The notes beneath the pieces were generated by a model. That model was not told where the DNA came from. It made no database searches and saw only the letters and a program-made list of their open reading frames with translations. From Dehalococcoidia bacterium (lineage in GTDB: Bacteria; Chloroflexota; Dehalococcoidia; Lucifugimonadales; UBA3495), in assembly GCA_965221385.1 (NCBI GenBank), contig OZ244885.1:2709314-2773313 (forward strand): 64,000 nt of DNA. The letters run 5' to 3'. The position numbers and the translations under genes were made by a program. Below, piece by piece: positions 1 through 64,000 of this stretch. Position 1 is the first letter of the stretch, and each line of letters opens with the position of its first letter.

Positions 1-161
1 CGAGAGGCTGGCCAACCTCGCGCCTGTTTGGTCTGCTTTCATCGTCCAGGGCCGGGGTATGCTTTGCCGTATGCCCATTAAGGGGAATTCCGGTTGACTG
101 TTTTGGGTCATGGTGCTAATGTTCAGCCGAAAATCCAGTGGAATCAAAGGGAGGGCGAGCT

Positions 162-1862
162 ATGCCAACAATGTCCGGCGCCCGGTTCGTGGCGGAGACT
201 TTCAAGGGTTACGGTTTGACTCACGTCTTCTACGTCCCGTCCATCGCCCGCCGCATACTGGCGGAATTGGAGATAGCAGGCATCGAGCGAATAGTTACCC
301 ACGGCGAGAAGGCGGCGGTTTACATGGCTGACGGCTACGCCCGCGCCTCCAATGGCCCCGCCGTCTGCATGGCCCAGTCGGTGGGGGCGGCAAACCTGGC
401 TGCCGGCCTGCAGGACCCCTTCCTGGGACTCTCTCCGGTCATTGCCATCACCGGACATCGGCCCCTGTCCCACCAATATCGCAACTCCTACCAGGAGATC
501 GACCATTTCCGGCCCTTCAGTTCCACCACCAAGTACAGCGTGGCGGTGGACACGGTGGAGCAGCTGCCCCACCTGCTGCGCCAGGCCTTCCGTGAGGCAA
601 CCTCCGGCGCGCCCGGGCCGGTCCACATGGATTTCATGGGCATTCAGGGGGAGGTCATCGAGAACGGGGAGGCCGACATGGAGGTCATCGTCGAGGAGGA
701 CTTCAAGAAGCGCTCCTCACTGCGCCCCGAACCCAGCCCCGATCAGATTCGAAGAACGGTACAGGTATTGGCGGAAGCCCGGCGACCGGTTATTGTCGCC
801 GGCGGGGGGGTAACGTCCTCCGGCGCGCAGGAAGAGGTGGTGAAGCTGGCGGAGATGCTCAACATTCCGGTAGCAACCTCGTTGAACGCCAAGGGCGCCA
901 TCCTGGAGAACCATCCCCTGTCCGTGGGGGTTTGCGGGGCCTACTCCCGGTGGTGCGCCAATCGGGTGGTGGCCGAAGCCGACCTGGCCATTTTCATCGG
1001 CAGCCAGACGGGCAGCCAGGTAACCCTGGACTGGCGCATTCCCCTGCCCGGCACGAAGGTAATCCAGATAGACATCGACCCGTCGGAATTGGGGCGCAGC
1101 TTCCCCACGACCGTGGCGATCCAGGGTGATGCCAAGGCAACCGTATCCCGCCTGGTGGAGGCCCTGGAACCCGTATCCCGGACCGAGTGGGTGGAACGGG
1201 CCCAGCAATTGGTGCAGGAGTTCCGCGATGAGGTGGCTCCGGACTGGCATTCCGACGCCCAGCCCATCCGGCCCGAACGCATCTGCCAGGAATTCACCGA
1301 CAACCTCCCCTCGGACGCCATGCTGGTTTCCGACACCGGGCATTCTGGCATTTGGACCGGCGCGTACATAGAACTGCACCACCAGGAGCAGGAATTCATG
1401 CGGGCCGCCGGTTCGTTGGGATGGGCCTTGCCCGCCGCCCTGGGCGCCAAGTGCGCGCTGCCCGACCGTCCGGTGGTGGCCTTCACCGGAGACGGCGGCT
1501 TCTGGTACCACGTTTCCGAGTTGGAAACGGCAACCCGCTACGGCATAAATGCGGTCATCGTAGTGAACGACAACCGCTCTCTGAACCAATGCCGGGTGGG
1601 GGATGAACGGGTGGTGAACGCCAATTACCCCGGCATGAGCGCCGATGCCATGTGGCAATTTACCGATGTTGACCTGGCCAAGGTGGCCGAATCCATGGGT
1701 TGCTTTGGCATAAGGGTCACCGACCCGGCCAATATTTCCTCTGCCATTGAGGAGGCGCTGGCCTCCAACCGGCCCGCGGTGGTGGACGTGGTTTCCGACT
1801 GGGATGTGGTTGCGCCGCCGCCCTGGGGCCCCAGCAGTTCCGAACGGGTTCGGTACGATTAA
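162..1862 (+). CDS. Thiamine-diphosphate-dependent enzyme, acetolactate-synthase-large-subunit-like
   Basis: ORF 138..1862. Start moved to ATG 162, which follows AAGGGAGGG. N-terminal FVAETFKGYGLTHVFYVPS resembles a ThDP Pyr domain. C-terminal TGDGGFWY...VIVVNDN resembles the ThDP/Mg motif. Confidence 0.85.
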   Translation: MPTMSGARFVAETFKGYGLTHVFYVPSIARRILAELEIAGIERIVTHGEKAAVYMADGYARASNGPAVCMAQSVGAANLAAGLQDPFLGLSPVIAITGHRPLSHQYRNSYQEIDHFRPFSSTTKYSVAVDTVEQLPHLLRQAFREATSGAPGPVHMDFMGIQGEVIENGEADMEVIVEEDFKKRSSLRPEPSPDQIRRTVQVLAEARRPVIVAGGGVTSSGAQEEVVKLAEMLNIPVATSLNAKGAILENHPLSVGVCGAYSRWCANRVVAEADLAIFIGSQTGSQVTLDWRIPLPGTKVIQIDIDPSELGRSFPTTVAIQGDAKATVSRLVEALEPVSRTEWVERAQQLVQEFRDEVAPDWHSDAQPIRPERICQEFTDNLPSDAMLVSDTGHSGIWTGAYIELHHQEQEFMRAAGSLGWALPAALGAKCALPDRPVVAFTGDGGFWYHVSELETATRYGINAVIVVNDNRSLNQCRVGDERVVNANYPGMSADAMWQFTDVDLAKVAESMGCFGIRVTDPANISSAIEEALASNRPAVVDVVSDWDVVAPPPWGPSSSERVRYD

Positions 1863-1922
1863 CGCTGCGTGAAGCCTAGAATAAAGGGTGAAGAGCAAAG
1901 GCCAGGATCATTCCCTGGTGGT

Positions 1923-1950
1923 GTAGGGGCGCACAGCCGTGCGCCCCTAC
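1923..1950. repeat. REP-like 28-bp perfect palindrome, copy 1 (GTAGGGGCGCAC-AGCC-GTGCGCCCCTAC)
   Basis: 12-bp GC-rich arms with a 4-nt loop. Lies between the convergent 3' ends of the ThDP enzyme gene and plsY. Confidence 0.9.
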
Positions 1951-2070
1951 GGTTTACGCCTGACCGTCCCCGTAACTCCTACCCCTGCCACCTTAATAAC
2001 ACACAACGGATACAGGAAATGGCATTCTTGAGTTGACGGCGCTAATTCGCGGAAGGCAACCCGCGGTTGG

Positions 2071-2814
2071 TCAGGACTTTTCGGACAGGTCAGGGCCGAG
2101 GCCGGGGTCGGCCAAATCTTCCAGACCTTCGATTTCGGTGGGTTGGCGGCGTTTCTTCGCCAGATGAGGGGCGCGCATGCGGTGTATTAGTACATTGTGG
2201 AAGATGACCAGCAACGCCAGCACGGACAATTCCATGGCAAAGAGGCGCTGGTCGTAGAAGAGTGGGAAGACTTGGCTGAGCGCCAGCAGCAACGAGTAGC
2301 AGGCCGCAATTCCCACGGATGAGCGGAAGGCCGACCGGCGGGTCAGCAGCACCGCCACCACGCCCACTACTATACCCAATATGGACAGTAGGGGAGTCAG
2401 GGCGACGGTAACCCCCACCAAGGTAACCATGCCGTCCCCACCCCGGAATCGGGTGAAGATCGACTTCCAATGTCCGGCTACCGCAGCCCCGCCGGCCAGG
2501 ATGAGGCCGTCAGCCGGCACGCCCAGCAGACCGGCGAACTTCACCGCCAGAAACCCTTTGGCGGCATCCCCGGCGAATACCAATATTCCGTTGCGGCGGC
2601 TGATGTTCCAGAAAACGTTGGCCGTTCCGGCGCGGGTGCTTCCCGTGTTGAAAATATCGATTCCCCGGCGCCTGGCAACTATGTGGGCCAGGGGTATGGA
2701 ACCAAGCAGGTATCCCACCACAATTGCCGCTACCACACTTTGAACCAACTCGAAGTCTGAACTCACTACTGCCGGTACCTTTTCGTTATTTTCGCAAACC
2801 AATGCCGAGGGCAC
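2071..2814 (-). CDS. plsY: Glycerol-3-phosphate acyltransferase PlsY-like membrane protein
   Basis: Hydrophobic multi-TM ORF with YLLGSIP...GTANVFWN...GDAAKGFLAV motifs typical of PlsY. Start uncertain: GTG 2814 or an internal start. Confidence 0.7.
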   Translation of the reverse strand: MPSALVCENNEKVPAVVSSDFELVQSVVAAIVVGYLLGSIPLAHIVARRRGIDIFNTGSTRAGTANVFWNISRRNGILVFAGDAAKGFLAVKFAGLLGVPADGLILAGGAAVAGHWKSIFTRFRGGDGMVTLVGVTVALTPLLSILGIVVGVVAVLLTRRSAFRSSVGIAACYSLLLALSQVFPLFYDQRLFAMELSVLALLVIFHNVLIHRMRAPHLAKKRRQPTEIEGLEDLADPGLGPDLSEKS

Positions 2815-2972
2815 AGTTGGGATGTAAGCTAATATAGCATCCCTTCAACCCGAATTACAGTGTCAAACCATGTACGTCGCCCCAATATGTAGGGGAATAT
2901 CTTCGTCGCAATCCCTTTTTCAGGATTCACCGACGGACTCCCATGGACGGTGGCTGCCATCGGATGAACCGG

Positions 2973-2981
2973 TGATATAAT
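2973..2981 (+). promoter_or_regulatory. Extended -10 promoter candidate (TGaTATAAT)
   Basis: Perfect TGnTATAAT 67 nt upstream of ATG 3048. No clear -35 element. Confidence 0.4.
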
Positions 2982-3047
2982 TGGCCGGCTTCATCTCCTG
3001 GATAGGTTGCCCCAAAGCGGATTGAACTGAACCGGTGAGGAGAATGT

Positions 3048-3821
3048 ATGAAGAAGGTCCGTATCGCCCTCCTCCATCTGGCGCCCATTACCAGCCACAT
3101 CGAGCATAACCGAGAGCTGGTGGAGAAGGGCACCCGGGCGGCAGCGGAAGCAGGCGCCAACTGGGTGGTAACCCCGGAACTGTGCATTCCAGGGTACATG
3201 TTCATGAAGCAAATCGGCACGGATTGGATTCTCCCCCAGCCGGACCCGTGGATGACGGCCTACTGTTGCTTGGTACGCCAACTGGGCCTGACCGTGTTTC
3301 TCTCCCACCCCGAACGGGAACCGGCGACGGATAGGCTCTTCAACACCGCATTCGTCATTGGAAGAGACGGCACAATTGTGGGCAAGCACAGCAAGGTAAA
3401 GGCGCTGCGGGGCGCAGAGGGCTGGTCCACCGGTGGCTCGGTCATCGAACCCGTCGAGTGCGACGGGGTGAAGGTGGGCATACTGGTCTGCGCCGACGCC
3501 TACCGGAACGAGGTGGCCGGCGAGTTGAAAGACAAGGGGGCCGAGATATACGTGTCGCCGGTTTCATGGGGGCCGGGCCAGTGTGCCCCCGACGGGGAAT
3601 GGGAGCAGCGGTCGCTGGATAATGACCTGCCAATTATTGTCTGCAATCGCTCCGGCCAGGAGGATGAGGAACTGGACTACCGGCGGGCGGAGAGCGTGGT
3701 GGCCAAGGATGGGAAGCGGTTGCTGGAGGCCACGTCGGAGGTTTCCGTAGCGCTGCTCTTCGATTGGGACCTGGAAGCAATGGAGTGCCTGTCCGAAGAG
3801 TTTCACCGCATTTACTTGTAA
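3048..3821 (+). CDS. Carbon-nitrogen hydrolase (nitrilase superfamily)
   Basis: ATG after GAGGAG. Contains VVTPELCIPGY (catalytic Glu region), HSKVK (Lys) and GILVCADAY (Cys), typical of CN hydrolases. Confidence 0.8.
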   Translation: MKKVRIALLHLAPITSHIEHNRELVEKGTRAAAEAGANWVVTPELCIPGYMFMKQIGTDWILPQPDPWMTAYCCLVRQLGLTVFLSHPEREPATDRLFNTAFVIGRDGTIVGKHSKVKALRGAEGWSTGGSVIEPVECDGVKVGILVCADAYRNEVAGELKDKGAEIYVSPVSWGPGQCAPDGEWEQRSLDNDLPIIVCNRSGQEDEELDYRRAESVVAKDGKRLLEATSEVSVALLFDWDLEAMECLSEEFHRIYL

Positions 3822-4231
3822 TCCCCTCCGGCAGCCAGGAACCGCTCCAGTATCAGCACGGCGGCGGCGGCATCCACCGCGCCCCGGCTACGGGAGGGCT
3901 GGACGCCAGCGTCCCGCAGCAGGCCCTCCGCCTCCACTGAAGTGAACCGTTCGTCCACCAGGTAAACGGGCAAGTCGGTGCGCTTCTGCAACTCCCGCAC
4001 GAAGCCCCGGGCCAACTTGGCCTGGGCGCCCTCCTCCCCGGTCGGGGTATAGGGAATTCCCACCACGAAAGCCTCAACTCCCCGTTGGTCGGCTGCCGCC
4101 AGCACAGAGGCCAGGTCGCTGCGTAAGGTCTTACGCTCCAGGAACCCGGCGGGCACTACCGGCGTTCCCGGTTCGCCGCCGGCGGCCAAGCCAATGCGCC
4201 GGTTTCCCAGGTCCAGGGCCAGGTATTTCAT
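3812..4231 (-). CDS. ruvX: Holliday junction resolvase-like nuclease RuvX/YqgF
   Basis: MKYLALDLGNRRIGLA start and DERFTS motif. Lies directly downstream of alaS, a conserved arrangement. Confidence 0.9.
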   Translation of the reverse strand: MKYLALDLGNRRIGLAAGGEPGTPVVPAGFLERKTLRSDLASVLAAADQRGVEAFVVGIPYTPTGEEGAQAKLARGFVRELQKRTDLPVYLVDERFTSVEAEGLLRDAGVQPSRSRGAVDAAAAVLILERFLAAGGDYK

Positions 4232-4255
4232 GCCAGGCCGCCCCGTTCCTGCAGG

Positions 4256-7150
4256 TTATTTCTGAACCGCATCCCGGATCAGTTCGGCGATGCGGCGCAG
4301 GGCATCATCCAATTTTTCCGCCTGCCGACCACCGGCCTGGGCCAGCTCCGGTTGGCCACCGCCCCCGCCGCCCATGACCCGGGCGGCATCGCGCACCAGG
4401 TTGCCGGCATGGAGGCCGCGCTCCACCAGGTCGGGCGTGACCATCACCACCATAAGCGGATTGCCGTTCACCACCGCGCCCAGGCAGATGGTTGCGCTGG
4501 GCAATCGGGTCTTGATGAAGTCCCCCATTTCCCGCATGGCTTCCGGGCCGTTGGCCGACGTGCGGCCAGAGACCAGTTTCACCCCGTCAATGTCCTGAAC
4601 TCCTTCCAGCAGGGCCTCGGCTTCCGCCCGCAATGCCCGCTGTTCCAGGGTAGCCAGGCGGCGGCGCAAATCGTCAGTGTCCTGGAGGAATGTTTCCAAG
4701 CGGGATTCCAGGTCCGCAACCGGCGTTTGAAGGCGATGGGCTAGGGCATTAAGCCGGCTCGCCTGTTCGACGAAGAGCTGTTCGGCAGCCCTTCCGGTAA
4801 CGGCCTCAATGCGGCGCATTCCGCCACCGATGCCGGACTCGCCCAGCACGAACAGTGTGCCAACCTGGCCGGTGGCGCCCACGTGAGTGCCACCACACAC
4901 CTCCACGCTGAAGGCCTCGCCATTGGCCATTCGCACTACCCGGACCGTGTCACCGTAGCGGTCGCCAAAGAAGGCCAACGCTCCATCCCGCACCGCCTCG
5001 GCGTAGGTGCTTTCCTGGGTGACAACCTCCAGGTTTTCGCGAACCTTGGCGTTGGCCAGGCTTTGGACATTCAGCTGCTCCTCCGGAGACAAAGGCCCCA
5101 CGTGGCTGAAGTCGAACCGCAACCGGTCTGCCGTGACCATGGAACCGGCCTGCCTGACGTGGTGACCCAGCACGGACCGCAGGGAGGCGTGGAGCAGGTG
5201 GGTACCGCTGTGATTCCGGGCGGCGTCCAGCCGGCGGCCGGCGTCAACCCTGGCGGAAACCACCTCTCCCAGGGAAATATCGCCGACCTCCACCACTCCC
5301 GAATGGACGATAAGGCCAGCCACCGGGCTCTGGGTATCCTCCACCCGCACTGTTCCATTGGGTCCGGAAATGTGGCCCTGGTCGCCCACCTGGCCGCCGC
5401 TTTCCGCGTAGAAGGGGGTGCCTTCCAGCAGAACCTCCACCCTTTGCCCCTGGCTGGCATGGCCGGCCGACCCGCCATCAACCAGGAGCGCCGCCACCCG
5501 GGTATCCTGCTCCAGTTGCCGGTAACCAACGAAGTGGGTGGCGTCAATGCCCAGGTTCTCGTAGGCGGTCAGTATTTCCATGCTACCCGTAAAGCCCTGG
5601 GCGGACCTGGACTGCTCCCGTTGCTTTTCCATCTCCCGCTCGAAACCCTCGGTATCCACGTCCAGGCCCTGTTCGCGGGCCATTTCTGCGGTCAACTCAG
5701 GCGGAAAACCGTAGGTGTCGTAGAGGATGAAGGCTTCCCTTCCGGTAATGGCGCCGGACCACTGTGGAATACTGGATTCGACGGCGTCCGTGGGTCCGTT
5801 GGTGGACTCGGAAGATACCTCGGCCAAAAGCGCCTCGCAGGCCAGGGCGGCGCCCATGTTCTCCGATTCGTTGGCGCCCAGGTGGTCATCCGGCAGGGCA
5901 TCGGCCAGAGAAACGGCGGCAGTCAACTGCCCCTGGACTTCCAGCGTCCTGCCCCGGTAAGCCACCATGCCTCGGAGAATGTCATTTCCCCGTTCAAAGG
6001 TTCTGCCGAACCGCTCTTCCTCCAGGCCAATTACCCGGAGAATAAAATCATTGTTTTCTGCCAACTCCCCATAAACGGGGGCAAAGCTGGCCAGCACCTC
6101 GGCGGCTACCTGGGTCAGGAAGGGCTGGTTCAGGCCCAGGCGGCGTCCGTAGCGAATCGCCCGGCGCACAACCCTCCGCAGCACGTAGCCCCGGCCCTCG
6201 TTGCCCGGTACAACCCCATCGCCGATCAGGAAGCTGGCGGCCCGGGCGTGTTCGGCCACCACCCGCAGGGCATAATCGATGTCTTGGTCTTGACCGTAGG
6301 ACTTGCCGCTCAGTTCGCAAGTCTTGTCGATGATGGGGCGAAACAGGTCGGTTTCATAGACATTGGGCTTGTTCTGTAGGACGGCGGCGGCCCGTTCCAG
6401 GCCCATGCCCGTATCGACGCTGGGGGCCGGCAGGGGAGTCCTGTTTCGCTCCGGGTCCTGGTAGAACTGCATGAAAACCAAGTTCCACAGTTCGACGAAC
6501 CGGAGGCAGTCGCAGTTGGGATGACAGCCTGGAATCTCCTCCTCCTGTCCTGTCTCCCGAACCCGACGGAAGATGCCGGTCAGCTCAGCCGTAGGTACTA
6601 TGGAACCACAGCCCTTTTCCGCCCCGCCGTCATAGTGGATTTCGGAGCAGGGCCCGGTGGGTCCTTCGGTGCCGGCCGGCCCCCACCAGTTATCGCTGTC
6701 ACCGTAGCGGTAAATTCGTTCTTCCGGAACGCCGATGCTGTCCCGCCAAATCAGGTGTGCCTCATCGTCGTCCAGGTGGATGGTGACGTACAGCCGTTCC
6801 GGTGGCAATTTGAACAGGGTGGTAACCAGTTCCCAGGCAAAGGCAATGGCATCCTGCTTGAAATAGTCGCCGATGCTGAAATTGCCCAGCATTTCAAAAA
6901 AGGTGAGGTGCTTGTGGTCTCCCACCTCGTCGATGTCGGTGGTGCGAAAGCTCTTTTGGTAGCTGGTCAACCTTCTGTTGGGGGGAGTCTGCTCTCCCAT
7001 GAAGAAGGGCTTGAAGGGCACCATTCCTGCGCTGGTGAATAGCAGGGTCGGGTCGCCGGCTGGTATGAGGGAAGCGCTGGGCATGTGCAGATGCCCCTTT
7101 CCCTCAAAGAATTGGATGTAGGAACTCCTGATTTCATCACCGGTCATCAA
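4256..7150 (-). CDS. alaS: Alanine--tRNA ligase
   Basis: FTSAGM, FEMLGNFSIGDYFK, WNLVFMQF, YDTYGFP and the C-terminal editing-domain HxxxH/CGGTH motifs. At 964 aa it is longer than usual because of inserts. Confidence 0.97.
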   Translation of the reverse strand: MMTGDEIRSSYIQFFEGKGHLHMPSASLIPAGDPTLLFTSAGMVPFKPFFMGEQTPPNRRLTSYQKSFRTTDIDEVGDHKHLTFFEMLGNFSIGDYFKQDAIAFAWELVTTLFKLPPERLYVTIHLDDDEAHLIWRDSIGVPEERIYRYGDSDNWWGPAGTEGPTGPCSEIHYDGGAEKGCGSIVPTAELTGIFRRVRETGQEEEIPGCHPNCDCLRFVELWNLVFMQFYQDPERNRTPLPAPSVDTGMGLERAAAVLQNKPNVYETDLFRPIIDKTCELSGKSYGQDQDIDYALRVVAEHARAASFLIGDGVVPGNEGRGYVLRRVVRRAIRYGRRLGLNQPFLTQVAAEVLASFAPVYGELAENNDFILRVIGLEEERFGRTFERGNDILRGMVAYRGRTLEVQGQLTAAVSLADALPDDHLGANESENMGAALACEALLAEVSSESTNGPTDAVESSIPQWSGAITGREAFILYDTYGFPPELTAEMAREQGLDVDTEGFEREMEKQREQSRSAQGFTGSMEILTAYENLGIDATHFVGYRQLEQDTRVAALLVDGGSAGHASQGQRVEVLLEGTPFYAESGGQVGDQGHISGPNGTVRVEDTQSPVAGLIVHSGVVEVGDISLGEVVSARVDAGRRLDAARNHSGTHLLHASLRSVLGHHVRQAGSMVTADRLRFDFSHVGPLSPEEQLNVQSLANAKVRENLEVVTQESTYAEAVRDGALAFFGDRYGDTVRVVRMANGEAFSVEVCGGTHVGATGQVGTLFVLGESGIGGGMRRIEAVTGRAAEQLFVEQASRLNALAHRLQTPVADLESRLETFLQDTDDLRRRLATLEQRALRAEAEALLEGVQDIDGVKLVSGRTSANGPEAMREMGDFIKTRLPSATICLGAVVNGNPLMVVMVTPDLVERGLHAGNLVRDAARVMGGGGGGQPELAQAGGRQAEKLDDALRRIAELIRDAVQK

Positions 7151-7225
7151 AGCGGTTCACCTGTTTAAGTGGCAAGGCTCTTTGGCCGGCGGCGTAGGCA
7201 AGGTAGGTGCGGGCCGGCAGGTAGG

Positions 7226-7255
7226 ATTGTATTCCAGCCCTCTGGCGCCGGTCAA
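7226..7255 (-). promoter_or_regulatory. Sigma70-like promoter candidate for alaS (TTGACC-N18-TACAAT)
   Basis: Read on the minus strand. The -10 element lies about 75 nt upstream of ATG 7150. Confidence 0.4.
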
Positions 7256-7324
7256 ATACAGGACGGCGAAAAAACCCGCGTTTTCTGCACTGGCGAGCTT
7301 GCCTTGAGGAAGCCGTGGAATGCC

Positions 7325-7353
7325 TTGACCCGGAATAAGGGGGACTTTACAAT
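7325..7353 (+). promoter_or_regulatory. Sigma70-like promoter candidate (TTGACC-N17-TACAAT) for the SWIM gene
   Basis: Good hexamers with 17-bp spacing, about 85 nt upstream of ATG 7440. Divergent from the alaS promoter. Confidence 0.45.
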
Positions 7354-7439
7354 TTAATCCGTCCTTAATGAAGGCTATTTCCATTGGGTTTGGCCTTCGT
7401 TCGGCGGTTGTACCCACCCTGGCAGACTAGGAGGGCTGA

Positions 7440-7694
7440 ATGAATTCCGGCTTCATTGGGAAGATAGACAAGGCCAAAAAGTACGCGGAAGAGAAGGAAC
7501 GGGTTCACATCAACAGCTTCCACGCCACTTTCGAGGGCAATCACAGCACCTACCAGGTGAAGTTCGAGTCCGGCAAGTGGCATTGCGAGTGCCTGTTTTT
7601 CTACACCAGGGGCGTGTGCAGCCACACCATGGCCTTGCAGCGAATTCTCGATGACGTTCTGGCCCAGGGGGAGAATGCCGTCGAGACCACTTAG
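7440..7694 (+). CDS. Small stand-alone SWIM-type zinc-finger protein (84 aa)
   Basis: GGAGGG RBS. CECLFFYTRGVCSH matches the CxCxnCxH SWIM signature. Confidence 0.6.
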   Translation: MNSGFIGKIDKAKKYAEEKERVHINSFHATFEGNHSTYQVKFESGKWHCECLFFYTRGVCSHTMALQRILDDVLAQGENAVETT

Positions 7695-7733
7695 CTCCGC
7701 GAACCGGGCGCCTACGCCACAATCCGCACAGCC

Positions 7734-7769
7734 AATTGAGCCGGGAGCGTCATCGCTCCCGGCTCAATT
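7734..7769. terminator. 16-bp perfect-stem hairpin between convergent genes (bidirectional terminator candidate)
   Basis: AATTGAGCCGGGAGCG-TCAT-CGCTCCCGGCTCAATT followed by TTG. Lies between the SWIM gene and fabF. Confidence 0.55.
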
Positions 7770-7854
7770 TGTGGCTCGTATGGGGGTTGTGGCTGCAACG
7801 GCCCTGACCGTGCCCCCAAGCCGAAGGAAAGTTAGCGATGCCTCGTTTGCGGCG

Positions 7855-9099
7855 CTATTGCTCGAACCTGCGAAACACGATGCAGGCGTTTTGCCCGCCG
7901 AACCCAAAGGCGTTGGAAAGGGCGACCCTAACGTCCTTCTTCCTGGATTGGTTCGGCACATAGTCCAGGTCGCAGGCCGGGTCGGGGGTTTGGTAATTGA
8001 TTGTCGGGTGAATCTGGCCGGAGGTGATGGTGGCGATGCAGGCCGCCGCCTCCAGTGAACCGGAGGCTCCCAGGGAGTGCCCGGTCATGGACTTGGTGGA
8101 ACTGATGGGGATGTGGTACGCCCGGTCACCGAAAAGCCGCTTGATGGCCACCGTTTCCACGGCGTCGTTCAATGGGGTGGATGTGCCGTGGGCGTTGATG
8201 TAATCCACCTCATCAAGGCCAACCCCAGCATCCTCCAGGGCGCGGCGCATCGCCTCGGCTGCGCTGCTTCCGGTTTCCTCGGGCTGAACCAGGTGGCTGG
8301 CATCGGCGGTGCATCCGAAACCCGCCACCTCCGCCAGCGGGGGTGCGCCCCGTCGGATGGCGTGATCGAGAGATTCCAACGCCAGAATTACCGAACCCTC
8401 GGCGGGAACGAACCCGTCCCGGTCCCGGTCGAAGGGCCGGCTGGCGCCCGGGGGGTCGTCGTTTCGGGTGCTGAGGGCGCGCATGGTCGCGAAACCGGCC
8501 AGCCCCAGTTGACTGATGCCGGCTTCGGCTCCCCCAGTGAACACCACGTCCGCTTCGCCCCGTTGAATCAGGCGCAGGGCCTCGCCGATGGCCTGGTTGG
8601 AGGCGGCGCAGGCAGTGGTGGCTGTGGAGTTATAGCCTTTGGCCCCCAGGTAGTGGCTCATGTTGGCCGCAGCCATATTTGGCAGCACCATGGGGAAGAA
8701 GAAGGGAGACATTCGCATACCGCCCCGCGCAGCCAGCACCCGGCAGTTTTCCTCCAGGGTGGGAAAGCCCCCGTTGCCGTTGCCAATGACCACGCCAACC
8801 CGGTAGGGATCCTCCTGGTCTATGTGGAAGTCCGCCGCCGCAACTGCCTGTAGCCCGGCTGCCACCGCCAGTTGGGAAAATCGGGCCATACGCCGGGCCT
8901 CCCGTGAGGGAATGTACTCCAGCGGGTCAAAGTCGGTGGCTTCGCCCGCAATCCGGCACGGGTAATCGGTGGGGTCGCAGAGGGTCATGGGACCAAGGCC
9001 CGAGTTGCCGGCAACCAGGTTTTCCCAGAAGGTTTCCGCCGACAGGCCCAGGGGTGTTATGGCGCCCACCCCGGTGATTACTGCTCTTCTATCTTCCAT
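7855..9099 (-). CDS. fabF: Beta-ketoacyl-ACP synthase II (copy 1)
   Basis: TTACAAS active-site Cys, NAHGTSTP and GHSLGASG His motifs, and C-terminal NAFGFGGQN. Confidence 0.93.
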
Positions 9100-9198
9100 G
9101 GTGTTTCTCGGTTACAGGGCCTGGGATTCTCCTTCCATTGGCATAATGGCCCTTGCCGGCAGTTTAATCGATTGCTGCTTTGGTCAGCCGTCCCCGGC

Positions 9199-10587
9199 CT
9201 ACCGCAGGTCCGCAGGCAGCAGATCTGGGTAGAGTTCCGGTTCTATGCCCAGAACCGCCTCCCGCGCCTCCGCTGCCACGAAAAGGGACCCGGTTGCCAG
9301 AATCAGGTCCCTCTCGCCGGCCTCGTTCATGGCCAGTTCCAGGGCCGATGCAACCGTGTCTGCCTGCCCGATCTGTTTGACTCCACTGTCTCGCATCAGC
9401 TCGGAGAGGGCTGTCGGGGCCATGGACCGGGGATGGCGGGAACGGGTAGCCACCGCGCCATCGGCCAAGTCTGATATGGCTTCCAACATGCCGGCGGCGG
9501 TCTTGTCCCGGGAGAAACCGAGCACCAGCAAGAGGCGGCTAAAGTCGAAATACTCCTTCAGGGAAGCAAGCATAGTCTCGACGGAATAGACATTGTGGGC
9601 GCCATCGCACACCACCAGAGGGGCGCGACCCAGCACTTCAAGCCGGCAGGGCCACCGCACTGTTCGCAGACCCTCGATGATTGCCGGCTTTCCGATTCGG
9701 AAGCCATTCTCCTCCAGGGCCTCGGCGACGGCGATGGCGACGGCGACATTCTCCAACTGATGTCGGCCCAGCATGGGGGTGGTCACCTGGTAGTAATCCC
9801 GCCGCCCGCAAATATCGGCGGACTGGCCCTCCGGCCCACAACTGACGCGATTCCAGGTCACGTCCCGGCCAACCAACGTTACGGGAGCCTGCTTCTCCGC
9901 CGCTACGTCCAGCAGAACTTTCAGCGCGCCCGGCCTCTGTGGGGCCACCACCAGGGGGACTTCTGTCTTGATTATTCCCGCCTTGTCGGCGGCAATTTCT
10001 TCTACCGTATCCCCCAGGATGGCCATGTGGTCCAAGCTGATGGAGGTAATGGCGCAAGCCTCAGGGTGTACCACGTTGGTGGCGTCAAGGCGGCCGCCCA
10101 GCCCCACCTCGATGGTTTGAAAGTCCACGGAGCATCGGGCGTAATGCTGGAAGGCCATGGCGGTTAGGAATTCAAACAGCGTCACCGGCCCCAACTCCGT
10201 TACCCGTTCCAGTTCTGCCGCCGAATCGGCCACCGATGAAACCAGGTCGGCAAAATCCGATTCCATCACCGGCTTGCCATCCAGGCGGATACGTTCCCGA
10301 AAGGTGTGCAGGTGGGGGGATGAGTAGAACCCGGTACGGTAGCCGGCAGCAGCCAGGATCGAATCGACCATGGCGGCGGTACTGCCCTTACCCTTGGTTC
10401 CGGCGATGTGAATCGTCGGCTGGGACAGGTGAGGGTTGCCCATGACTTGGAGGAGGGCGGTCACCCGTTCCAGGTCGTAGATGCGCTTTTGGCGGGGTAC
10501 GACAGGAGACTGCCTTTCGTGGTCCACCAGTTTCAACAGGTAGTCCACGGCCTGCCCATACGCGGAATCCGGGTTCATGGCGTTCAT
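9199..10587 (-). CDS. folC: Folylpolyglutamate synthase / dihydrofolate synthase
   Basis: IHIAGTKGKGS P-loop and Mur-ligase-like layout. Start set to ATG 10587 (MNAMNPDSAYGQ), 4 nt after the upstream gene's stop. The ORF-track extension to 10740 overlaps the neighbouring gene. Confidence 0.88.
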   Translation of the reverse strand: MNAMNPDSAYGQAVDYLLKLVDHERQSPVVPRQKRIYDLERVTALLQVMGNPHLSQPTIHIAGTKGKGSTAAMVDSILAAAGYRTGFYSSPHLHTFRERIRLDGKPVMESDFADLVSSVADSAAELERVTELGPVTLFEFLTAMAFQHYARCSVDFQTIEVGLGGRLDATNVVHPEACAITSISLDHMAILGDTVEEIAADKAGIIKTEVPLVVAPQRPGALKVLLDVAAEKQAPVTLVGRDVTWNRVSCGPEGQSADICGRRDYYQVTTPMLGRHQLENVAVAIAVAEALEENGFRIGKPAIIEGLRTVRWPCRLEVLGRAPLVVCDGAHNVYSVETMLASLKEYFDFSRLLLVLGFSRDKTAAGMLEAISDLADGAVATRSRHPRSMAPTALSELMRDSGVKQIGQADTVASALELAMNEAGERDLILATGSLFVAAEAREAVLGIEPELYPDLLPADLR

Positions 10588-10591
10588 TACT

Positions 10592-11545
10592 CTAGTGATC
10601 CCTGATGTGGGCGGGCATCTGGCCCAGGTTAATCCGCAGGGCGTCGCCAAGGGTAACCTTGTTGACGAATCCGATGTTGCCATCCATGGGGTTGGGTCTG
10701 AACCCGAAGGTCTGCTCCACCATGCCCGGGTCAGCCACATTGCGAACCCGGAGCATCTTCAGCATTTCCGAGTTTATCGGTGGCCTGGACATCACCAATT
10801 CCATCAGGGCCACGTTCATGCGCATCAACCATATCGGCAAATGAACCCGCGCCCGCCGCTTGCCCATGGTCCTGGAAATAATTGCCACGATCTGGTTGTA
10901 GCTGAGCTGTTCCGGGCCGCCCAGCTCCAGGGTGTGACCATGGAGGTCATGGCGGCTGAGGGATAGGGCAAGGCACTGGGCCAGATCTTCCACCCAGATG
11001 GGTTGGAGGCGGTTGCGGCCGCCGGCGACTACAGGAACCAGGGGGAAGAGCCGCACCAGGGCCGCCAGCGAGTTGGTGAATTCGTCGCCTTCGCCAAAGA
11101 TCAGCGAGGGCCGGACAATGGTGTATGGCAGGCCACTGTTGATGATGGCCTGTTCCGCCTGCCACTTGCTGCGCAGGTAGGGCAGGCCCGGGTCGTTCAG
11201 GGCGCCCACGACGCTCACAAAGACGAACTGGCTCAATCCACCGGCGTTCTGGGCCACATTGACCAGGGTTTCCGTGCCGACCCGGTTTATGGTGTCGTAG
11301 GTTGCCCCGCCGCTCTCCCGTATGACGGCCACCAGGTGCACCACCTGGTCTATTCCCTGAATGGCGCTTTCCAGAACCTCCGGATCACCGATCGAACCGT
11401 AATGAATGTCCACCGCCCGCTGGTCGAACATTCGCTCCCGGCCGGGAGTGTGAACCAGGCAGCGCACCTGGTAGTTGTGGTCGATCAGCTTCTGTACCAC
11501 CCGGCGGCCCAAGAACCCGGTGGCGCCCGTAACCAACACCGTCAT
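10592..11545 (-). CDS. NAD(P)-binding SDR-a/NDUFA9-like epimerase/dehydratase family protein
   Basis: MTVLVTGATGFLGRRVV Rossmann start. Confidence 0.8.
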   Translation of the reverse strand: MTVLVTGATGFLGRRVVQKLIDHNYQVRCLVHTPGRERMFDQRAVDIHYGSIGDPEVLESAIQGIDQVVHLVAVIRESGGATYDTINRVGTETLVNVAQNAGGLSQFVFVSVVGALNDPGLPYLRSKWQAEQAIINSGLPYTIVRPSLIFGEGDEFTNSLAALVRLFPLVPVVAGGRNRLQPIWVEDLAQCLALSLSRHDLHGHTLELGGPEQLSYNQIVAIISRTMGKRRARVHLPIWLMRMNVALMELVMSRPPINSEMLKMLRVRNVADPGMVEQTFGFRPNPMDGNIGFVNKVTLGDALRINLGQMPAHIRDH

Positions 11546-11744
11546 TCATTTTCTCCCGGCAGCGCGGGGCTTTCGGCCAGCGTAATCATTCGGCATCGAT
11601 TCCCTTGTCTCTCCAATATTGTAATATAAACGGCGTTCAGTTGTCCGCCAATGTTCCTGAGGCCGAAGTCGGGCCGTAACGCAACCGCGCCAGGCCGCAC
11701 TCCTCTGACGGCAATGGCAAGACAGAAACCTGGAGGCCAGACCC

Positions 11745-12683
11745 ATGAGCGATTCCCGTCTTCATTTTGGGGCCAGCGCCGTGCTGGGAGCCGCCGAAAT
11801 TGCGGCGGAAGCCAGGTGGTTGGAAGACCTGGGTTTCGAGTACCTGTCGGTGGGGGAGCATTTCATGCGGGGTAGCCCTCCGGGCCCTTCCCATGCCTCC
11901 ATACCTCTGTTGGGGGTGGCGGCCGGATCCACGGAAAGGATCAGGCTCCTGACCTCCATCCTGCTGGTTCCCTTCTACCAACCCCTGACGCTTGCCCGCA
12001 TGACCGCATCGCTGGACATTGCCTCCGGTGGGCGGCTGACCCTGGGGGTGGGCATTGGCGGTGAGTTTCCCGTGGAGTTCGAGGCCGCCGGCCTGAATCC
12101 CCGTCACCGGGGCCGGCTAACCGATGAATGTCTGGAAGCGGTTCGAAGGCTGTGGACTGGAGATTCCGTATCCTTCCAGGGAAGGCACTTTTCCTTTCAG
12201 GATGCGGCGCTGAATCCACCCCCGACCCAGAAGCCCAACCCCCCGGTATGGGTGGCGGGCCGAAGGGATGCCGCCATGCGCCGGGCGGTGAGATTTGGCG
12301 AGGGCTGGTTCCCCTATTTTTACAGCCCGGAGCGGTACCGGGACAGCGTTGACAAGATCAGGGCGATGGCCGAGGAAGAGTCCAGGGACTTGTCCGATTT
12401 TCAGTGGGCCTACTTTCCCTACATTTCTATATATGACACGGAACAGGAGGCGGCGGAAGTAGCGGCGGAAGCCCTGGGAGGCAGGTACGTGTACGGCGGC
12501 GACTTTCTGAACATTGTTCGCAACTATTGCCTTTTGGGCACCCCGGAAATGTGCTGCCGGCGCCTGGAAGAGTACATCGAGGCCGGGGCGAGGCACATCG
12601 TCTTCAGCGTGGCCGGCCCCAGGGAAGACCGGGTGCGCCAGATTGACGCCATCGCCTCGGAGATTCTTCCCCGGTTTGCTTGA
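11745..12683 (+). CDS. LLM-class (luciferase-like) flavin/F420-dependent oxidoreductase
   Basis: AEARWLEDLGFEYLSVGEHF plus the TIM-barrel LLM pattern (LGVGIGG, WVAG). Confidence 0.8.
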   Translation: MSDSRLHFGASAVLGAAEIAAEARWLEDLGFEYLSVGEHFMRGSPPGPSHASIPLLGVAAGSTERIRLLTSILLVPFYQPLTLARMTASLDIASGGRLTLGVGIGGEFPVEFEAAGLNPRHRGRLTDECLEAVRRLWTGDSVSFQGRHFSFQDAALNPPPTQKPNPPVWVAGRRDAAMRRAVRFGEGWFPYFYSPERYRDSVDKIRAMAEEESRDLSDFQWAYFPYISIYDTEQEAAEVAAEALGGRYVYGGDFLNIVRNYCLLGTPEMCCRRLEEYIEAGARHIVFSVAGPREDRVRQIDAIASEILPRFA

Positions 12684-12887
12684 GGGGAATTCCTCCCCAA
12701 TGGGAACCATGACTGGAGGAAATGAGGGACGCCCCGGCTGACTGGAACTGGCAAGGCTTGCATCCTATGGTCAGCGGGCATCTGACATAACATCCGTCTA
12801 ATGGTGATGTTGTTTATTGTATAACGGCCCAAAATAGGATAATATCTATTACCTGAATAGACTGATAAAGCCAGCGCTCTTGCCCTC

Positions 12888-14717
12888 ATGGGGCAACAAG
12901 GTGAAGAAATGGTTGCGACAGCCTCCAGGATCAAGCGGGTAGTCCTAGTGCAGCCGGCTTCCGCCGGTGGGAACTTCGAATATATGGCTATTCCCCGCCA
13001 GGGGATGCTGTTCCTCTCGACAGCTTTGGGGCAATGGGAGGAGGGGCCATTCTTCTACGAGCGGGAGATATGGTTTGAAGACCGCAGCGGCCTGATGGAT
13101 CCCGACAAGGATCTGGAAGGGGTTGACGTTCTTCTGGTTACGGCCCTGATTAACGAAGCTCCCAGGGCCTATCAGCTCGCCCGCCTGGCCAAGATGTACC
13201 ACCCGGACCTGATTACCATCGGCGGTGGCCCCCAGATGAGTCCCCTGCCGGAAGAGGCCTTCGCCCTGGGGAACTTCGACGTTGTGGTGCAGCGGGAAGG
13301 GGAAGACATTATCGCCCCTCTATGCGACCTGTTGCTGACTCACCCTGCCGAAACCAGGGAATCTTACCTGGACAATATCCCCGGCATCAGCTATCGCAAG
13401 GATGGCCAGGTGGTACAGACGCGACGGCGCGGCCTGGTGGACCCTGCCTTCGCCGAGTTGCCCGATTACCGTTCCATCAAGGACCTGTCCCCTCAGCACC
13501 CCATGCCGGGCGGAGTGCTGGAAACGGTGCGGGGTTGCACCGAGAACTGCACCTACTGCCAGGTCATTCAGCAGTTCTTGGGCTATCGGATGATACCCAG
13601 GGAGACGGAAATCAAGCGCCTCCAGCAGTTGCAGGAACTGGCCGATGAGGGCCTGCTCCATACCTCGCGCAATGGCCGCTTCAACGTGTTCATTTCCGAC
13701 GACCTGCACACTCCGCCCCTGAGGGCCGTGAAGTTCCGGAACGAGCGTCTCGAACGGCTGAAGAACTGGAAGGGCCACACGGACAATATGTACATGATCT
13801 GCCAGGCCAGGGCAGAGATTGGGCAGGACCCGGAATTGGCCACGGCCATGGCCGAAGCCAACATCAAGATGCTCTACCTGGGGGTCGAGTCGAACAACGC
13901 CGAAAACCTGCTGGCCGTCAACAAGCGGCAGGAACCCGGCCAGATGGAGCAGGACCTGCGAACCCTGAACTCCATGGCCTTTTCGGTGGTCGCCATGACC
14001 ATAATTGGCCTCCCCTTCGACCGGGAAGAGGACATTATGAACCTGGCGGAATGGGTGACACAGCATAGCCGGTACCAGACGGCGAATTTGCTTACCCCAT
14101 TGCCGGCTACCTCCAACTGGACGGACCTGCAGCCTCTGAACGAGCATGGGGAATTGCTCCAGGAGGGCGAGATTCGTCCCTATCACCTCTACACGGGCCG
14201 CCAGTTCGTCCACTATGACAAGCGCTGGACCATGCAGGAAAGCAGGGAGCTTTTCGACAACTACGCCGCCAAGCTGGTGTCCATCGATGACTTGTACGGC
14301 CGTATTTTCCGAATACTCCGCTCCTACAAGCTGCGGGTGGCCACCTCCGGCAGCGAAATGGGGGACAGCATCAGCTCCCGCATAGCGGAAGCGTCCCAGC
14401 ACTTGCAGACCTGGGCCGACCCGGTTTCCGTGGCGGGAAAGGAGTTCGGCCATAACATTTCCCAGCGCGTTGACGAGTTGGCCGAGACCCTTAGGGGCAT
14501 GTCACAACCCCTCGCCAACGCCCGCCGGGACCTGGCCGACAATATTAACGCCCAGGTCAATGAGCTTACCGAGACTCTCAAGACCATGTCGGACCCGGTG
14601 AGCGCCAGCAGCAAGGAACTGGCGGACCACGTGTCGCTGAAGATTTCCGAAATTTACGACATGATTAACAGCGTCGTCACGGAGTCTTCCACCCGTCGGC
14701 GTCCCGTAAAGGAATAG
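12888..14717 (+). CDS. B12-binding-domain radical SAM enzyme with C-terminal 29-aa repeat tail
   Basis: N-terminal Rossmann-like B12-type domain (VVLVQP...DVLLVTAL...ITIGGGPQ). Intact CTENCTYC (CxxxCxxC) at 13536-13559. Alternative start at ATG 12909 after AAGGTGA. Confidence 0.85.
   Translation: MGQQGEEMVATASRIKRVVLVQPASAGGNFEYMAIPRQGMLFLSTALGQWEEGPFFYEREIWFEDRSGLMDPDKDLEGVDVLLVTALINEAPRAYQLARLAKMYHPDLITIGGGPQMSPLPEEAFALGNFDVVVQREGEDIIAPLCDLLLTHPAETRESYLDNIPGISYRKDGQVVQTRRRGLVDPAFAELPDYRSIKDLSPQHPMPGGVLETVRGCTENCTYCQVIQQFLGYRMIPRETEIKRLQQLQELADEGLLHTSRNGRFNVFISDDLHTPPLRAVKFRNERLERLKNWKGHTDNMYMICQARAEIGQDPELATAMAEANIKMLYLGVESNNAENLLAVNKRQEPGQMEQDLRTLNSMAFSVVAMTIIGLPFDREEDIMNLAEWVTQHSRYQTANLLTPLPATSNWTDLQPLNEHGELLQEGEIRPYHLYTGRQFVHYDKRWTMQESRELFDNYAAKLVSIDDLYGRIFRILRSYKLRVATSGSEMGDSISSRIAEASQHLQTWADPVSVAGKEFGHNISQRVDELAETLRGMSQPLANARRDLADNINAQVNELTETLKTMSDPVSASSKELADHVSLKISEIYDMINSVVTESSTRRRPVKE
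14370..14690 (+). repeat. About 3.7 tandem 87-bp (29-aa) coding repeats in the radical SAM C-terminus
   Basis: ISSRIAEASQHLQTWADPVSVAGKEFGHN / ISQRVDELAETLRGMSQPLANARRDLADN / INAQVNELTETLKTMSDPVSASSKELADH / VSLKISEIYDMINSVV. Confidence 0.75.
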
Positions 14718-14945
14718 CCTGCGCCGAGTCGGGCGTCCCTATTGGTAATGCCGGATTTCTGCCAGCGTTTTTTCGCCCAGCCGCAAGCCCCACGGGAGCT
14801 ATGGGCTGGCCGGGCCGTGGGGACGGCAAAGGCGCGGGTCTCCGAGGATGATGGCGGTTGAATCAATCGGCCATCGCATAGCGGTTGATATGGTTGAACT
14901 GCTAACCCGGCACCGCCACTGGCTGTCGCCGGAACAAAGGATAGA

Positions 14946-16202
14946 ATGAGCGATACCTCGCAAAGAGTAATGGTGACCGGGTTGGGAGTTATCAGCCCGT
15001 TGGGACTGGATATTCAATCCACCTGGGAAGCCATAATTGCGGGAAAATCTGGCATTGATTTCATAACTGCCTTCGATACTGCCGGCTTCGACACCACCTT
15101 TGCCGCCGAGGTTAGGGGATTTGAGCCCGAGGCATACCTTGAACGCAAGGAAAGCCGGCGCATGGATCGATTCGCCCAGTTCGCCGCCGTCGCCGCCCAG
15201 GAAGCCTGTCGCCAGGCAGGACTGGACCTCTCCAAGGAAGACCCCTTCCGGGTGGGCGCCATCATCGGCAGCGGCATTGGCGGCATCCTGACCCTTTCCC
15301 AACAGTTTGACGTGCTTCGAGACCGGGGTCCCCGTAGAGTAACCCCCTTCCTCATACCGATGATGCTGGGCGACATGGCCTCGGCCCAGGTGTCCATGGT
15401 TACCGGCTCCATGGGCGCCAACTATTGCGTGGTGTCCTCCTGCTCCAGCGGCGCCGATGCTCTGGGCCAGGGGTGGCAGATGATCCGGCGGGGCCAGGCC
15501 GACATTGTGCTTGCCGGGGGCAGCGAAGCGCCCATAGTTCCCGTGGCGGTGGCCGGGTTCAATTCCCTCCGCGCCCTGTCCCGCTTCAACGAGGACCCGC
15601 CCCGGGCCAGCAAGCCCTTCAACCGAGACCGGGACGGCTTCGTCATGGGCGAGGGTTCGGCGGTCCTGGTTCTGGAGAGCGAGGAGCGGGTAAGGCAGCG
15701 GGGAGCCACGGCCCTGGCAGAACTCCGAGGCTACGGCGCTACATCGGACGCCCATCACCTTACGGAACCAAACCCCACGGGCCAGAGCGCCGCAAACGCC
15801 ATCCGGCTTGCCTTGGCCGCCGCCTCAGTGGACGTTTCCGAGGTTGACTACCTGAACGCCCATGGCACTTCCACCCCCCTCAACGACTGGCAGGAAACCA
15901 AGGCCATCAAGCTGGCCATGGGGGAAGAGGCGTACCGGGTTCCCATCAGTTCCACCAAGTCCATGACTGGTCACCTGCTGGGCGCGGGTGGAGCATTGGA
16001 AGCGGCCCTGTGCGTCAAGTCCATTCAGCACGACACGATTCCCCCCACCATAAATCTGGTGGACCCGGATCCTGAGTGCGACCTGGATTACACTCCCCTT
16101 TCGGCCCGCAACGCCCGGGTGAATGTGGCCATGAGCAATTCCTTCGGATTTGGCGGCCATAATTCAGTGCTGGTATTCACCGACCCCGGCTGGGCCTCCT
16201 AG
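14946..16202 (+). CDS. fabF: Beta-ketoacyl-ACP synthase II (copy 2)
   Basis: VSSCSSG active-site Cys, [16 protein letters not shown] and SFGFGGHN motifs. Confidence 0.93.
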   Translation: MSDTSQRVMVTGLGVISPLGLDIQSTWEAIIAGKSGIDFITAFDTAGFDTTFAAEVRGFEPEAYLERKESRRMDRFAQFAAVAAQEACRQAGLDLSKEDPFRVGAIIGSGIGGILTLSQQFDVLRDRGPRRVTPFLIPMMLGDMASAQVSMVTGSMGANYCVVSSCSSGADALGQGWQMIRRGQADIVLAGGSEAPIVPVAVAGFNSLRALSRFNEDPPRASKPFNRDRDGFVMGEGSAVLVLESEERVRQRGATALAELRGYGATSDAHHLTEPNPTGQSAANAIRLALAAASVDVSEVDYLNAHGTSTPLNDWQETKAIKLAMGEEAYRVPISSTKSMTGHLLGAGGALEAALCVKSIQHDTIPPTINLVDPDPECDLDYTPLSARNARVNVAMSNSFGFGGHNSVLVFTDPGWAS

Positions 16203-16218
16203 CAGGGCTGGATGTTCC

Positions 16219-16785
16219 ATGTTTCGCCGCCATCTTCCTCAACCCGATGAAGAGCTGCCGGTCTTCACCAAGAAGGAACGAATAGCAGCCACCATCGCCC
16301 ACGCTGCCCCTTTGCTGTGCCTTTCGCTCTTTCCCCTCCTGGGCCACATTGGATTCGCGATTCTGCCCAGCCCCGTAATTGCCTACGTTGTGTCCCGGTC
16401 TTTTCGTAGAAGCCAATCCATCTGGGGCGCATTCCAGGGGATGCAGGCCACGCTGGTTCACCTGATCTTGGTGGTTCTGGTTTTCGTGTTCCACTTCACT
16501 ATAGAATCCGCTGGCGGGGAGGGTGGCATACCGTCGCAAGTTGCCCTGGTGGCCTTTGTGTCGGCATTCCTGCTGTTCCTCTACACTCTGTGGGCGGCCT
16601 GGGACACGGCTTGGGGTTACGACTTCCGGTACATCTTCATCAGCAATTTTGTTGATCGTATAACCGCCGCCAACCTGGACCGGCAGGAAACGCGCCGGCG
16701 CCGCAGCGAGGCCCGCGAACCGGGAAACTCACCTCCCCCTTCCAACCCACCAGCCTCCAACCCGCCGACCGACCAGACTCACTGA
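16219..16785 (+). CDS. Membrane protein (DUF4870/Tic20-like) with Pro/Asn-rich tail
   Basis: Start set to ATG 16219 (MFRRHL), downstream of the fabF stop. Contains ERIAATIAHAAPLL and four hydrophobic helices. C-terminus is PPPSNPPASNPP. Confidence 0.6.
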   Translation: MFRRHLPQPDEELPVFTKKERIAATIAHAAPLLCLSLFPLLGHIGFAILPSPVIAYVVSRSFRRSQSIWGAFQGMQATLVHLILVVLVFVFHFTIESAGGEGGIPSQVALVAFVSAFLLFLYTLWAAWDTAWGYDFRYIFISNFVDRITAANLDRQETRRRRSEAREPGNSPPPSNPPASNPPTDQTH

Positions 16786-16980
16786 CACTTGCCCGTAGCC
16801 GGCAATCCCCTCCATGGTATAACCTGCAACTGCTTTAGGGCCGGCCACCGGGAACCGCTCGGTTAGGTCAAGCGGGTGGCCAAATGCCGGACTTGGCCTT
16901 ACCCGACTCAATCGAGGGTTCTTGGCAGTTAATTGGTCGGCTGCCGCGCAAATGTCGCCTTAAGGTGGTGAGTACCTTTC

Positions 16981-18708
16981 ATGCAGCGTACCGCCTCAAA
17001 ACAATGGGTATGGAAAGTATCCTCCAACAGCTCGCAATCATTTTGGGCAGCGGGGGGAGCGCCTCCGGCCCTTGCCCGGGTTCTCGAAAATCGGGGTATT
17101 TTCGATGAGCAACAACTCCGCTTCTTTCTGCAGCCGCCCCACCGCTTGCCCTATTGTCCCCTCCGGCTGAGTGGGATGGAACCGGCTCTCCGGAGGCTGC
17201 TACAGGCGGTGGAAATGCCCCAGTCGGTTAACGGTCCCACACGGGTTGGCATTGTGGGAGATTTTGACGTGGACGGGATCACCGGGGCCGCCATACTGGT
17301 GGAGGGCCTGTCCAACCTCAACGTGGCTACAGTTCCCTACATCCCCCATCGGGTGGCCGAGGGCCATGGTCTTTCGGAGGAGTCGGTCCGGTACCTTTCG
17401 GCCCACCAGGCAGACCTGATCATAACCGTGGATTGCGGGGTATCCTCCCATCGCGAGGTGGACCTGGCCCAGTCTCTGGGCATGCGGGTGATAGTAACGG
17501 ACCACCATGCACCGCCAGCAGTCCTACCGAATGCCCTGGCCCTCATTGATCCCTGCTTGCCGGGCAACGAATATCCCTTTCCCAAACTGTGCGGGGCGGG
17601 GCTTGCCCTCAAGCTGATGCAGGGTCTATATGAGTGGCTGGGTCAGCCCATGCCCCGTTCCCTGCTGGAACTTGCTGCCCTCGGTACCATTGCCGACATG
17701 GTGCCCCTGGTGGACGAAAACCGGTTTCTGGTTCAGGAAGGCTTAGCGGAACTTTCGCTGACCCGGCGACCCGGACTTAAGGCCATCTATCGGTACGCCG
17801 GGCTGGAAGGTTCGCCCATTACCGCCGAAACCGTTGCGTTCCAGTTGGCTCCCCGGCTGAATGCTGCTGGTCGTATGGGCCACGCCGGGGACAGCCTGCG
17901 CCTGCTCACGACCAGCGATGAGGCGGAGGCTGAGGAGTTGGCGGCCCGGCTGGAGGAGCAGAATCTACGGCGTCGGGAACTGACAGGTTCTGCCATCGCC
18001 GGGGTGGAGAGCCGCATGCAGGAAATGGACGGCCCACCATCATTCATCCTGGCGGAGGATGCCAGCGTTACCCCAGGCATAGCGGGACTGGTAGCAGCCC
18101 GGCTATCTCGAACCTTCCACCGGCCGGCAGTGGCGCTGGCTTCCATCGACGACAATACGCTGATGGGAAGCGGCAGGAGCATTCCCGAGTTCAACCTGGT
18201 TGAATCACTGGGAAACTGCGCCGACCTTCTCGTGAGGTTTGGGGGCCACTCGCAGGCTGCCGGTTTTACCATCAGGCCGGATAATGTGGCAGAGTTGCGG
18301 TCCAGGCTGGTCACGCTGGCGGAGGGGAAACTCATGGGGGCTGAGGCGGAACCCACCGTTGAGATAGATGCCGAAGTACAGCCGGAGGAACTTTCCCGGG
18401 AGTTCCAGGCAAGACTGGAGGAACTTGAACCCTTCGGAGTGGGGAACCCCCGTCCAACTTTCCTTGCCCGCCAACTGCCGGTGGTGGAGAGCCATCATCT
18501 GGGCGAATCCGGGCAGCATCTCAAATTGCTGGTGGGCAACGAGGGTTGCCGGATGCCCGCCATGCTCTTCAACCGGGCCGATGAATGGGACTGCAACGCC
18601 GAAGCGGTGGACCTGGTTTACACCGTGAGGTCGGACTCCTGGAGGGGAAGGCGGCAGTTGAGCCTGGTCGTCGAGGACTTTCGCCCGGCTGGTGCAACGG
18701 GTCCATGA
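16981..18708 (+). CDS. recJ: Single-stranded-DNA-specific exonuclease RecJ
   Basis: DFDVDGITGAAIL, ITVDCG, VIVTDHH (DHH motif) and GGHSQAAG (DHHA1). Confidence 0.93.
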   Translation: MQRTASKQWVWKVSSNSSQSFWAAGGAPPALARVLENRGIFDEQQLRFFLQPPHRLPYCPLRLSGMEPALRRLLQAVEMPQSVNGPTRVGIVGDFDVDGITGAAILVEGLSNLNVATVPYIPHRVAEGHGLSEESVRYLSAHQADLIITVDCGVSSHREVDLAQSLGMRVIVTDHHAPPAVLPNALALIDPCLPGNEYPFPKLCGAGLALKLMQGLYEWLGQPMPRSLLELAALGTIADMVPLVDENRFLVQEGLAELSLTRRPGLKAIYRYAGLEGSPITAETVAFQLAPRLNAAGRMGHAGDSLRLLTTSDEAEAEELAARLEEQNLRRRELTGSAIAGVESRMQEMDGPPSFILAEDASVTPGIAGLVAARLSRTFHRPAVALASIDDNTLMGSGRSIPEFNLVESLGNCADLLVRFGGHSQAAGFTIRPDNVAELRSRLVTLAEGKLMGAEAEPTVEIDAEVQPEELSREFQARLEELEPFGVGNPRPTFLARQLPVVESHHLGESGQHLKLLVGNEGCRMPAMLFNRADEWDCNAEAVDLVYTVRSDSWRGRRQLSLVVEDFRPAGATGP

Positions 18709-18750
18709 TGATGCTCATAGGCGGGGCGGCGAACTTGGCTGCCTGACAAT

Positions 18751-18778
18751 GTAGGGGCGCACAGCCGTGCGCCCCTAC
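18751..18778. repeat. REP-like 28-bp perfect palindrome, copy 2
   Basis: Identical to copy 1. Lies between the convergent recJ and phosphoribosyltransferase 3' ends. Confidence 0.9.
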
Positions 18779-18854
18779 GCATAAGACCAGCGCTCTCTCC
18801 GTCACCGCTTCCCCTTTGACCTTTCGAACCTGCATTCGCAGGCCTGGCCGGGCG

Positions 18855-19340
18855 CTAGGCCCTCTCCCACGGGAATTGCTGCCAGGTGGAGTCGTTCAGG
18901 AAATAGGGTTCGGACTTCAGGTAGAAATCGGCCGTGAAACTGGAAGTGTGCCTGGTGTAGAGGACGGCGTAGCGAACGTCCAAAGAGTCGTTGGGAGGGC
19001 GACCAAACACCTGGTTTTGGATGCGGTGGAAGGCGCTGCCAGTGTCGTTGATTTCATCAACCACCAATATGCGCTGGTGACCATCCAACCGGTCCAGCAG
19101 GATGTCGTTGTAAATGAAGAAAATGGGGCAGTTAAAGTAGTGGCAAACGTGGGTCGCCGGCACCAGACCACCCCGAACCACGGCGACGACAGCGTCGGGC
19201 TGCCAGCCTTCGGGATTCCGCGCCACCAAATCGCAGAGGGCTTCAATGCCCCGACAGACTTCTGCATAGTCCACCACCCGCAACGGGGTGTCCTGCGGCC
19301 TTCGCGACGTATCGTGGACACTGGTTCCGTGGAAATTCAT
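18855..19340 (-). CDS. Phosphoribosyltransferase family protein (purine PRT-like)
   Basis: ILVVDEINDTGSAF PRPP-binding loop. Start set to ATG 19340 (MNFHGTS), just after the lgt stop at 19351. Confidence 0.72.
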   Translation of the reverse strand: MNFHGTSVHDTSRRPQDTPLRVVDYAEVCRGIEALCDLVARNPEGWQPDAVVAVVRGGLVPATHVCHYFNCPIFFIYNDILLDRLDGHQRILVVDEINDTGSAFHRIQNQVFGRPPNDSLDVRYAVLYTRHTSSFTADFYLKSEPYFLNDSTWQQFPWERA

Positions 19341-19350
19341 GGGCTGACTG

Positions 19351-20262
19351 CTACTCCCCTGCCGAACCGGCGCCGCTCTGATTGGCCGTTCCCCGCTGCC
19401 GGGGAGCGCGCACAAATTGAGCCTTGTACACTAGCAGCGGTACGGCGATTACGATAACCGCCAGCGAAACCAGCTGCGCTTCATTCAGGACGCCGCCAAA
19501 GTAGGTATTTTGCTCCACCCTCAGGAAACTGATGAAGAACCGGCCGATGGAGTAGAGGACGCCATACAATAGAAATACCATGCCGTGGGGACGCAAACGA
19601 TTGCGCAGGGGCCAAATGGCCGCAAAGATGATCAAGTCCATTATCAGTTCGTAGGCTACCGCCGGATGGCTGGCCGCCCGAAAGGCCCCGGGGCTGTCCA
19701 GGTGGGAGTAAACCACCCCCCAGGGCAGGTCGGTGAACTTGGCCCAGTGTTCACCATTGATAATGTCTCCCAGCCGTCCGATGGCCATGGCCAACAGCAG
19801 GGCCGGAGCCGCCACGTCGGCCAGGTGCCCCACACCGGGCAGGGGCGCCCGGTTGGGTTCGCCAGCAAAGCGCAGGCACTTGCCCCAAAAGCGCAGGAAC
19901 CAGTCGGAATTTCTTATGAGGATGTACCCAGCCCCGGCAAAGAATCCGCCGATGATTGCCCCGAAGATGGCTATGCCCCCCTGCCATACCATGAATATGC
20001 GCGCCGGGTCGGCGGAATATACTTCCCAGAAATCCACCACGTGCAGCAGACGGGCTCCAATGATGCCACCAATAATGCACCACACCGACACGGAAAGGAT
20101 GGCGTCTCCGTCCAAACCCTCCCGCCGCCCCCAGCGGACGGTCAGGATTACGGCTGTCGCCACGGCAACGAAGGTGAAGAACCCATGCCAGGACAGCAGA
20201 AAGGGGCCGAAGTCAATAATGTAGGGGCTCAGCGGGATGTTGATTGCGCCCATAATGTTCAT
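19351..20262 (-). CDS. lgt: Prolipoprotein diacylglyceryl transferase
   Basis: FGPFLLSWHGFF, GGIIGARL, GRLGDIINGEHWA and Y..GRFFISFLR motifs. Confidence 0.92.
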   Translation of the reverse strand: MNIMGAINIPLSPYIIDFGPFLLSWHGFFTFVAVATAVILTVRWGRREGLDGDAILSVSVWCIIGGIIGARLLHVVDFWEVYSADPARIFMVWQGGIAIFGAIIGGFFAGAGYILIRNSDWFLRFWGKCLRFAGEPNRAPLPGVGHLADVAAPALLLAMAIGRLGDIINGEHWAKFTDLPWGVVYSHLDSPGAFRAASHPAVAYELIMDLIIFAAIWPLRNRLRPHGMVFLLYGVLYSIGRFFISFLRVEQNTYFGGVLNEAQLVSLAVIVIAVPLLVYKAQFVRAPRQRGTANQSGAGSAGE

Positions 20263-20334
20263 GGGTTTCTTCTCACAGTATGGAAAGTAAAGATGATGGT
20301 CTCGAAAATGATCGCATGGAACATGGCGGCGGCG

Positions 20335-21213
20335 CTACTTCGCCGGCGGAACCGCCTTGGCCGCCGACTGGTATGTGCCGATGGTCTGTACAAAATACGC
20401 CTGCGCTGGGTAGGGTTGCAAGGCCCTGGTTACTGCCGCGTGTTCCAATTCTGTTGACGGCAGCAGAAATGTGGCGGGCCCAGTGCCGGTCAAGTTGGGT
20501 CGGCGGCCCGTGGCGCGCTCGATGGCTTGCATTATCTCCCCCAATCCTGGGAACTCCCGCACGGCCAGGTCATGGAAGGCGTTGTAAGGGAGGTCGTCGC
20601 TCCAGCAACCGGCCATGGAGTTTTGGACCAGGCGCCGGGTCACGCCGCCGTCGCTGTAGTGGAAGTTGCTCAGTTGCCGGTACATGTGGCTTGTCTTGTC
20701 CGAAACGGACTCCCCCGGACATACCAGGGTTAACGGCGCCCCTGCCCGGGTCGGTAGCGGTTCGATTACCTCCCCGCGGCCGGTAGCCAGGGCGCAGCCG
20801 CCCCAAAGGAAGAAGGGTACATCCGAGCCCAGCCGGGCTGCGATGACGGCCAATTCCCCCAGGGGCAGTTTCGTCCCCCACAGATCGTTCAGGGCCAGGA
20901 GGGCCGCCGCCGCGTCGCTGCTGCCCCCGCCCAGGCCCATGGCCAGGGGAATGTTCTTCCTGACCGTGATCTCTGCCAGGGGCAGGCGACCGGCAGCCCT
21001 CGCCAGTTCCGTAGCCGCTCGCCAAACCAGGTTGTTCTCTCCATCCAGTCCGGGAAGGTCGCACTCCACCCGCAGGGACGATGCGGGCTTGACCTCCAGT
21101 TCATCCCACAGGTCAATGGTCTGCATGACGCTGCGTATCTCGTGATAGCCGTCGTCTCGCCTTCCCAGTACTTCCAGGCAGAGGTTCAGCTTGGCATACG
21201 CCCTAACCCGCAA
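20335..21213 (-). CDS. ispE: 4-diphosphocytidyl-2-C-methyl-D-erythritol kinase
   Basis: AYAKLNLCLEVLGRRDDGYHEI and the GHMP motif IPLAMGLGGGSSDAAA. Start set to TTG 21213 after AAGGAGG. The ORF-track extension lies inside rsmA. Confidence 0.88.
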   Translation of the reverse strand: MRVRAYAKLNLCLEVLGRRDDGYHEIRSVMQTIDLWDELEVKPASSLRVECDLPGLDGENNLVWRAATELARAAGRLPLAEITVRKNIPLAMGLGGGSSDAAAALLALNDLWGTKLPLGELAVIAARLGSDVPFFLWGGCALATGRGEVIEPLPTRAGAPLTLVCPGESVSDKTSHMYRQLSNFHYSDGGVTRRLVQNSMAGCWSDDLPYNAFHDLAVREFPGLGEIMQAIERATGRRPNLTGTGPATFLLPSTELEHAAVTRALQPYPAQAYFVQTIGTYQSAAKAVPPAK

Positions 21214-22084
21214 CCCGATCCTCCTTGCCAACCCTTTCCCCGCTGCCAATGCCGGCAAATTCGTGGCTTTCGGCGACCCGGAACAGGGCCAGCCATTCCT
21301 CCAGGGCCAGGGTTTCCGCGCGCCGGCCGGCGTCCACGCCGGCGGAGGCCAGCAATTGGGCCACTTCGGGGCCGGGCCGGCCCAGGCCGTGGCCCAGGGA
21401 GTTGCGCAACTGCTTGCGGGGCGCGGAAAATCCCGCCCTGACCAGGCTGAAGAAGGACGGGGCCTCGTGCGGTGAAACGACGGGTTGGGGGAGAACATCC
21501 ATGCGCACCACCGCCGAATGCACCTTGGGCGATGGTCGAAAGGCCGCCGGCGGTACTTGGCAAACTATCCTGGCTTGGGCGTAAACCTGGGTGGCCACGG
21601 ACAACAGGGACATCTTCCCGGGGCTGGCCGTCATGCCCTCGGCAACCTCCCGCTGCACCATTACAACCATCCGGCTGGGCGGCCTGGGGGATTCAAGAAA
21701 ACGGCGAATGATGGGGTTGGCCGCGTAGTAGGGCAGGTTGGCCATTACCTTGTATTGCTCGGTGACTCCGAGGAATGGCGCCAAGTCCACGGTCCGGGCG
21801 TCGGCGGCCACAACCGTCAGGTTCTCCGGATTGCCCAGTCTGGCCGGCAGGGCCGAGGCCAGATCAGCATCCAGTTCGAGGGCCAGCAGGCGAGCGACCT
21901 GGGGAAGCAGCTTGCGGGTCAGCGCCCCCCTTCCCGGGCCAATTTCCACCACGAAGTCGTCGCCGTCCAAGTCTCCGGCGGCAAGTATCCTGCCCAGAAT
22001 GCGCTGGTCAACCAGAAAATATTGGCCGAGAGACTTTCGCGGTCCGGCGGGAGGGGGAAGGGATGATGGGGCGGTGGCAGTCAC
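21203..22084 (-). CDS. rsmA: 16S rRNA (adenine1518/1519-N6)-dimethyltransferase
   Basis: PRKSLGQYFLVD and VVEIGPGRGALT SAM motif. Start tentatively GTG 22084, because 22105-22385 is occupied by the SRP RNA. Confidence 0.85.
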   Translation of the reverse strand: MTATAPSSLPPPAGPRKSLGQYFLVDQRILGRILAAGDLDGDDFVVEIGPGRGALTRKLLPQVARLLALELDADLASALPARLGNPENLTVVAADARTVDLAPFLGVTEQYKVMANLPYYAANPIIRRFLESPRPPSRMVVMVQREVAEGMTASPGKMSLLSVATQVYAQARIVCQVPPAAFRPSPKVHSAVVRMDVLPQPVVSPHEAPSFFSLVRAGFSAPRKQLRNSLGHGLGRPGPEVAQLLASAGVDAGRRAETLALEEWLALFRVAESHEFAGIGSGERVGKEDRVAG

Positions 22085-22104
22085 GATGTATCGAAAGCAC
22101 CTCA

Positions 22105-22385
22105 GGTGAGAGACCGCGCACCCCCCGTTGACAGAGACCCATTGGACATTACCAGGGCTGCAACTCAAGCCAGGCATTCCCACGGCACCCGCAGGGACCT
22201 GCTTACCGTTGCTTCCTCTCGGACCTGGCGGGGTTCACAAGCCTGCGCCGCGTGGGACCCGGCCATCAACACTGCAAGCCTCGGCCAGTGGTCAACAGGT
22301 ACGGCCGAAGGGGGGAATTACACCCCGCTATAGCGGATTGCGGGTCGAGGGCACCGCTAGCTCCCCGTCTAGCACGGTCTCACCA
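22105..22385 (-). ncRNA. ffs: Signal recognition particle RNA, long (Bacillus-type, Alu + S domain) form
   Basis: The minus strand reads GGUGAGACCGUGCUAGACGGGGAGCUAGCGGUGCCCUCGACCCGCAAUCCGCUAUAGC, matching the Alu-domain 5' region of B. subtilis scRNA recalled from memory. It continues to GCCAGGUCCGAGAGGAAGCAACGGUAAGCAG (domain IV GGAA-type motif). The 5' GGUGAGACCG pairs with the 3' CGGUCUCUCACC. A promoter lies immediately upstream. Confidence 0.85.
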
Positions 22386-22388
22386 CAA

Positions 22389-22417
22389 ATGTTAGGGTAG
22401 TCCAGCTACCCTGTCAA
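22389..22417 (-). promoter_or_regulatory. Promoter of SRP RNA (TTGACA-N17-TAACAT)
   Basis: Consensus -35 element with 17-bp spacer. The -10 TAACAT ends 4-5 nt before the predicted 5' G of the SRP RNA. Confidence 0.6.
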
Positions 22418-22593
22418 CGCCGCCTCGCCAAATGGATGATTGGGCCCAGTCAAGGTTCACAGCCACTGGGAAAAGGGAAATATCCGTCTCGCGGTAAGGT
22501 GGCCGGGGCTGGGTGGCCGCCGCCCGGGCGCCGTCGCTGCCATGGGGAAGGTTGCCCCCTTGTGGCCCAAGTTGGCGCCCCTGTGAATCCGGG

Positions 22594-22602
22594 TGTTATC
22601 AT
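22594..22602 (+). promoter_or_regulatory. Extended -10 promoter candidate for galU (TGtTATCAT)
   Basis: Lies 25 nt upstream of GTG 22627. GGAGG RBS lies between them. Confidence 0.35.
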
Positions 22603-22626
22603 AGTTCTGGATAAACGGAGGCAAAC

Positions 22627-23505
22627 GTGCAGGTAAGAAAGGCCGTCATTCCCGCCGCAGGATTGGGTACCCGTTTTCTTCCCATCACCAAGTCGGTCCC
22701 CAAGGAGCTATTGCCCATCCTGGACCGACCCATGCTCCAGTACGTGGTGGAGGAGGCAGCCGAAGCCGGGATAGAAGAAGTAATCGTGGTCACTGCCCGG
22801 GGGAAGGAATCCATCGCCGCCTACTTTCAGCCCCGGCTCGACCTGGAAGAGCGGTTGGCGGAAACGGGAGAAACGGCCCTCCTGGCTTCCATCCAACACG
22901 CGTCCAGCCTGGCCCGGGTGTCCTTCGTCATTCAGGAAGAACCCAGGGGATTGGGCCATGCCGTCCTCACCGCCAGGGACGCCGTGGGGGATGAGCCGTT
23001 TGCTGTCATACTGCCGGACGACATCATAGACCATCAGCCGGGGGCGCTTTCCCAAATGCTGGCCGTGGCTGGGGAATACGGTGAAGGCGTGATTGCGGTG
23101 GAACCGGTCCCCTGGTCCTTGGTGCAAAGCTACGGCGTGGTGGAATCCGATGCCGTTGATTCCGGCATCCATAGGGTCAAGGACCTGGTGGAAAAGCCGG
23201 CCCTGGAGGCGGCCCCCTCCAACCTTGCCATCGTGGGTCGATATATTCTGCCACCGGAGATTTTCGACTGCCTGGAACATACCCCGCCCGGGGCCAAGGG
23301 GGAGATTCAGCTTACCGACGGCATACGGAGTCTCCTGCAGCATCGGGACGTCTATGCCTATGAGTTCCAGGGTGTTCGCCATGATGGGGGTTCGCCCCTT
23401 GGATTGCTCCGTGCTTCGCTGGAGTTTGCCCTGGCCAGGGAGGATACCCGACAGCCGGGGCGGGACTTGATTAGGCAATTGAACGAGCGGTTGAATTGCG
23501 AGTGA
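22627..23505 (+). CDS. galU: UTP--glucose-1-phosphate uridylyltransferase
   Basis: GTG start after GGAGG. KAVIPAAGLGTRFLPITKSVPKELLPI and LGHAV motifs. Confidence 0.92.
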   Translation: MQVRKAVIPAAGLGTRFLPITKSVPKELLPILDRPMLQYVVEEAAEAGIEEVIVVTARGKESIAAYFQPRLDLEERLAETGETALLASIQHASSLARVSFVIQEEPRGLGHAVLTARDAVGDEPFAVILPDDIIDHQPGALSQMLAVAGEYGEGVIAVEPVPWSLVQSYGVVESDAVDSGIHRVKDLVEKPALEAAPSNLAIVGRYILPPEIFDCLEHTPPGAKGEIQLTDGIRSLLQHRDVYAYEFQGVRHDGGSPLGLLRASLEFALAREDTRQPGRDLIRQLNERLNCE

Positions 23506-23521
23506 CGATCAGGAGCTCCCC

Positions 23522-24241
23522 ATGAACGCCAGCCCTGCCATTCCCAATAACACCTCTTCTCTCTTCTCCCATCGGAGCGTGGCACGATTGACCGCCGTTG
23601 CGATTGTCCTCTACGGCGTCTTCCAGGTGGCTACCATCGTTACCAGGCTGATGAGCGGCTCCGACCAGCCGGATGCGTTGGACGCCGCGGCCATGATTGC
23701 CGCAAACCATGGCTGGTACCTTGCCAGCAAGATATCGAACCTGGCAGCGGCGCTCTTTCTCCTGGTTGCCGCCGTGGGCATTTGTCGGGTGTTTCGGGAG
23801 TTGGACCCGTTTCTGTCGTTGGCGGCGGCAACCTTTCTGGGCGTGGCGGCGATCTTTTGGATGTTCTCCAGCATGATGGGACTGGCGGTGGCAGAGGTAG
23901 TCGGGGCAGCCACTGCCGCCGCCGGCGTCTTGACCGGTCAATCACCGGAAGTTGTAACCTTCCACGCCCTGGAACCGGTTCGGGCCATGGCCGGAAGGGT
24001 GGGATTCACCGCCGCCGCCCTCGGCCTCCTGCCATTGAGCGCCATTATCGGCCGGTGGAATATGTTGCCCCGATGGGTTCGTTGGTTTGGCTGGACCGGC
24101 TGGGTGGTCGCTGCTGCCATGTTCTTCATCTGGGATCCGGGGGCCACGGCGATGCACCGGCTGGGAGGCACGGGATTGCTGGTGTGGCTTTTGCTCCTGG
24201 CCGGCTTGCTCTGCTGGCGGAGCCCCTCCGGACATCGGTAA
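23522..24241 (+). CDS. Hypothetical polytopic membrane protein
   Basis: AGGAG RBS. About six hydrophobic helices. No family recognised by eye. Confidence 0.55.
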   Translation: MNASPAIPNNTSSLFSHRSVARLTAVAIVLYGVFQVATIVTRLMSGSDQPDALDAAAMIAANHGWYLASKISNLAAALFLLVAAVGICRVFRELDPFLSLAAATFLGVAAIFWMFSSMMGLAVAEVVGAATAAAGVLTGQSPEVVTFHALEPVRAMAGRVGFTAAALGLLPLSAIIGRWNMLPRWVRWFGWTGWVVAAAMFFIWDPGATAMHRLGGTGLLVWLLLLAGLLCWRSPSGHR

Positions 24242-24706
24242 CTTGGTCGGGAACTTGGCGAAGATGCTGAGATGCCTGGCGCTTAGCACGTCCGTGCAAC
24301 CGTTGGCTGGCGGCGGCGGGTGGCTTGCCAAGTTACGGTGGCCTGCCCAGATTCTACGTCGTAACTTGACAATAACTGCCCATTTCGGGAGTTTTTGACC
24401 TGAAAATGCCTAGAAATTCCTGGCAATGGTATTTACCATAAGTTGGCGTAACCTCCTCAAATTACCCTGATGAGGTGTCCATCAGGTAATCTCAGTCTTC
24501 CTCTGGAGAATTAATCGGTACCTTCCCGGCATAGTGGGAAGCGAATCTAGCTGGCGCCCCTGATCCATTCTAAAGCGCAACGATCCACAACTTCACGTCA
24601 GAACATCAGATAGATCAAAGTAGTGGGTAACAGGTGAAAATTCGGGAAAGACTTGCAATTGAAGGGCGCTTTTTCAGTTAATGGTTCACCCTGGTAAATG
24701 GGGAGA

Positions 24707-24737
24707 TTGCAAATAGTTCTGGAATGTGTGGTAACAT
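24707..24737 (+). promoter_or_regulatory. Promoter candidate for the giant gene (TTGCAA-N19-TGgTAACAT, extended -10)
   Basis: Lies in the AT-richer 650-bp upstream region. The -10 TAACATTT is the same as at the SRP RNA and tRNA promoters. The spacer is long, so this relies on the TGn extension. Confidence 0.3.
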
Positions 24738-24900
24738 TTAACTTGGAAAAGTGTATATCGCATGAAAGGGGTATCCTGGCTGTGCCGGCAGACGGCCTTC
24801 GAACCGATTGTGGCCAGAGGACATCTGACCCTGGTTTGATACTGTTGATTGGTCAAGCCATGCTCCTGCTTAATCCGAGGGTTGCCATGGGGTCACTTAG

Positions 24901-27900
24901 GTGACAAAGAGTCCTTACCCAGCCCTGGTGGTAATTGCCGTTCTTGCGGCTGTTGCATACCTCATTTTTGCCCTTCCCCTGAGGGCCGAGCAAACTGCGC
25001 CCGGCCTACCTCAGCCCCGCGGGCCCATGCAGGTTGCCGTCGACTATGACAGTGACGACGACGGACTGATTGATGTCGCCAATCTCGCCCAGTTGAACGG
25101 CATTCGTTGGGACCTGGATGGGGATGGCTCCGTTGATGATGCGCAGAACAGCGCGAATTACGCTGCCGCCTTCCCCAACGCAGCAAACGGTATGGGCTGC
25201 AACGAGGACGAGGCGCTGTTGGTTGACCGGGTGTGCGAGGGCTACGAGCTCACCGCCGACCTGAACTTCGATACCAACGATAATGGAATGGCCGATGCTG
25301 GCGACACCTACTGGAACGGTGGCGCGGGCTGGTTGCCCATTGGCGAATACGTGGACGGTACCAACGACCTGCCCTTCATGGCGAGGTTCGACGGGGGCCG
25401 CCACACTATCAGCAATCTGTTCATCAATCGTCCCAGCGCCGATGACGTGGGACTCTTCGGGTTTGCCCGCACTGGCAGCTCATTCCAGAAACTGGGCTTG
25501 GAAGATGTAGATGTGACCGGCGGCGAGGACACGGGTTCGTTGGCGGGTGATGTCCAGAATGGGTACATCAAGCACGTCTATGCCACCGGCGAGGTCGCCA
25601 ACAATAGCTCGTTCCCCAACGGCCCATACGCTGGCGGTTTGGTGGGGAAGCTCGCGGGCAGCGAATTATACGAGAGCTACACCGACGTAGAAGTTTCTTC
25701 CGACGGGTATTCAGGCGGACTGGTCGGCTACCTGTCGGTATTGTCCGACATCAGAGTCAGCTACGCATTAGGCGACGTGGAGGGGGAATACCACAGTGGC
25801 GGTCTGGTAGGTTTCATGCACGGCAGCGAGATAATCAACACCTACGCCACCGGAACCGTGACCGCCCTGGGTACGCAAAGTCCCGGCGGTTTTGTCGGTC
25901 ACGTCGATAGTGTTGAACTACGCAACAGCTACGCCGCAAACCAAGTTATGGGTCCTTTGGCCAGCTTACTGTTGGGAGTGGCCGGGTCCTGGAACTTCAA
26001 CGAACAGGTCGCCAGTGTGCATGAAGAAGTGTACTGGGACACGACCATCGGCCCTCAAACCAGTATCCTGGGTACGGGTCTAACCACTGCGGAAATGCAG
26101 TCTCCCGGACTTAACACGCACAACTTCTGGAGCGCCTCCATTTGGGACTTCGGGACAGCCAGCGAGTACCCGGTACTGAAAGCCGACCTGGACGGAGATG
26201 GCACGGCAACCTGGCAGGAATTCGGCGACCAGCGGCCTACCCAGACTCCTACCCCGACGCCCACGCCGACTTCGACTCCGACGGACACGCCGACACCGGT
26301 TCCGACGGACACGCCCACACCGGTTCCGACGGACACGCCGACACCGGTTCCGACGGACACGCCGACACCGGTTCCGACGGACACGCCGACACCGGTTCCG
26401 ACGGACACGCCGACACCGGTTCCGACGGACACGCCGACACCGGTTCCGACGGACACGCCGACACCGGTTCCGACGGACACGCCGACACCGGTTCCGACGG
26501 ACACGCCAACACCGGTTCCGACGGACACGCCGACACCGGTTCCGACGGACACGCCGACACCGGTTCCGACGGACACGCCAACACCGGCGCCGACAGCGGC
26601 GCCTACAGTCACGCCGGTACCCACTGCCACGCCAACGCCAACTACGCCGACCAGCGCCGACTTCACGCGGGAGGTTAAACGGGAGTACACGTGGCTGCGG
26701 GTTAGTTGGACACCGAGCCAGAGCGCCTTCCCCTTCACCCCTGGTGGTGGGACGACCCAGTTGTATGGAGTGAAGATAGTAACGCTGCCCTTGGAAGGGA
26801 CCCTGCGGCTGAGACCGGTATCCGGCTCTGGGGCATTGGAGAGGAACGTAATAGCGGACGAGACGGTGCCGGTGGAAGAGGTCCAGAGCGGCATTAACAG
26901 GAGAGGATTGGCGTACTACCCGCCCTCGGACGTGACCAGTTCTACATGGACCAGTTTCACATTCAAGGTGGTGGGTTCAAACAGTGGTGGATCTGGAACC
27001 CAGGTGGAGTCTGCTGCCACTTACACTGCCACCCTGACCTTCGATGATGAGATCATAGACTCGCGTCCGGTGTTCAACGCGTTGTCGATAGCAAAGCAGA
27101 CGTTCACAGTGGGACAGGCGGTGAACGACGAATTCGTGTGGTCGAACAGTGGCAACGGGAAGCTGAAGTACTCGATAACCCCAACATTGCCCAGTGGGTT
27201 GATCTACGACGGGGACGGTCCTGATGACAGTGGAGTGGACCAGGGACGGACATCAGCGCCCAGGTTCACGGGAACGCCGTTGGTGGCCTCGGCAGAGGCG
27301 ACGTACACGGTCAGGGTCGATGACACGGACAGCAACACCAGCGATGCGGACTCATTCTCGGTGAGTTTCCAGTTGGAGGTCCTGGCAGCGCCGACTCCGG
27401 TACCCACCGCCACACCGGTTCCGACGGACACGCCAACACCGGTTCCGACGGACACGCCCACCCCGGTTCCGACGGACACGCCCACCCCGGTCCCGACGGA
27501 CACGCCCACGCCGACGCCAACGGACACGCCAACACCGGTCCCGACGGACACGCCAACACCGGTTCCGACGGACACGCCGACACCGGTTCCGACGGACACG
27601 CCAACACCGGTCCCGACGGACACGCCCACCCCCACGCCAACCCTGGCGCCGACGGACACGCCCACGCCCACGCCCACCACGAGCCTGGACACCGACAAAG
27701 AGGCTTTGCGGGCTCTTTACAACGCAACCGACGGAGACAATTGGACGAACAACAGCGGGTGGGATTTCAACACACCCCTCAGCTCCGCCTGGCATGGGGT
27801 AACCGTAAGCAATGGGCGGGTAACCAAGCTGGAGCTTATAAACAATAGTCTGGACGGGTCGCTTCCCGCGAAGTTGGGTGACCTCTCCAAACTAGAGCTT

Positions 27901-30900
27901 TTGGATCTCTCCGTAAACGACGTGAGCGGGTCGATTCCCTCCGAGTTGGGTAACCTCTCAGCTCTCGAGGATTTGATACTGCGACACAACGATTTCACTG
28001 GGTCTATTCCAACCGAGCTGGGCAATCTCTCCAATCTCGATTATCTGGGCCTCGACTCCAACCACTTCAGTGGGTCAATACCCGAAGAGATTGGCAACCT
28101 GAGCAACCTGAGAGAAATTTTCCTCGCGCACAACGACTTCAGTGGCCCAATTCCCGCCAGGCTGGGCGATCTGTCAGAGTTGTTCATTCTTACTCTGAAC
28201 CACACCGATTTATCCGGATCGTTGCCGCCGCAACTCAGTAATTTGACCAAGTTGAACACCTTGTTCGTGCAGGTCACCCAACTTTCCGGCCCGATTCCTG
28301 CCACGTACACAAACTTGACCGCACTATCAAACTTCCACATTGTCAACACCGGCATCTGCATTCCCCCCGGGGATACGGCCCTGACCACATGGTATTCGGG
28401 CATCTTCTTTGTTCAGCCGACCACTGCCCCCATTTGCGGCCAGGTGACACCCACCCCGACGCCAACGGCAACGCCGGTACCTACGGACACGCCCACGCCA
28501 ACCCTGGCGCCGGTACCTACGGATACGCCAACACCATCCCCGGTACCTACGGACACGCCAACACCATCCCCGGTACCTACAGACACGCCCACGCCGGCTC
28601 CGACAGCGACTCCGGCCCCGACGGCCACGCCGACTCCGACAGGCACGCTCACGCCCACCCCCACGCCGGCGGCGCCAACGAGCGCGGACTTCACGGAGAC
28701 GGTGAATAGAGAGTACACGTGGCTACTGGTGAGTCAGTATCCGAGTCTGAGCGTATTCCCGTTTACGGCAGGAGGCGGAGCGACGCAGTTGTACCAGGTG
28801 GTGATCGAGACGCTGCCGGACAAGGGTACGCTGAGGCTGCGACCGGTTGCGGGGTCCCGGGCGATTGAGCGAGACGTGGGGCTGAACGAAGCCGTGGTGG
28901 TGGAAGAGGTTCAGAACAGCCGCAACCGACGGGGCCTGGCGTACTACCCGCCGGAAGATCCAGAGGGATCGACGGGAACGAGTTTCACGTTCAAGGTGAT
29001 AGGGTCGAACAGCAGCTACGGGAACTTGGTAACGTCTGTAGATACGTACACGGCGACGCTGGTGTATGGCAATAGTGTGACCGACTCGAGGCCGGTGTTC
29101 AACACGTTCTCGATAGCGAAGCAGACGTTCACGGTGGGACAGGCGGAGGACCGGGAGTTTGTGTGGTCGAACAGTGGCAACGGGAAGCTGAAGTACAGCA
29201 TCACGCCGGCATTGCCCAGTGGCCTGATTTACGATGGTGACGGACCTGACGACACGGGAGTGGACCAGGGACAGGCATCGGCGCCGAGGTTCACGGGAAC
29301 GCCATTGGTGGCATCGGCGGAGGCCACGTACACGGTTAAGGTAGAGGACACGGACAGCAACACCAGCGACGCGGACAGTCATTCGATTAGTTTCCAGTTG
29401 GAGGTATTGCCAGGGCCGACGCCGACACCGACAGCTACGCCCACGCCGACGCCCACACCGACGGTTACTCCCGCGCCAACACCGACAGACACGCCAACGC
29501 CGGCGCCCACACCTGCGCCGACCAATACGCCGACGCCGGTACCTACAGTCACGCCTACGCCTACCATCACGCCAACCCCGACGCCGGCTACGCCCACCAG
29601 CGAGGACTTCACGTGGCAGGTGAGCAGGCCCTTCACGTGGTTGCCGGTGAAGCGCGGCGGTGGCGCCTTCCCCTTCACCCCGGCGCCGGGCAGCCCAGCT
29701 GACCTCCTGTTTGCCGTCGTCATCGTGGATCTGCCGGCGGAGGGAAAGCTGACGAAGCGGGCCCTTGGCGATGAATCCGTTTTTGTCGAATACGACATTG
29801 AGGCCGGTCATTTCGAGAGAGGGCTTGTGAGGGTGGAAGATCTCCAAAGCATCCCGTTGAGGAGAGGCCTGGCTTACTACCCGCCTGACGTGTCCACATC
29901 GACCAGTACGACCTTCAACTTCAGGGTCATAGCCGCCGACCTTTATTGGCAGTACCAAACTTGGTCTGCTGAAACTTATACCGTTACGTTGGAGTTCACG
30001 GATACTGCTACGCCCACGCCCACTCCGACGGATACCCCGACGCCGACGCTGACGCCAATACCTACGGATACGCCAACGCCCACGCCGACGCCGGTACCGA
30101 CAGACACACCCACGCCCACTCCGACACTGGTACCGACGGCAACGCCAACGCTCACACCCACACCCACGCCGGCCACGCCCATCAGCGCGGACTTCGAGAA
30201 GGAGGTGAGGCGGGAGTACACTTGGCTACCGGTGAGTTGGACACCGTCCAACAGCGCCTTCCCCTTCACCGCTGGTGGTGGGACCACCCAGTTGTATGGG
30301 GTGAAGATAGTAACCCTGCCGTCGGAGGGCTCGCTGAAGCGGAGGCCGTTACCCGGATCTAGGGCGTCGGTAAGGGATGTCGCGGTGGGAGATGTGGTGC
30401 CGGTGGTGGAGGTGCAGAGCAGGCTTTCCCGGAGGGACCTGGCGTACTACCCGCCGGCGGACGTGAGCAGTTTGACGGGGACGAGCTTCACGTTCAAGGT
30501 GGTGGGTTCGGGCAGTGGTGGGTCGGGGAACCGGGTGGAGTCGGCGGCTACCTACACGGCGACGCTGAATTACCATTCTGACATCATAGACTCCCGTCCC
30601 GTACTGAACACGTTCTCAATAGCGAAGCAGACGTTCACGGTGGGACAGGCGGAGGACCGGGAGTTTGTGTGGTCCACCAGTGGCAACGGGAAGCTGAAGT
30701 ACAGCATCACCTCGGCGTTGCCCAGTGGCCTGATTTACGACGGGGATGGACCTGACGACACGGGAGTTGACCAGGGACAGGCATCGGCGCCGAGGTTCAC
30801 GGGAACGCCATTGGTGGCCTCGGCGGAGTCAACGTACACGGTGAAGGTGGAGGACACGGACAGCAACACCAGCGACGCAGACAGTCATTCGATTAGTTTC

Positions 30901-33900
30901 CAGTTGGAGGTATTGCCTGCTCCTCCGCCGACGCCCACGCCGACGCCCACCGCTACGGCAACCCCCACGCCGACGCCGACGCCGGTACCGAACGACTATG
31001 ACCGCGATGACGATGGTTACATCGAAGTCGCCAACCTCGCCCAGCTGAACGCCATTCGTTGGGATCTGGACGGCGACGGGGTGGTGGACGATACAGCCAA
31101 CAGTTCCCTTTACGCCGCCGCATATCCCAATCCCAAGTCTGGCATGGGCTGCAACGAGGACGAGACGCAGGTGTCCAGGCAGGTGTGCGAAGGCTACGAG
31201 CTCACCACCAACATGGACTTCGACACCAATGGCGACGGCAGGACCGACATAGCGGGTGATACCTATTGGAATGGTGGCGCGGGCTGGTTGCCCATCGGCG
31301 ACTACGTGGATGGGACCGACGATCACCCCTTCGAGGCGGTATTTGACGGCAACCGCCACACCATCAGCAATCTGTACATCAACCGTCCCACTCGGAAGGA
31401 CGTCGGGCTATTCGGGTTGGTTAAAGGTGGATTCCAGGCGTTCTTAAACCTGGGGTTGGAAGACGTCAATGTAGTTGGCGGCCAGCACACGGGCTCATTG
31501 GCCGGCGATGTAGAAGGTGGCTACATTAAGCACATCTATGCCACCGGTCAGGTTGAGAGCAAGGGTTCGTTCACCGATGGTTCTTACGCTGGCGGCCTGG
31601 TGGGGAAGCACTCGGGCAGCGAACTGATCGAAAGCTATTCCGAGGTCGATGTCGTTTCTGAGGGTGGCTCGGGCGGTCTGGTGGGCTACCTCCTGGGGTT
31701 CTCAACGATTCGGGGCAGTTACGCCGTTGGCAGTGTGGAAGGAGACTCCCATAGCGGCGGTCTGGTGGGAGACATCGAACAGAGCTTCATCGAACATAGC
31801 TATGCCACCGGTACCGTTACGGTCACCGGTTCGGACCAATACGCCGGTGGCATGGCCGGCCTAACAGACGGATCCGAGTTCAATTACGGCTACGCAGCTG
31901 GCGGAAGCTCCGGCACCCGGGCCGGAGGGGCAATAGGACTGCGATCCAGCAGTGAACAGAAGACAAGCCTGGCGCGCCTGCTCTACTGGGATACCGACTT
32001 GGGTCCCAAAACCAGCGCCCTGGGCAGTGGCAAAACCACCACGCAACTTCAGACGCCCACGTCGGCCACGGACATTTATACTACTTGGAACAGCCAGGGC
32101 GACAGGTGGGACTTCGGGACAACCACCGAGTATCCGGTTTTGAAGGCGGACCTGAACGGTGATGGTACGGCGACCTGGCAGGAATTCGGCGACCAGAGGC
32201 GTGCGCCCACACCGACGCCCACGCCCACGCCCACGGCCACGCCTACGCAGACCCCAACAGTAACGCCGGCGCCGACCGCCACTCCAGTACCGACGCCCAC
32301 GGCAACGCCGGCCCCGACAGCGACTCCGGCCCCGACGGCTACGCTCACGCCTACACCTACGCCGGCGACGCCCAGCAGCGCGGACTTCGAGAAGGAGGTG
32401 AGGCGGGAGTACACCTGGTTGCCGGTGAGTTGGACGCCGTCCAACAGCGCCTTCCCCTTCACGCCTGGCGGTGGAACGACCCAGTTGTATGGAGTGAAGA
32501 TAGTAACGCTGCCGGATGAGGGGTCGTTGAAGCGGAGACCGGTACCCGGATCAAGGGCGTCGGTGGTTGATGTTTCCGTGGGCGATACGGTGGTGGTGTT
32601 GGAGTTTCAGAGCCGGCTTGCCCGGAGGGACCTGGCGTACTACCCGCCGGCGGACGTGAGCAGTTCAACTGGGACGAGTTTCACGTTCAAGGTGGTGGGA
32701 TCGGGCAGTAATGGATTGGGGAACAAGGTGGAGTCGGCGGATACTTACACGGCAACGCTGAAGTACCATTCTGACATCATAGACTCGAGGCCGGTGTTCA
32801 ACACGTTCTCGATAGCGAAGCAGACGTTCACGGTGGGACAGGCGGAGGACCGGGAGTTCGTGTGGTCCACCAGTGGCAACGGGAAGCTGAAGTACAGCAT
32901 CACGCCGGCGTTGCCCAGTGGCCTGATTTACGATGGTGACGGGCCTGACGACACCGGAGTTGATCAGGGACAGGCATCGTCGCCCAGGTTCACGGGAACG
33001 CCATTGGTGGCATCGGCAGAGTCAACGTACACGGTGAAGGTGGAGGACACGGACAGCAACACCAGCGACGCAGACAGTCATTCCATTAGTTTCCAGTTGG
33101 AGGTATTGCCAGGGCCTACGCCAACACCCACGAACACGCCAGAGCCGACCAACACGCCGGTACCGACTGCCACGCCAACCGATACACCCACGCCCACGCC
33201 TACGGACACTCCGACGCCATCGCCAACCCCGACGGATACGCCAACCCCGACGGCCACGCCAGTACCGACCGCGACGCCGACGGATACGCCCACGCCCACG
33301 CCGGCGACGCCCAGCAGTGCGGACTTTGAGAAGGAGGTGAGGCGGGAGTACACGTGGCTGCCGGTGAGTTGGACGCCGTCCAACAGCGCCTTCCCCTTCA
33401 CGCCTGGCGGTGGAACGACCCAGTTGTATGGAGTGAAGATAGTAACGCTGCCGGATGAGGGGTCGTTGAAGCGGAGACCGGTACCCGGATCAAGGGCGTC
33501 GGTGGTTGATGTTTCCGTGGGCGATACGGTGGTGGTGTTGGAGTTTCAGAGCCGGCTTGCCCGGAGGGACCTGGCCTACTACCCGCCGGCGGACGTGAGC
33601 AGTTCAACTGGGACTAGTTTCACCTTCAAGGTGGTGGGATCGGGCAGTGGTGGATCGGGGAACAAGGTGGAGTCGGCGGATACGTACACGGCGACGCTGA
33701 AGTACCATTCTGACATAATAGACTCGCGTCCGTTGTTCAACACGTTCTCAATAGCGAAGCAGACGTTCACGGTGGGGCAGGCGGAGGACCGGGAGTTCGT
33801 GTGGTCGAACAGTGGCAACGGGAAACTGAAGTACAGCATCACGCCGGCATTGCCCAGTGGGCTGATTTACGACGGGGACGGACCTGACGACACCGGAGTG

Positions 33901-36276
33901 GATCAGGGACAGGCATCGTCGCCGAGGTTCACGGGAACGCCATTGGTGGCATCGGCGGAGTCAACGTACACGGTGAAGGTGGAGGACACGGACAGCAACA
34001 CCAGCGACGCGGACAGCCATTCCATTAGTTTCCAGTTGGAGGTATTGCCAGGGCCGACCCCGACACCCACGAACACGCCAGAGCCGACCAACACGCCGGT
34101 ACCGACTGCCACGCCAACCGATACACCCACGCCAACGCCGACGGATACTCCGACGCCGACTCCGACGGATACGCCCACGCCGACTCCGACGGATACGCCC
34201 ACGCCGACTCCGACGGATACGCCCACGCCGACGCCGACGGATACTCCGACGCCGACTCCGACGGATACGCCCACGCCGACTCCGACGGATACGCCCACGC
34301 CGACGCCGACGGATACGCCCACGCCGACGCCGACGGATACGCCCACGCCGACTCCGACGGATACGCCCACGCCGACGCCGACGGATACGCCCACGCCGAC
34401 GCCGACGGATACGCCCACGCCGACTCCGACGGATACTCCGACGCCGACGCCAACGGATACCCCGACGCCAACGCCGACGGATACCCCGACGCCAACGCCG
34501 ACGGATACGCCCACGCCAACACCGACGGATACTCCGACGCCGACTCCGACGGATACGCCCACGCCGACTCCGACGGATACGCCGACGCCGACACCGACGG
34601 ATACGCCGACGCCGACACCGACGGATACGCCGACGCCGACACCGACGGATACGCCGACGCCAACGCCGACGGATACGCCGACGCCAACGCCGACGGATAC
34701 TCCGACGCCAACGCCGACGGATACTCCGACACCAACGCCGACGGATACCCCGACGCCGACACCGACGGATACTCCGACGCCAACGCCGACGGATGCGCCG
34801 ACTGCGACGCCGGAGCCGACGGTACCCCCGACAGCGACGCCGGAGCCGACGGTACCCCCGACAGCGACGCCGGAGCCGACGGTACCCCCGACGGCCACGC
34901 CGGAGCCGACGGTACCCCCGACGGCCACGCCGGAGCCGACGGTACCCCCGACGAACACGCCGGCACCGACTGCGACGCCAGATCCGACGAACACGCCGGC
35001 ACCGACTGCGACACCTGATCCGACGAACACGCCGGCACCGACTGCGACGCCTGATCCGACGAACACGCCGGCACCGACTGTGACACCTGATCCGACGAAC
35101 ACGCCGGCACCGACTGCGACGCCTGATCCGACGAACACGCCGGCACCGACTGCGACGCCTGATCCGACGAACACGCCGGCACCGACTGCGACGCCTGATC
35201 CGACGAACACGCCGGCACCGACTGCGACACCTGATCCGACGAACACGCCGGCACCGACTGCGACACCTGATCCGACGAACACGCCGGCACCGACTGCGAC
35301 ACCTGATCCGACGAACACGCCGGCACCGACTGCGACGCCTGATCCGACGAACACGCCGGCACCGACTGCGACGCCTGATCCGACGAACACGCCCGCACCC
35401 ACGGCCACACCGGCACCCACTTCGGCGCCGACGGCCACGCCTGGCTCGGGGTCGCCTGATCCGACGAACACGCCGGTGCCGACGAACACGCCCGCACCCA
35501 CAGCCACTAACGTGCCGACGCCGACGCCGGACGACGACGATGATGATGACCGCAGAGACCCACCAACAAGGCCCGGTCCCATATCGCCGCCGGTATCGCA
35601 GCCTACCAGCACGCCACGTCCTGCGCCGTCGGTCGTTCCGACGCCAACCAGCCTGGTTCCTACGGCCACGCCCGCCAGCGTAGCCCCGACGACTACGCCG
35701 ACCGGTCAGTCGCCCACACCTCCGGCCACGGCGGGACTGACGCCAACACCAACCCAGGTGGGGCAACCGGTGACGGCTGAGCCTCCGGTGACGTTGGCGC
35801 CAACCGATAACACCCCCACTCCCACGGGAGACGGTAGCGGTAACGGAGGCGTTGGCACCGTCACGCCAACCCCAACGCCAACTCCAATCCCGTCCTCCTT
35901 GGGAGTCGAAATTACGACGCCCGTACCCATGCCCGCCATAACCGTAATCGTTCCGCCGAATGTCCGGGCAACTGAACTGACATCGTCAGCCACCCTTGCC
36001 CAAACGCCGACGGCAACTGTTACTCCCACACCGGCCATTCCGGCGCCGCCAACAATTGCAATTTCGCCCATACAGACTCCGGGCCCACCGGCCCAAACGC
36101 CCAGCATATTGCTGCCGGACATTCCTCTGATTGGCGCAGCCGTGGAACGGGGACGAGAGACCATCCGGTCCGCCGTGGCAACGCCACGTCAACGCATCAC
36201 GCTGGTCACTTCCCTTCTCATCATGGGCTTGCTGGCGGCAATAGTGTTCGCGTACCTGGTCTGGCGCCGACGTTAG
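24901..36276 (+). CDS. Giant (3,791 aa) modular cell-surface protein: signal/TM, 2x GLUG-repeat domain, LRR, 6x cadherin-like/Ig-like module, PT linkers, C-terminal TM anchor
   Basis: Single uninterrupted ORF starting at GTG. N-terminal [21 protein letters not shown] and C-terminal [26 protein letters not shown]. Domain evidence is listed in the sub-features. Confidence 0.9.
25042..26235 (+). other. Giant protein domain: Asp-rich Ca-binding-like loops + GLUG-motif repeat (copy 1)
   Basis: [12 protein letters not shown]...[11 protein letters not shown]. Repeated GGLVG/GGFVG units ([32 protein letters not shown]). Ends with [22 protein letters not shown]. Confidence 0.7.
26281..26592 (+). repeat. 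In-frame 24-bp tandem array, 13 units (TDTPTPVP)
   Basis: Units counted directly from ACGGACACGCCGACACCGGTTCCG. Only 1-2 synonymous differences per unit. Confidence 0.95.
26653..27384 (+). other. Module R1 (244 aa): cadherin-like beta-sandwich half + putative Ig (He_PIG/dystroglycan-type) half
   Basis: [15 protein letters not shown]...[17 protein letters not shown]...LAYYPPSDV...SFTFKVVGS, then [11 protein letters not shown]...[18 protein letters not shown]...[22 protein letters not shown]. Confidence 0.6.
27424..27639 (+). repeat. In-frame 24-bp tandem array, 9 units (TDTPTP[V/T]P)
   Basis: Same unit as array 26281-26592, counted directly. Confidence 0.95.
27682..28446 (+). other. Plant-specific-type leucine-rich repeat cassette with LRRNT-like cap
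   Basis: Cap is [21 protein letters not shown]...[16 protein letters not shown]. About eight 24-residue repeats follow, of the form LxxLxxLxLxxNxxSGSIPxELGN. Confidence 0.8.
28681..29409 (+). other. Module R2 (243 aa)
   Basis: [17 protein letters not shown]...[15 protein letters not shown]...LAYYPPEDP...FTFKVIGS plus the Ig-like half. Confidence 0.6.
29599..30003 (+). other. Module R3: divergent, truncated (first half only, 135 aa)
   Basis: [17 protein letters not shown]...[15 protein letters not shown]...[11 protein letters not shown]...FNFRVIAAD. The Ig-like half is absent. Confidence 0.55.
30184..30915 (+). other. Module R4 (244 aa)
   Basis: [56 protein letters not shown]... plus the Ig-like half. 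Confidence 0.6.
30991..32199 (+). other. Asp-rich loops + GLUG-motif repeat domain (copy 2)
   Basis: [13 protein letters not shown]...[11 protein letters not shown], then [32 protein letters not shown], ending in [22 protein letters not shown]. Clearly a paralog of copy 1 but diverged. Confidence 0.7.
32377..33108 (+). other. Module R5 (244 aa)
   Basis: Same bipartite module. Nearly identical to R6. Confidence 0.6.
33316..34047 (+). other. Module R6 (244 aa)
   Basis: Offset exactly 939 bp from R5. Only a handful of amino-acid differences (NGLG/GGSG, PVFN/PLFN, STSG/SNSG). Confidence 0.6.
34117..34788 (+). repeat. In-frame 24-bp tandem array, 28 units (TDTPTPTP)
   Basis: 672 bp divided by 24, counted from the sequence. 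Units differ only at synonymous third positions and occur in runs of identical variants. Confidence 0.93.
34801..34950 (+). repeat. In-frame 30-bp tandem array, 5 units ([10 protein letters not shown])
   Basis: AC(T/A/G)GC(G/C)ACGCCGGAGCCGACGGTACCCCCG repeated five times. Confidence 0.93.
34951..35418 (+). repeat. In-frame 36-bp tandem array, 12 units + 1 degenerate ([12 protein letters not shown])
   Basis: ACGAACACGCCGGCACCGACTGCGAC(G/A)CC(T/A)GATCCG repeated. One unit has a TVTP variant. Confidence 0.93.
35530..36276 (+). other. C-terminal region: Asp7 run, about 215 aa of Pro/Thr/Ala-rich low complexity, TM helix (36196-36264), RRR tail
   Basis: [12 protein letters not shown], then PT-rich non-repetitive sequence, then [26 protein letters not shown]-stop. 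Confidence 0.8.
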
Positions 36277-36330
36277 CGCGGCATCAAGCCAGGAAAGCCA
36301 GGGAGGCTGAAGGGGCGAATGCAGAACACC

Positions 36331-36377
36331 GAAGAGGGTTCGATAAGCCTGCATAGACAGGATCTCGAACCCTCTTC
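36331..36377 (+). terminator. 13-bp perfect-stem hairpin downstream of the giant gene
   Basis: GAAGAGGGTTCGA-(21 nt)-TCGAACCCTCTTC. No U-tract and a large loop, so weak as an intrinsic terminator. Confidence 0.3.
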
Positions 36378-36551
36378 AGCTTCGGGTCTGGATTGGATTG
36401 GGGGAAGCCGGTTACCTACAGCCCTCCGCCGTATTCAGCTGGGCGGCAGGTTAGAAGCGGCGGCAGGATCCCAGGCTGGCCGGTGGTGACGGGTCGGTGG
36501 TGGTAGGTCTGAATTGGTTGGTTGGTGGCGCTTGGCCGGCGAAGCCCGACT

Positions 36552-37436
36552 TTACTGGTTCTCTCCGGCGGCCAACCGGTGGCCGTCCAGGTATCTTCTC
36601 ACCGAAGCTAGAACCAGGTCAGGATACTCCATGGCCACAAAGTGGGAACCTGTTGGCAGCGTTTCCATGGTCGCCCCCTGAACCTCCTGCAGGAAGTATC
36701 CGATTTCCTCACTGGCGCGGGCGGTCTCATCCGGGTAGTTTCCCGTATCTCCCAGCAACAGCAGGTATTGCCCCGAAAGCCCCTTGAGATAGGGCGTGGG
36801 GTCCAGGGCATGCCGGGCCTCGTAGTAGATGGCTTCCACCTCGGTGGGACATTTGAGCTCGGCCCGGCCATCTTCCAGCAGGCGAGTCCCGCCATCGATG
36901 TAATCCCTGACGGAATCGTCGGTCCAGGTGCTGAAGACCCGTCGGTTGCGATAGGCATCGTACATAACCTGGCGCGAGTCCCATATTGCCCGCTTATTGC
37001 GGGTCCGGTTCATCCTTTCCTCCCGCACCTCGGGACTGTAAACCTCCAGGGCCGGCCCGACTCTGGTATCCACCAGCACCGCCGGGCCAATGAGGCCGGG
37101 GGCCATGCAATTGGCGATCATCAGGGTCATGCCACCGGCCGAATGGCCGACAGCGTAGGGCGGCTGCGGGGAGTCCAGGGTTTTGACCAACCCAACCACG
37201 TCCTCGGCCATCTTCTCGAAGGTGTAATCGCCTGGCTTGTCGCTATCGCCATGCCCCCGCAGGTCCAGGGAGAAGACGTAGTAGTCGCGGGCCAGGTCCT
37301 CGGCCAGCGGCCGCCATACCATCGAGCATAGGCCGATGCCATGGGTCATCAGCAATAGGGGATTGTCCGGGTTGCCCCAGGTGAGGCCGTGCAGGGTAAT
37401 GCCGTTGCTCTGGACGTATCTGCTGGTTGGTTCCAA
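36552..37436 (-). CDS. Alpha/beta hydrolase
   Basis: LLLMTHGIG oxyanion region and VGHSAGG nucleophile elbow. Start set to TTG 37436 after GGAGG. The ORF-track extension overlaps the upstream gene. Confidence 0.8.
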   Translation of the reverse strand: MEPTSRYVQSNGITLHGLTWGNPDNPLLLMTHGIGLCSMVWRPLAEDLARDYYVFSLDLRGHGDSDKPGDYTFEKMAEDVVGLVKTLDSPQPPYAVGHSAGGMTLMIANCMAPGLIGPAVLVDTRVGPALEVYSPEVREERMNRTRNKRAIWDSRQVMYDAYRNRRVFSTWTDDSVRDYIDGGTRLLEDGRAELKCPTEVEAIYYEARHALDPTPYLKGLSGQYLLLLGDTGNYPDETARASEEIGYFLQEVQGATMETLPTGSHFVAMEYPDLVLASVRRYLDGHRLAAGENQ

Positions 37437-37497
37437 GTATTCCTCCGTTGGTTGGCGACGGCCAGGGGTGACCGGCTGCGAATGGTCTGCAAGTAGT

Positions 37498-38793
37498 CTA
37501 AAGGATGTTCCACCGTGGATTCCCGGCGGCGGCGGACTCCAGGTAGTCAACGAGCCACTCCCTGACCGAGGGGTCAATGTAGAAGGTGGGGCGAATCAAC
37601 TCGCTCTCATCGGCTACCAACCCTTCTTCCACCGCCAGTTGGGCTTCCCTGGTGCCGGGCATGATGCTGACACCCACCCGCAGGTTGGCCATGGATGGAT
37701 TGATGCCGTTCAGGAAGGCAATCTTTTCCTCCACCGATTCCCGGGTTTCACCGGGCTCGCCGAAACGCTGGGCAATGGTGTAGTTGAGGCCGCCTTCCTC
37801 ACAGACCCGGCATGTCTCCAGCAGGGCGGCCCTTCGCTCAAGTCGGGTATCGCCGTCGTGGCTGTCCCCACCGCCGTTGCCCATCATTACCAGTACACAG
37901 CCGGCCCGCTTCATCAGCGAGACCAGCTCCGAATCGCAACTGTAAGGGGCCATGCCGGTGGTCCAGTGAACCCCGACTTGGGCGTCAACCAAAGAGCGGC
38001 ACAATTCCTTGGCGTGGGCCAGCGGGACGTTGAAGCCGTTGTCGATGAAGTGGACTTTGCGCAGGTTGAACCGGGCCTCCATTTCCTTGACTTCCTGCAC
38101 CACCTCCTCAATGGGGCGAATGACCCGCCAGGCGCTACGGTCCGCCGGTTCGGAGGAAGCGGAAGTGGGGTAGTTGAAGTCCCCCAGCTTGGTGATTATG
38201 CCGATTCCAAATCCGGCCAGCCGGTACTTCTCCATATCCAATTCGTCGAACCGGGGCGGTTTGGAGAACTCCGACCGGCAACGGGCGCCGTTGAAGTGGA
38301 TTCCTGCCTCGTCCCGGTACACCAGGCCGGGCAGGTTAAGCCAGGATGGCTCCCCAATTTCAACGCGGGCGGCCAATTCAGCGAAGGTTTCACCGGCGTC
38401 TCCGGCTAGACCCAGGTCCGGCTCCAGGTAGGCAAAGCACTCCTCGGGTAGAAGGCTGAAGGCGGGCCCGCCGCATACGATGGGAGCTGTGGAAAGTTCC
38501 CGCACCCGGTCTATGACCTCCCTGGTTATGGGCAGGGCCCATTGGGGGTCCATGTAGCTGTGGTTGCTCAGGTTGCGGAGGGAGATACCCACCAGTTCGG
38601 GGCGAAAGTCCAGTACGGCTGACTCCACGTCGGCCAGGTAATCGTCGGAAAACATCAGGTCCAGCACCTTCAATTGGTGCCGTTGCGGGTCCAGATGGCC
38701 AGCCACATAGGCCAGGCCGATGGGCAGGGGCTGGGCATTCATGCGGCTCACCAGGCGCCCGTGCCGGTTGGTGGCGATCAACAATATTCTCAA
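37498..38793 (-). CDS. B12-binding-domain/radical-SAM-like protein lacking the CxxxCxxC cluster motif (probable pseudoenzyme or repurposed fold)
   Basis: Start TTG 38793 after AGGAGG (MRILLIATN). The N-terminal B12-type domain pattern is present. At the position where the paralog has RGCTENCTYC, this protein has KLGDFNYPTSA (38158-38184). No CxxxCxxC occurs anywhere in the ORF. Confidence 0.7.
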   Translation of the reverse strand: MRILLIATNRHGRLVSRMNAQPLPIGLAYVAGHLDPQRHQLKVLDLMFSDDYLADVESAVLDFRPELVGISLRNLSNHSYMDPQWALPITREVIDRVRELSTAPIVCGGPAFSLLPEECFAYLEPDLGLAGDAGETFAELAARVEIGEPSWLNLPGLVYRDEAGIHFNGARCRSEFSKPPRFDELDMEKYRLAGFGIGIITKLGDFNYPTSASSEPADRSAWRVIRPIEEVVQEVKEMEARFNLRKVHFIDNGFNVPLAHAKELCRSLVDAQVGVHWTTGMAPYSCDSELVSLMKRAGCVLVMMGNGGGDSHDGDTRLERRAALLETCRVCEEGGLNYTIAQRFGEPGETRESVEEKIAFLNGINPSMANLRVGVSIMPGTREAQLAVEEGLVADESELIRPTFYIDPSVREWLVDYLESAAAGNPRWNIL

Positions 38794-39064
38794 GGCAGGA
38801 CCTCCTGACCTCCGACTATAACCGATGGTTGCGTTGAACGCGCCAAGCGGTTCCGTCTGTCCGATGGGCCAATACCGACCTGGTGTTGCGGGGCAGTTCA
38901 AACCCAATATACGTTATCTGTACCGTAAGGGCAATTGGCGGCTGGCGTCGGCCATACATGGTTGATAGCTGCGTGTCCCCAATGGCAGAAAACGGGTGAA
39001 ACTTGAGGCATGGGATGACGGGAAATGCCAGTTTCGCCCAATTCGCACACTGGTCCGTACCAAA

Positions 39065-39093
39065 TTGACAGGCCGTTACCCTTGTGCTACGTT
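39065..39093 (+). promoter_or_regulatory. Promoter candidate (TTGACA-N17-TGcTACGTT)
   Basis: Consensus -35, TGn-extended weak -10, about 100 nt upstream of ATG 39192. Confidence 0.3.
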
Positions 39094-39191
39094 TGCCAGA
39101 ATATTGGAGATAGCCGGAAACCCTACCAGTGCGACTCCTCCTCTCCATCCAATCGGCGCCAGGTTAACCATAATCGGGGGATTACACAGCG

Positions 39192-40187
39192 ATGCGCAGT
39201 ATCGACATTCATGCCCACCTTACTCCCCAATGCTTTTGGAAGGCCACGGAAAACGGCGGCAACTGGCACACCCTCCGCCGGGTAAAGGACGCCCGGGGAC
39301 GCCAGATTGCCGTTGTCGGCGACCGACGCGGAGGTCTTCCGCCCAAGGCCCGTTGGACTCCGGAGGAACGGATGGCGGACATGGATTCGCTGGGTGTTGA
39401 CATGCACGTCCTGTCCCCCTTCTCCGGCTTCTACAACTACGGCCTGGACGCCTCGGTTGCTATTGCCACGTCCCGTGATTCCAACAACGAAATAGCGGAA
39501 ATGGTGCGGGCCTGGCCCGACCGTTTCGCGGGCCTGGGCACCCTCCCCATGCAGGATGTGAACGCGGCCATCGCAGAGTTGGAGCGCATAATGACAACCA
39601 TGGGCTTCAAGGGGGCCATGATTGACGACAAGGTGAACGAGAAGCTGCTGGACGAGCCTGAGTTCCTGCCCTTTTGGAAGGCCGCCGAGCAGATGGGAGC
39701 GCTGATCCTGTTCCACCAGGGCGATGGCACCCTGGTGGATTTCCGAACGGACCGGTTCCACCTGCCCAACTCCATCGGTAACCTGGCGGACCGCACCATA
39801 ACCTTCTGCTCCCTGGTTATGGGCGGTGTTATGGACGCCTGTCCCGACCTGAAGATTTGCCTGTCTCATGGTGGAGGCTATACCTGCTACAACATCGGCC
39901 GCATCGATCGGGGTTGGCAGGGTTTGCCGGAGTCGCCCACCAAGCCAACGCTGCCGCCGAGCGAATACCTGCGCCGCTTCCACTACGATTGCATCGTCTA
40001 TACCGAGGAGTCCCTCCGCTTCCTGATTGATACGGTGGGCGCCGACCGGGTGCTGTTTGGCACCGACTGGCCCTACGACATGGAGTTCGACTGGCCCGTT
40101 TCCTGGATTCTTGGCTTGAATAACATAACCCAGGAAGAGAAAGAACTAATACTCTGGAAGAACCTGGAGAGCCTGCTGGGACTGTAG
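39192..40187 (+). CDS. Amidohydrolase_2 / ACMSD-like metal-dependent decarboxylase/hydrolase (paralog 1)
   Basis: MRSIDIHAHLTP, ICLSHGGG and FGTDWPYD motifs of the ACMSD-related family. Confidence 0.82.
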   Translation: MRSIDIHAHLTPQCFWKATENGGNWHTLRRVKDARGRQIAVVGDRRGGLPPKARWTPEERMADMDSLGVDMHVLSPFSGFYNYGLDASVAIATSRDSNNEIAEMVRAWPDRFAGLGTLPMQDVNAAIAELERIMTTMGFKGAMIDDKVNEKLLDEPEFLPFWKAAEQMGALILFHQGDGTLVDFRTDRFHLPNSIGNLADRTITFCSLVMGGVMDACPDLKICLSHGGGYTCYNIGRIDRGWQGLPESPTKPTLPPSEYLRRFHYDCIVYTEESLRFLIDTVGADRVLFGTDWPYDMEFDWPVSWILGLNNITQEEKELILWKNLESLLGL

Positions 40188-40250
40188 TGAATCCGGCGCT
40201 GGGCGCCCCATTGGCCTTGCTTCCACCCAATTCCCGACGGAGGTTGACGG

Positions 40251-41261
40251 ATGCGCAGTATCGACATCCACGCCCACACCTTTACGCCTACCATGTTGAA
40301 GACCATGGCCGCGGGCCAGGAATGGTACGGCATGAAATACACGGACGCCGACCAGCGTACCATCTTCGTTCGCGATGGCAAGCTGGTGGCGGTGAACCCC
40401 AAGTGCCGGTACACCCCGGAGGAACGGGTGGCGGACATGGACCAGCTGGGTACCGAGGTTCAGGTGGTGGCCATTCATACCCCCGTCTTCGGCTACCATC
40501 TCTCTCCCGCCGACGGCGTGGCCCAGGCGCGGGAGGTTAACGACGACATTGCCGGCTTCGTGCGGGAGGCGCCAACCAGGTTCGCCGGAATGGCAACCCT
40601 GCCCATGCAGGACGTGAACGCCGCCATCGCCGAACTGGACCGGGCCGTCAACACCCTGGGATTGAAGGGCGCGGAACTGGACACAGTGGTGAACGGCAAG
40701 ACCTGGGACGAGCCGGAGTTTCTCCCCTTCTTCAAGGCCGCGGAGTCCATGGGCGCCACCCTGTTCTACCATCCCCAGCCCCAGCATAATCTGATGCTGG
40801 AGCGTACCAACAAGTACGGGCTGAACAACTCCGTGGGCGTGCCGGTGGAGGATACACTCCTGGTGGCGGCCCTGATCTACGGCGGGGTGATGGAAAACTG
40901 CCCCGACCTGAAGGTGTGCGTAGCCCATGGTGGCGGTCCCGCCTGCTTCGGCATGGGCCGCATGGACCGGGGTTGGCAGGTAAGGTCCGAGGCGCGGGTT
41001 AACATAACCCGCCCTCCCAGCTACTACCAGAGCCGCCTCTACTACGACATCGTGGTTATGAGCGAGCGGTCTCTGCGGTTCCTGATCGACCAGGTGGGCA
41101 TCGAGAGGGTGGTTCTGGGCAGCGACTATCCCTTTGTCGGCTGGGATCCCTCTCCAACGGGTTGGCTCCAGAGTCTGGAGAGCATCACCCAGGAAGAAAA
41201 GGACATGATACTGTGGAAGAACCTGGAAAAGCTACTGGGCATCGAAACCAGCGGAACTTAG
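40251..41261 (+). CDS. Amidohydrolase_2 / ACMSD-like metal-dependent decarboxylase/hydrolase (paralog 2)
   Basis: MRSIDIHAHTFTP, VCVAHGGG and LGSDYPF. The first 18 nt are identical to paralog 1. Confidence 0.82.
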   Translation: MRSIDIHAHTFTPTMLKTMAAGQEWYGMKYTDADQRTIFVRDGKLVAVNPKCRYTPEERVADMDQLGTEVQVVAIHTPVFGYHLSPADGVAQAREVNDDIAGFVREAPTRFAGMATLPMQDVNAAIAELDRAVNTLGLKGAELDTVVNGKTWDEPEFLPFFKAAESMGATLFYHPQPQHNLMLERTNKYGLNNSVGVPVEDTLLVAALIYGGVMENCPDLKVCVAHGGGPACFGMGRMDRGWQVRSEARVNITRPPSYYQSRLYYDIVVMSERSLRFLIDQVGIERVVLGSDYPFVGWDPSPTGWLQSLESITQEEKDMILWKNLEKLLGIETSGT

Positions 41262-41338
41262 TACGCCATCAAACCTGCATTTGGCAGGTTTGATGGCGCC
41301 TTTCTCATTGAACCGGTTGGCAGGTTGGGGAACTTAAC

Positions 41339-43393
41339 ATGAACAATCTCTGGTCGGATAGCGAAGTCCAGTCCCTCGATGAACTGGACAAACTGGTCTA
41401 TATGAGCCGCCTCATCGGGGCCGACCCGTCTCTGGTGGTTTGGGGTGGCGGCAACACCTCCATAAAGATCACGGAGCAGGATTTCCTGGGCCGGGACGTC
41501 CAGGTCATGCGTATCAAGGGCTCCGGGTCGGACCTGAAGTCCATGGAACGCTGGCAGTTCCCCCGGTTGGAACTGGAGAAGGTGTTGCCGGTCTTTGAGC
41601 GGGAGCAAATGTCCGACGAGGAAATGGTGGACTACCTGGACCGATGCGTTCTCGACCCCAACTCGCCCCGCCCTTCCATCGAAACTCTGCTCCATGCCTT
41701 CCTGCCGTTTCACAGTGTGGCCCACTCCCACGCCGATGCAGTGGTTGGCCTGACCAACAACCGGGACGCGGACGCCATCCTACGGCGGGTTTACGGCGAC
41801 AATGTGGGAATCGTGGAGTACCTGCGACCTGGATTCCAACTCTCCAAGCTGGTGGGAATGGCCGTCAAGGAAGCGCCCGGCCTCGACGGGGTGGTGCTGG
41901 TTAACCATGGTCTGTTCACCTGGGGCAACGACGCCAAGGAGGCTTATGACCGGCACATAGACCTGGTTAGTAAGGCGGAAGAATTCGCCGCCGCCGGCAC
42001 GGGTCGCGGGTTTGGTGGCTGGCAGCGCAATCCCTTGGCCGCGGACCGGCGTAGGGAAATCGCCGCGGCCGTGGCCCCAACCCTGCGGGGGCTGGTCAGT
42101 CAGCAGCGCCGGTCCGTGCTCCGGTTCGACGATGCCGAGGACGTGCTGGAATTCACCGGGTCTGAGGAGGGCCAGCGACTGAGCGCCATCGGCCCGGCCA
42201 CGCCGGACCATCTGATTCACACCAAGCGCCGGCCCCTGTGGCTGGCAGTGGACGATCCGGAGGATGTGGATGGGGTTAAGGCAGAACTGCGCCGGGGCAT
42301 GGCGGCCTATGCCGAAGAGTATGCCTCCTGGTACCAGCAGCACACCACCGGCGAAGACTCCATGCTGGACCCCTACCCCCGCGTAATCCTGCTGCCCGGC
42401 GTGGGCATGTGGACCACCGGTCGCGACGCGCGGGCCTCGCTGATCACTAACGACATCTATCACCACACGATTAACGTTCTGCGCACTGCCCAGGCCGTCA
42501 GCGACTACACCTCCCTCACTCCGAAGGACGCCTACGATGCCGAATACTGGCCCCTGGAGCTTTACAAGCTGACCCTGGCCCCGCCGGAGAAGGAACTGGC
42601 CCGCCGAGTTGCTCTGGTTACCGGGGCCGCCAGTGGCATTGGCAAGGTTATCGCCGAGACGCTGGCCAACCAGGGAGCCCACGTTATCGTCACCGACCGG
42701 GACGCGGAGGGGGCGCAGGATGTGGCCGCCGGCATCAACCGCGCCGCTGGGCCCGAGCGGGCCGCCGCCTTTCCTATGGACGTGGCGAACCCGGATCACG
42801 TGGGCCGGGTGTTCCAGTCCCTGCGCCAAACCTATGGCGGGCTGGACATCCTGGTTTCCAACGCGGGTATTGCCCCGGTGGGCGCCATCGACCAGCTTTC
42901 CCTGGAGGAGTGGCAGCGGTCCCTGGACATCAATACCACCGGCCACTTCCTGGTTTCCGCCGAAGCCGTGAAGCTGATGAAGGAACAGGGAATCGGAGGC
43001 AGCCTGGTTTTCATCGGCACCAAGAACGTGCCGGCGCCGGGGGCCGAGTTTGGCGCCTACAGTGTGTCCAAGGCCGCCGAGGTCCAGTTGGCGCGGGTCC
43101 TGGCCCTGGAGAACGGGCAGCACGGTATTCGGGTGAATGTGGTCAATCCCGATGCCATCTTTCAGGGTTCCCAACTATGGTCCCAGGAGTTGCGGGAGGA
43201 ACGCGCCGCCGCCCACGGGGTTACCGTGGATGGACTGGAGGACTTCTACCGCCAGCGAAACCTGCTCAAAGCCCGGGTCTTGGCGGAGGACGTGGCGGAG
43301 ACGGTTTTGTTCCTGGCCTCAGACCGCTCGGCCAAGACCACCGGCGCCATGATTCCGGTGGATGGCGGCGTGCGGGAGGCTTTTCCCCGATAG
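41339..43393 (+). CDS. Bifunctional class II aldolase/adducin-domain + short-chain dehydrogenase (rhamnulose-1-P aldolase/alcohol dehydrogenase-like)
   Basis: N-terminal aldolase-type domain (GGGNTS...KGSG...HAD). C-terminal SDR domain (VTGAASGIGK, NAG, YSVSKAA). Confidence 0.85.
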   Translation: MNNLWSDSEVQSLDELDKLVYMSRLIGADPSLVVWGGGNTSIKITEQDFLGRDVQVMRIKGSGSDLKSMERWQFPRLELEKVLPVFEREQMSDEEMVDYLDRCVLDPNSPRPSIETLLHAFLPFHSVAHSHADAVVGLTNNRDADAILRRVYGDNVGIVEYLRPGFQLSKLVGMAVKEAPGLDGVVLVNHGLFTWGNDAKEAYDRHIDLVSKAEEFAAAGTGRGFGGWQRNPLAADRRREIAAAVAPTLRGLVSQQRRSVLRFDDAEDVLEFTGSEEGQRLSAIGPATPDHLIHTKRRPLWLAVDDPEDVDGVKAELRRGMAAYAEEYASWYQQHTTGEDSMLDPYPRVILLPGVGMWTTGRDARASLITNDIYHHTINVLRTAQAVSDYTSLTPKDAYDAEYWPLELYKLTLAPPEKELARRVALVTGAASGIGKVIAETLANQGAHVIVTDRDAEGAQDVAAGINRAAGPERAAAFPMDVANPDHVGRVFQSLRQTYGGLDILVSNAGIAPVGAIDQLSLEEWQRSLDINTTGHFLVSAEAVKLMKEQGIGGSLVFIGTKNVPAPGAEFGAYSVSKAAEVQLARVLALENGQHGIRVNVVNPDAIFQGSQLWSQELREERAAAHGVTVDGLEDFYRQRNLLKARVLAEDVAETVLFLASDRSAKTTGAMIPVDGGVREAFPR

Positions 43394-43446
43394 CCAATGT
43401 TCGTAGCCCGTTAAGACGGACGGAAAGAACCGTTCGTAAAGCAAGA

Positions 43447-43482
43447 AAGGGGCGCCTAACTTGGGCGCCCCTTCAGGTTTTC
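43447..43482. terminator. Intrinsic terminator hairpin between convergent genes
   Basis: AAGGGGCGCC-TAACTTG-GGCGCCCCTT followed by CAGGTTTTC. The opposite strand also has a T-rich trail. Confidence 0.7.
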
Positions 43483-43497
43483 AATGAACCTGGCAGC

Positions 43498-44373
43498 TCA
43501 CCGTTTCACGTACTTATCGACGCTCATGGCGCCGGTCAGGGCCAGGTAAACGTTGTCTTGGCTGTCAACCCACAGGCCGTGGGCCGAACGAGAATCCCAC
43601 CGGGCTTGGGTTCGACCGTCCTTATCCCGGATGCTCACCCCCGGTGTCGAGCCCTCCAGGGAAGACTCGGCGATGTAAAAGCTGCGGTCCCTGGCCTGAG
43701 AAATGTCGTTGGGGCGGGTCATATCGGTCCACATTTGCAGGAACTCCCCCTCGCCGGTGAAGACCTGCACCCGGCTGTTCTCCCGGTCGCAGACGTAGAT
43801 CAGCCCCTCCTCGTCAATCAACAGGCTGTGGGGGAGATGAAACTCTCCGGGCCCGCCATTACCGGGCTGTCCCCACGATGCAATCAGGCGGCCATCGCCG
43901 CTGAACCGGTGCACCCGGCTGTTGCGGTAGCCGTCGGAAACGTACAGGTCACCGGAGGGAGAGGGATACATTTCCGACGGAAAATTGAAGGGACCGGCCG
44001 CCCTCGGTACCAGCGCCCCCGCTTCCTCGCAGCCCGTGTCAGAGTGAACGCCCCGCTCCCCGATTACCATCAGCGGCTTTCCGTCCAGGGTGTACTTGAG
44101 GCATACGGAATCTTCCCGGTCGGTGAGGTACACGATGTCGTCAACGATGCAAAAGCCGTGGGGCAAGGTGAAGGCGCCGATTCCCCAGGAGTGGAGGTAA
44201 TTGCCCTCGTTGTCGAAGACCACGATGGGCGGGTCCTTGCGCTGGTACACATACACCCGATCCTGGGAATCCGTGGCGACCGAGCTCACCACGCCGAAGG
44301 TCCAGCCCTCGGGCAGGCGGGCCCAGTCCTGGATGAGTTCGTAATCGTGCTTGTCGGTGCTGATGGTGGTCAT
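43498..44373 (-). CDS. NHL-repeat six-bladed beta-propeller, peptidyl-alpha-hydroxyglycine lyase-like (paralog A)
   Basis: Start ATG 44373 after AAGGAGG. Repeated blades of the pattern D..G.vYV.DR.N.RvqvF, such as LYVSDGYRNSRVHRF and IYVCDRENSRVQVF. Confidence 0.8.
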   Translation of the reverse strand: MTTISTDKHDYELIQDWARLPEGWTFGVVSSVATDSQDRVYVYQRKDPPIVVFDNEGNYLHSWGIGAFTLPHGFCIVDDIVYLTDREDSVCLKYTLDGKPLMVIGERGVHSDTGCEEAGALVPRAAGPFNFPSEMYPSPSGDLYVSDGYRNSRVHRFSGDGRLIASWGQPGNGGPGEFHLPHSLLIDEEGLIYVCDRENSRVQVFTGEGEFLQMWTDMTRPNDISQARDRSFYIAESSLEGSTPGVSIRDKDGRTQARWDSRSAHGLWVDSQDNVYLALTGAMSVDKYVKR

Positions 44374-44473
44374 AATCGCAAACCTCCTTGATGTGCCCGG
44401 CCGGGCACAAGTGCGATTTTGGCGAGGCAGAGGCAATCTTGCCCCATATACTAGGGAAGGCCTCTTTCCGCCA

Positions 44474-45355
44474 CTACCTCTGGCGCACCCACTTGTCCAC
44501 ACTGTGATTGGTGGTGAGGCCCAGGTAGATGTCCCCTTTGGAGTCAACCCAAAGGCCATGGGCGTGGCGGATTTCCCACCGGGTTATCAGGGTGCCGTCG
44601 GGTTCCCAAATGCTGACGTGGGGCGGCCCGCCGTCCACCTCCTGCTCGGCGATGTAGAAAATACCGTCCGCGTCCCGGGAGATGTCGTCGGGGCCGCCCA
44701 TGCCGCTGGTCCACTCCGTGAGGTACTCGCCGTCTGGAGAGAACACCTGAACCCGGCGATTGGCCCGGTCGCAGATGTACACCTTGCCGTCCGGGTCCAC
44801 CAGGCAGCTGTGGGGCAGGTGGAAATGGCCCGGCTCAGTCTTGCCCGGCTGCCCCCAGGAGGAAATGAGCTGGCCGTCTGCAGTGAAGCGGTGAACCCGG
44901 GCGTTGCGGTAGCCGTCGGAGATGTAGATGTCGCCCGATGGGCTGGGCGCCATTTCCGTGGGGTAGTTGAAGGGGCCGGCTGCCCGAGGCACCAGATCCC
45001 CCGGTCGTTCACACCCGGTATCGGAGAATACTCCCCGCTCCCCAATCACCTGCAGGGGCTTGCCGTCCAGGGTGAACTTGACCGCCACCTGGTCGGAGCG
45101 GTCGGTAATGTAAACAATGTCGTTAACTATGTTGATGCCGTGGGGGTCGGCAATGGCGCCGATTCCCCAGCAGTTCAGGTAGTTGCCATCGGAATCGAAG
45201 ACCATGACCGGCGGGTCCTGGCGCTGAAACACGTAAACCCGGTCCTGGGAATCGGTTGCCACGGCGCTGACGACGCCCAGGGATTCCCCTTCAGGCAGCT
45301 TGGGCCAGTCCTGGATGAGTTGGTAGGTATATTTGCCGGAGCCGGCGGTGGTCAT
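44474..45355 (-). CDS. NHL-repeat six-bladed beta-propeller (paralog B)
   Basis: Start ATG 45355 (MTTAGSGKYTYQLIQDW). Collinear with paralog A, with more than half of positions identical by eye. Confidence 0.8.
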   Translation of the reverse strand: MTTAGSGKYTYQLIQDWPKLPEGESLGVVSAVATDSQDRVYVFQRQDPPVMVFDSDGNYLNCWGIGAIADPHGINIVNDIVYITDRSDQVAVKFTLDGKPLQVIGERGVFSDTGCERPGDLVPRAAGPFNYPTEMAPSPSGDIYISDGYRNARVHRFTADGQLISSWGQPGKTEPGHFHLPHSCLVDPDGKVYICDRANRRVQVFSPDGEYLTEWTSGMGGPDDISRDADGIFYIAEQEVDGGPPHVSIWEPDGTLITRWEIRHAHGLWVDSKGDIYLGLTTNHSVDKWVRQR

Positions 45356-45497
45356 ATCGCTGTTACCCCCTTCGCTTTGGTGTTGGCTATTGGGCTGCAC
45401 GTTCTGGCGGAAGTGTAAGTGGGGCCAGATATGGTGTCAAACGGCAATGAACATGGGAACAGCCAATGGTCGGGCGCCTTTGGCCGACGGGTGGGCA

Positions 45498-46373
45498 TTA
45501 TTCCAGGAATCCGGACAGAATGCCCTGTCGAATGGTTTCTGCCACCAGGTCGGGGCGCTGCACCGGAACGTCGTGGATGCTGTCCTCCAGCCAAACCACC
45601 TGCACCCGGGGCAGCAACCGATGGGCCTTGGCCACCGATTCCTGGCGACGGAAGGTGCGCTCGGACACTGAGTCGTCGTTGGCCATGCGAGCCGGCATCA
45701 TCAGCACGGGACAGGGTACCTGGGGATACAGTTGGGTGGGGTAGTGTTCCCAGAGGGCGTCAATGATGCGGAGATGGTTCTCCCGACTGAGGCGGGTGCG
45801 GACGGTGCCGTCCTCAAGTATTTCGAAGTTGGAAAACAGTATCTGGTCGAATTCCGGAGGCAGGGGGAAGGGGCGAACCCGGTTGTGGAACCGTTCCCGC
45901 AACGCCTGGGAGGTCATCCCGGCAAATTGAGGCGGCGCCATCTCCTCCCGCGCCTTTTCCCTGGTCATGCCGGGGCGGGAGGACGGTTCGATCATGCCAC
46001 CGTCCACGAAGCAGATACCGGCAGCCATCTCCGGGTGGGCTACGGCAAACTCCAGCGCAACGTCCGCCCCCCAGGAATGCCCCACAATGATTGGCCGGTC
46101 CAGGTTACGCGCCCGGATCACACCCAGCAGGTCGCGGCCTACGGAATCAAAATCGTAGCCCGATTCGGGTTTGTCGCTGAGGCCGTGGCCCCGCTGGTCA
46201 ACGGCTATGACGGAAAAATCCTCCGCCAACTGGGGCGCCACCAAATCCCAGATGTGGCAGGAGGAGGCCAAACCATGCAACAGGACCACCTGTTTTCCGT
46301 CTCCGCCCCAGTCACGATAATGCAGATTGATGCCGTTGGTGGCCACGTAACCGTCTATCGCCGCTTGAACCAT
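45498..46373 (-). CDS. Alpha/beta hydrolase
   Basis: VVLLHGLASS and VGHSWGADVAL nucleophile elbow. Confidence 0.82.
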   Translation of the reverse strand: MVQAAIDGYVATNGINLHYRDWGGDGKQVVLLHGLASSCHIWDLVAPQLAEDFSVIAVDQRGHGLSDKPESGYDFDSVGRDLLGVIRARNLDRPIIVGHSWGADVALEFAVAHPEMAAGICFVDGGMIEPSSRPGMTREKAREEMAPPQFAGMTSQALRERFHNRVRPFPLPPEFDQILFSNFEILEDGTVRTRLSRENHLRIIDALWEHYPTQLYPQVPCPVLMMPARMANDDSVSERTFRRQESVAKAHRLLPRVQVVWLEDSIHDVPVQRPDLVAETIRQGILSGFLE

Positions 46374-46596
46374 CCTGCCTCCTGGGATTGACGCTGGCTA
46401 TTGTCGTCGCCACTGCCAAACTGCATTAATGCCCGTTCCTGGTCAGAAGGATGTTACCCCGGCAAAGGGTTATTGACAACCGAAACCCGGCCCTGGGCGC
46501 CAGGTTGCGCCGGTAATGCTCAAGTGGACAAGAAACCACGCCTCCATTAGGATAAGTCGATAAATCTGACTCAGGGCGGAACAGCGAGGGTGCATC

Positions 46597-47331
46597 ATGG
46601 CGGAAGTGGGGCAACAGTCCGGGGGTGGTGATCGCTCCGGGGCTTACCTGAGGGTGGAAGTGAAGGAAGTGCGCTCCATCCCCTTGCCCGATGGAGATGT
46701 GGGTGAGGGTATTGCCGTGGTCACCGAGCGGGGCGAAATTCCTGGAGCGCTGCACACCGCGCCCGGAACTCGAAAAGGAATAATCTGGGTTTGCGGGGCC
46801 AGGGGTGGGTTCACCGGGCCTGGCCCCGGACTGTACGCCCAACTGGCCCAGGAATTAACTTCCCGGGGAATAACCTCTCTTCGCCTGGATTACCGGCTGC
46901 CCAACGTGCTGCCCGAGTGTGCCATGGACGTGATGGCCGGCGTCACCTGCCTGGAGGAAATGGGCCTGGAAAGGATGGTTGCGGTGGGCCATTCCTTTGG
47001 GGGTGCGGTGGTAATTGCCGCCGGTGCCGTTTGCCGGGGCATAGCCGGTGTGGTGTCCCTTTCGCCCCAAACCTACGGCGCCAACATGGCCGGGCTGGTT
47101 GCCCCCCGTCCCTTGCTGGTAGTTCATGGCAAGGCGGATACCCGGCTGCCCTACTCCTGTGGGATGCAGGTTTACCAGTGGGCCAACGAACCCAAACGCC
47201 TGGTCTTGTACGAGGGCGCCGAGCACCGGCTGCAGGAATGCCGGGATGAGTTGGCCACCCTGTTGACGGAGTGGATACCCGCCACGCTGAACGGGAATGA
47301 GGATGAGGGAGCCAATGGTGGCGATCCATGA
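46597..47331 (+). CDS. Alpha/beta hydrolase (dienelactone-hydrolase-like)
   Basis: VAVGHSFGGAVVI elbow and a C-terminal LVVHGKADTRLP...EGAEH catalytic His region. Confidence 0.7.
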   Translation: MAEVGQQSGGGDRSGAYLRVEVKEVRSIPLPDGDVGEGIAVVTERGEIPGALHTAPGTRKGIIWVCGARGGFTGPGPGLYAQLAQELTSRGITSLRLDYRLPNVLPECAMDVMAGVTCLEEMGLERMVAVGHSFGGAVVIAAGAVCRGIAGVVSLSPQTYGANMAGLVAPRPLLVVHGKADTRLPYSCGMQVYQWANEPKRLVLYEGAEHRLQECRDELATLLTEWIPATLNGNEDEGANGGDP

Positions 47332-47407
47332 CCGCTTGTCCCACTAGGTAATGGCTCTGGCGTTGCCAGACAACCCCAACTGGGACTCTCGCTGAAAGGA
47401 TGAAGAA

Positions 47408-48214
47408 TTGGCTACATTGAGAGATCGAATCGGCTACGATGCGGGGGCCACCCGCCTGGAAGACGCGTTGGCGACGGCGGCGGAGCATGGCTTCCACTAC
47501 CTGGATTTCAACGCCGACGAAGGGCCTAATCGCCTGGACAATTGGGACGATGCCAGGGTGAGGGCGGTGGTTGACTCCGCGGGCCGGGCCAGCGTCACCC
47601 TCACGCTGCATACGGCCTCTTCGGTCAACATTGCCGAGTTTTCGCCCCAAGTGGATGAGGCCGTTGACCGTTACCTGGAGGCCAATATCGACCTGGCCCG
47701 TCGCATGGGCTGCCATGGGGTGGTAACCCACGGCGGGTATCACTTCAGCAGTTCTGAGGAGCTGCGGTTTCAGGCCTCCCTGGAGCGACTCAAGCGGGCA
47801 ACGGCATACGCCGAGCGTCAGGGCGTCACCCTCTTCCTGGAAAACCTGAACTTCGAGCCCGACGACGCCGAGATTCACTACATGGCCCACACCGTCGAAG
47901 AGTGTCGTTTCTACTTCGACGCCATTTCCTCAGAGCGATTTGGTTGGGCCTTTACCGTAAACCACGCCAACCTGGTTCCGGAGGGGGTGCACGGTTTTCT
48001 CGACGCCTTCGGCATTGACCAGATCGGCGAGGTTCGGCTTGCCGATAACCTGGGGGACAAAGAAGTGCATCTCAACCCGGGAGAGGGCAATATCGACTTT
48101 CCGTCCGTGTTCGGTCGGCTGGTATCTTCGGGTTATGAGGGCTTCTACACCATGGCCTTCGGCAGCCTGCAGGACAAGGTGGCGGCCCGGGAATACTTCC
48201 TCACCTGCGTTTAG
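47408..48214 (+). CDS. Sugar phosphate isomerase/epimerase (xylose-isomerase-like TIM barrel)
   Basis: TTG start. LFLENLNFEP, VNHANL and EVRLADN...HLNPGEGNIDF motifs. Confidence 0.72.
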   Translation: MATLRDRIGYDAGATRLEDALATAAEHGFHYLDFNADEGPNRLDNWDDARVRAVVDSAGRASVTLTLHTASSVNIAEFSPQVDEAVDRYLEANIDLARRMGCHGVVTHGGYHFSSSEELRFQASLERLKRATAYAERQGVTLFLENLNFEPDDAEIHYMAHTVEECRFYFDAISSERFGWAFTVNHANLVPEGVHGFLDAFGIDQIGEVRLADNLGDKEVHLNPGEGNIDFPSVFGRLVSSGYEGFYTMAFGSLQDKVAAREYFLTCV

Positions 48215-48280
48215 TAGTCTGTGGATTGAGAATTGTCGAGGGGCATAAAGGGAGCAACGAGGGGGAAGGAGGCGTTACCC

Positions 48281-48308
48281 GTAGGGGCGCACGGCTGTGC
48301 GCCCCTAC
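48281..48308. repeat. REP-like 28-bp perfect palindrome, copy 3 (inverted loop GGCT)
   Basis: Same arms, with the loop reversed, so the element is in the opposite orientation. Lies between convergent 3' ends. Confidence 0.9.
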
Positions 48309-48387
48309 CCAACCAGGCAACAATTCATACTATCCATTCCCCTAATTCCCGGCTTGTCAGACCACTTGGGGCAGCGCAGGCCTCGGA

Positions 48388-48903
48388 TCAGCTGCCCTGT
48401 TCTTCCGTCCAATTTATGACGTACAGGCACTGGCCGGCGGTCTCCGGCGAACGAATCCACGCTGACTTGGGGCAATCCTCCCACAGCTTCGATAATCGTT
48501 CCAGGGCATTCGGTCCCGACCTTTCGTGCCTGGCCAACCAACAGCCAACAATGGTTCCGGTGCGGCCAATGCCCCCGTGGCAATGCAGGTAAACCAGCCG
48601 GCCTTCGCCGATGTGACCGTCAATGGCGTCGAGAATTGATGTGGTAAACCCCGGCGAGGCCGGGGTGCCTGCATCCCGAATCGGGAAACGTTCGTGGGTA
48701 TGGCTCTCCGGGTCCAGCCATTGGGTGTAGGGAGCTAGCTCCCCCTCCTCGGTCAGGTCCACAAAGGCATTTACGCCAAAGTCGGTCAGGGCGGCGACCT
48801 TATCGGAGGAGGTCAGGTCGCCGTGGTTGCGGGGATATTCCCCTGCCAGGAAAAGTCCGGGAACAACCCAGTAGCAGTTATCTATGGGCTTCTGATTCGG
48901 CAT
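48388..48903 (-). CDS. Dual-specificity/tyrosine protein phosphatase
   Basis: VYLHCHGGIGRTGT matches the CX5R(S/T) P-loop. Confidence 0.85.
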   Translation of the reverse strand: MPNQKPIDNCYWVVPGLFLAGEYPRNHGDLTSSDKVAALTDFGVNAFVDLTEEGELAPYTQWLDPESHTHERFPIRDAGTPASPGFTTSILDAIDGHIGEGRLVYLHCHGGIGRTGTIVGCWLARHERSGPNALERLSKLWEDCPKSAWIRSPETAGQCLYVINWTEEQGS

Positions 48904-48909
48904 CTTCTG

Positions 48910-50913
48910 CTATTCCTCAGCCAAGTTTACCGGAACAATATACACTCCCTTGGCCCGGGGCATCAGGGAGCTTTCGTAGTTGTAGTGGGTCTCCACCAGC
49001 ATCCGGTATTCGGCGCCGGAGAGCCTTTGCCAACCGAAGGGTACGGGGTTCCAGCCCACCATCTGCAGCAGCCTCTCGGACCTCTCCACGGAAGAATTCA
49101 GCCCGTCCTCCCGGATGCGGATAACATTGGCAGTCATCGCAAAGTCGTCGGCCACCTCCTTGCCGGTCATGAACAGGTGGAGCGTTGGCGAATCCCGTTC
49201 AGGGCCATCCAGGGGCAGCCAACTCAGGGTGTGGTCCCAGGAGACAATGCGGGCAAAGTTGGCTGGGTCGGCATGGAAGTCCGGTGACGACAGGTCCACC
49301 GCCCAGATGCCGCCGCCCTCGTCCCTGAAACCGTACAGGGTATTGAACAGGAATTCACCCCTGGAACTGATCCGAGGGGAGGCGCCGTACAGGCCGGCTT
49401 CAGGCGCCCTGGGAAACCGGTCGATGGGATACCGAACCTTGACGAACTCCCCGGGGTTATCCAGATCAACCAGGTAAACTGCCTGCCACCGGGGGTCTGC
49501 CGGCAGGTCTCCCTGGGCGGGGTTCCAACCTTCGGCGCTGAGCAGCCATAAACGGTGGTTGTAGGGGAGAGGCAGGGCCATGAGCATGATTCCTGGAGCA
49601 ACGTACAGTTCGGTGGCGGCGCCGAATTCGTCCACCTCCATCAGCCGGTAACGCTGGGTTTTGTCCGGTTCCAGGGAGCGGCGGACGGTGAGATAGCTGC
49701 TGGGGGAACCATCTGCAACGGCAGGGTAGGGGCGAAGGCCGCCAGCCGTGTCGCAGTCTCCCAGCCAGGTAACGCCTTCACTCCGGAGCACGTCGGCAAT
49801 CCACGAGCTGTTATAACCGTAGTACCGCACACCCTCGCCGGCTCCATCCCCCATGAGGGACTCGATTCGCGAACTGAAGGACACGCCCTCGTCGAGAGTG
49901 TCGGTGACGTGGGAAGGGGTGTACCGGAAGCCAACCGATTGCAGTACGTTCCTGTAGTCGTTTGCGGCAAGGCTCTGACGATAGACTTCACACTGCTGCC
50001 GGGCCAGGGCCGCCGGAGGGTAGCGCTGGTCCTCGAAGGGAAGGGAAAGCATCTCAAATTCGAACTGGCGCGCCAGCAGGGAGGACCCGCCGCTGAATGC
50101 CAGGGGAGTCAAATGCAGGTGTGTGGGGGATGCAATCCGGTCGTCGGCGCTCTGCCAGATGGGCGGTATTTCAAAGGGGATTACCAGTAGCGTCCCGTCC
50201 AGGAACACCTCGGCAACCACGCCGGAGGAATACTGCCGCCGCTGAAACTCAAACTCCACCGTCGCAAACAGGTCTCCGGCGGTCTGTGAATCAAGTCTGT
50301 CGCGGACTCCTTGACCTAGAGGAATGCCCATTTCCGCCAGCCGATACACCTTGTGGATGGGGTGCTCGCCCACCAGTTCCGATTCCAACGCCAGCAGGTC
50401 CAGGTAGAGGAACCCGTTCTCGCCGGCCAGCCTGACCCGCAGCCGCTCGCCATGCTCCACTATCAGGTCCGGTTCGGCGGAGACGGGCGTCAACTCTCCT
50501 TCCGGCGTCAAGGCGTAGAAGTGGGGTTTGACCAGCTCGGAAAAGGGCTTGTCCGTCCTGTATCGTTCCCGCCGTTCCACCATCTCCTGGGGCATTGAGC
50601 CACCTGTTCCTTCCAATATGCCCTCCGTTGTTGGCGCGGGTGGCATGGTCGGTTCCGTGGTAGCGGGGGCCGACGATGCCCGGCTTAATTGAGAACCACC
50701 CCCGGCTCCGTTGGATTCCGACCCCACAGAAGGGCTCTTGGTTTCGGCAAGGCGGTTAGCTTCACTGCCCTGAGGGAGAAGGGCGGTGGGAGGAGCGGGG
50801 GAATCGGCCGGGGACGAACGGGCCGAGTCGGTACAGGAGACCGCCATGGCAATGACCAGGAGCGCAACAGTCCACAGGCCATACTTCCATCGGCAGCCCA
50901 CCAGTCCAGCCAT
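48910..50913 (-). CDS. Hypothetical secreted protein / possible lipoprotein (667 aa)
   Basis: N-terminal WTVALLVIAMAVSC is a lipobox-like signal. It is followed by a Ser/Pro/Ala-rich linker and about 550 aa with no motif recognised by eye. Confidence 0.6.
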   Translation of the reverse strand: MAGLVGCRWKYGLWTVALLVIAMAVSCTDSARSSPADSPAPPTALLPQGSEANRLAETKSPSVGSESNGAGGGSQLSRASSAPATTEPTMPPAPTTEGILEGTGGSMPQEMVERRERYRTDKPFSELVKPHFYALTPEGELTPVSAEPDLIVEHGERLRVRLAGENGFLYLDLLALESELVGEHPIHKVYRLAEMGIPLGQGVRDRLDSQTAGDLFATVEFEFQRRQYSSGVVAEVFLDGTLLVIPFEIPPIWQSADDRIASPTHLHLTPLAFSGGSSLLARQFEFEMLSLPFEDQRYPPAALARQQCEVYRQSLAANDYRNVLQSVGFRYTPSHVTDTLDEGVSFSSRIESLMGDGAGEGVRYYGYNSSWIADVLRSEGVTWLGDCDTAGGLRPYPAVADGSPSSYLTVRRSLEPDKTQRYRLMEVDEFGAATELYVAPGIMLMALPLPYNHRLWLLSAEGWNPAQGDLPADPRWQAVYLVDLDNPGEFVKVRYPIDRFPRAPEAGLYGASPRISSRGEFLFNTLYGFRDEGGGIWAVDLSSPDFHADPANFARIVSWDHTLSWLPLDGPERDSPTLHLFMTGKEVADDFAMTANVIRIREDGLNSSVERSERLLQMVGWNPVPFGWQRLSGAEYRMLVETHYNYESSLMPRAKGVYIVPVNLAEE

Positions 50914-51839
50914 CAGCTGCCCGATGCAAAGGGTTTCAGCGCCGCATAGATTACATCGTTGATTGGCGTGGGGATGCCAGCCAATCTGCCGGCCCGGATA
51001 ACGGCGCCGTTGAGCGCTTCCAATTCCAGCGGCCGCCCGGCCATGATGTCGGCGTGCATGGAGGCGTGCATATCCTCCAGCTCGCCCTCTATGTAGGCCA
51101 AAGTATTTTCGACAACTCCCTCGGCCAGGGAGACGCCGCTGGCCTGGGCCACCGCTTCGATCTCACGCATGCAGTTGACAATGACGTGCCGCCACTCTGG
51201 GCGGGGAAATATCTGGGCCATGGATTCCCGCGAAAGACTGGTCACCCCGGCCATGGTTGCAATGAACAGGAACTTGGTCCACAGAACCTGTTGAATGCTG
51301 CGGCTGAACTCCGAATTGATTCCCGCCGCTCGCCAGGTTTCGTCAATGCGGCGACCGCGCTGGCTGTCGCTGCCATCAACCTCGCCGAATACCACCCTTA
51401 CCACGCTGCCGCTCTGGCGAACCACGCCGGGAGCAAGACGGTCGGCCTCGATGTAGGCGGCGCCGGGAATAATCCGTCCATTTCCGAGAACCTCCTCGGC
51501 GGCGCGGTAGCTGTCCACACCGTTCTGAAGGCACAGAACCGTCGTGCTGGGTCCCACCAGGGGCTGCATTGCTGGAAGGGCAAGGTCATTCTGGTACGTC
51601 TTCACCGTCAGCAGGGCCAATTCCACCGGGCCAACCTCCGCCGGGTCGTCGGTGGCATTGAGAGCATCCCCGCAGGGAACGGTGAGGGTTTCCGAGTCCG
51701 CCTGTATCTGCAGGCCCTGTTCCCGTATGGCTGTCAGGTGGTCGCCGCGGGCAATGAGGGTTACCCGATTGCCGGCGAGGGCCAGCACCCCACCGAAGTA
51801 ACTGCCGATGCTTCCGGCGCCCATAACGGCAATTTCCAT
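50913..51839 (-). CDS. panE: 2-dehydropantoate 2-reductase family (ketopantoate reductase-like)
   Basis: MEIAVMGAGSIGSYFGG Rossmann start and ApbA/PanE-like length. The stop codon overlaps the next start codon by 1 nt (TGATG). Confidence 0.75.
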   Translation of the reverse strand: MEIAVMGAGSIGSYFGGVLALAGNRVTLIARGDHLTAIREQGLQIQADSETLTVPCGDALNATDDPAEVGPVELALLTVKTYQNDLALPAMQPLVGPSTTVLCLQNGVDSYRAAEEVLGNGRIIPGAAYIEADRLAPGVVRQSGSVVRVVFGEVDGSDSQRGRRIDETWRAAGINSEFSRSIQQVLWTKFLFIATMAGVTSLSRESMAQIFPRPEWRHVIVNCMREIEAVAQASGVSLAEGVVENTLAYIEGELEDMHASMHADIMAGRPLELEALNGAVIRAGRLAGIPTPINDVIYAALKPFASGS

Positions 51840-52060
51840 GATTGTCCCGTTGCTCCTTGCAATCGTGTGAAGGTTGAGGCAACGATAAACCCAATTGACG
51901 GGAAAGACAACCGGTCCGCCCGGTTAAGTCCGGTGTCAGCGAAACCAGGACAGCCCTCCACCCCGGTTGAGAATGTTGGCCGAAATGAAGTGAGACACCT
52001 TGGAGTATGGAGCGGCCGAGTTCTCCACGATCCTGAACCAACAGCTCAAGGCAGGTTTGC

Positions 52061-52089
52061 TTGACGCCCAATGGTTTTCTACTTATGCT
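52061..52089 (+). promoter_or_regulatory. Promoter candidate (TTGACG-N17-TATGCT)
   Basis: Lies 85 nt upstream of ATG 52174. Confidence 0.35.
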
Positions 52090-52173
52090 GGGTTTGCCCC
52101 AGGCGGGTTTCCTTTACACTGTAACTACGAAGAGATGTCCGGGCCGGCAATTGGCCCAAAGAAGGAAATATAG

Positions 52174-52605
52174 ATGACTCAGCAGAACCAGGCAGCCCCC
52201 CCGATTACACCCCCCGTGCCCCAGCCCGAGTCGGACTTCTACTGGGAGAAGTGCAAGGAGCGGGAGTTGTGGCTGCGTCACTGCATGGACTGTGGCAACA
52301 CCTACTTCTACCCCAGGGACATCTGTCCAAATTGCTTCTCCCGCAATACGGACTGGATCAAGAGCAGCGGGAGGGGCACGGTGCATACCTTTTGCATCGT
52401 TCACCGGGCGCCGACGCCAGCCTTCCGGGACATGGTTCCCTATGTGCCGGTCATTGTTGACCTGGAAGAGGGGGCGCGCATCATTTCCCACCTGATTGGC
52501 ATTGAACCCGACCCGGAAGTGATCAAGTGCGGCATGGCGGTGCAGGTTGACTTCGACGAACTGACCGACACCATCACCCTGCCCAAGTTCCGCCCGGCGT
52601 CCTGA
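52174..52605 (+). CDS. Zn-ribbon + OB-fold protein (DUF35 family)
   Basis: CMDCGNTYFYPRDICPNC rubredoxin-like ribbon followed by an OB-fold-length C-terminus. Confidence 0.75.
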   Translation: MTQQNQAAPPITPPVPQPESDFYWEKCKERELWLRHCMDCGNTYFYPRDICPNCFSRNTDWIKSSGRGTVHTFCIVHRAPTPAFRDMVPYVPVIVDLEEGARIISHLIGIEPDPEVIKCGMAVQVDFDELTDTITLPKFRPAS

Positions 52606-52615
52606 GGATTCGCGA

Positions 52616-53398
52616 GTGGATTTGACCGGCAAGGTTGCCATTGTCACCGGCGGCAGCCGGGGCATTGGACGTGCCGTCAGTCAGGGCATGGCTCAAGCCG
52701 GCGCCATGGTTGTGGTGGCTTCCCGCACCGAGGCCGAGACGCCCCCTGGCGCTGAATACCAGCGCTATGCCGCCGGAAACATCCACGATACCGTTCGGAG
52801 CATTCGCGAAGCGGGAGGCGAAGCCCTGGCAGTGCGGTGCGACGTATCCAACCCCCAGGACATTCAGGGACTGGTAGATGCCGCCCAGTCCCACTATGGC
52901 GGCATCGACATCCTGTTCTCCAACGCGGGCATAGATTGCGAATCCCCTGTCGTTGATCTGGACCCGGAACTGTTGGACCATACCCTGGCGGTGAACGTGC
53001 GAGCGCCCTTGCTGCTTTGCAAGTTTGCCCTACCTTCCATCATGGCCCGCGGGTCGGGTTCCATCATTGGCGTTACTTCCGGTTCGGCGCGGGCATACCG
53101 GGAAGGGCGGGTGGGATATTCCATGAGCAAGGCTGCCCTGGAGCGTATGCTCTTGAGCCTGGCGGAAGAAGTGCGACCCAACAACATCGCCGTTAATGTC
53201 TTCAGCCCCGGCCGGGTGGACACCTGGATGAACCGCAGGGGTGATTGGCCCGGCACTGCTCACATTCCTATGGTTCAGCCCGACGAGGTGACGGAGGCGG
53301 CGGTTTGGCTGGCAGGGCAGACTGCGCAAACCTTCACTGCCCAGGTGGTGGAAAGGGCCGACTTTCGCCTGACCTGGGGCGAAGGCGTGGCGCCCTGA
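52616..53398 (+). CDS. SDR-family oxidoreductase
   Basis: GTG start after GAGGA. VTGGSRGIG, NAG and YSMSKAA motifs. Confidence 0.85.
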   Translation: MDLTGKVAIVTGGSRGIGRAVSQGMAQAGAMVVVASRTEAETPPGAEYQRYAAGNIHDTVRSIREAGGEALAVRCDVSNPQDIQGLVDAAQSHYGGIDILFSNAGIDCESPVVDLDPELLDHTLAVNVRAPLLLCKFALPSIMARGSGSIIGVTSGSARAYREGRVGYSMSKAALERMLLSLAEEVRPNNIAVNVFSPGRVDTWMNRRGDWPGTAHIPMVQPDEVTEAAVWLAGQTAQTFTAQVVERADFRLTWGEGVAP

Positions 53399-53480
53399 CC
53401 GCATGCGGGTGGCGCCATTTTGCCTTTTGACCTTCGGGGCCAGGTGAACCCTTGTTCATCCGAAAAACTGGTTAGGAGGA

Positions 53481-53795
53481 ATGACCATGACTACGCCCAA
53501 TCCGGCCAACGAAGTTGCCCCCAAGATGGCGGAACTCAGCGCAAACGTGCTGTTCGGAGACGTTTGGGAACGGCCCGATCTCTCCAAGCGCGACCGCAGC
53601 ATGATAACCGTGGCCACCCTGGTCGCCCTGTACCGCACCGACCAGTTGCGGGGCCACATCAACCGCGCCCTGGACAATGGCGTGACGAAAGAGGAAATCG
53701 GCGAGATCATTACCCACATGGCCTTCTACGCCGGTTGGCCCACGGCGGCCAACGCCGTCCGCGTGGCCAAGGAAGTCTTCGATTCGCGGCAGTAA
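53481..53795 (+). CDS. Carboxymuconolactone decarboxylase family protein
   Basis: FGDVWERPDLSKRDRSMITVA...EIITHMAFYAGWP is typical of CMD/AhpD-like proteins. Confidence 0.8.
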   Translation: MTMTTPNPANEVAPKMAELSANVLFGDVWERPDLSKRDRSMITVATLVALYRTDQLRGHINRALDNGVTKEEIGEIITHMAFYAGWPTAANAVRVAKEVFDSRQ

Positions 53796-53887
53796 CCTGC
53801 CCGACCAGGCCGGAACCCAAAAACCTGGCGATTCGTCACTCAAAGCGCCAGGTTGTTCCGTGCTGGGCTTTTCCTTGATGGACGCAA

Positions 53888-54781
53888 TCAACCCATGCTC
53901 CGCGCCGCCTGGATGAATTCCTGGGCCGCTTCGTAATCGCGCTCGCCGCCCTGGCGAATGGGTGGCAGCAGGTAGATGTTTCGCATGGAGCTCTCTTGGA
54001 AGCTCTCGAAGAGTTCCAGCGCCAGGTTCACCCCACTTCTTCCTTTCTCCAGCTCCCGCCGTACCCGCTCCGGTACCTGACCGAAGGACACGCTCCCTCG
54101 CTCCAGCATTTGCAAACCCCAGTATATGGGAACCGGGCAATAGCCGCCCCACTCGGCGCGAAACTCCGCCTCGAAGTTGTCCCTTACCGCCGGGTCGAAT
54201 ATCGGCTGGGTAACCAGGAAACGGGCGCCGGCATGGATTTTGGCTGCCGTCAAAGCCGCTTGCCGGCCCACGGGTTGAGCCAAATCCAGGGTTGCCCCGA
54301 CACAGAATGAGGTGGGCGAATCCAGCCGTCGGCCGCGGAAATCCCGGCCTCGGTTGAGTTCCCCAATGTCGGCGATCAGTTCGGTGGGGCGGTAGCCGCT
54401 CCCAGCCGCTACTTTACCCCTGTCCGCTGCGGAGAAGGGGTCCCCCTGGGCCACAACCACGTTTTCCAAACCCAGCATCTGCGCCCCCAGCAGGTAGGAG
54501 TGGATGGCCAGGCGGTTCATGTCGCGGGTAAGCAGGGCGAAGACCACCTCCTTGCCCGTAGCTTGGCGCAAATGGGAGGCGAGCATGGCCGAATCTGCCC
54601 GCACCGCCCGGCCCGGATTGCGGTTGACCAACAGAAAATCGGCGTCGGGAATGCAGGTGGCAATGTGCGATGGGTCCCCGGAGCGGGGTGGCGAAAAGTC
54701 GCAAATGATGGTGGTATTGCCGGACACCTCAAATCCGGAGGCGGTCACACTGGTCATCGGAGCACCGTCAAGGCCCGGCAA
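53888..54781 (-). CDS. Methylenetetrahydrofolate reductase-like protein
   Basis: TIM-barrel MTHFR-like pattern (CDFSPPR, VVVAQGDP, FCVGA, LVTQPIFD). Start may be the internal ATG at 54757. Confidence 0.55.
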   Translation of the reverse strand: MPGLDGAPMTSVTASGFEVSGNTTIICDFSPPRSGDPSHIATCIPDADFLLVNRNPGRAVRADSAMLASHLRQATGKEVVFALLTRDMNRLAIHSYLLGAQMLGLENVVVAQGDPFSAADRGKVAAGSGYRPTELIADIGELNRGRDFRGRRLDSPTSFCVGATLDLAQPVGRQAALTAAKIHAGARFLVTQPIFDPAVRDNFEAEFRAEWGGYCPVPIYWGLQMLERGSVSFGQVPERVRRELEKGRSGVNLALELFESFQESSMRNIYLLPPIRQGGERDYEAAQEFIQAARSMG

Positions 54782-54829
54782 GGGGTGGGGGAAGGGGGTG
54801 AGTAGCCGATCCGGCAGGATATGGGAAAC

Positions 54830-55582
54830 CTACCTGGACTCCATTTGTTCCAGGTAATCCCGGAAGGTTCGGATGGACTTCTGCTCGGTCATGCCCAGGT
54901 AGAACCGGATGCCCTGGACATACTCCACCACGTCCCGGGGCAGCATTAGCAGGTTTTCCCGGGGCTCGGAGATGTGGTAGAGGTGGTCCACCCCGTCCTC
55001 CAGCCCAACGTACAGAGTATCTTCCAGCACCGCCAATCGCTGCGGGTCGATTCCCTGCCGGGCCATCCACCGCGCATAGACGAAGGGCAACCTGGTCCAG
55101 CCATACCACTCTTCGCCCAGGTCGTAGCGATGGTCGTAGCCCCGTGCGCCCCGGCGTTGGCGCAGTCCCCGGTCGCCCATTACCAGGAAAGCATCGTTAT
55201 CGTCCCGGGGGCCAACGTATTCACCAGCTTGAACGCCGTACTTGAGCTTCAGCAGCACTTCCATGAGCTTGGTGGAACTCCTCGATTCCTCCAGCAGGGC
55301 TATCCTGGCGCCGTCCAGTTCTTCCACGGGCGCTTTGGAATAGAGCAGCACGCTGCCCGAGCGGTCGGTGCTGGCAATGCAGAACCCCCCGACTGGCTGC
55401 AAAACATCCTCCTTGCCAAAGGTGTCCACCAGGGGTACCAGGGCCGCGTCAATGTTCCCCTGTTCAATATCGTGGACGGCTTGGTGGGGCATGGTATCCA
55501 CCAGTTGCATACCCCTCCGCTCCGTATCGAAATAGAAGGGTTCGCAGATCATGTATGGAATCCTGCCCACTTTAAGCGACAT
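54830..55582 (-). CDS. mqnA: Chorismate dehydratase MqnA-like (futalosine pathway, SBP-fold)
   Basis: KVGRIPYMICEPFYF...GNIDAALVPLVD...SGSVLLYS...SRSSTKLMEVLL pattern. Confidence 0.7.
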   Translation of the reverse strand: MSLKVGRIPYMICEPFYFDTERRGMQLVDTMPHQAVHDIEQGNIDAALVPLVDTFGKEDVLQPVGGFCIASTDRSGSVLLYSKAPVEELDGARIALLEESRSSTKLMEVLLKLKYGVQAGEYVGPRDDNDAFLVMGDRGLRQRRGARGYDHRYDLGEEWYGWTRLPFVYARWMARQGIDPQRLAVLEDTLYVGLEDGVDHLYHISEPRENLLMLPRDVVEYVQGIRFYLGMTEQKSIRTFRDYLEQMESR

Positions 55583-55858
55583 ACTTCTTGCTCACTTCCG
55601 TCTCTTGTCTTGCGCCAGTCGGTGTGCCCACCCGGATTGGCTTCACCAAATACCGATTTTAGGCGGGGGCCATTGTCCAGTCAAGGCGGGCCAATACCAT
55701 TTGATGGTTCGGCATGCCGCTTTAGGAAACTGGGGCGTTCGCCCGCTTCCCCTTCAACCAGACAGTTGTGAGGGAGCGGCCGTTTGAAAGAGTAACGGCA
55801 GGACGCTAAACTGGGAGGCAACGAGTCAAGACCTGTACACAGTTGAAGGAGGAAAGGC

Positions 55859-56416
55859 ATGGCCAGAATTCCGATGGTAACCAGGGAGAGCGTTGCTGAG
55901 GAACTGAGGGGTGTATTCGACGAACTTGACGCCGCTCCGGGTGGTATTGGCACGGGGCCGATGTCAATTCTGAAGCACAGCCCCGAAATGGCCCGCCGCG
56001 CCACTCCCTTCTGGGAGTACGTGCGCAACGAGTCCACGGTGCCCCACGCCATGCGGGAACTGGCCATGCTGGTCACGGCCCGAGCCAAGGATTGCGTGTA
56101 CATTTGGGATCGCCACGTGCCGATAGCCCGCCAGTCTGGCCTGAGTAACGAGTTGATCGACTCCCTGCGGGACAGGAAGCCCCTTCCGTCCCTCAGTCCG
56201 TCCGAAGCGGCGGTAATCAACTTGGCCAATGAGTTCTTCACTTCTAACCGGGTCAGCGAGGCCACCTTCAAGGCCGCCCACGACCAGTTCGGAACCCAGG
56301 CCCTGGTGGAACTGGTCACTCTCATGGGATACTACGCCATGCTGGCCTTCAACGCCAATACGGTGGACCTTCAGTTGACCCATGAGTCCGATGAACCGGT
56401 CCTGCCCGTCCAATAG
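55859..56416 (+). CDS. Carboxymuconolactone decarboxylase/AhpD-like family protein
   Basis: Length of 185 aa and RELAMLVTARAKDCVYIWDRH are typical of the CMD family. Confidence 0.68.
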   Translation: MARIPMVTRESVAEELRGVFDELDAAPGGIGTGPMSILKHSPEMARRATPFWEYVRNESTVPHAMRELAMLVTARAKDCVYIWDRHVPIARQSGLSNELIDSLRDRKPLPSLSPSEAAVINLANEFFTSNRVSEATFKAAHDQFGTQALVELVTLMGYYAMLAFNANTVDLQLTHESDEPVLPVQ

Positions 56417-56469
56417 GCAGTCAAGCCAGGACTAGGAGGGATGAATGGGGCAGATGGTTGCCTGTTAGG

Positions 56470-56497
56470 GTAGGGGCGCACAGCCGTGCGCCCCTAC
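56470..56497. repeat. REP-like 28-bp perfect palindrome, copy 4
   Basis: Identical to copies 1 and 2. Lies 54 nt after the CMD gene stop. Confidence 0.9.
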
Positions 56498-56660
56498 GAG
56501 CAACATCCACACTCCCTCATTTTCCACTCTATTCTTTCTGGCAAACCCGGGTTGAACAGGTACTAGAACAGGTTTCAGTCTAGAATGGGGGCGATGGGGG
56601 GTACCTAGCAATAGAGTGGGGCGCCGGGTTTACTTCCCAACGCAACCGTCGCGGCTGCAC

Positions 56661-56689
56661 TTGACAGGGGAAAGGGGGAGTCTTAACAT
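56661..56689 (+). promoter_or_regulatory. Promoter of the tRNA operon (TTGACA-N17-TAACAT)
   Basis: Same -35, spacer length and -10 as the SRP RNA promoter. About 90 nt upstream of tRNA-Ala. Confidence 0.55.
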
Positions 56690-56778
56690 TTGAAAAGGTG
56701 CCACTGCGGCCTCCCCTGACGTTTTTGCCACGGCAGATAGGGTTCCGGGGCGAATCCGCGGTTCGGGGGGAATAGTTC

Positions 56779-56854
56779 GGGGATATAGCTCAACTGGGAG
56801 AGCGCGGCGTTCGCAATGCCGAGGTTGGGGGTTCGAGCCCCCCTATCTCCACCA
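56779..56854 (+). tRNA. tRNA-Ala(CGC): tRNA-Ala (anticodon CGC)
   Basis: Cloverleaf folded by hand. G3:U70 Ala identity pair, anticodon loop UUCGCAA, T-loop GGTTCGAGC, encoded CCA. Confidence 0.9.
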
Positions 56855-56858
56855 ACCT

Positions 56859-56934
56859 GCCCCTGTAGCTCAGAGGATAGAGCGGCGGCGTCCTAAGTCG
56901 CGCGTCGGGGGTTCGAGTCCCTCCAGGGGTACCA
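56859..56934 (+). tRNA. tRNA-Arg(CCU): tRNA-Arg (anticodon CCU)
   Basis: Cloverleaf folded by hand. Anticodon loop GUCCUAA, T-loop GGTTCGAGT, encoded CCA. Has a G1:U72 wobble. Confidence 0.85.
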
Positions 56935-56954
56935 CCATTAACCTAAGCAGTCGC

Positions 56955-57032
56955 AGGAGCGTAGCTCAGTCTGGTCAGAGCGCTGGTCTCCAAAACCAGT
57001 GGTCGGGGGTTCGAATCCTCCCGCTCCTGCCA
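56955..57032 (+). tRNA. tRNA-Trp(CCA): tRNA-Trp (anticodon CCA)
   Basis: AGGAGCG acceptor stem, anticodon loop CUCCAAA, discriminator G plus CCA. Layout matches E. coli tRNA-Trp. Confidence 0.9.
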
Positions 57033-57074
57033 ACCTCCTCCTACCACCAACATCTCTATCTTTCCCATCTGATG

Positions 57075-57104
57075 GAGGGTCGCCGGGCCCTCTATTTCTT
57101 TTTC
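57075..57104 (+). terminator. Intrinsic terminator after tRNA-Trp
   Basis: GAGGGTC-GCCG-GGCCCTC (7-bp stem with one G:U pair) followed by TATTTCTTTTTC. Confidence 0.7.
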
Positions 57105-57142
57105 GACAGCCGGGCGCCATCACGACAACAGGAGGCCCAACT

Positions 57143-59110
57143 GTGAGTAGCCCCCTCAACCCCGAAATGGTTCGTAATTTAACCTCGGTGGCCGACCCAT
57201 CCCTGTCACCCGACGGGAATCGGGTCGCCTTTACCTATGGTTGGGTTGACGAAAGTTCACTGGAAGCCCGCTCCAGCCTTCGGGTAATTTCCCTGAAGCC
57301 GGAAGCCAATGGGGCTTTGGAGGACTTCACCCGGGGTTCCAGGGACAGCTCGCCCAAGTTCTCTCCCGATGGACGTACCCTGGCCTTCCTGCGCCCCGAT
57401 GATGGAGGACGCCGCCAGATTTGGTTGATTCGTGTCGATGGGGGCGAGGCATGGCAGCTCACCCACGCTGCGGGCAATGTGGCGGACCTGGCTTGGGCGC
57501 CCGACTCCTCGCGGTTGGTTTTCGCTGCCGACGTGGATCCCGACAATGATCTGGCAGAGGATAGAGGGACGGATGGCCTGCCCCGGGTCAGCGTTGCCCG
57601 GCGCATAAAGTACCGGTACGACGGAATGGGATGGCGTGGTGATGCCCATTTCCACCTCTTTCTGCTGGACGTGGAGGGTGGCGGCTGTCACCAGGTCACC
57701 GATGGCGATTGGGACGACCTGCTGCCCACCTGGTCTCCCGACGGCGCCCGGATTGCCTTCATATCCAGCCGCCGGGATGACCGGGACATAACAGGCAAGT
57801 CTGAGGCCTACGTCATTCCCGATGACCCAACCGGCGCCCGCGAACCGGAAAAATGGTCGGCAGATCTGGAAACCGTGGGGGCTTTGGCATGGTCGCCGGA
57901 TGGCCAGCGATTGGTTGCCGCCGGGTCCGGCGAGGGTCACGGCTTGGGGCTATGGCAGAGCTGGCTCTACATGCTGGAACCGGGCCGGGAACCTTTGCGA
58001 CTCACCGACGATTCGGTGCGGCCAACCCTCGGCATTCCCGGCATCAGCCCAACATCGGAAATTCGTTGGCTGGAGAATGGCCGCATACTGTTCCTGGCAG
58101 AAGCCCGGGGCCAGTCTTACCTGATGGAAACCAGCGCCGAGGGCGGCGATGCCCGTAGGGTGGCCGGCGGAGAAATGCTCGCGTCCATGCTTTCCCTGGA
58201 CAAATTGGGCCACACCGCGGTCATGTCGGTCAATTCACCCACTTCTCCGGCCAACCTGGTGGCTGTCGATGTAGAATCGGGCCGTATCAGCCAACTCACC
58301 GACTACAACCGGGCCTACCTGGAGGAACATCCTCCGGCCCGGCAGGAAAAGTTCACCATCCATCGGGCCGGCATGGAAATCGAATGCCGCCTCTACTTCC
58401 CGCCAGACTTCGACGAAACTGGCAAGTACCCCCTGGTTCTGGAGATTCATGGTGGCCCCAACGGAGCATTCTATGACTCCTTCGTGCCAGTTCAGCAAGT
58501 GCTGACAACCAACGGGTACCTCACCCTGGCGGTGAATCCCCGGGGGTCGTCAACCTACGGTGAGGACTTCATGACGGCGGTGCTGAGCGATTGGGGCGGC
58601 GAGGACTATGCCGACCTGATGGCGGCGGTGGATGAAGTGGTCTCCCGTCCTTACGTGGATGGCCAGCGCCTGGGGGTCCACGGCTACAGCTACGGGGGGT
58701 TCATGTCCAGTTGGATAATGGGCCACAACCGAAGGTTCCGCGCCGCCGTGGTGGGCGCTCCCTGCACCGACCTGGTCAGCATGTACGGAACGTCAGATAT
58801 TGGGGTCAGTTTTGGCGAAGTTCAATGGGGCGGCGAAATCGGAGAGGCCTACCAGGAACTGGTTGACCGCTCTCCAATTACTTATGCGCATAACGTGGAG
58901 GCCCCGGTTCTTTTGCTTCACGGGGAGGCCGATGTCCGCTGCCCGATAGGCCAGAGTGAAGCCTACTTCGTCCGGTTGAAGCGGCTGGGCAAGGTGGTTG
59001 AGATGGTGCGCTTTCCCAACTCCTCCCACTCCTTCCCCAGGCAGGGACACCCTGCCCTGAGAGAGGAGTATCTCAAACGTACCCTGGACTGGTTCAACCG
59101 GTACGTCTAA
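57143..59110 (+). CDS. S9-family serine peptidase (acylaminoacyl-peptidase/prolyl oligopeptidase type) with N-terminal beta-propeller
   Basis: GTG start after AGGAGG, downstream of the tRNA terminator. WSPDG propeller repeats, GYSYGGFMS nucleophile, and LLLHGEADVRCP...SHSF. Confidence 0.9.
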   Translation: MSSPLNPEMVRNLTSVADPSLSPDGNRVAFTYGWVDESSLEARSSLRVISLKPEANGALEDFTRGSRDSSPKFSPDGRTLAFLRPDDGGRRQIWLIRVDGGEAWQLTHAAGNVADLAWAPDSSRLVFAADVDPDNDLAEDRGTDGLPRVSVARRIKYRYDGMGWRGDAHFHLFLLDVEGGGCHQVTDGDWDDLLPTWSPDGARIAFISSRRDDRDITGKSEAYVIPDDPTGAREPEKWSADLETVGALAWSPDGQRLVAAGSGEGHGLGLWQSWLYMLEPGREPLRLTDDSVRPTLGIPGISPTSEIRWLENGRILFLAEARGQSYLMETSAEGGDARRVAGGEMLASMLSLDKLGHTAVMSVNSPTSPANLVAVDVESGRISQLTDYNRAYLEEHPPARQEKFTIHRAGMEIECRLYFPPDFDETGKYPLVLEIHGGPNGAFYDSFVPVQQVLTTNGYLTLAVNPRGSSTYGEDFMTAVLSDWGGEDYADLMAAVDEVVSRPYVDGQRLGVHGYSYGGFMSSWIMGHNRRFRAAVVGAPCTDLVSMYGTSDIGVSFGEVQWGGEIGEAYQELVDRSPITYAHNVEAPVLLLHGEADVRCPIGQSEAYFVRLKRLGKVVEMVRFPNSSHSFPRQGHPALREEYLKRTLDWFNRYV

Positions 59111-59205
59111 CGGCCACTTCCCGTGCGCCCTACCCCTTCCAGCCACCCAAAGTATTAGCCTGGCCATTTGGACCATGGCCGCCACTCCGTTGGTCGTCTG
59201 AGCGG

Positions 59206-59901
59206 TCAATCCCGCAGGGGCGGCAGCGCCCCCGTGAGCCATGGCTGCAGGTCCCGGATTACCTCGAAGGGTATCTCGTGGCCCATCCCGTACTCCCGGT
59301 ACTCCGGCTGAAACCCCTCGGCTTGAAGGAAAGACCGGGTGGCGCGGGCAGTGTCCACCGCTATTTGCATATCGCCGGTGCCGTGAGCCACGAAGATGGG
59401 CTGGTTCCTGGTGTTCGGCAGCTTGGGCCTGAGAATCTCCGGATCGAATATGGCCGCGCTCAAGGCCACCAGGCCGGCGAAGACTTCGGGCCTGGGAAGG
59501 CCGCACCGGTAGGTCATTGCGCCTCCCTGGGAGAAGCCCAATAGCGCCACTCTGCCGGGCGTGGCGTTCAACTTCTCGAACACCTCGTCAAAGAAACCGG
59601 CCAGGAGAGTTTCCGAATTTTCCCGCGCTGCCTCCACCTCTTCCGGGGGCGCCGCATTCTGCCGGGGCATCCAGCCGTAACCAACGTGCCCCCCGCCAAA
59701 ATCAAAGGCAAGGGGGGCGTTGGGACAGGCATAAACATAGCCCCGGTCCTCGATGGCGGGGGCCAAGCCGGCCAGGTCGCCCATGTGCGCGCCAAAGCCA
59801 TGCAGCATTATCACCAATGGATAGCTGACGCCGGGATTGTAGTCGTCAGGCGTGACGGTCAAGAAAGGAAGGCTGCCGCCTTCGTGACGTTCGGTTTTCA
59901 T
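59206..59901 (-). CDS. Phospholipase/carboxylesterase-family alpha/beta hydrolase
   Basis: VIMLHGFGA, LLGFSQGGAM and AHGTGD...GHEI motifs. Confidence 0.8.
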   Translation of the reverse strand: MKTERHEGGSLPFLTVTPDDYNPGVSYPLVIMLHGFGAHMGDLAGLAPAIEDRGYVYACPNAPLAFDFGGGHVGYGWMPRQNAAPPEEVEAARENSETLLAGFFDEVFEKLNATPGRVALLGFSQGGAMTYRCGLPRPEVFAGLVALSAAIFDPEILRPKLPNTRNQPIFVAHGTGDMQIAVDTARATRSFLQAEGFQPEYREYGMGHEIPFEVIRDLQPWLTGALPPLRD

Positions 59902-59970
59902 TCCCTATCTCCTCGGAACCCTTTGGGATGGACACATCCTACCATTTCGGCCGTCTGATGCGAAACGGAT

Positions 59971-60951
59971 TCAACCATAGCCAACGTCGAAACCCTCTCG
60001 GAAGGGCGTCACGATGCCGGGTCCCAGACGTCTCGCCGCCAACGCCAGACCTTCCTCCATGAATCGCCGGTCCCGGGCCAGGATGTCTTCTACGGGAATA
60101 GATTCCAGCTTCCGGCGGTATTGGGAGAGGAAACTGCTCATTTCACTGCCGGCCATGCCCATCCGGCTGAGGAGTTGAAACTCGGGCATGACTCTGACCA
60201 GGTTATAGACCTCTTCCAGTTCCAGGTTGGGAAATTTGTCCAGAATAGTCGAAATGCCAAAATCGATCAGTCGCAACTGGGGCGCCGCTTGTCCAACAGA
60301 CCCCGCGACGAGGCTTACCATCAGATGGGACCGGCCTTCCGGGTCGGACAGGGTGGCATCGTTGTAGCAAATCCGCTCACCGTGCAGCCGGCCCAATAGT
60401 TCGCCAAACCTACGGCCCGCCTGGTGCATGAACCTGTCATCTACCACCTCAGCCGACAGTTCAGGGAAGAAGGCTCCAGCGATGATTTCCTCTACGATGA
60501 AACCCTCCAGCGTTTCAAACTGGTGAGGCCCGGCGCCCAGCTCTCCGGCCAGGCGGGCAATGCGGTCCTCCTTCCTGCTTTGCAGCGGTTTGACTACCAC
60601 GCCGGTTCCATCTTCAAAGTGTAGCAGCGCCACCCGTCCCCGGCTTCGCCCCGAAAAGGCCATTTCTGGACGTTGGCCCGCCAGGCAAATCCGGCGGTAA
60701 ACTTCGGGAAAGAAAAGGTAGAAGGAATATGATTCCACCAGGGGATCCGTTGACAGCGCTCGGAAGAGGCTCTTGGCGGAGGAGTCGCTGTCCTGGCCAG
60801 CCATGCTCCAGAAGGGGGCCAGATGGGCTGGGCAATGCCCTTCGGATACTGCCCGCGCCATGTCCTGGGCTTCATCACCCGTCATGTGGCGCAACCGGGC
60901 GATGCACCGCCGCAGCAGGGCCAGCTCCGCTTCAGAGTAACCGCCGACCAT
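59971..60951 (-). CDS. Hypothetical protein with atypical protein-kinase-like C-terminal half
   Basis: VVVKPLQ (VAIK-like Lys), ICYNDATLSD (catalytic-loop-like) and LIDFGIS (DFG). Confidence 0.45.
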   Translation of the reverse strand: MVGGYSEAELALLRRCIARLRHMTGDEAQDMARAVSEGHCPAHLAPFWSMAGQDSDSSAKSLFRALSTDPLVESYSFYLFFPEVYRRICLAGQRPEMAFSGRSRGRVALLHFEDGTGVVVKPLQSRKEDRIARLAGELGAGPHQFETLEGFIVEEIIAGAFFPELSAEVVDDRFMHQAGRRFGELLGRLHGERICYNDATLSDPEGRSHLMVSLVAGSVGQAAPQLRLIDFGISTILDKFPNLELEEVYNLVRVMPEFQLLSRMGMAGSEMSSFLSQYRRKLESIPVEDILARDRRFMEEGLALAARRLGPGIVTPFREGFDVGYG

Positions 60952-61004
60952 ACCGGCTAACCTCCCCCTGGCGCTTCAGGATGCCCGCTCATCCAATGCA
61001 CGGG

Positions 61005-61346
61005 TTAGCTGCCGGGCGAAAAAGTACAGTCGCCATTGTCGTCGGGCCGAACCTGCCAGACAGCGGCAACCGCGTCCAAGTTTAGCGGGCCATAGATGTG
61101 GGGGTAAATCTCGCCCGAACGGCTGGGTTCCCGGACGACCTGCGCCTGCAATTGCCCGGTTTCCACCTCCAGGACCAACATGTCAGTTCGACCCGGATAG
61201 AGGCGGCGGACAACCCCGCGCACCTGGTTCCAGTCCTCGGAGCAGTGGATGAAGCCTTCAGCCTCCAGGCTGGGTGGGCGCCAATCAAGGCCGTTGCGGG
61301 CGGACGCCCAGTCCTGGTCAGTAATCAGGTGCAGTATCCGGGTCAT
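61005..61346 (-). CDS. DUF952 family protein
   Basis: MTRILHLITDQDW...GFIHCS...YPHIYGPL is the DUF952 pattern. Start ATG 61346 after GGGAGA. Confidence 0.75.
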   Translation of the reverse strand: MTRILHLITDQDWASARNGLDWRPPSLEAEGFIHCSEDWNQVRGVVRRLYPGRTDMLVLEVETGQLQAQVVREPSRSGEIYPHIYGPLNLDAVAAVWQVRPDDNGDCTFSPGS

Positions 61347-61516
61347 TTGCGTTTCTCCCACTAACTCTTTTCCTTCAGCCCTATGGGGGTGAAAATACCA
61401 GGGGGCTTGCCTTCCACCATATCAGGAACGGCAAGACCGCCCGAAACTTCGGGCGGTCAGCAGCCTTAAACTATTCAGATTCTACCGGCGTCAATGAGCC
61501 GGGGTTGTGGGTTACC

Positions 61517-62323
61517 CTATTTCTGCTCCAGCAGGAATGCGACCAGTTCGTCCACGTCATTATCGGTCAGGCCCGCCGTGATGGATGAGAGCATCAGGCC
61601 CGGCAATGCCCGTTCAACCCCTTCCGCCACGAAGGCTTCCGGCGCAACGATGGACTCCCGCAGGTATTCCTCTGCAGACACTCCCGGTTTGCGAGTCGCC
61701 GCGTCAGTCCCAATGTTTGACAGATCCGGTCCCAGCAGGCCCACGGCTTCGGGCACCCCTTCGATGACGTGACAGGTTACGCAAGGTGTGGCTGCGCCCT
61801 CGCCAGCTCCGGTAATGAAGATTTGCCTTCCGACGCTGGCGGTGGAGGAAGCAGGTGGAGCGGGCGCCACTGCTGCCGGCTCTTGCTGACCTTCATTTCC
61901 TTCTGGAGGCGTTTCGGGCGCTTCAGTTATCGGGGATGGAGTCGGCAGACAACCGCCGTTCTCATGGTCAAATGTGCAGGGTACACCGTTGTCCTCAGCC
62001 CAGGCCCTCGGCGAGGGAGTCCAGGAAGAAAACAGGGCAACCAGCGCCATTACCACGGCGAAGCCCAATGCCAGGCCGCCCAGGAAAATCCAGGTTAGCA
62101 GCCGATTATCAAACTTCAGGTGCATGTAGAAGAAAATAACGGCGGCAAACTTGATGGCAGACAGAATGGCCAACGGCGCAATCGTCCAGCCCTCGCCCCG
62201 GAAGTCCTCAGGGAGAATGATAACGAACTCGACGATCGTTACTACAAACAGGAATATCGCTATTCCCACGTACTGTTTGAGGGTTGGGTGACGGGCTTCG
62301 TGCACCCCGGGGTCGCTGCTCAT
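61517..62323 (-). CDS. Cytochrome c oxidase subunit IV-like (3 TM) fused to a C-terminal c-type cytochrome domain
   Basis: COX4_pro-like LKQYVGIAIFL...KFAAVIFFYMHLKFD. Pro/Glu-rich linker. CVTCH heme site at 61769-61783. Confidence 0.75.
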   Translation of the reverse strand: MSSDPGVHEARHPTLKQYVGIAIFLFVVTIVEFVIILPEDFRGEGWTIAPLAILSAIKFAAVIFFYMHLKFDNRLLTWIFLGGLALGFAVVMALVALFSSWTPSPRAWAEDNGVPCTFDHENGGCLPTPSPITEAPETPPEGNEGQQEPAAVAPAPPASSTASVGRQIFITGAGEGAATPCVTCHVIEGVPEAVGLLGPDLSNIGTDAATRKPGVSAEEYLRESIVAPEAFVAEGVERALPGLMLSSITAGLTDNDVDELVAFLLEQK

Positions 62324-62336
62324 CAGCCGATTCTCC

Positions 62337-63026
62337 TTAGAACAATCCGAGGACGCCGCCTATGGTATGGGGAACCAGGGACGGGTCACCGGCAGGCCCG
62401 GTATCGAACCCGCCAATCAGGTAAACCAGGGTGAAGATCACAATCCACACAATATCTACGAAATGCCAATACAGACCGGCCAACTCCACGTCCTGGGCGG
62501 TCTTCGGCCCCAGGCGCCCCTTTCGAGCGACCCAGGCCAATCCCAGCAGCCATACGATACCGAGGGTAACGTGGGCGCCGTGGAAGCCGGTCAAAGTGAA
62601 GAAGGTGCTACCAAAAAGATTGGTGTCGATCTTCAGTCCTTCCGTCCGGAACAGGTTGAACTCATACACCTGGAACCCGATGAAAATGGCCCCAAGAAAC
62701 GCGGTCATCAGCAGCCAGAAGAGTATGGCGCCCTGCCGGTCCTCGTTGGTGGCCGCAAGGGCACGAACCATGGCGAAGCTACTGCACAACAGCACGAAGG
62801 TGCTGATGGTGGTTATCGGCACATCGATGATGTCCACGGGATAGGGCCCCACGAGGCTTTGGCCCCGGTACACCATATAGGTAGCGATGAGAGTGCCGAA
62901 AAAGAGGCAGTCAGATGATAGGAACACCCACATCAACAACTTGCGATTGTCGATGCCCGTGGAGGTGGGATGCTCTGCCCCATGTTCCGCCGCCGGGGGA
63001 TGGTGCATTTCCGTTTGGTGGGCCAA
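62337..63026 (-). CDS. ctaE: Cytochrome c oxidase subunit III
   Basis: Five TM helices, FFGTLIATY, and TGFHGAHVTLG...WHFVDIVW motifs. Confidence 0.88.
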   Translation of the reverse strand: MAHQTEMHHPPAAEHGAEHPTSTGIDNRKLLMWVFLSSDCLFFGTLIATYMVYRGQSLVGPYPVDIIDVPITTISTFVLLCSSFAMVRALAATNEDRQGAILFWLLMTAFLGAIFIGFQVYEFNLFRTEGLKIDTNLFGSTFFTLTGFHGAHVTLGIVWLLGLAWVARKGRLGPKTAQDVELAGLYWHFVDIVWIVIFTLVYLIGGFDTGPAGDPSLVPHTIGGVLGLF

Positions 63027-63028
63027 CT

Positions 63029-64000
63029 CTACCCCTCCTGCTGGTTAGGATCACCCGGATCCTGGACCGATCCGCCGCAATAGGGGCAGAACCGGAAACT
63101 TGACGACAGGTAATTTCCACAATTGGAGCATACCAACCGGACGCTGGTAACGGCCTGACCCGAGGGTCGGGCGGCTACGGCGGCAGTGGCAGGAAGGACT
63201 GCCATCCCGTGACCATCGCCATCGGAGTGATGCCCCTCCCCGTGCTCCTTGGCCGCTGGTTCATTGGACCAGGCCACAATGCCCAGGAAGCAGATTATGC
63301 CGCCAATTATGGGTATGGGGAACCGAATATAGTCCCAACCCACGTCAACCAGCATTCCGGCGGCCAAGACCAGCACCCCAACTGCGGTTACCAGGGGCCA
63401 ATATGACGGGCTGGGCATGTGGATGCTATCCGGGTCCACCGGCGCCTCCGGCTCCGTGATGGGGCGGCCCTCCGCCTCAGCCCGGCGCTTCACTATCCAG
63501 TAATGGTCAAGCCCCTCCACCTGGGGAATTGTGGCAAAGTTATAAACCGGTGGCGGGGAGGAAATGCTCCACTCAAGCCCGGGAGCATCCCAGGGGTCAT
63601 GGCCCGCATCGGGTTGCTTGCGCAGGCTGATCAGGACATTCACCATGAAGACCAGAGTGCCAACGAACAGAACCAGGTAGCCCAGGGAGGCCAACAAGTT
63701 CAGGCCGTCCCAGCCAAACTCGCTGGCGTAGGTGTAGATGCGGCGGGGCATACCATTCAGACCCAGGTAGTGCATCGGGAAGAAGGTGATGTTCATCCCG
63801 ATGAAGTAGAGCCAGAAATGCAGCTTGCCCAACCCTTCATTCAGGAGCCGCCCCGTGAGTTTGGGGAACCAGTAGAAAACACCGGCGAAAATGCCGAACA
63901 GCGCGCCGCCAAACAGGACATAATGTATGTGGGCAACAATGTAATAGGTGTCCTGCTGCTGGTTATCCGAGGGCGCCACAGCATGGGAGACACCGCTCAA
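63029..64000 (-). CDS. ctaD: Cytochrome c oxidase subunit I (5'-truncated by window edge) with His-rich + zinc-ribbon C-terminal tail
   Basis: VAHIHYVLFGG, FPMHYLGLNGMPRR and HMPSPSYWP (14-TM type). The tail has KEHGEGHHSDGDGHG and CSNCG-x11-CPYCG. Confidence 0.93.
   Translation of the reverse strand: MSGVSHAVAPSDNQQQDTYYIVAHIHYVLFGGALFGIFAGVFYWFPKLTGRLLNEGLGKLHFWLYFIGMNITFFPMHYLGLNGMPRRIYTYASEFGWDGLNLLASLGYLVLFVGTLVFMVNVLISLRKQPDAGHDPWDAPGLEWSISSPPPVYNFATIPQVEGLDHYWIVKRRAEAEGRPITEPEAPVDPDSIHMPSPSYWPLVTAVGVLVLAAGMLVDVGWDYIRFPIPIIGGIICFLGIVAWSNEPAAKEHGEGHHSDGDGHGMAVLPATAAVAARPSGQAVTSVRLVCSNCGNYLSSSFRFCPYCGGSVQDPGDPNQQEG

Follow-up and report, generated by a model that had tools for sequence, protein, structure and literature searches.

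An 11.4-kb gene for a mosaic cell-surface protein, probably a stalked adhesin, in a Dehalococcoidia-like Chloroflexota lineage

The giant repetitive Ig-like adhesins of bacteria, including RTX adhesins such as LapA/MpIBP as well as SiiE, Ebh and Bap, are very long proteins built from tandem Ig-like or cadherin-like beta-sandwiches, to which Ca2+ often lends stiffness; they project ligand-binding domains away from the cell. The persistence of sponge symbionts is attributed to the eukaryote-like and adhesion domains that they display; most of the molecules involved are uncharacterised, in part because short-read assemblies break within such genes. In 2016, Reynolds and Thomas reportedly surveyed the eukaryotic-like proteins of sponge symbionts by counting Pfam domains per genome. 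Sponge symbionts have since been described as enriched in laterally transferred cadherin, fn3 and LRR proteins, and such domains could also mediate bacterium-bacterium attachment (Robbins et al. 2021, PMC8163846). A further point of comparison is ZmpA, the IgA1 protease of S. pneumoniae, whose N-terminal domain includes a beta-helix and contacts the Fab of the substrate IgA1 (PMC7695701).

The gene analysed here lies in a 64-kb window (the whole stretch of DNA that was examined) placed on a 2.9-Mb contig. The gene is real and intact, and its product is a predicted cell-surface protein. Its ORF begins with a GTG codon, has no internal stop codon and occupies 17.8% of the window, in agreement with the original prediction of one unbroken frame covering about 18%, and re-derivation of the domain order from the N to the C terminus gave the layout that had been proposed (Table 1). 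The protein combines two GLUG cassettes of about 400 residues, one plant-type LRR cassette, five full copies of a 244-aa module (R1, R2, R4, R5 and R6) and a half copy (R3), with linkers that total about 1,275 residues and are 72% Pro plus Thr. Like the giant adhesins, it carries tandem Ig/cadherin-like beta-sandwiches; unlike them, it has its domains set apart by long PT linkers rather than abutting, is probably anchored by a C-terminal membrane helix, contains no LPXTG motif, and gave no Pfam or NCBIfam match to RTX nonapeptide repeats, a type I secretion signal or a C-terminal outer-membrane beta-barrel. With the eukaryotic-like proteins of sponge symbionts (LRR, cadherin, fn3 and NHL; PMC8163846) it shares (i) plant/animal-type LRR and cadherin-like domains; (ii) a lineage with close relatives in a sponge metagenome and an accessory genome position; and (iii) signs of lateral domain exchange among co-resident taxa. 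The sponge-symbiont studies differ in that they report per-genome Pfam counts and do not include this architecture, its GLUG cassettes, its PT stalk with helix anchor or the two-domain module, which Pfam models miss. No published description of the architecture was found in the literature, and the window supplies a complete example, from a Dehalococcoidia-like bacterium, in which the topology is clear and the domains form a defined, expressible set.

Table 1. Features of the giant gene and its leader region, in window coordinates
Feature	Position	Strand	Basis
Upstream AT-richer intergenic region, 659 bp, presumed promoter/leader	24242..24900	+	49.5% GC
Whole gene, 3,791-aa mosaic surface protein	24901..36276	+	ORF, translation, domain matches, codon bias
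N-terminal signal peptide (aa 1-30), hydrophobic core aa 8-27, then LRA↓EQ	24901..24990	+	Kyte-Doolittle max 2.83; cleavage putative
GLUG cassette 1 (aa 44-446): EF-hand/dockerin-like DxDxDG pair, GLUG-repeat region (putative beta-helix), closing DLDGDG loop	25030..26238	+	Pfam Glug
PT linker 1 (aa ~447-584), 24-bp minisatellite, 14 copies	26239..26652	+	repeat analysis
Module R1 (aa 585-828), ModA + ModB, two tandem beta-sandwiches	26653..27384	+	repeat comparison, structure model
Plant-type LRR cassette (aa 925-1182), putative N-terminal cap, C-terminal Cys pair	27673..28446	+	Pfam LRR_14, LRR_1, LRR_8
Module R2 (aa 1261-1503)	28681..29409	+	repeat comparison; 90% identity to L003 module at aa 2330
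Module R3 (aa 1567-1700), divergent ModA only, ModB absent	29599..30000	+	repeat comparison
Module R4 (aa 1762-2005), copy used for structure prediction	30184..30915	+	model md19b8065ea79, pLDDT 86
GLUG cassette 2 (aa 2030-2436)	30988..32208	+	62% identity to cassette 1
Module R5 (aa 2493-2736)	32377..33108	+	repeat comparison
Module R6 (aa 2806-3049)	33316..34047	+	98% protein identity to R5
C-proximal PT stalk (aa ~3050-3543, ~490 aa): 24 bp x29.6, 30 bp x5.8, 36 bp x12.6	34048..35529	+	repeat analysis
Asp7 run (aa 3544-3550) and ~215 aa of Pro/Thr/Ala/Val-rich low complexity, TPRQRITL before helix	35530..36198	+	sequence
C-terminal transmembrane helix (aa ~3767-3787), RRR tail, stop	36199..36276	+	Kyte-Doolittle max 2.55

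Relatives of the giant protein were found on a Dehalococcoidia chromosome (L002 and L003, OZ244879.1), on a MAG (L004, OZ244903.1) and on a low-coverage contig (L001, 4x) that is visibly frameshifted. L003 is an intact ORF with GLUG, LRR, six modules, a PT stalk and a C-terminal helix followed by RRR, and L002, also intact, has six modules, a PT stalk and the same ending. The paralogues L002 to L004 and the window protein thus draw on a common parts list, including GLUG (82% identity between cassette 1 and L003 aa 1519-1924; about 60% between cassette 2 and the cassettes of L003 and L004), LRR (71%, L003 aa 2014-2269), modules of up to 90% identity, the PT minisatellite stalk and the helix with RRR. 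When relatives of the same architecture were sought, two Dehalococcoidia paralogues were found to share the layout, but the order and number of parts differ and all of these proteins are unnamed and uncharacterised. L003 has additional N-terminal He_PIG, fn3 and GLUG regions and a GLUG-LRR pair with no intervening module, whereas the window protein places R1 before the LRR cassette and has a second GLUG cassette in mid-protein. The R3-type module is complete in L003 and L001, unlike the shortened copy of the window.

Pairwise protein identity among the full modules ranges from 74 to 98%. No Pfam or PDB match was obtained with the 244-aa sequence, and word-indexed searches with the module returned one and then three proteins, all short fragments, while an exhaustive HMMER search recovered giant proteins, for which cluster look-ups gave no names. 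Structure prediction of R4 from the single sequence reached a pLDDT of only 39.5; with a 13-sequence alignment (A1), AlphaFold (AF2) produced two tandem cadherin-like/Ig-like beta-sandwiches at a pLDDT of 86, as anticipated for a module of two such halves. The top PDB matches of this model by Foldseek were the Ig-like domains of a fucoidanase (the best being the Ig-like region of the GH107 endo-fucoidanase MfFcnA4) and tandem EC domains of cadherins and protocadherins. Matches to the EC tandems of cadherin-23, protocadherin and E-cadherin had a probability of 1.0 and E-values of about 3e-6 to 3e-5, with TM-scores of 0.26-0.36; the two-domain TM-scores are low (≤0.36) because the match works at the level of the single domain. 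The second half (ModB, query aa ~130-250) matched successive repeats of protein P0005 at E = 1e-111 (HMMER, 1.84 billion proteins), and Pfam He_PIG stretches number 18 in P0005 and 11 in P0002. At the sequence level, ModB is a homologue of the He_PIG arrays. The Pfam He_PIG model itself (PF05345) did not match R1 or R3 at E ≤ 10 and found one of the 13 sequences of A1 (E = 0.0013). No Pfam cadherin-family model matched the module copies of the window, and Cadherin_5 matched one A1 member from outside it (E = 0.027). The earlier description of a cadherin-like half joined to a He_PIG-type Ig half is therefore upheld by the modelled fold and by the homology of ModB, but not by direct Pfam matches. 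The canonical cadherin Ca2+ motifs (DxNDN, DxD and LDRE) are absent; the module's own acidic loops differ from them, and the second domain, a He_PIG variant, bears a YDGDGPDD loop.

Of the Pfam models, Glug, LRR_14, LRR_1 and LRR_8 were matched; He_PIG, cadherin and LRRNT_2 found no direct match on the window copies. Pfam Glug (PF07581) scored 51.7 bits on the whole protein over four stretches and 43.9 bits on cassette 1 by itself (cut-off 20.5), which confirms the GLUG-motif domains. Cassette 1, with DxDxDG loops at aa 50, 71 and 429, has more than 1,163 homologues at E ≤ 1e-10. Each cassette starts with two DxDxDG loops at a spacing of 21 residues, and a short amphipathic stretch comes after each loop in the manner of dockerins; EF-hand models gave only E = 0.13-7 on the giant protein. 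The sole PDB link of the GLUG cassette is a weak sequence match of about 130 residues (E = 7e-4) to the beta-helix region of ZmpA (6XJA, 6XJB and 7JGJ; PMC7695701). The alignment places the window GLUG repeats on the beta-helix of the ZmpA N-terminal domain, but the giant protein lacks the M26 protease and G5 domains, and its cassette is flanked by DxDxDG loops.

On the LRR cassette, Pfam LRR_14, LRR_1 and LRR_8 scored 61.5, 57.6 and 48.2 bits, respectively (cut-offs 40, 20.6 and 27), and the best 40 PDB matches were all plant LRR receptors, including the receptor-kinase ectodomains of GSO1 (3.9e-163, summed over repeats) and FLS2. The plant-type assignment of the cassette is thereby substantiated. 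LRRNT_2 gave no match at E ≤ 10; LRR_10 was sub-threshold over cassette aa 8-55 (19.7 bits vs 30), and several PDB alignments begin in the cap region (query residues 17-33). Similar to plant receptor kinases such as GSO1, FLS2, MIK2 and HAESA, the cassette has 24-residue repeats with the LxGxIP signature and a putative N-terminal cap, but it counts only about eight repeats, has no kinase domain or adjoining membrane helix, and is set inside a bacterial mosaic.

Only two hydrophobic segments were detected by Kyte-Doolittle analysis, one at each extreme end of the protein. After the N-terminal segment comes an AxA-like site (LRA↓EQ), and comparable sites occur in two paralogues (AVA↓QG and AWA↓QV), so this segment probably is a cleavable Sec signal peptide. 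The pattern in three proteins makes anchoring at the C terminus alone likelier than the anchoring at both ends that had been proposed; given the 20-residue hydrophobic core, the segment may alternatively serve as an uncleaved N-terminal anchor. The predicted PT stalks were recovered as 24-, 30- and 36-bp minisatellites coding Pro/Thr linkers, with equivalent stalks in L002 and L003.

The genomic setting was found to be that of an accessory gene. The region upstream is AT-richer, as predicted (49.5% vs 61.4% GC for the window); no Rfam riboswitch or sRNA family was matched there even at E ≤ 1, and a consensus scan detected no sigma-70-like promoter site. The folded parts of the gene are 58.9% GC, compared with 61.8 ± 1.5% in the flanking genes, so the lower GC content noted previously stands, but not as a sign of foreign origin: GC3 of these parts is 73.6%, equal to the neighbours (0.72 for the gene as a whole, also in line with them). 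A foreign origin on the basis of GC was thus rejected, and the GC gap is attributed to amino-acid composition. Among the five genes on each side, there were none for secretion, sortase or glycosyltransferase functions, as stated originally, and no glycoside hydrolase gene adjoins. A related lineage, located through P0287 (a 90%-identical relative), is syntenic at 76-79% nucleotide identity starting at 36577, directly 3′ of the giant gene, and carries a permease and IS elements at the corresponding site. On this gene order, the giant gene is an accessory, flexible-genome gene at a synteny breakpoint. The window flanks showed no synteny with the Dehalococcoidia loci L002-L004, and exact protein matches for two flanking ORFs and one amidohydrolase, which would point to independent assemblies of the locus, were not on record.

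We consider it probable that the giant gene encodes an accessory, membrane-anchored, stalked adhesin of a sponge-associated, Dehalococcoidia-like Chloroflexota lineage; the mosaic layout, with its GLUG and LRR cassettes, PT stalks and two-part module, is upheld, as is the adhesin-like reading first suggested for it. The protein would be exported by Sec through its N-terminal signal peptide, which would then be removed, and the single C-terminal helix with its cytoplasmic RRR tail would stop transfer and hold it in the cytoplasmic membrane. The remainder would lie outside in a type I topology, a layout conserved in the paralogues. Close to the anchor, about 700 residues of Pro/Thr-rich low complexity may form an extended stalk across and past the envelope, whose type is assumed, with the shorter PT linkers as likely spacers between folded domains. 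Any O-glycosylation of these segments is pure conjecture, as no glycosyltransferase or dedicated export gene is nearby. The displayed array comprises two GLUG cassettes of putative beta-helix fold, flanked by DxDxDG loops of the Ca2+ type, a single plant-type LRR solenoid, and five full modules and a half. It may bind proteins or glycans in the surrounding matrix or on other cells, in a multivalent and probably Ca2+-dependent manner.

Alternative explanations were weighed against this stalked-adhesin reading. The C-terminal helix and basic tail could be a sorting signal, with a hypothetical transpeptidase, akin in principle to sortase, exosortase or archaeosortase, cleaving near TPRQR(I/N)TL to attach the protein covalently to the wall or S-layer or to release it. 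The order of motif, hydrophobic helix and basic C terminus mirrors known signals; the motif directly precedes the helix in the window protein and in L002 (TPRQRNTL, at the equivalent position), and RRR forms the C terminus of each of the three Dehalococcoidia proteins (…WRRR in L002 and …LRRR in L003). The L002 tail also scored 16.6 bits on LPXTG_anchor (cut-off 15.9), yet without an LPXTG motif, and weakly matched JDVT-CTERM and GVDTG-CTERM. Nonetheless, we regard a sorting signal as unlikely: no LPXTG, PEP, PGF or other known signature is present, no NCBIfam sorting-signal model exceeded its cut-off on the window tail (LPXTG_anchor 9.0 bits vs 15.9, E = 2.3), TPRQR is missing from L003, the 64-kb window has no sortase-like gene, and a plain stop-transfer anchor would equally consist of a helix and basic residues. 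A structural role in the envelope or matrix (S-layer, sheath or biofilm scaffold), in which cells of the same species are joined in a homophilic, cadherin-style manner without host recognition, also appears improbable to a similar degree. Such a role would suit the tandem cadherin-like folds with Ca2+-type loops, the very large predicted contour length, the paralogues with six near-identical modules in a related genome and the bacterium-bacterium attachment allowed by Robbins et al. (PMC8163846). However, S-layer proteins are usually conserved and core-positioned; the giant gene, by contrast, lies at a synteny break, and the related lineage lacks it at the syntenic site. LRR and GLUG cassettes typically serve heterophilic binding, and none of the canonical Ca2+ linker motifs of cadherins was seen.

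An artefact of assembly, with repeats collapsed, expanded or misjoined, or an intact-looking pseudogene is highly improbable. Long near-identical repeats and hundreds of minisatellite codons invite such errors, and the relative contig L001 is frameshifted; against this, the frame runs for 11.4 kb without a stop, its codon bias fits the genome, and independent chromosome-level relatives hold intact ORFs of like architecture. The R5 and R6 regions, including linkers, are 93.6% identical in DNA over 935 bp by local alignment, and the difference of about 6% renders them distinguishable in assembly. The minisatellite copy numbers could be wrong without altering the reading of the giant gene. Very unlikely, too, is a cellulosome-like scaffold that captures substrate for the degradation of polysaccharides or particles. 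Glycan-binding Ig-like domains, tethered by PT linkers and dockerin-like Ca2+ loops, would in that case keep sponge or algal polymers at the cell surface. Glycoside hydrolases classically contain PT linkers, and both the fucoidanase region as best structural match of the module and the dockerin-style loop pair that opens each GLUG cassette are in keeping with such a scaffold; however, no catalytic, cohesin, dockerin or CBM model matched the giant protein, the EF-hand scores are those given above, and the adjoining genes include no glycoside hydrolase.

As for the habitat behind the stalked-adhesin reading, the clusters of at least 90% identity to which neighbouring gene products belong include Chloroflexota MAG proteins, and one neighbouring product is 94.6% identical to a protein from the metagenome of the sponge Petrosia ficiformis (WGS LXNJ01). 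The module-bearing MAGs are of sponge-typical taxa. Together, this one relative and the set of taxa suggest a sponge-associated lineage.

Very few of the 1.84 billion cluster representatives that were searched carry the full module. It occurs in a few Dehalococcoidia MAGs and in giant ORFs in MAGs of five other phyla, almost all of them produced by a single sequencing project; module-bearing giant genes were assigned to Dehalococcoidia, Gemmatimonadota (Longimicrobiales), Nitrospirales, Thermodesulfobacteriota, Alphaproteobacteria and Gammaproteobacteria. No IMG/VR contig encodes the module, and carriage by phage was set aside as a candidate. Domains of the giant genes appear to have been shuffled among paralogues, and the module appears to be a rare cassette shared with unrelated bacteria, apparently of the same community type. 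Tentatively, the module may be a niche-specific adhesion cassette, composed of an unrecognised cadherin-like domain and a He_PIG variant, that moves between phyla in a sponge-type community. If so, unrelated symbionts would converge on a common ligand, probably a component of the host matrix or host cell surface, and each lineage would mount the cassette on its own anchor, i.e., a membrane helix in Chloroflexota or an outer-membrane barrel in Gram-negatives. The module is missed by current domain libraries yet common to several phyla and near-identical in places; should it bind a host component, it would open a concrete route to understanding how such dissimilar bacteria recognise one animal host, as well as an example of horizontal transfer of adhesin parts below the level of the gene. 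Many of the proteobacterial He_PIG giants among the Gram-negative carriers terminate in …RF or …RW, as outer-membrane beta-barrels do, so the domains resemble passengers on lineage-appropriate surface anchors. Between Nitrospirales and Gammaproteobacteria, multi-kb segments of the module-bearing giant genes are about 91% identical in DNA.

The giant gene was found to be a single open reading frame (ORF) that starts at a GTG codon, encodes 3,791 amino acids, and occupies 17.8% of the window, with strong domain hits showing that it is coding DNA rather than a fortuitous reading frame. When the domain order was re-derived from the N to the C terminus, it proved the same as that of the original prediction, the giant ORF of which was likewise borne out (see table). 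Pairwise identity among the full copies of the 244-aa module was 74-98%, the two GLUG (Pfam Glug repeat) cassettes were 62% identical to one another, and the residues of the Pro/Thr-rich (PT) linkers and low-complexity regions (approximately 1,275) were 37% Thr and 35% Pro. Third-position GC (GC3) was 0.72 for the giant gene and 0.58-0.82 for the surrounding genes. An AT-richer region upstream and a lower GC content of the nonrepeat parts had also been described, and both were observed: the upstream intergenic stretch had 49.5% GC compared with 61.4% for the window (with no Rfam family detected in this stretch, even at E ≤ 1), and the folded parts of the gene had 58.9% GC compared with 61.8 ± 1.5% in the flanking genes. 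The GC3 of the folded parts was 73.6%; thus, the lower GC is due to amino-acid composition, and a foreign origin of the giant gene, as might be read from its lower GC, was rejected. Three antisense ORFs located within the PT minisatellite/3′ third of the gene are by-products of the ACGCCG-type minisatellite, not genes.

Features of the giant gene, its protein, and the surrounding window
Feature	Window position (strand)	Residues (aa)	Remarks
GHMP-family kinase	20335-21498 (-)
Large-type bacterial SRP RNA	22114-22377 (-)		175 bits; two genes upstream of giant gene
Sugar-phosphate nucleotidyltransferase	22627-23505 (+)
Upstream intergenic stretch	24242-24900
Giant gene	24901-36276 (+)
Hydrophobic N-terminal segment		8-27
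GLUG cassette 1		44-446	followed by PT linker
DxDxDG loop pair, cassette 1		50 and 71	21 residues apart
Closing loop, cassette 1		429	DLDGDG, exact DxDxDG
Module R1		585-828
LRR cassette		925-1182
Module R2		1261-1503
Module R3		1567-1700	first half only
Module R4		1762-2005
GLUG cassette 2		2030-2436
DxDxDG loop pair, cassette 2		2034 and 2055	21 residues apart
Closing loop, cassette 2			variant DLNGDG
Module R5		2493-2736
Module R6		2806-3049
PT minisatellite			~490 aa; units of 24 bp x29.6, 30 bp x5.8, 36 bp x12.6
Asp7 run, then low complexity			~215 aa of low complexity; after PT minisatellite
TPRQR(I/N)TL motif	36175-36198	3759-3766	directly before C-terminal helix
C-terminal hydrophobic helix		3767-3787	then RRR and stop codon
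Three antisense ORFs	33903-35766 (-)		490-601 aa
Segment collinear with related lineage	36577 to at least 50138		76-79% DNA identity
Amidohydrolase	40251-41261
Aldolase/SDR fusion	41339-43393
NHL-repeat beta-propeller protein	43498-44559 (-)
667-aa ORF	48910-50913 (-)		hydrophobic N-terminus; short Pro/Thr/Ala-rich stretch; no Pfam match
Three-tRNA cluster	56779-57029 (+)		further downstream than giant gene
Mechanical ORF	56999-59110		overlaps last tRNA

No match to the 244-aa module was detected in Pfam or by PDB sequence search at E ≤ 10. Structure prediction from a single sequence reached a pLDDT of 39.5, while AlphaFold supplied with a 13-sequence module alignment reached 86 and modeled two tandem beta-sandwich domains. 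Comparison of this model with the PDB by Foldseek returned (i) the Ig-like region of the GH107 fucoidanase MfFcnA4 as the first match; and (ii) many tandem EC domains of cadherin-23, protocadherin, and E-cadherin as the next (E ~1e-6 to 3e-5, probability 1.0), with TM-scores (0.26-0.36) that were low, as expected when the query has two domains joined by a free hinge. When 1.84 billion cluster representatives were searched exhaustively with HMMER (E ≤ 1e-3), 325 proteins were identified, nearly all of which matched only the second half of the module (approximately aa 130-250). These second-half matches were giant proteins of He_PIG (Pfam putative Ig domain) repeats, including P0005 with 18 stretches and P0002 with 11, which identifies the second half as a He_PIG-type Ig domain that has diverged. 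The first half was rare, being found in about 11 proteins among the best 150 of the 325 matches; the complete two-domain module was present in P0002, P0003, P0004, and P0012, and end-cut copies were present in the fragments P0024 and P0028. When every sequence of the 13-sequence alignment was scanned with Pfam, only isolated sub-threshold matches were detected (He_PIG at 0.0013, Big_13, Big_9, and Cadherin_5, in one member each), and by this direct test the module belongs to no curated family. Hence, the proposal of a cadherin-like half joined to a He_PIG-type half holds for fold and remote homology and does not extend to membership of a recognized Pfam family.

The GLUG domains and plant-type LRRs of the original prediction were both recovered. 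The Pfam Glug model matched four stretches at 51.7 bits (cut-off 20.5), and LRR_14, LRR_1, and LRR_8 were all above threshold in the LRR cassette, where the LRRNT_2 model found no cap; as judged by Pfam, the giant protein is a genuine member of both the GLUG and the LRR proteins. The best 40 PDB sequence matches of the LRR cassette were all plant LRR receptor ectodomains (GSO1 at 3.9e-163, FLS2, MIK2, HAESA, and PEPR1), and the plant-type label is therefore correct. Among solved structures, only the IgA1 protease of Streptococcus pneumoniae showed sequence similarity to GLUG (6XJA, 6XJB, and 7JGJ; chain residues 177-315, E = 7e-4). By the structural paper's numbering, this segment belongs to the N-terminal domain's beta-helix, and the N-terminal domain touches the substrate Fab (PMC7695701). 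The DxDxDG loops, which are paired at the start of each GLUG cassette, resemble the Ca2+ loops of EF-hands or dockerins, with EF-hand models reaching only E = 0.13-7. The whole cassette of approximately 400 aa is common (more than 1,163 proteins at E ≤ 1e-10); its homologues were mostly unnamed, and the few with names were each a 'hypothetical protein' of Dehalococcoidia or Chloroflexi metagenome-assembled genomes (MAGs).

Anchoring of the protein at both ends had been proposed, and only two hydrophobic segments were found, one at each extreme end. The N-terminal segment had the n-h-c layout of a Sec signal peptide, including a helix-breaking Pro and an AxA-like site before EQ, and the same layout was seen in both paralogues of a related Dehalococcoidia genome (L002 and L003; AVA↓QG and AWA↓QV). 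This pattern suggests that the segment is cleaved as a signal peptide and makes double anchoring the less likely reading. The C terminus consists of a single helix, RRR, and the stop codon, and those of the paralogues were alike (…IGYLIWRRR and …GYYLLRRR, each followed by a stop). We retained as a rival that this helix and basic tail are a processed sorting signal: the TPRQR(I/N)TL motif, common to the window protein and L002 and not in L003, could be a candidate sorting or processing motif, yet no NCBIfam sorting-signal model passed for the window protein's tail. Consistent with the original description, the five genes on each side included no sortase, secretion system, or glycosyltransferase; they encode RecJ, Lgt, a GHMP kinase, a sugar-phosphate nucleotidyltransferase, and DUF4386 on one side and an alpha/beta-hydrolase, a B12-radical-SAM protein, two amidohydrolases, and an aldolase/SDR fusion on the other. 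The kinase and nucleotidyltransferase, just upstream of the giant gene, could form a pair that makes an activated sugar, with no glycosyltransferase nearby. A C-terminal …RF or …RW is the signature of an outer-membrane barrel. Many of the proteobacterial He_PIG giants end in this way, whereas those of Chloroflexota end in a helix and basic tail; different C termini on the same passenger domains point to lineage-appropriate surface anchors and provide independent support for surface display.

We favor a model in which the protein would be exported by Sec, lose its signal peptide, and be retained by the C-terminal helix as a stop-transfer segment with RRR in the cytoplasm, as suggested by the sequence, the positive-inside rule, and conservation in the paralogues. 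Based on composition and the known behavior of Pro/Thr linkers, the PT-rich tail next to the anchor would form an extended stalk, with the internal PT linkers as spacers. The stalk may also be O-glycosylated. The displayed array, which comprises two GLUG cassettes of putative beta-helix fold, an LRR solenoid, and eleven sandwiches of cadherin-like/Ig-like type, is predicted to give multivalent, probably Ca2+-dependent binding, most likely so that the cell attaches to, or is recognized by, a host's matrix or cells or neighboring cells. The giant protein would work like giant Ig-repeat adhesins and like the eukaryotic-like proteins that sponge symbionts carry. Robbins et al. (PMC8163846) report that sponge MAGs are enriched in cadherin, fn3, and eukaryote-like repeat proteins and that these are laterally transferred. 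The defining features of the RTX, autotransporter, and LPXTG classes were not found, and the protein is thus assigned to none of them. Overall, a Sec-exported, C-terminally anchored, PT-stalked multivalent surface adhesin is a reasonably probable description; a surface-exposed binding protein alone can be asserted more firmly, and binding of a host component less so. No paper describing this architecture or the 244-aa module was found in the literature.

A module-alignment scan of one genome per GTDB species, which relied on two peptide patterns so that absence elsewhere is not proven, identified 22 loci, nearly all in MAGs that come from a single sequencing project (accessions OZ2448xx and CBDC…). 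These included loci in two Dehalococcoidia (76% and 63% identity) as well as in Longimicrobiales, Nitrospirales, Thermodesulfobacteriota, Rhodobacterales and other Alphaproteobacteria, Arenicellales, and Ca. Azophilus and other Gammaproteobacteria, with two weak first-half matches in Bacteroidota. We infer that such a combination of taxa is characteristic of high-microbial-abundance sponges. No viral contig in IMG/VR encoded the module. In the Dehalococcoidia MAG OZ244879.1, the ORF of L003 (at least 4,788 aa) was ordered as He_PIG/fn3, several GLUG regions, a GLUG cassette, an LRR cassette, six modules (including a complete R3-type module), a PT stalk, and a helix with RRR, and was related to the window protein by 82% identity in the GLUG cassette (versus cassette 1), 71% in the LRR cassette, and up to 90% in the modules. 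L002 was ordered as fn3, six modules, a PT stalk, and a helix with RRR. These paralogues share the set of parts and the topology with the window protein but in a shuffled order; the window protein has (i) an insertion of R1 before the LRR cassette, (ii) a second GLUG cassette in the middle, and (iii) a truncated R3. A close-homologue fragment (ENA ERZ25072670, 4x coverage), which also carries a complete R3-type module, was split into three ORFs by frameshifts that are probably sequencing errors at this coverage.

In other phyla the modules were within reading frames open across entire 20-kb loci. Two such loci of a Thermodesulfobacteriota MAG (OZ244851.1, 744188-779037) overlap and are each open end to end in one frame, which implies a single ORF of more than 34 kb (>11,000 aa) with several modules. 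By neighbor joining, all Dehalococcoidia copies including those of the window grouped in a single clade with about 50% identity to all other copies, and the copies from other phyla intermixed, with those of Nitrospirales and Ca. Azophilus 88% identical in protein. At the DNA level, the Nitrospirales locus L013 shared 5.5 kb at 91% identity with the Ca. Azophilus locus L016 (4496-9972 and 3437-8931, respectively) and 4.1 kb at 91.6% with another gammaproteobacterial locus, L018 (4496-8600 and 5822-9932), suggesting that giant-gene segments were recently exchanged between phyla. While the window gene alone is a moderately interesting, well-resolved example, the more surprising, though provisional, result is that different phyla share the module and giant-gene segments of several kb, mostly outside the window.

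The window itself is ordinary bacterial chromosome encoding AlaRS, two FabF-like synthases, RecJ, Lgt, a large-type SRP RNA, and three tRNAs, and its proteins are on record on a 2,906,306-bp contig. For the domains of the giant protein itself, the closest relatives were in Dehalococcoidia MAGs, and the ≥90%-identity clusters of two window products (the tabulated amidohydrolase and the aldolase/SDR fusion) included named Chloroflexota MAG proteins. The amidohydrolase was 94.6% identical to a cluster member from WGS LXNJ01, a metagenome of the Mediterranean sponge Petrosia ficiformis (Horn et al. 2016, PMC5099237). Collinearity with a related lineage (L024, L025, and L026; many assemblies) starts immediately 3′ of the giant gene, where the relatives instead encode a xanthine/uracil permease together with IS110 and DDE transposases; the giant gene thus sits at a break in synteny and behaves like accessory DNA. 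The syntenic relatives carry side by side two genes of the NHL-repeat type found downstream, a further repeat class that has been described as 'eukaryotic-like' in sponge symbionts. The 667-aa ORF may encode another exported protein, and the true start of the mechanical ORF that overlaps the last tRNA must be further downstream.
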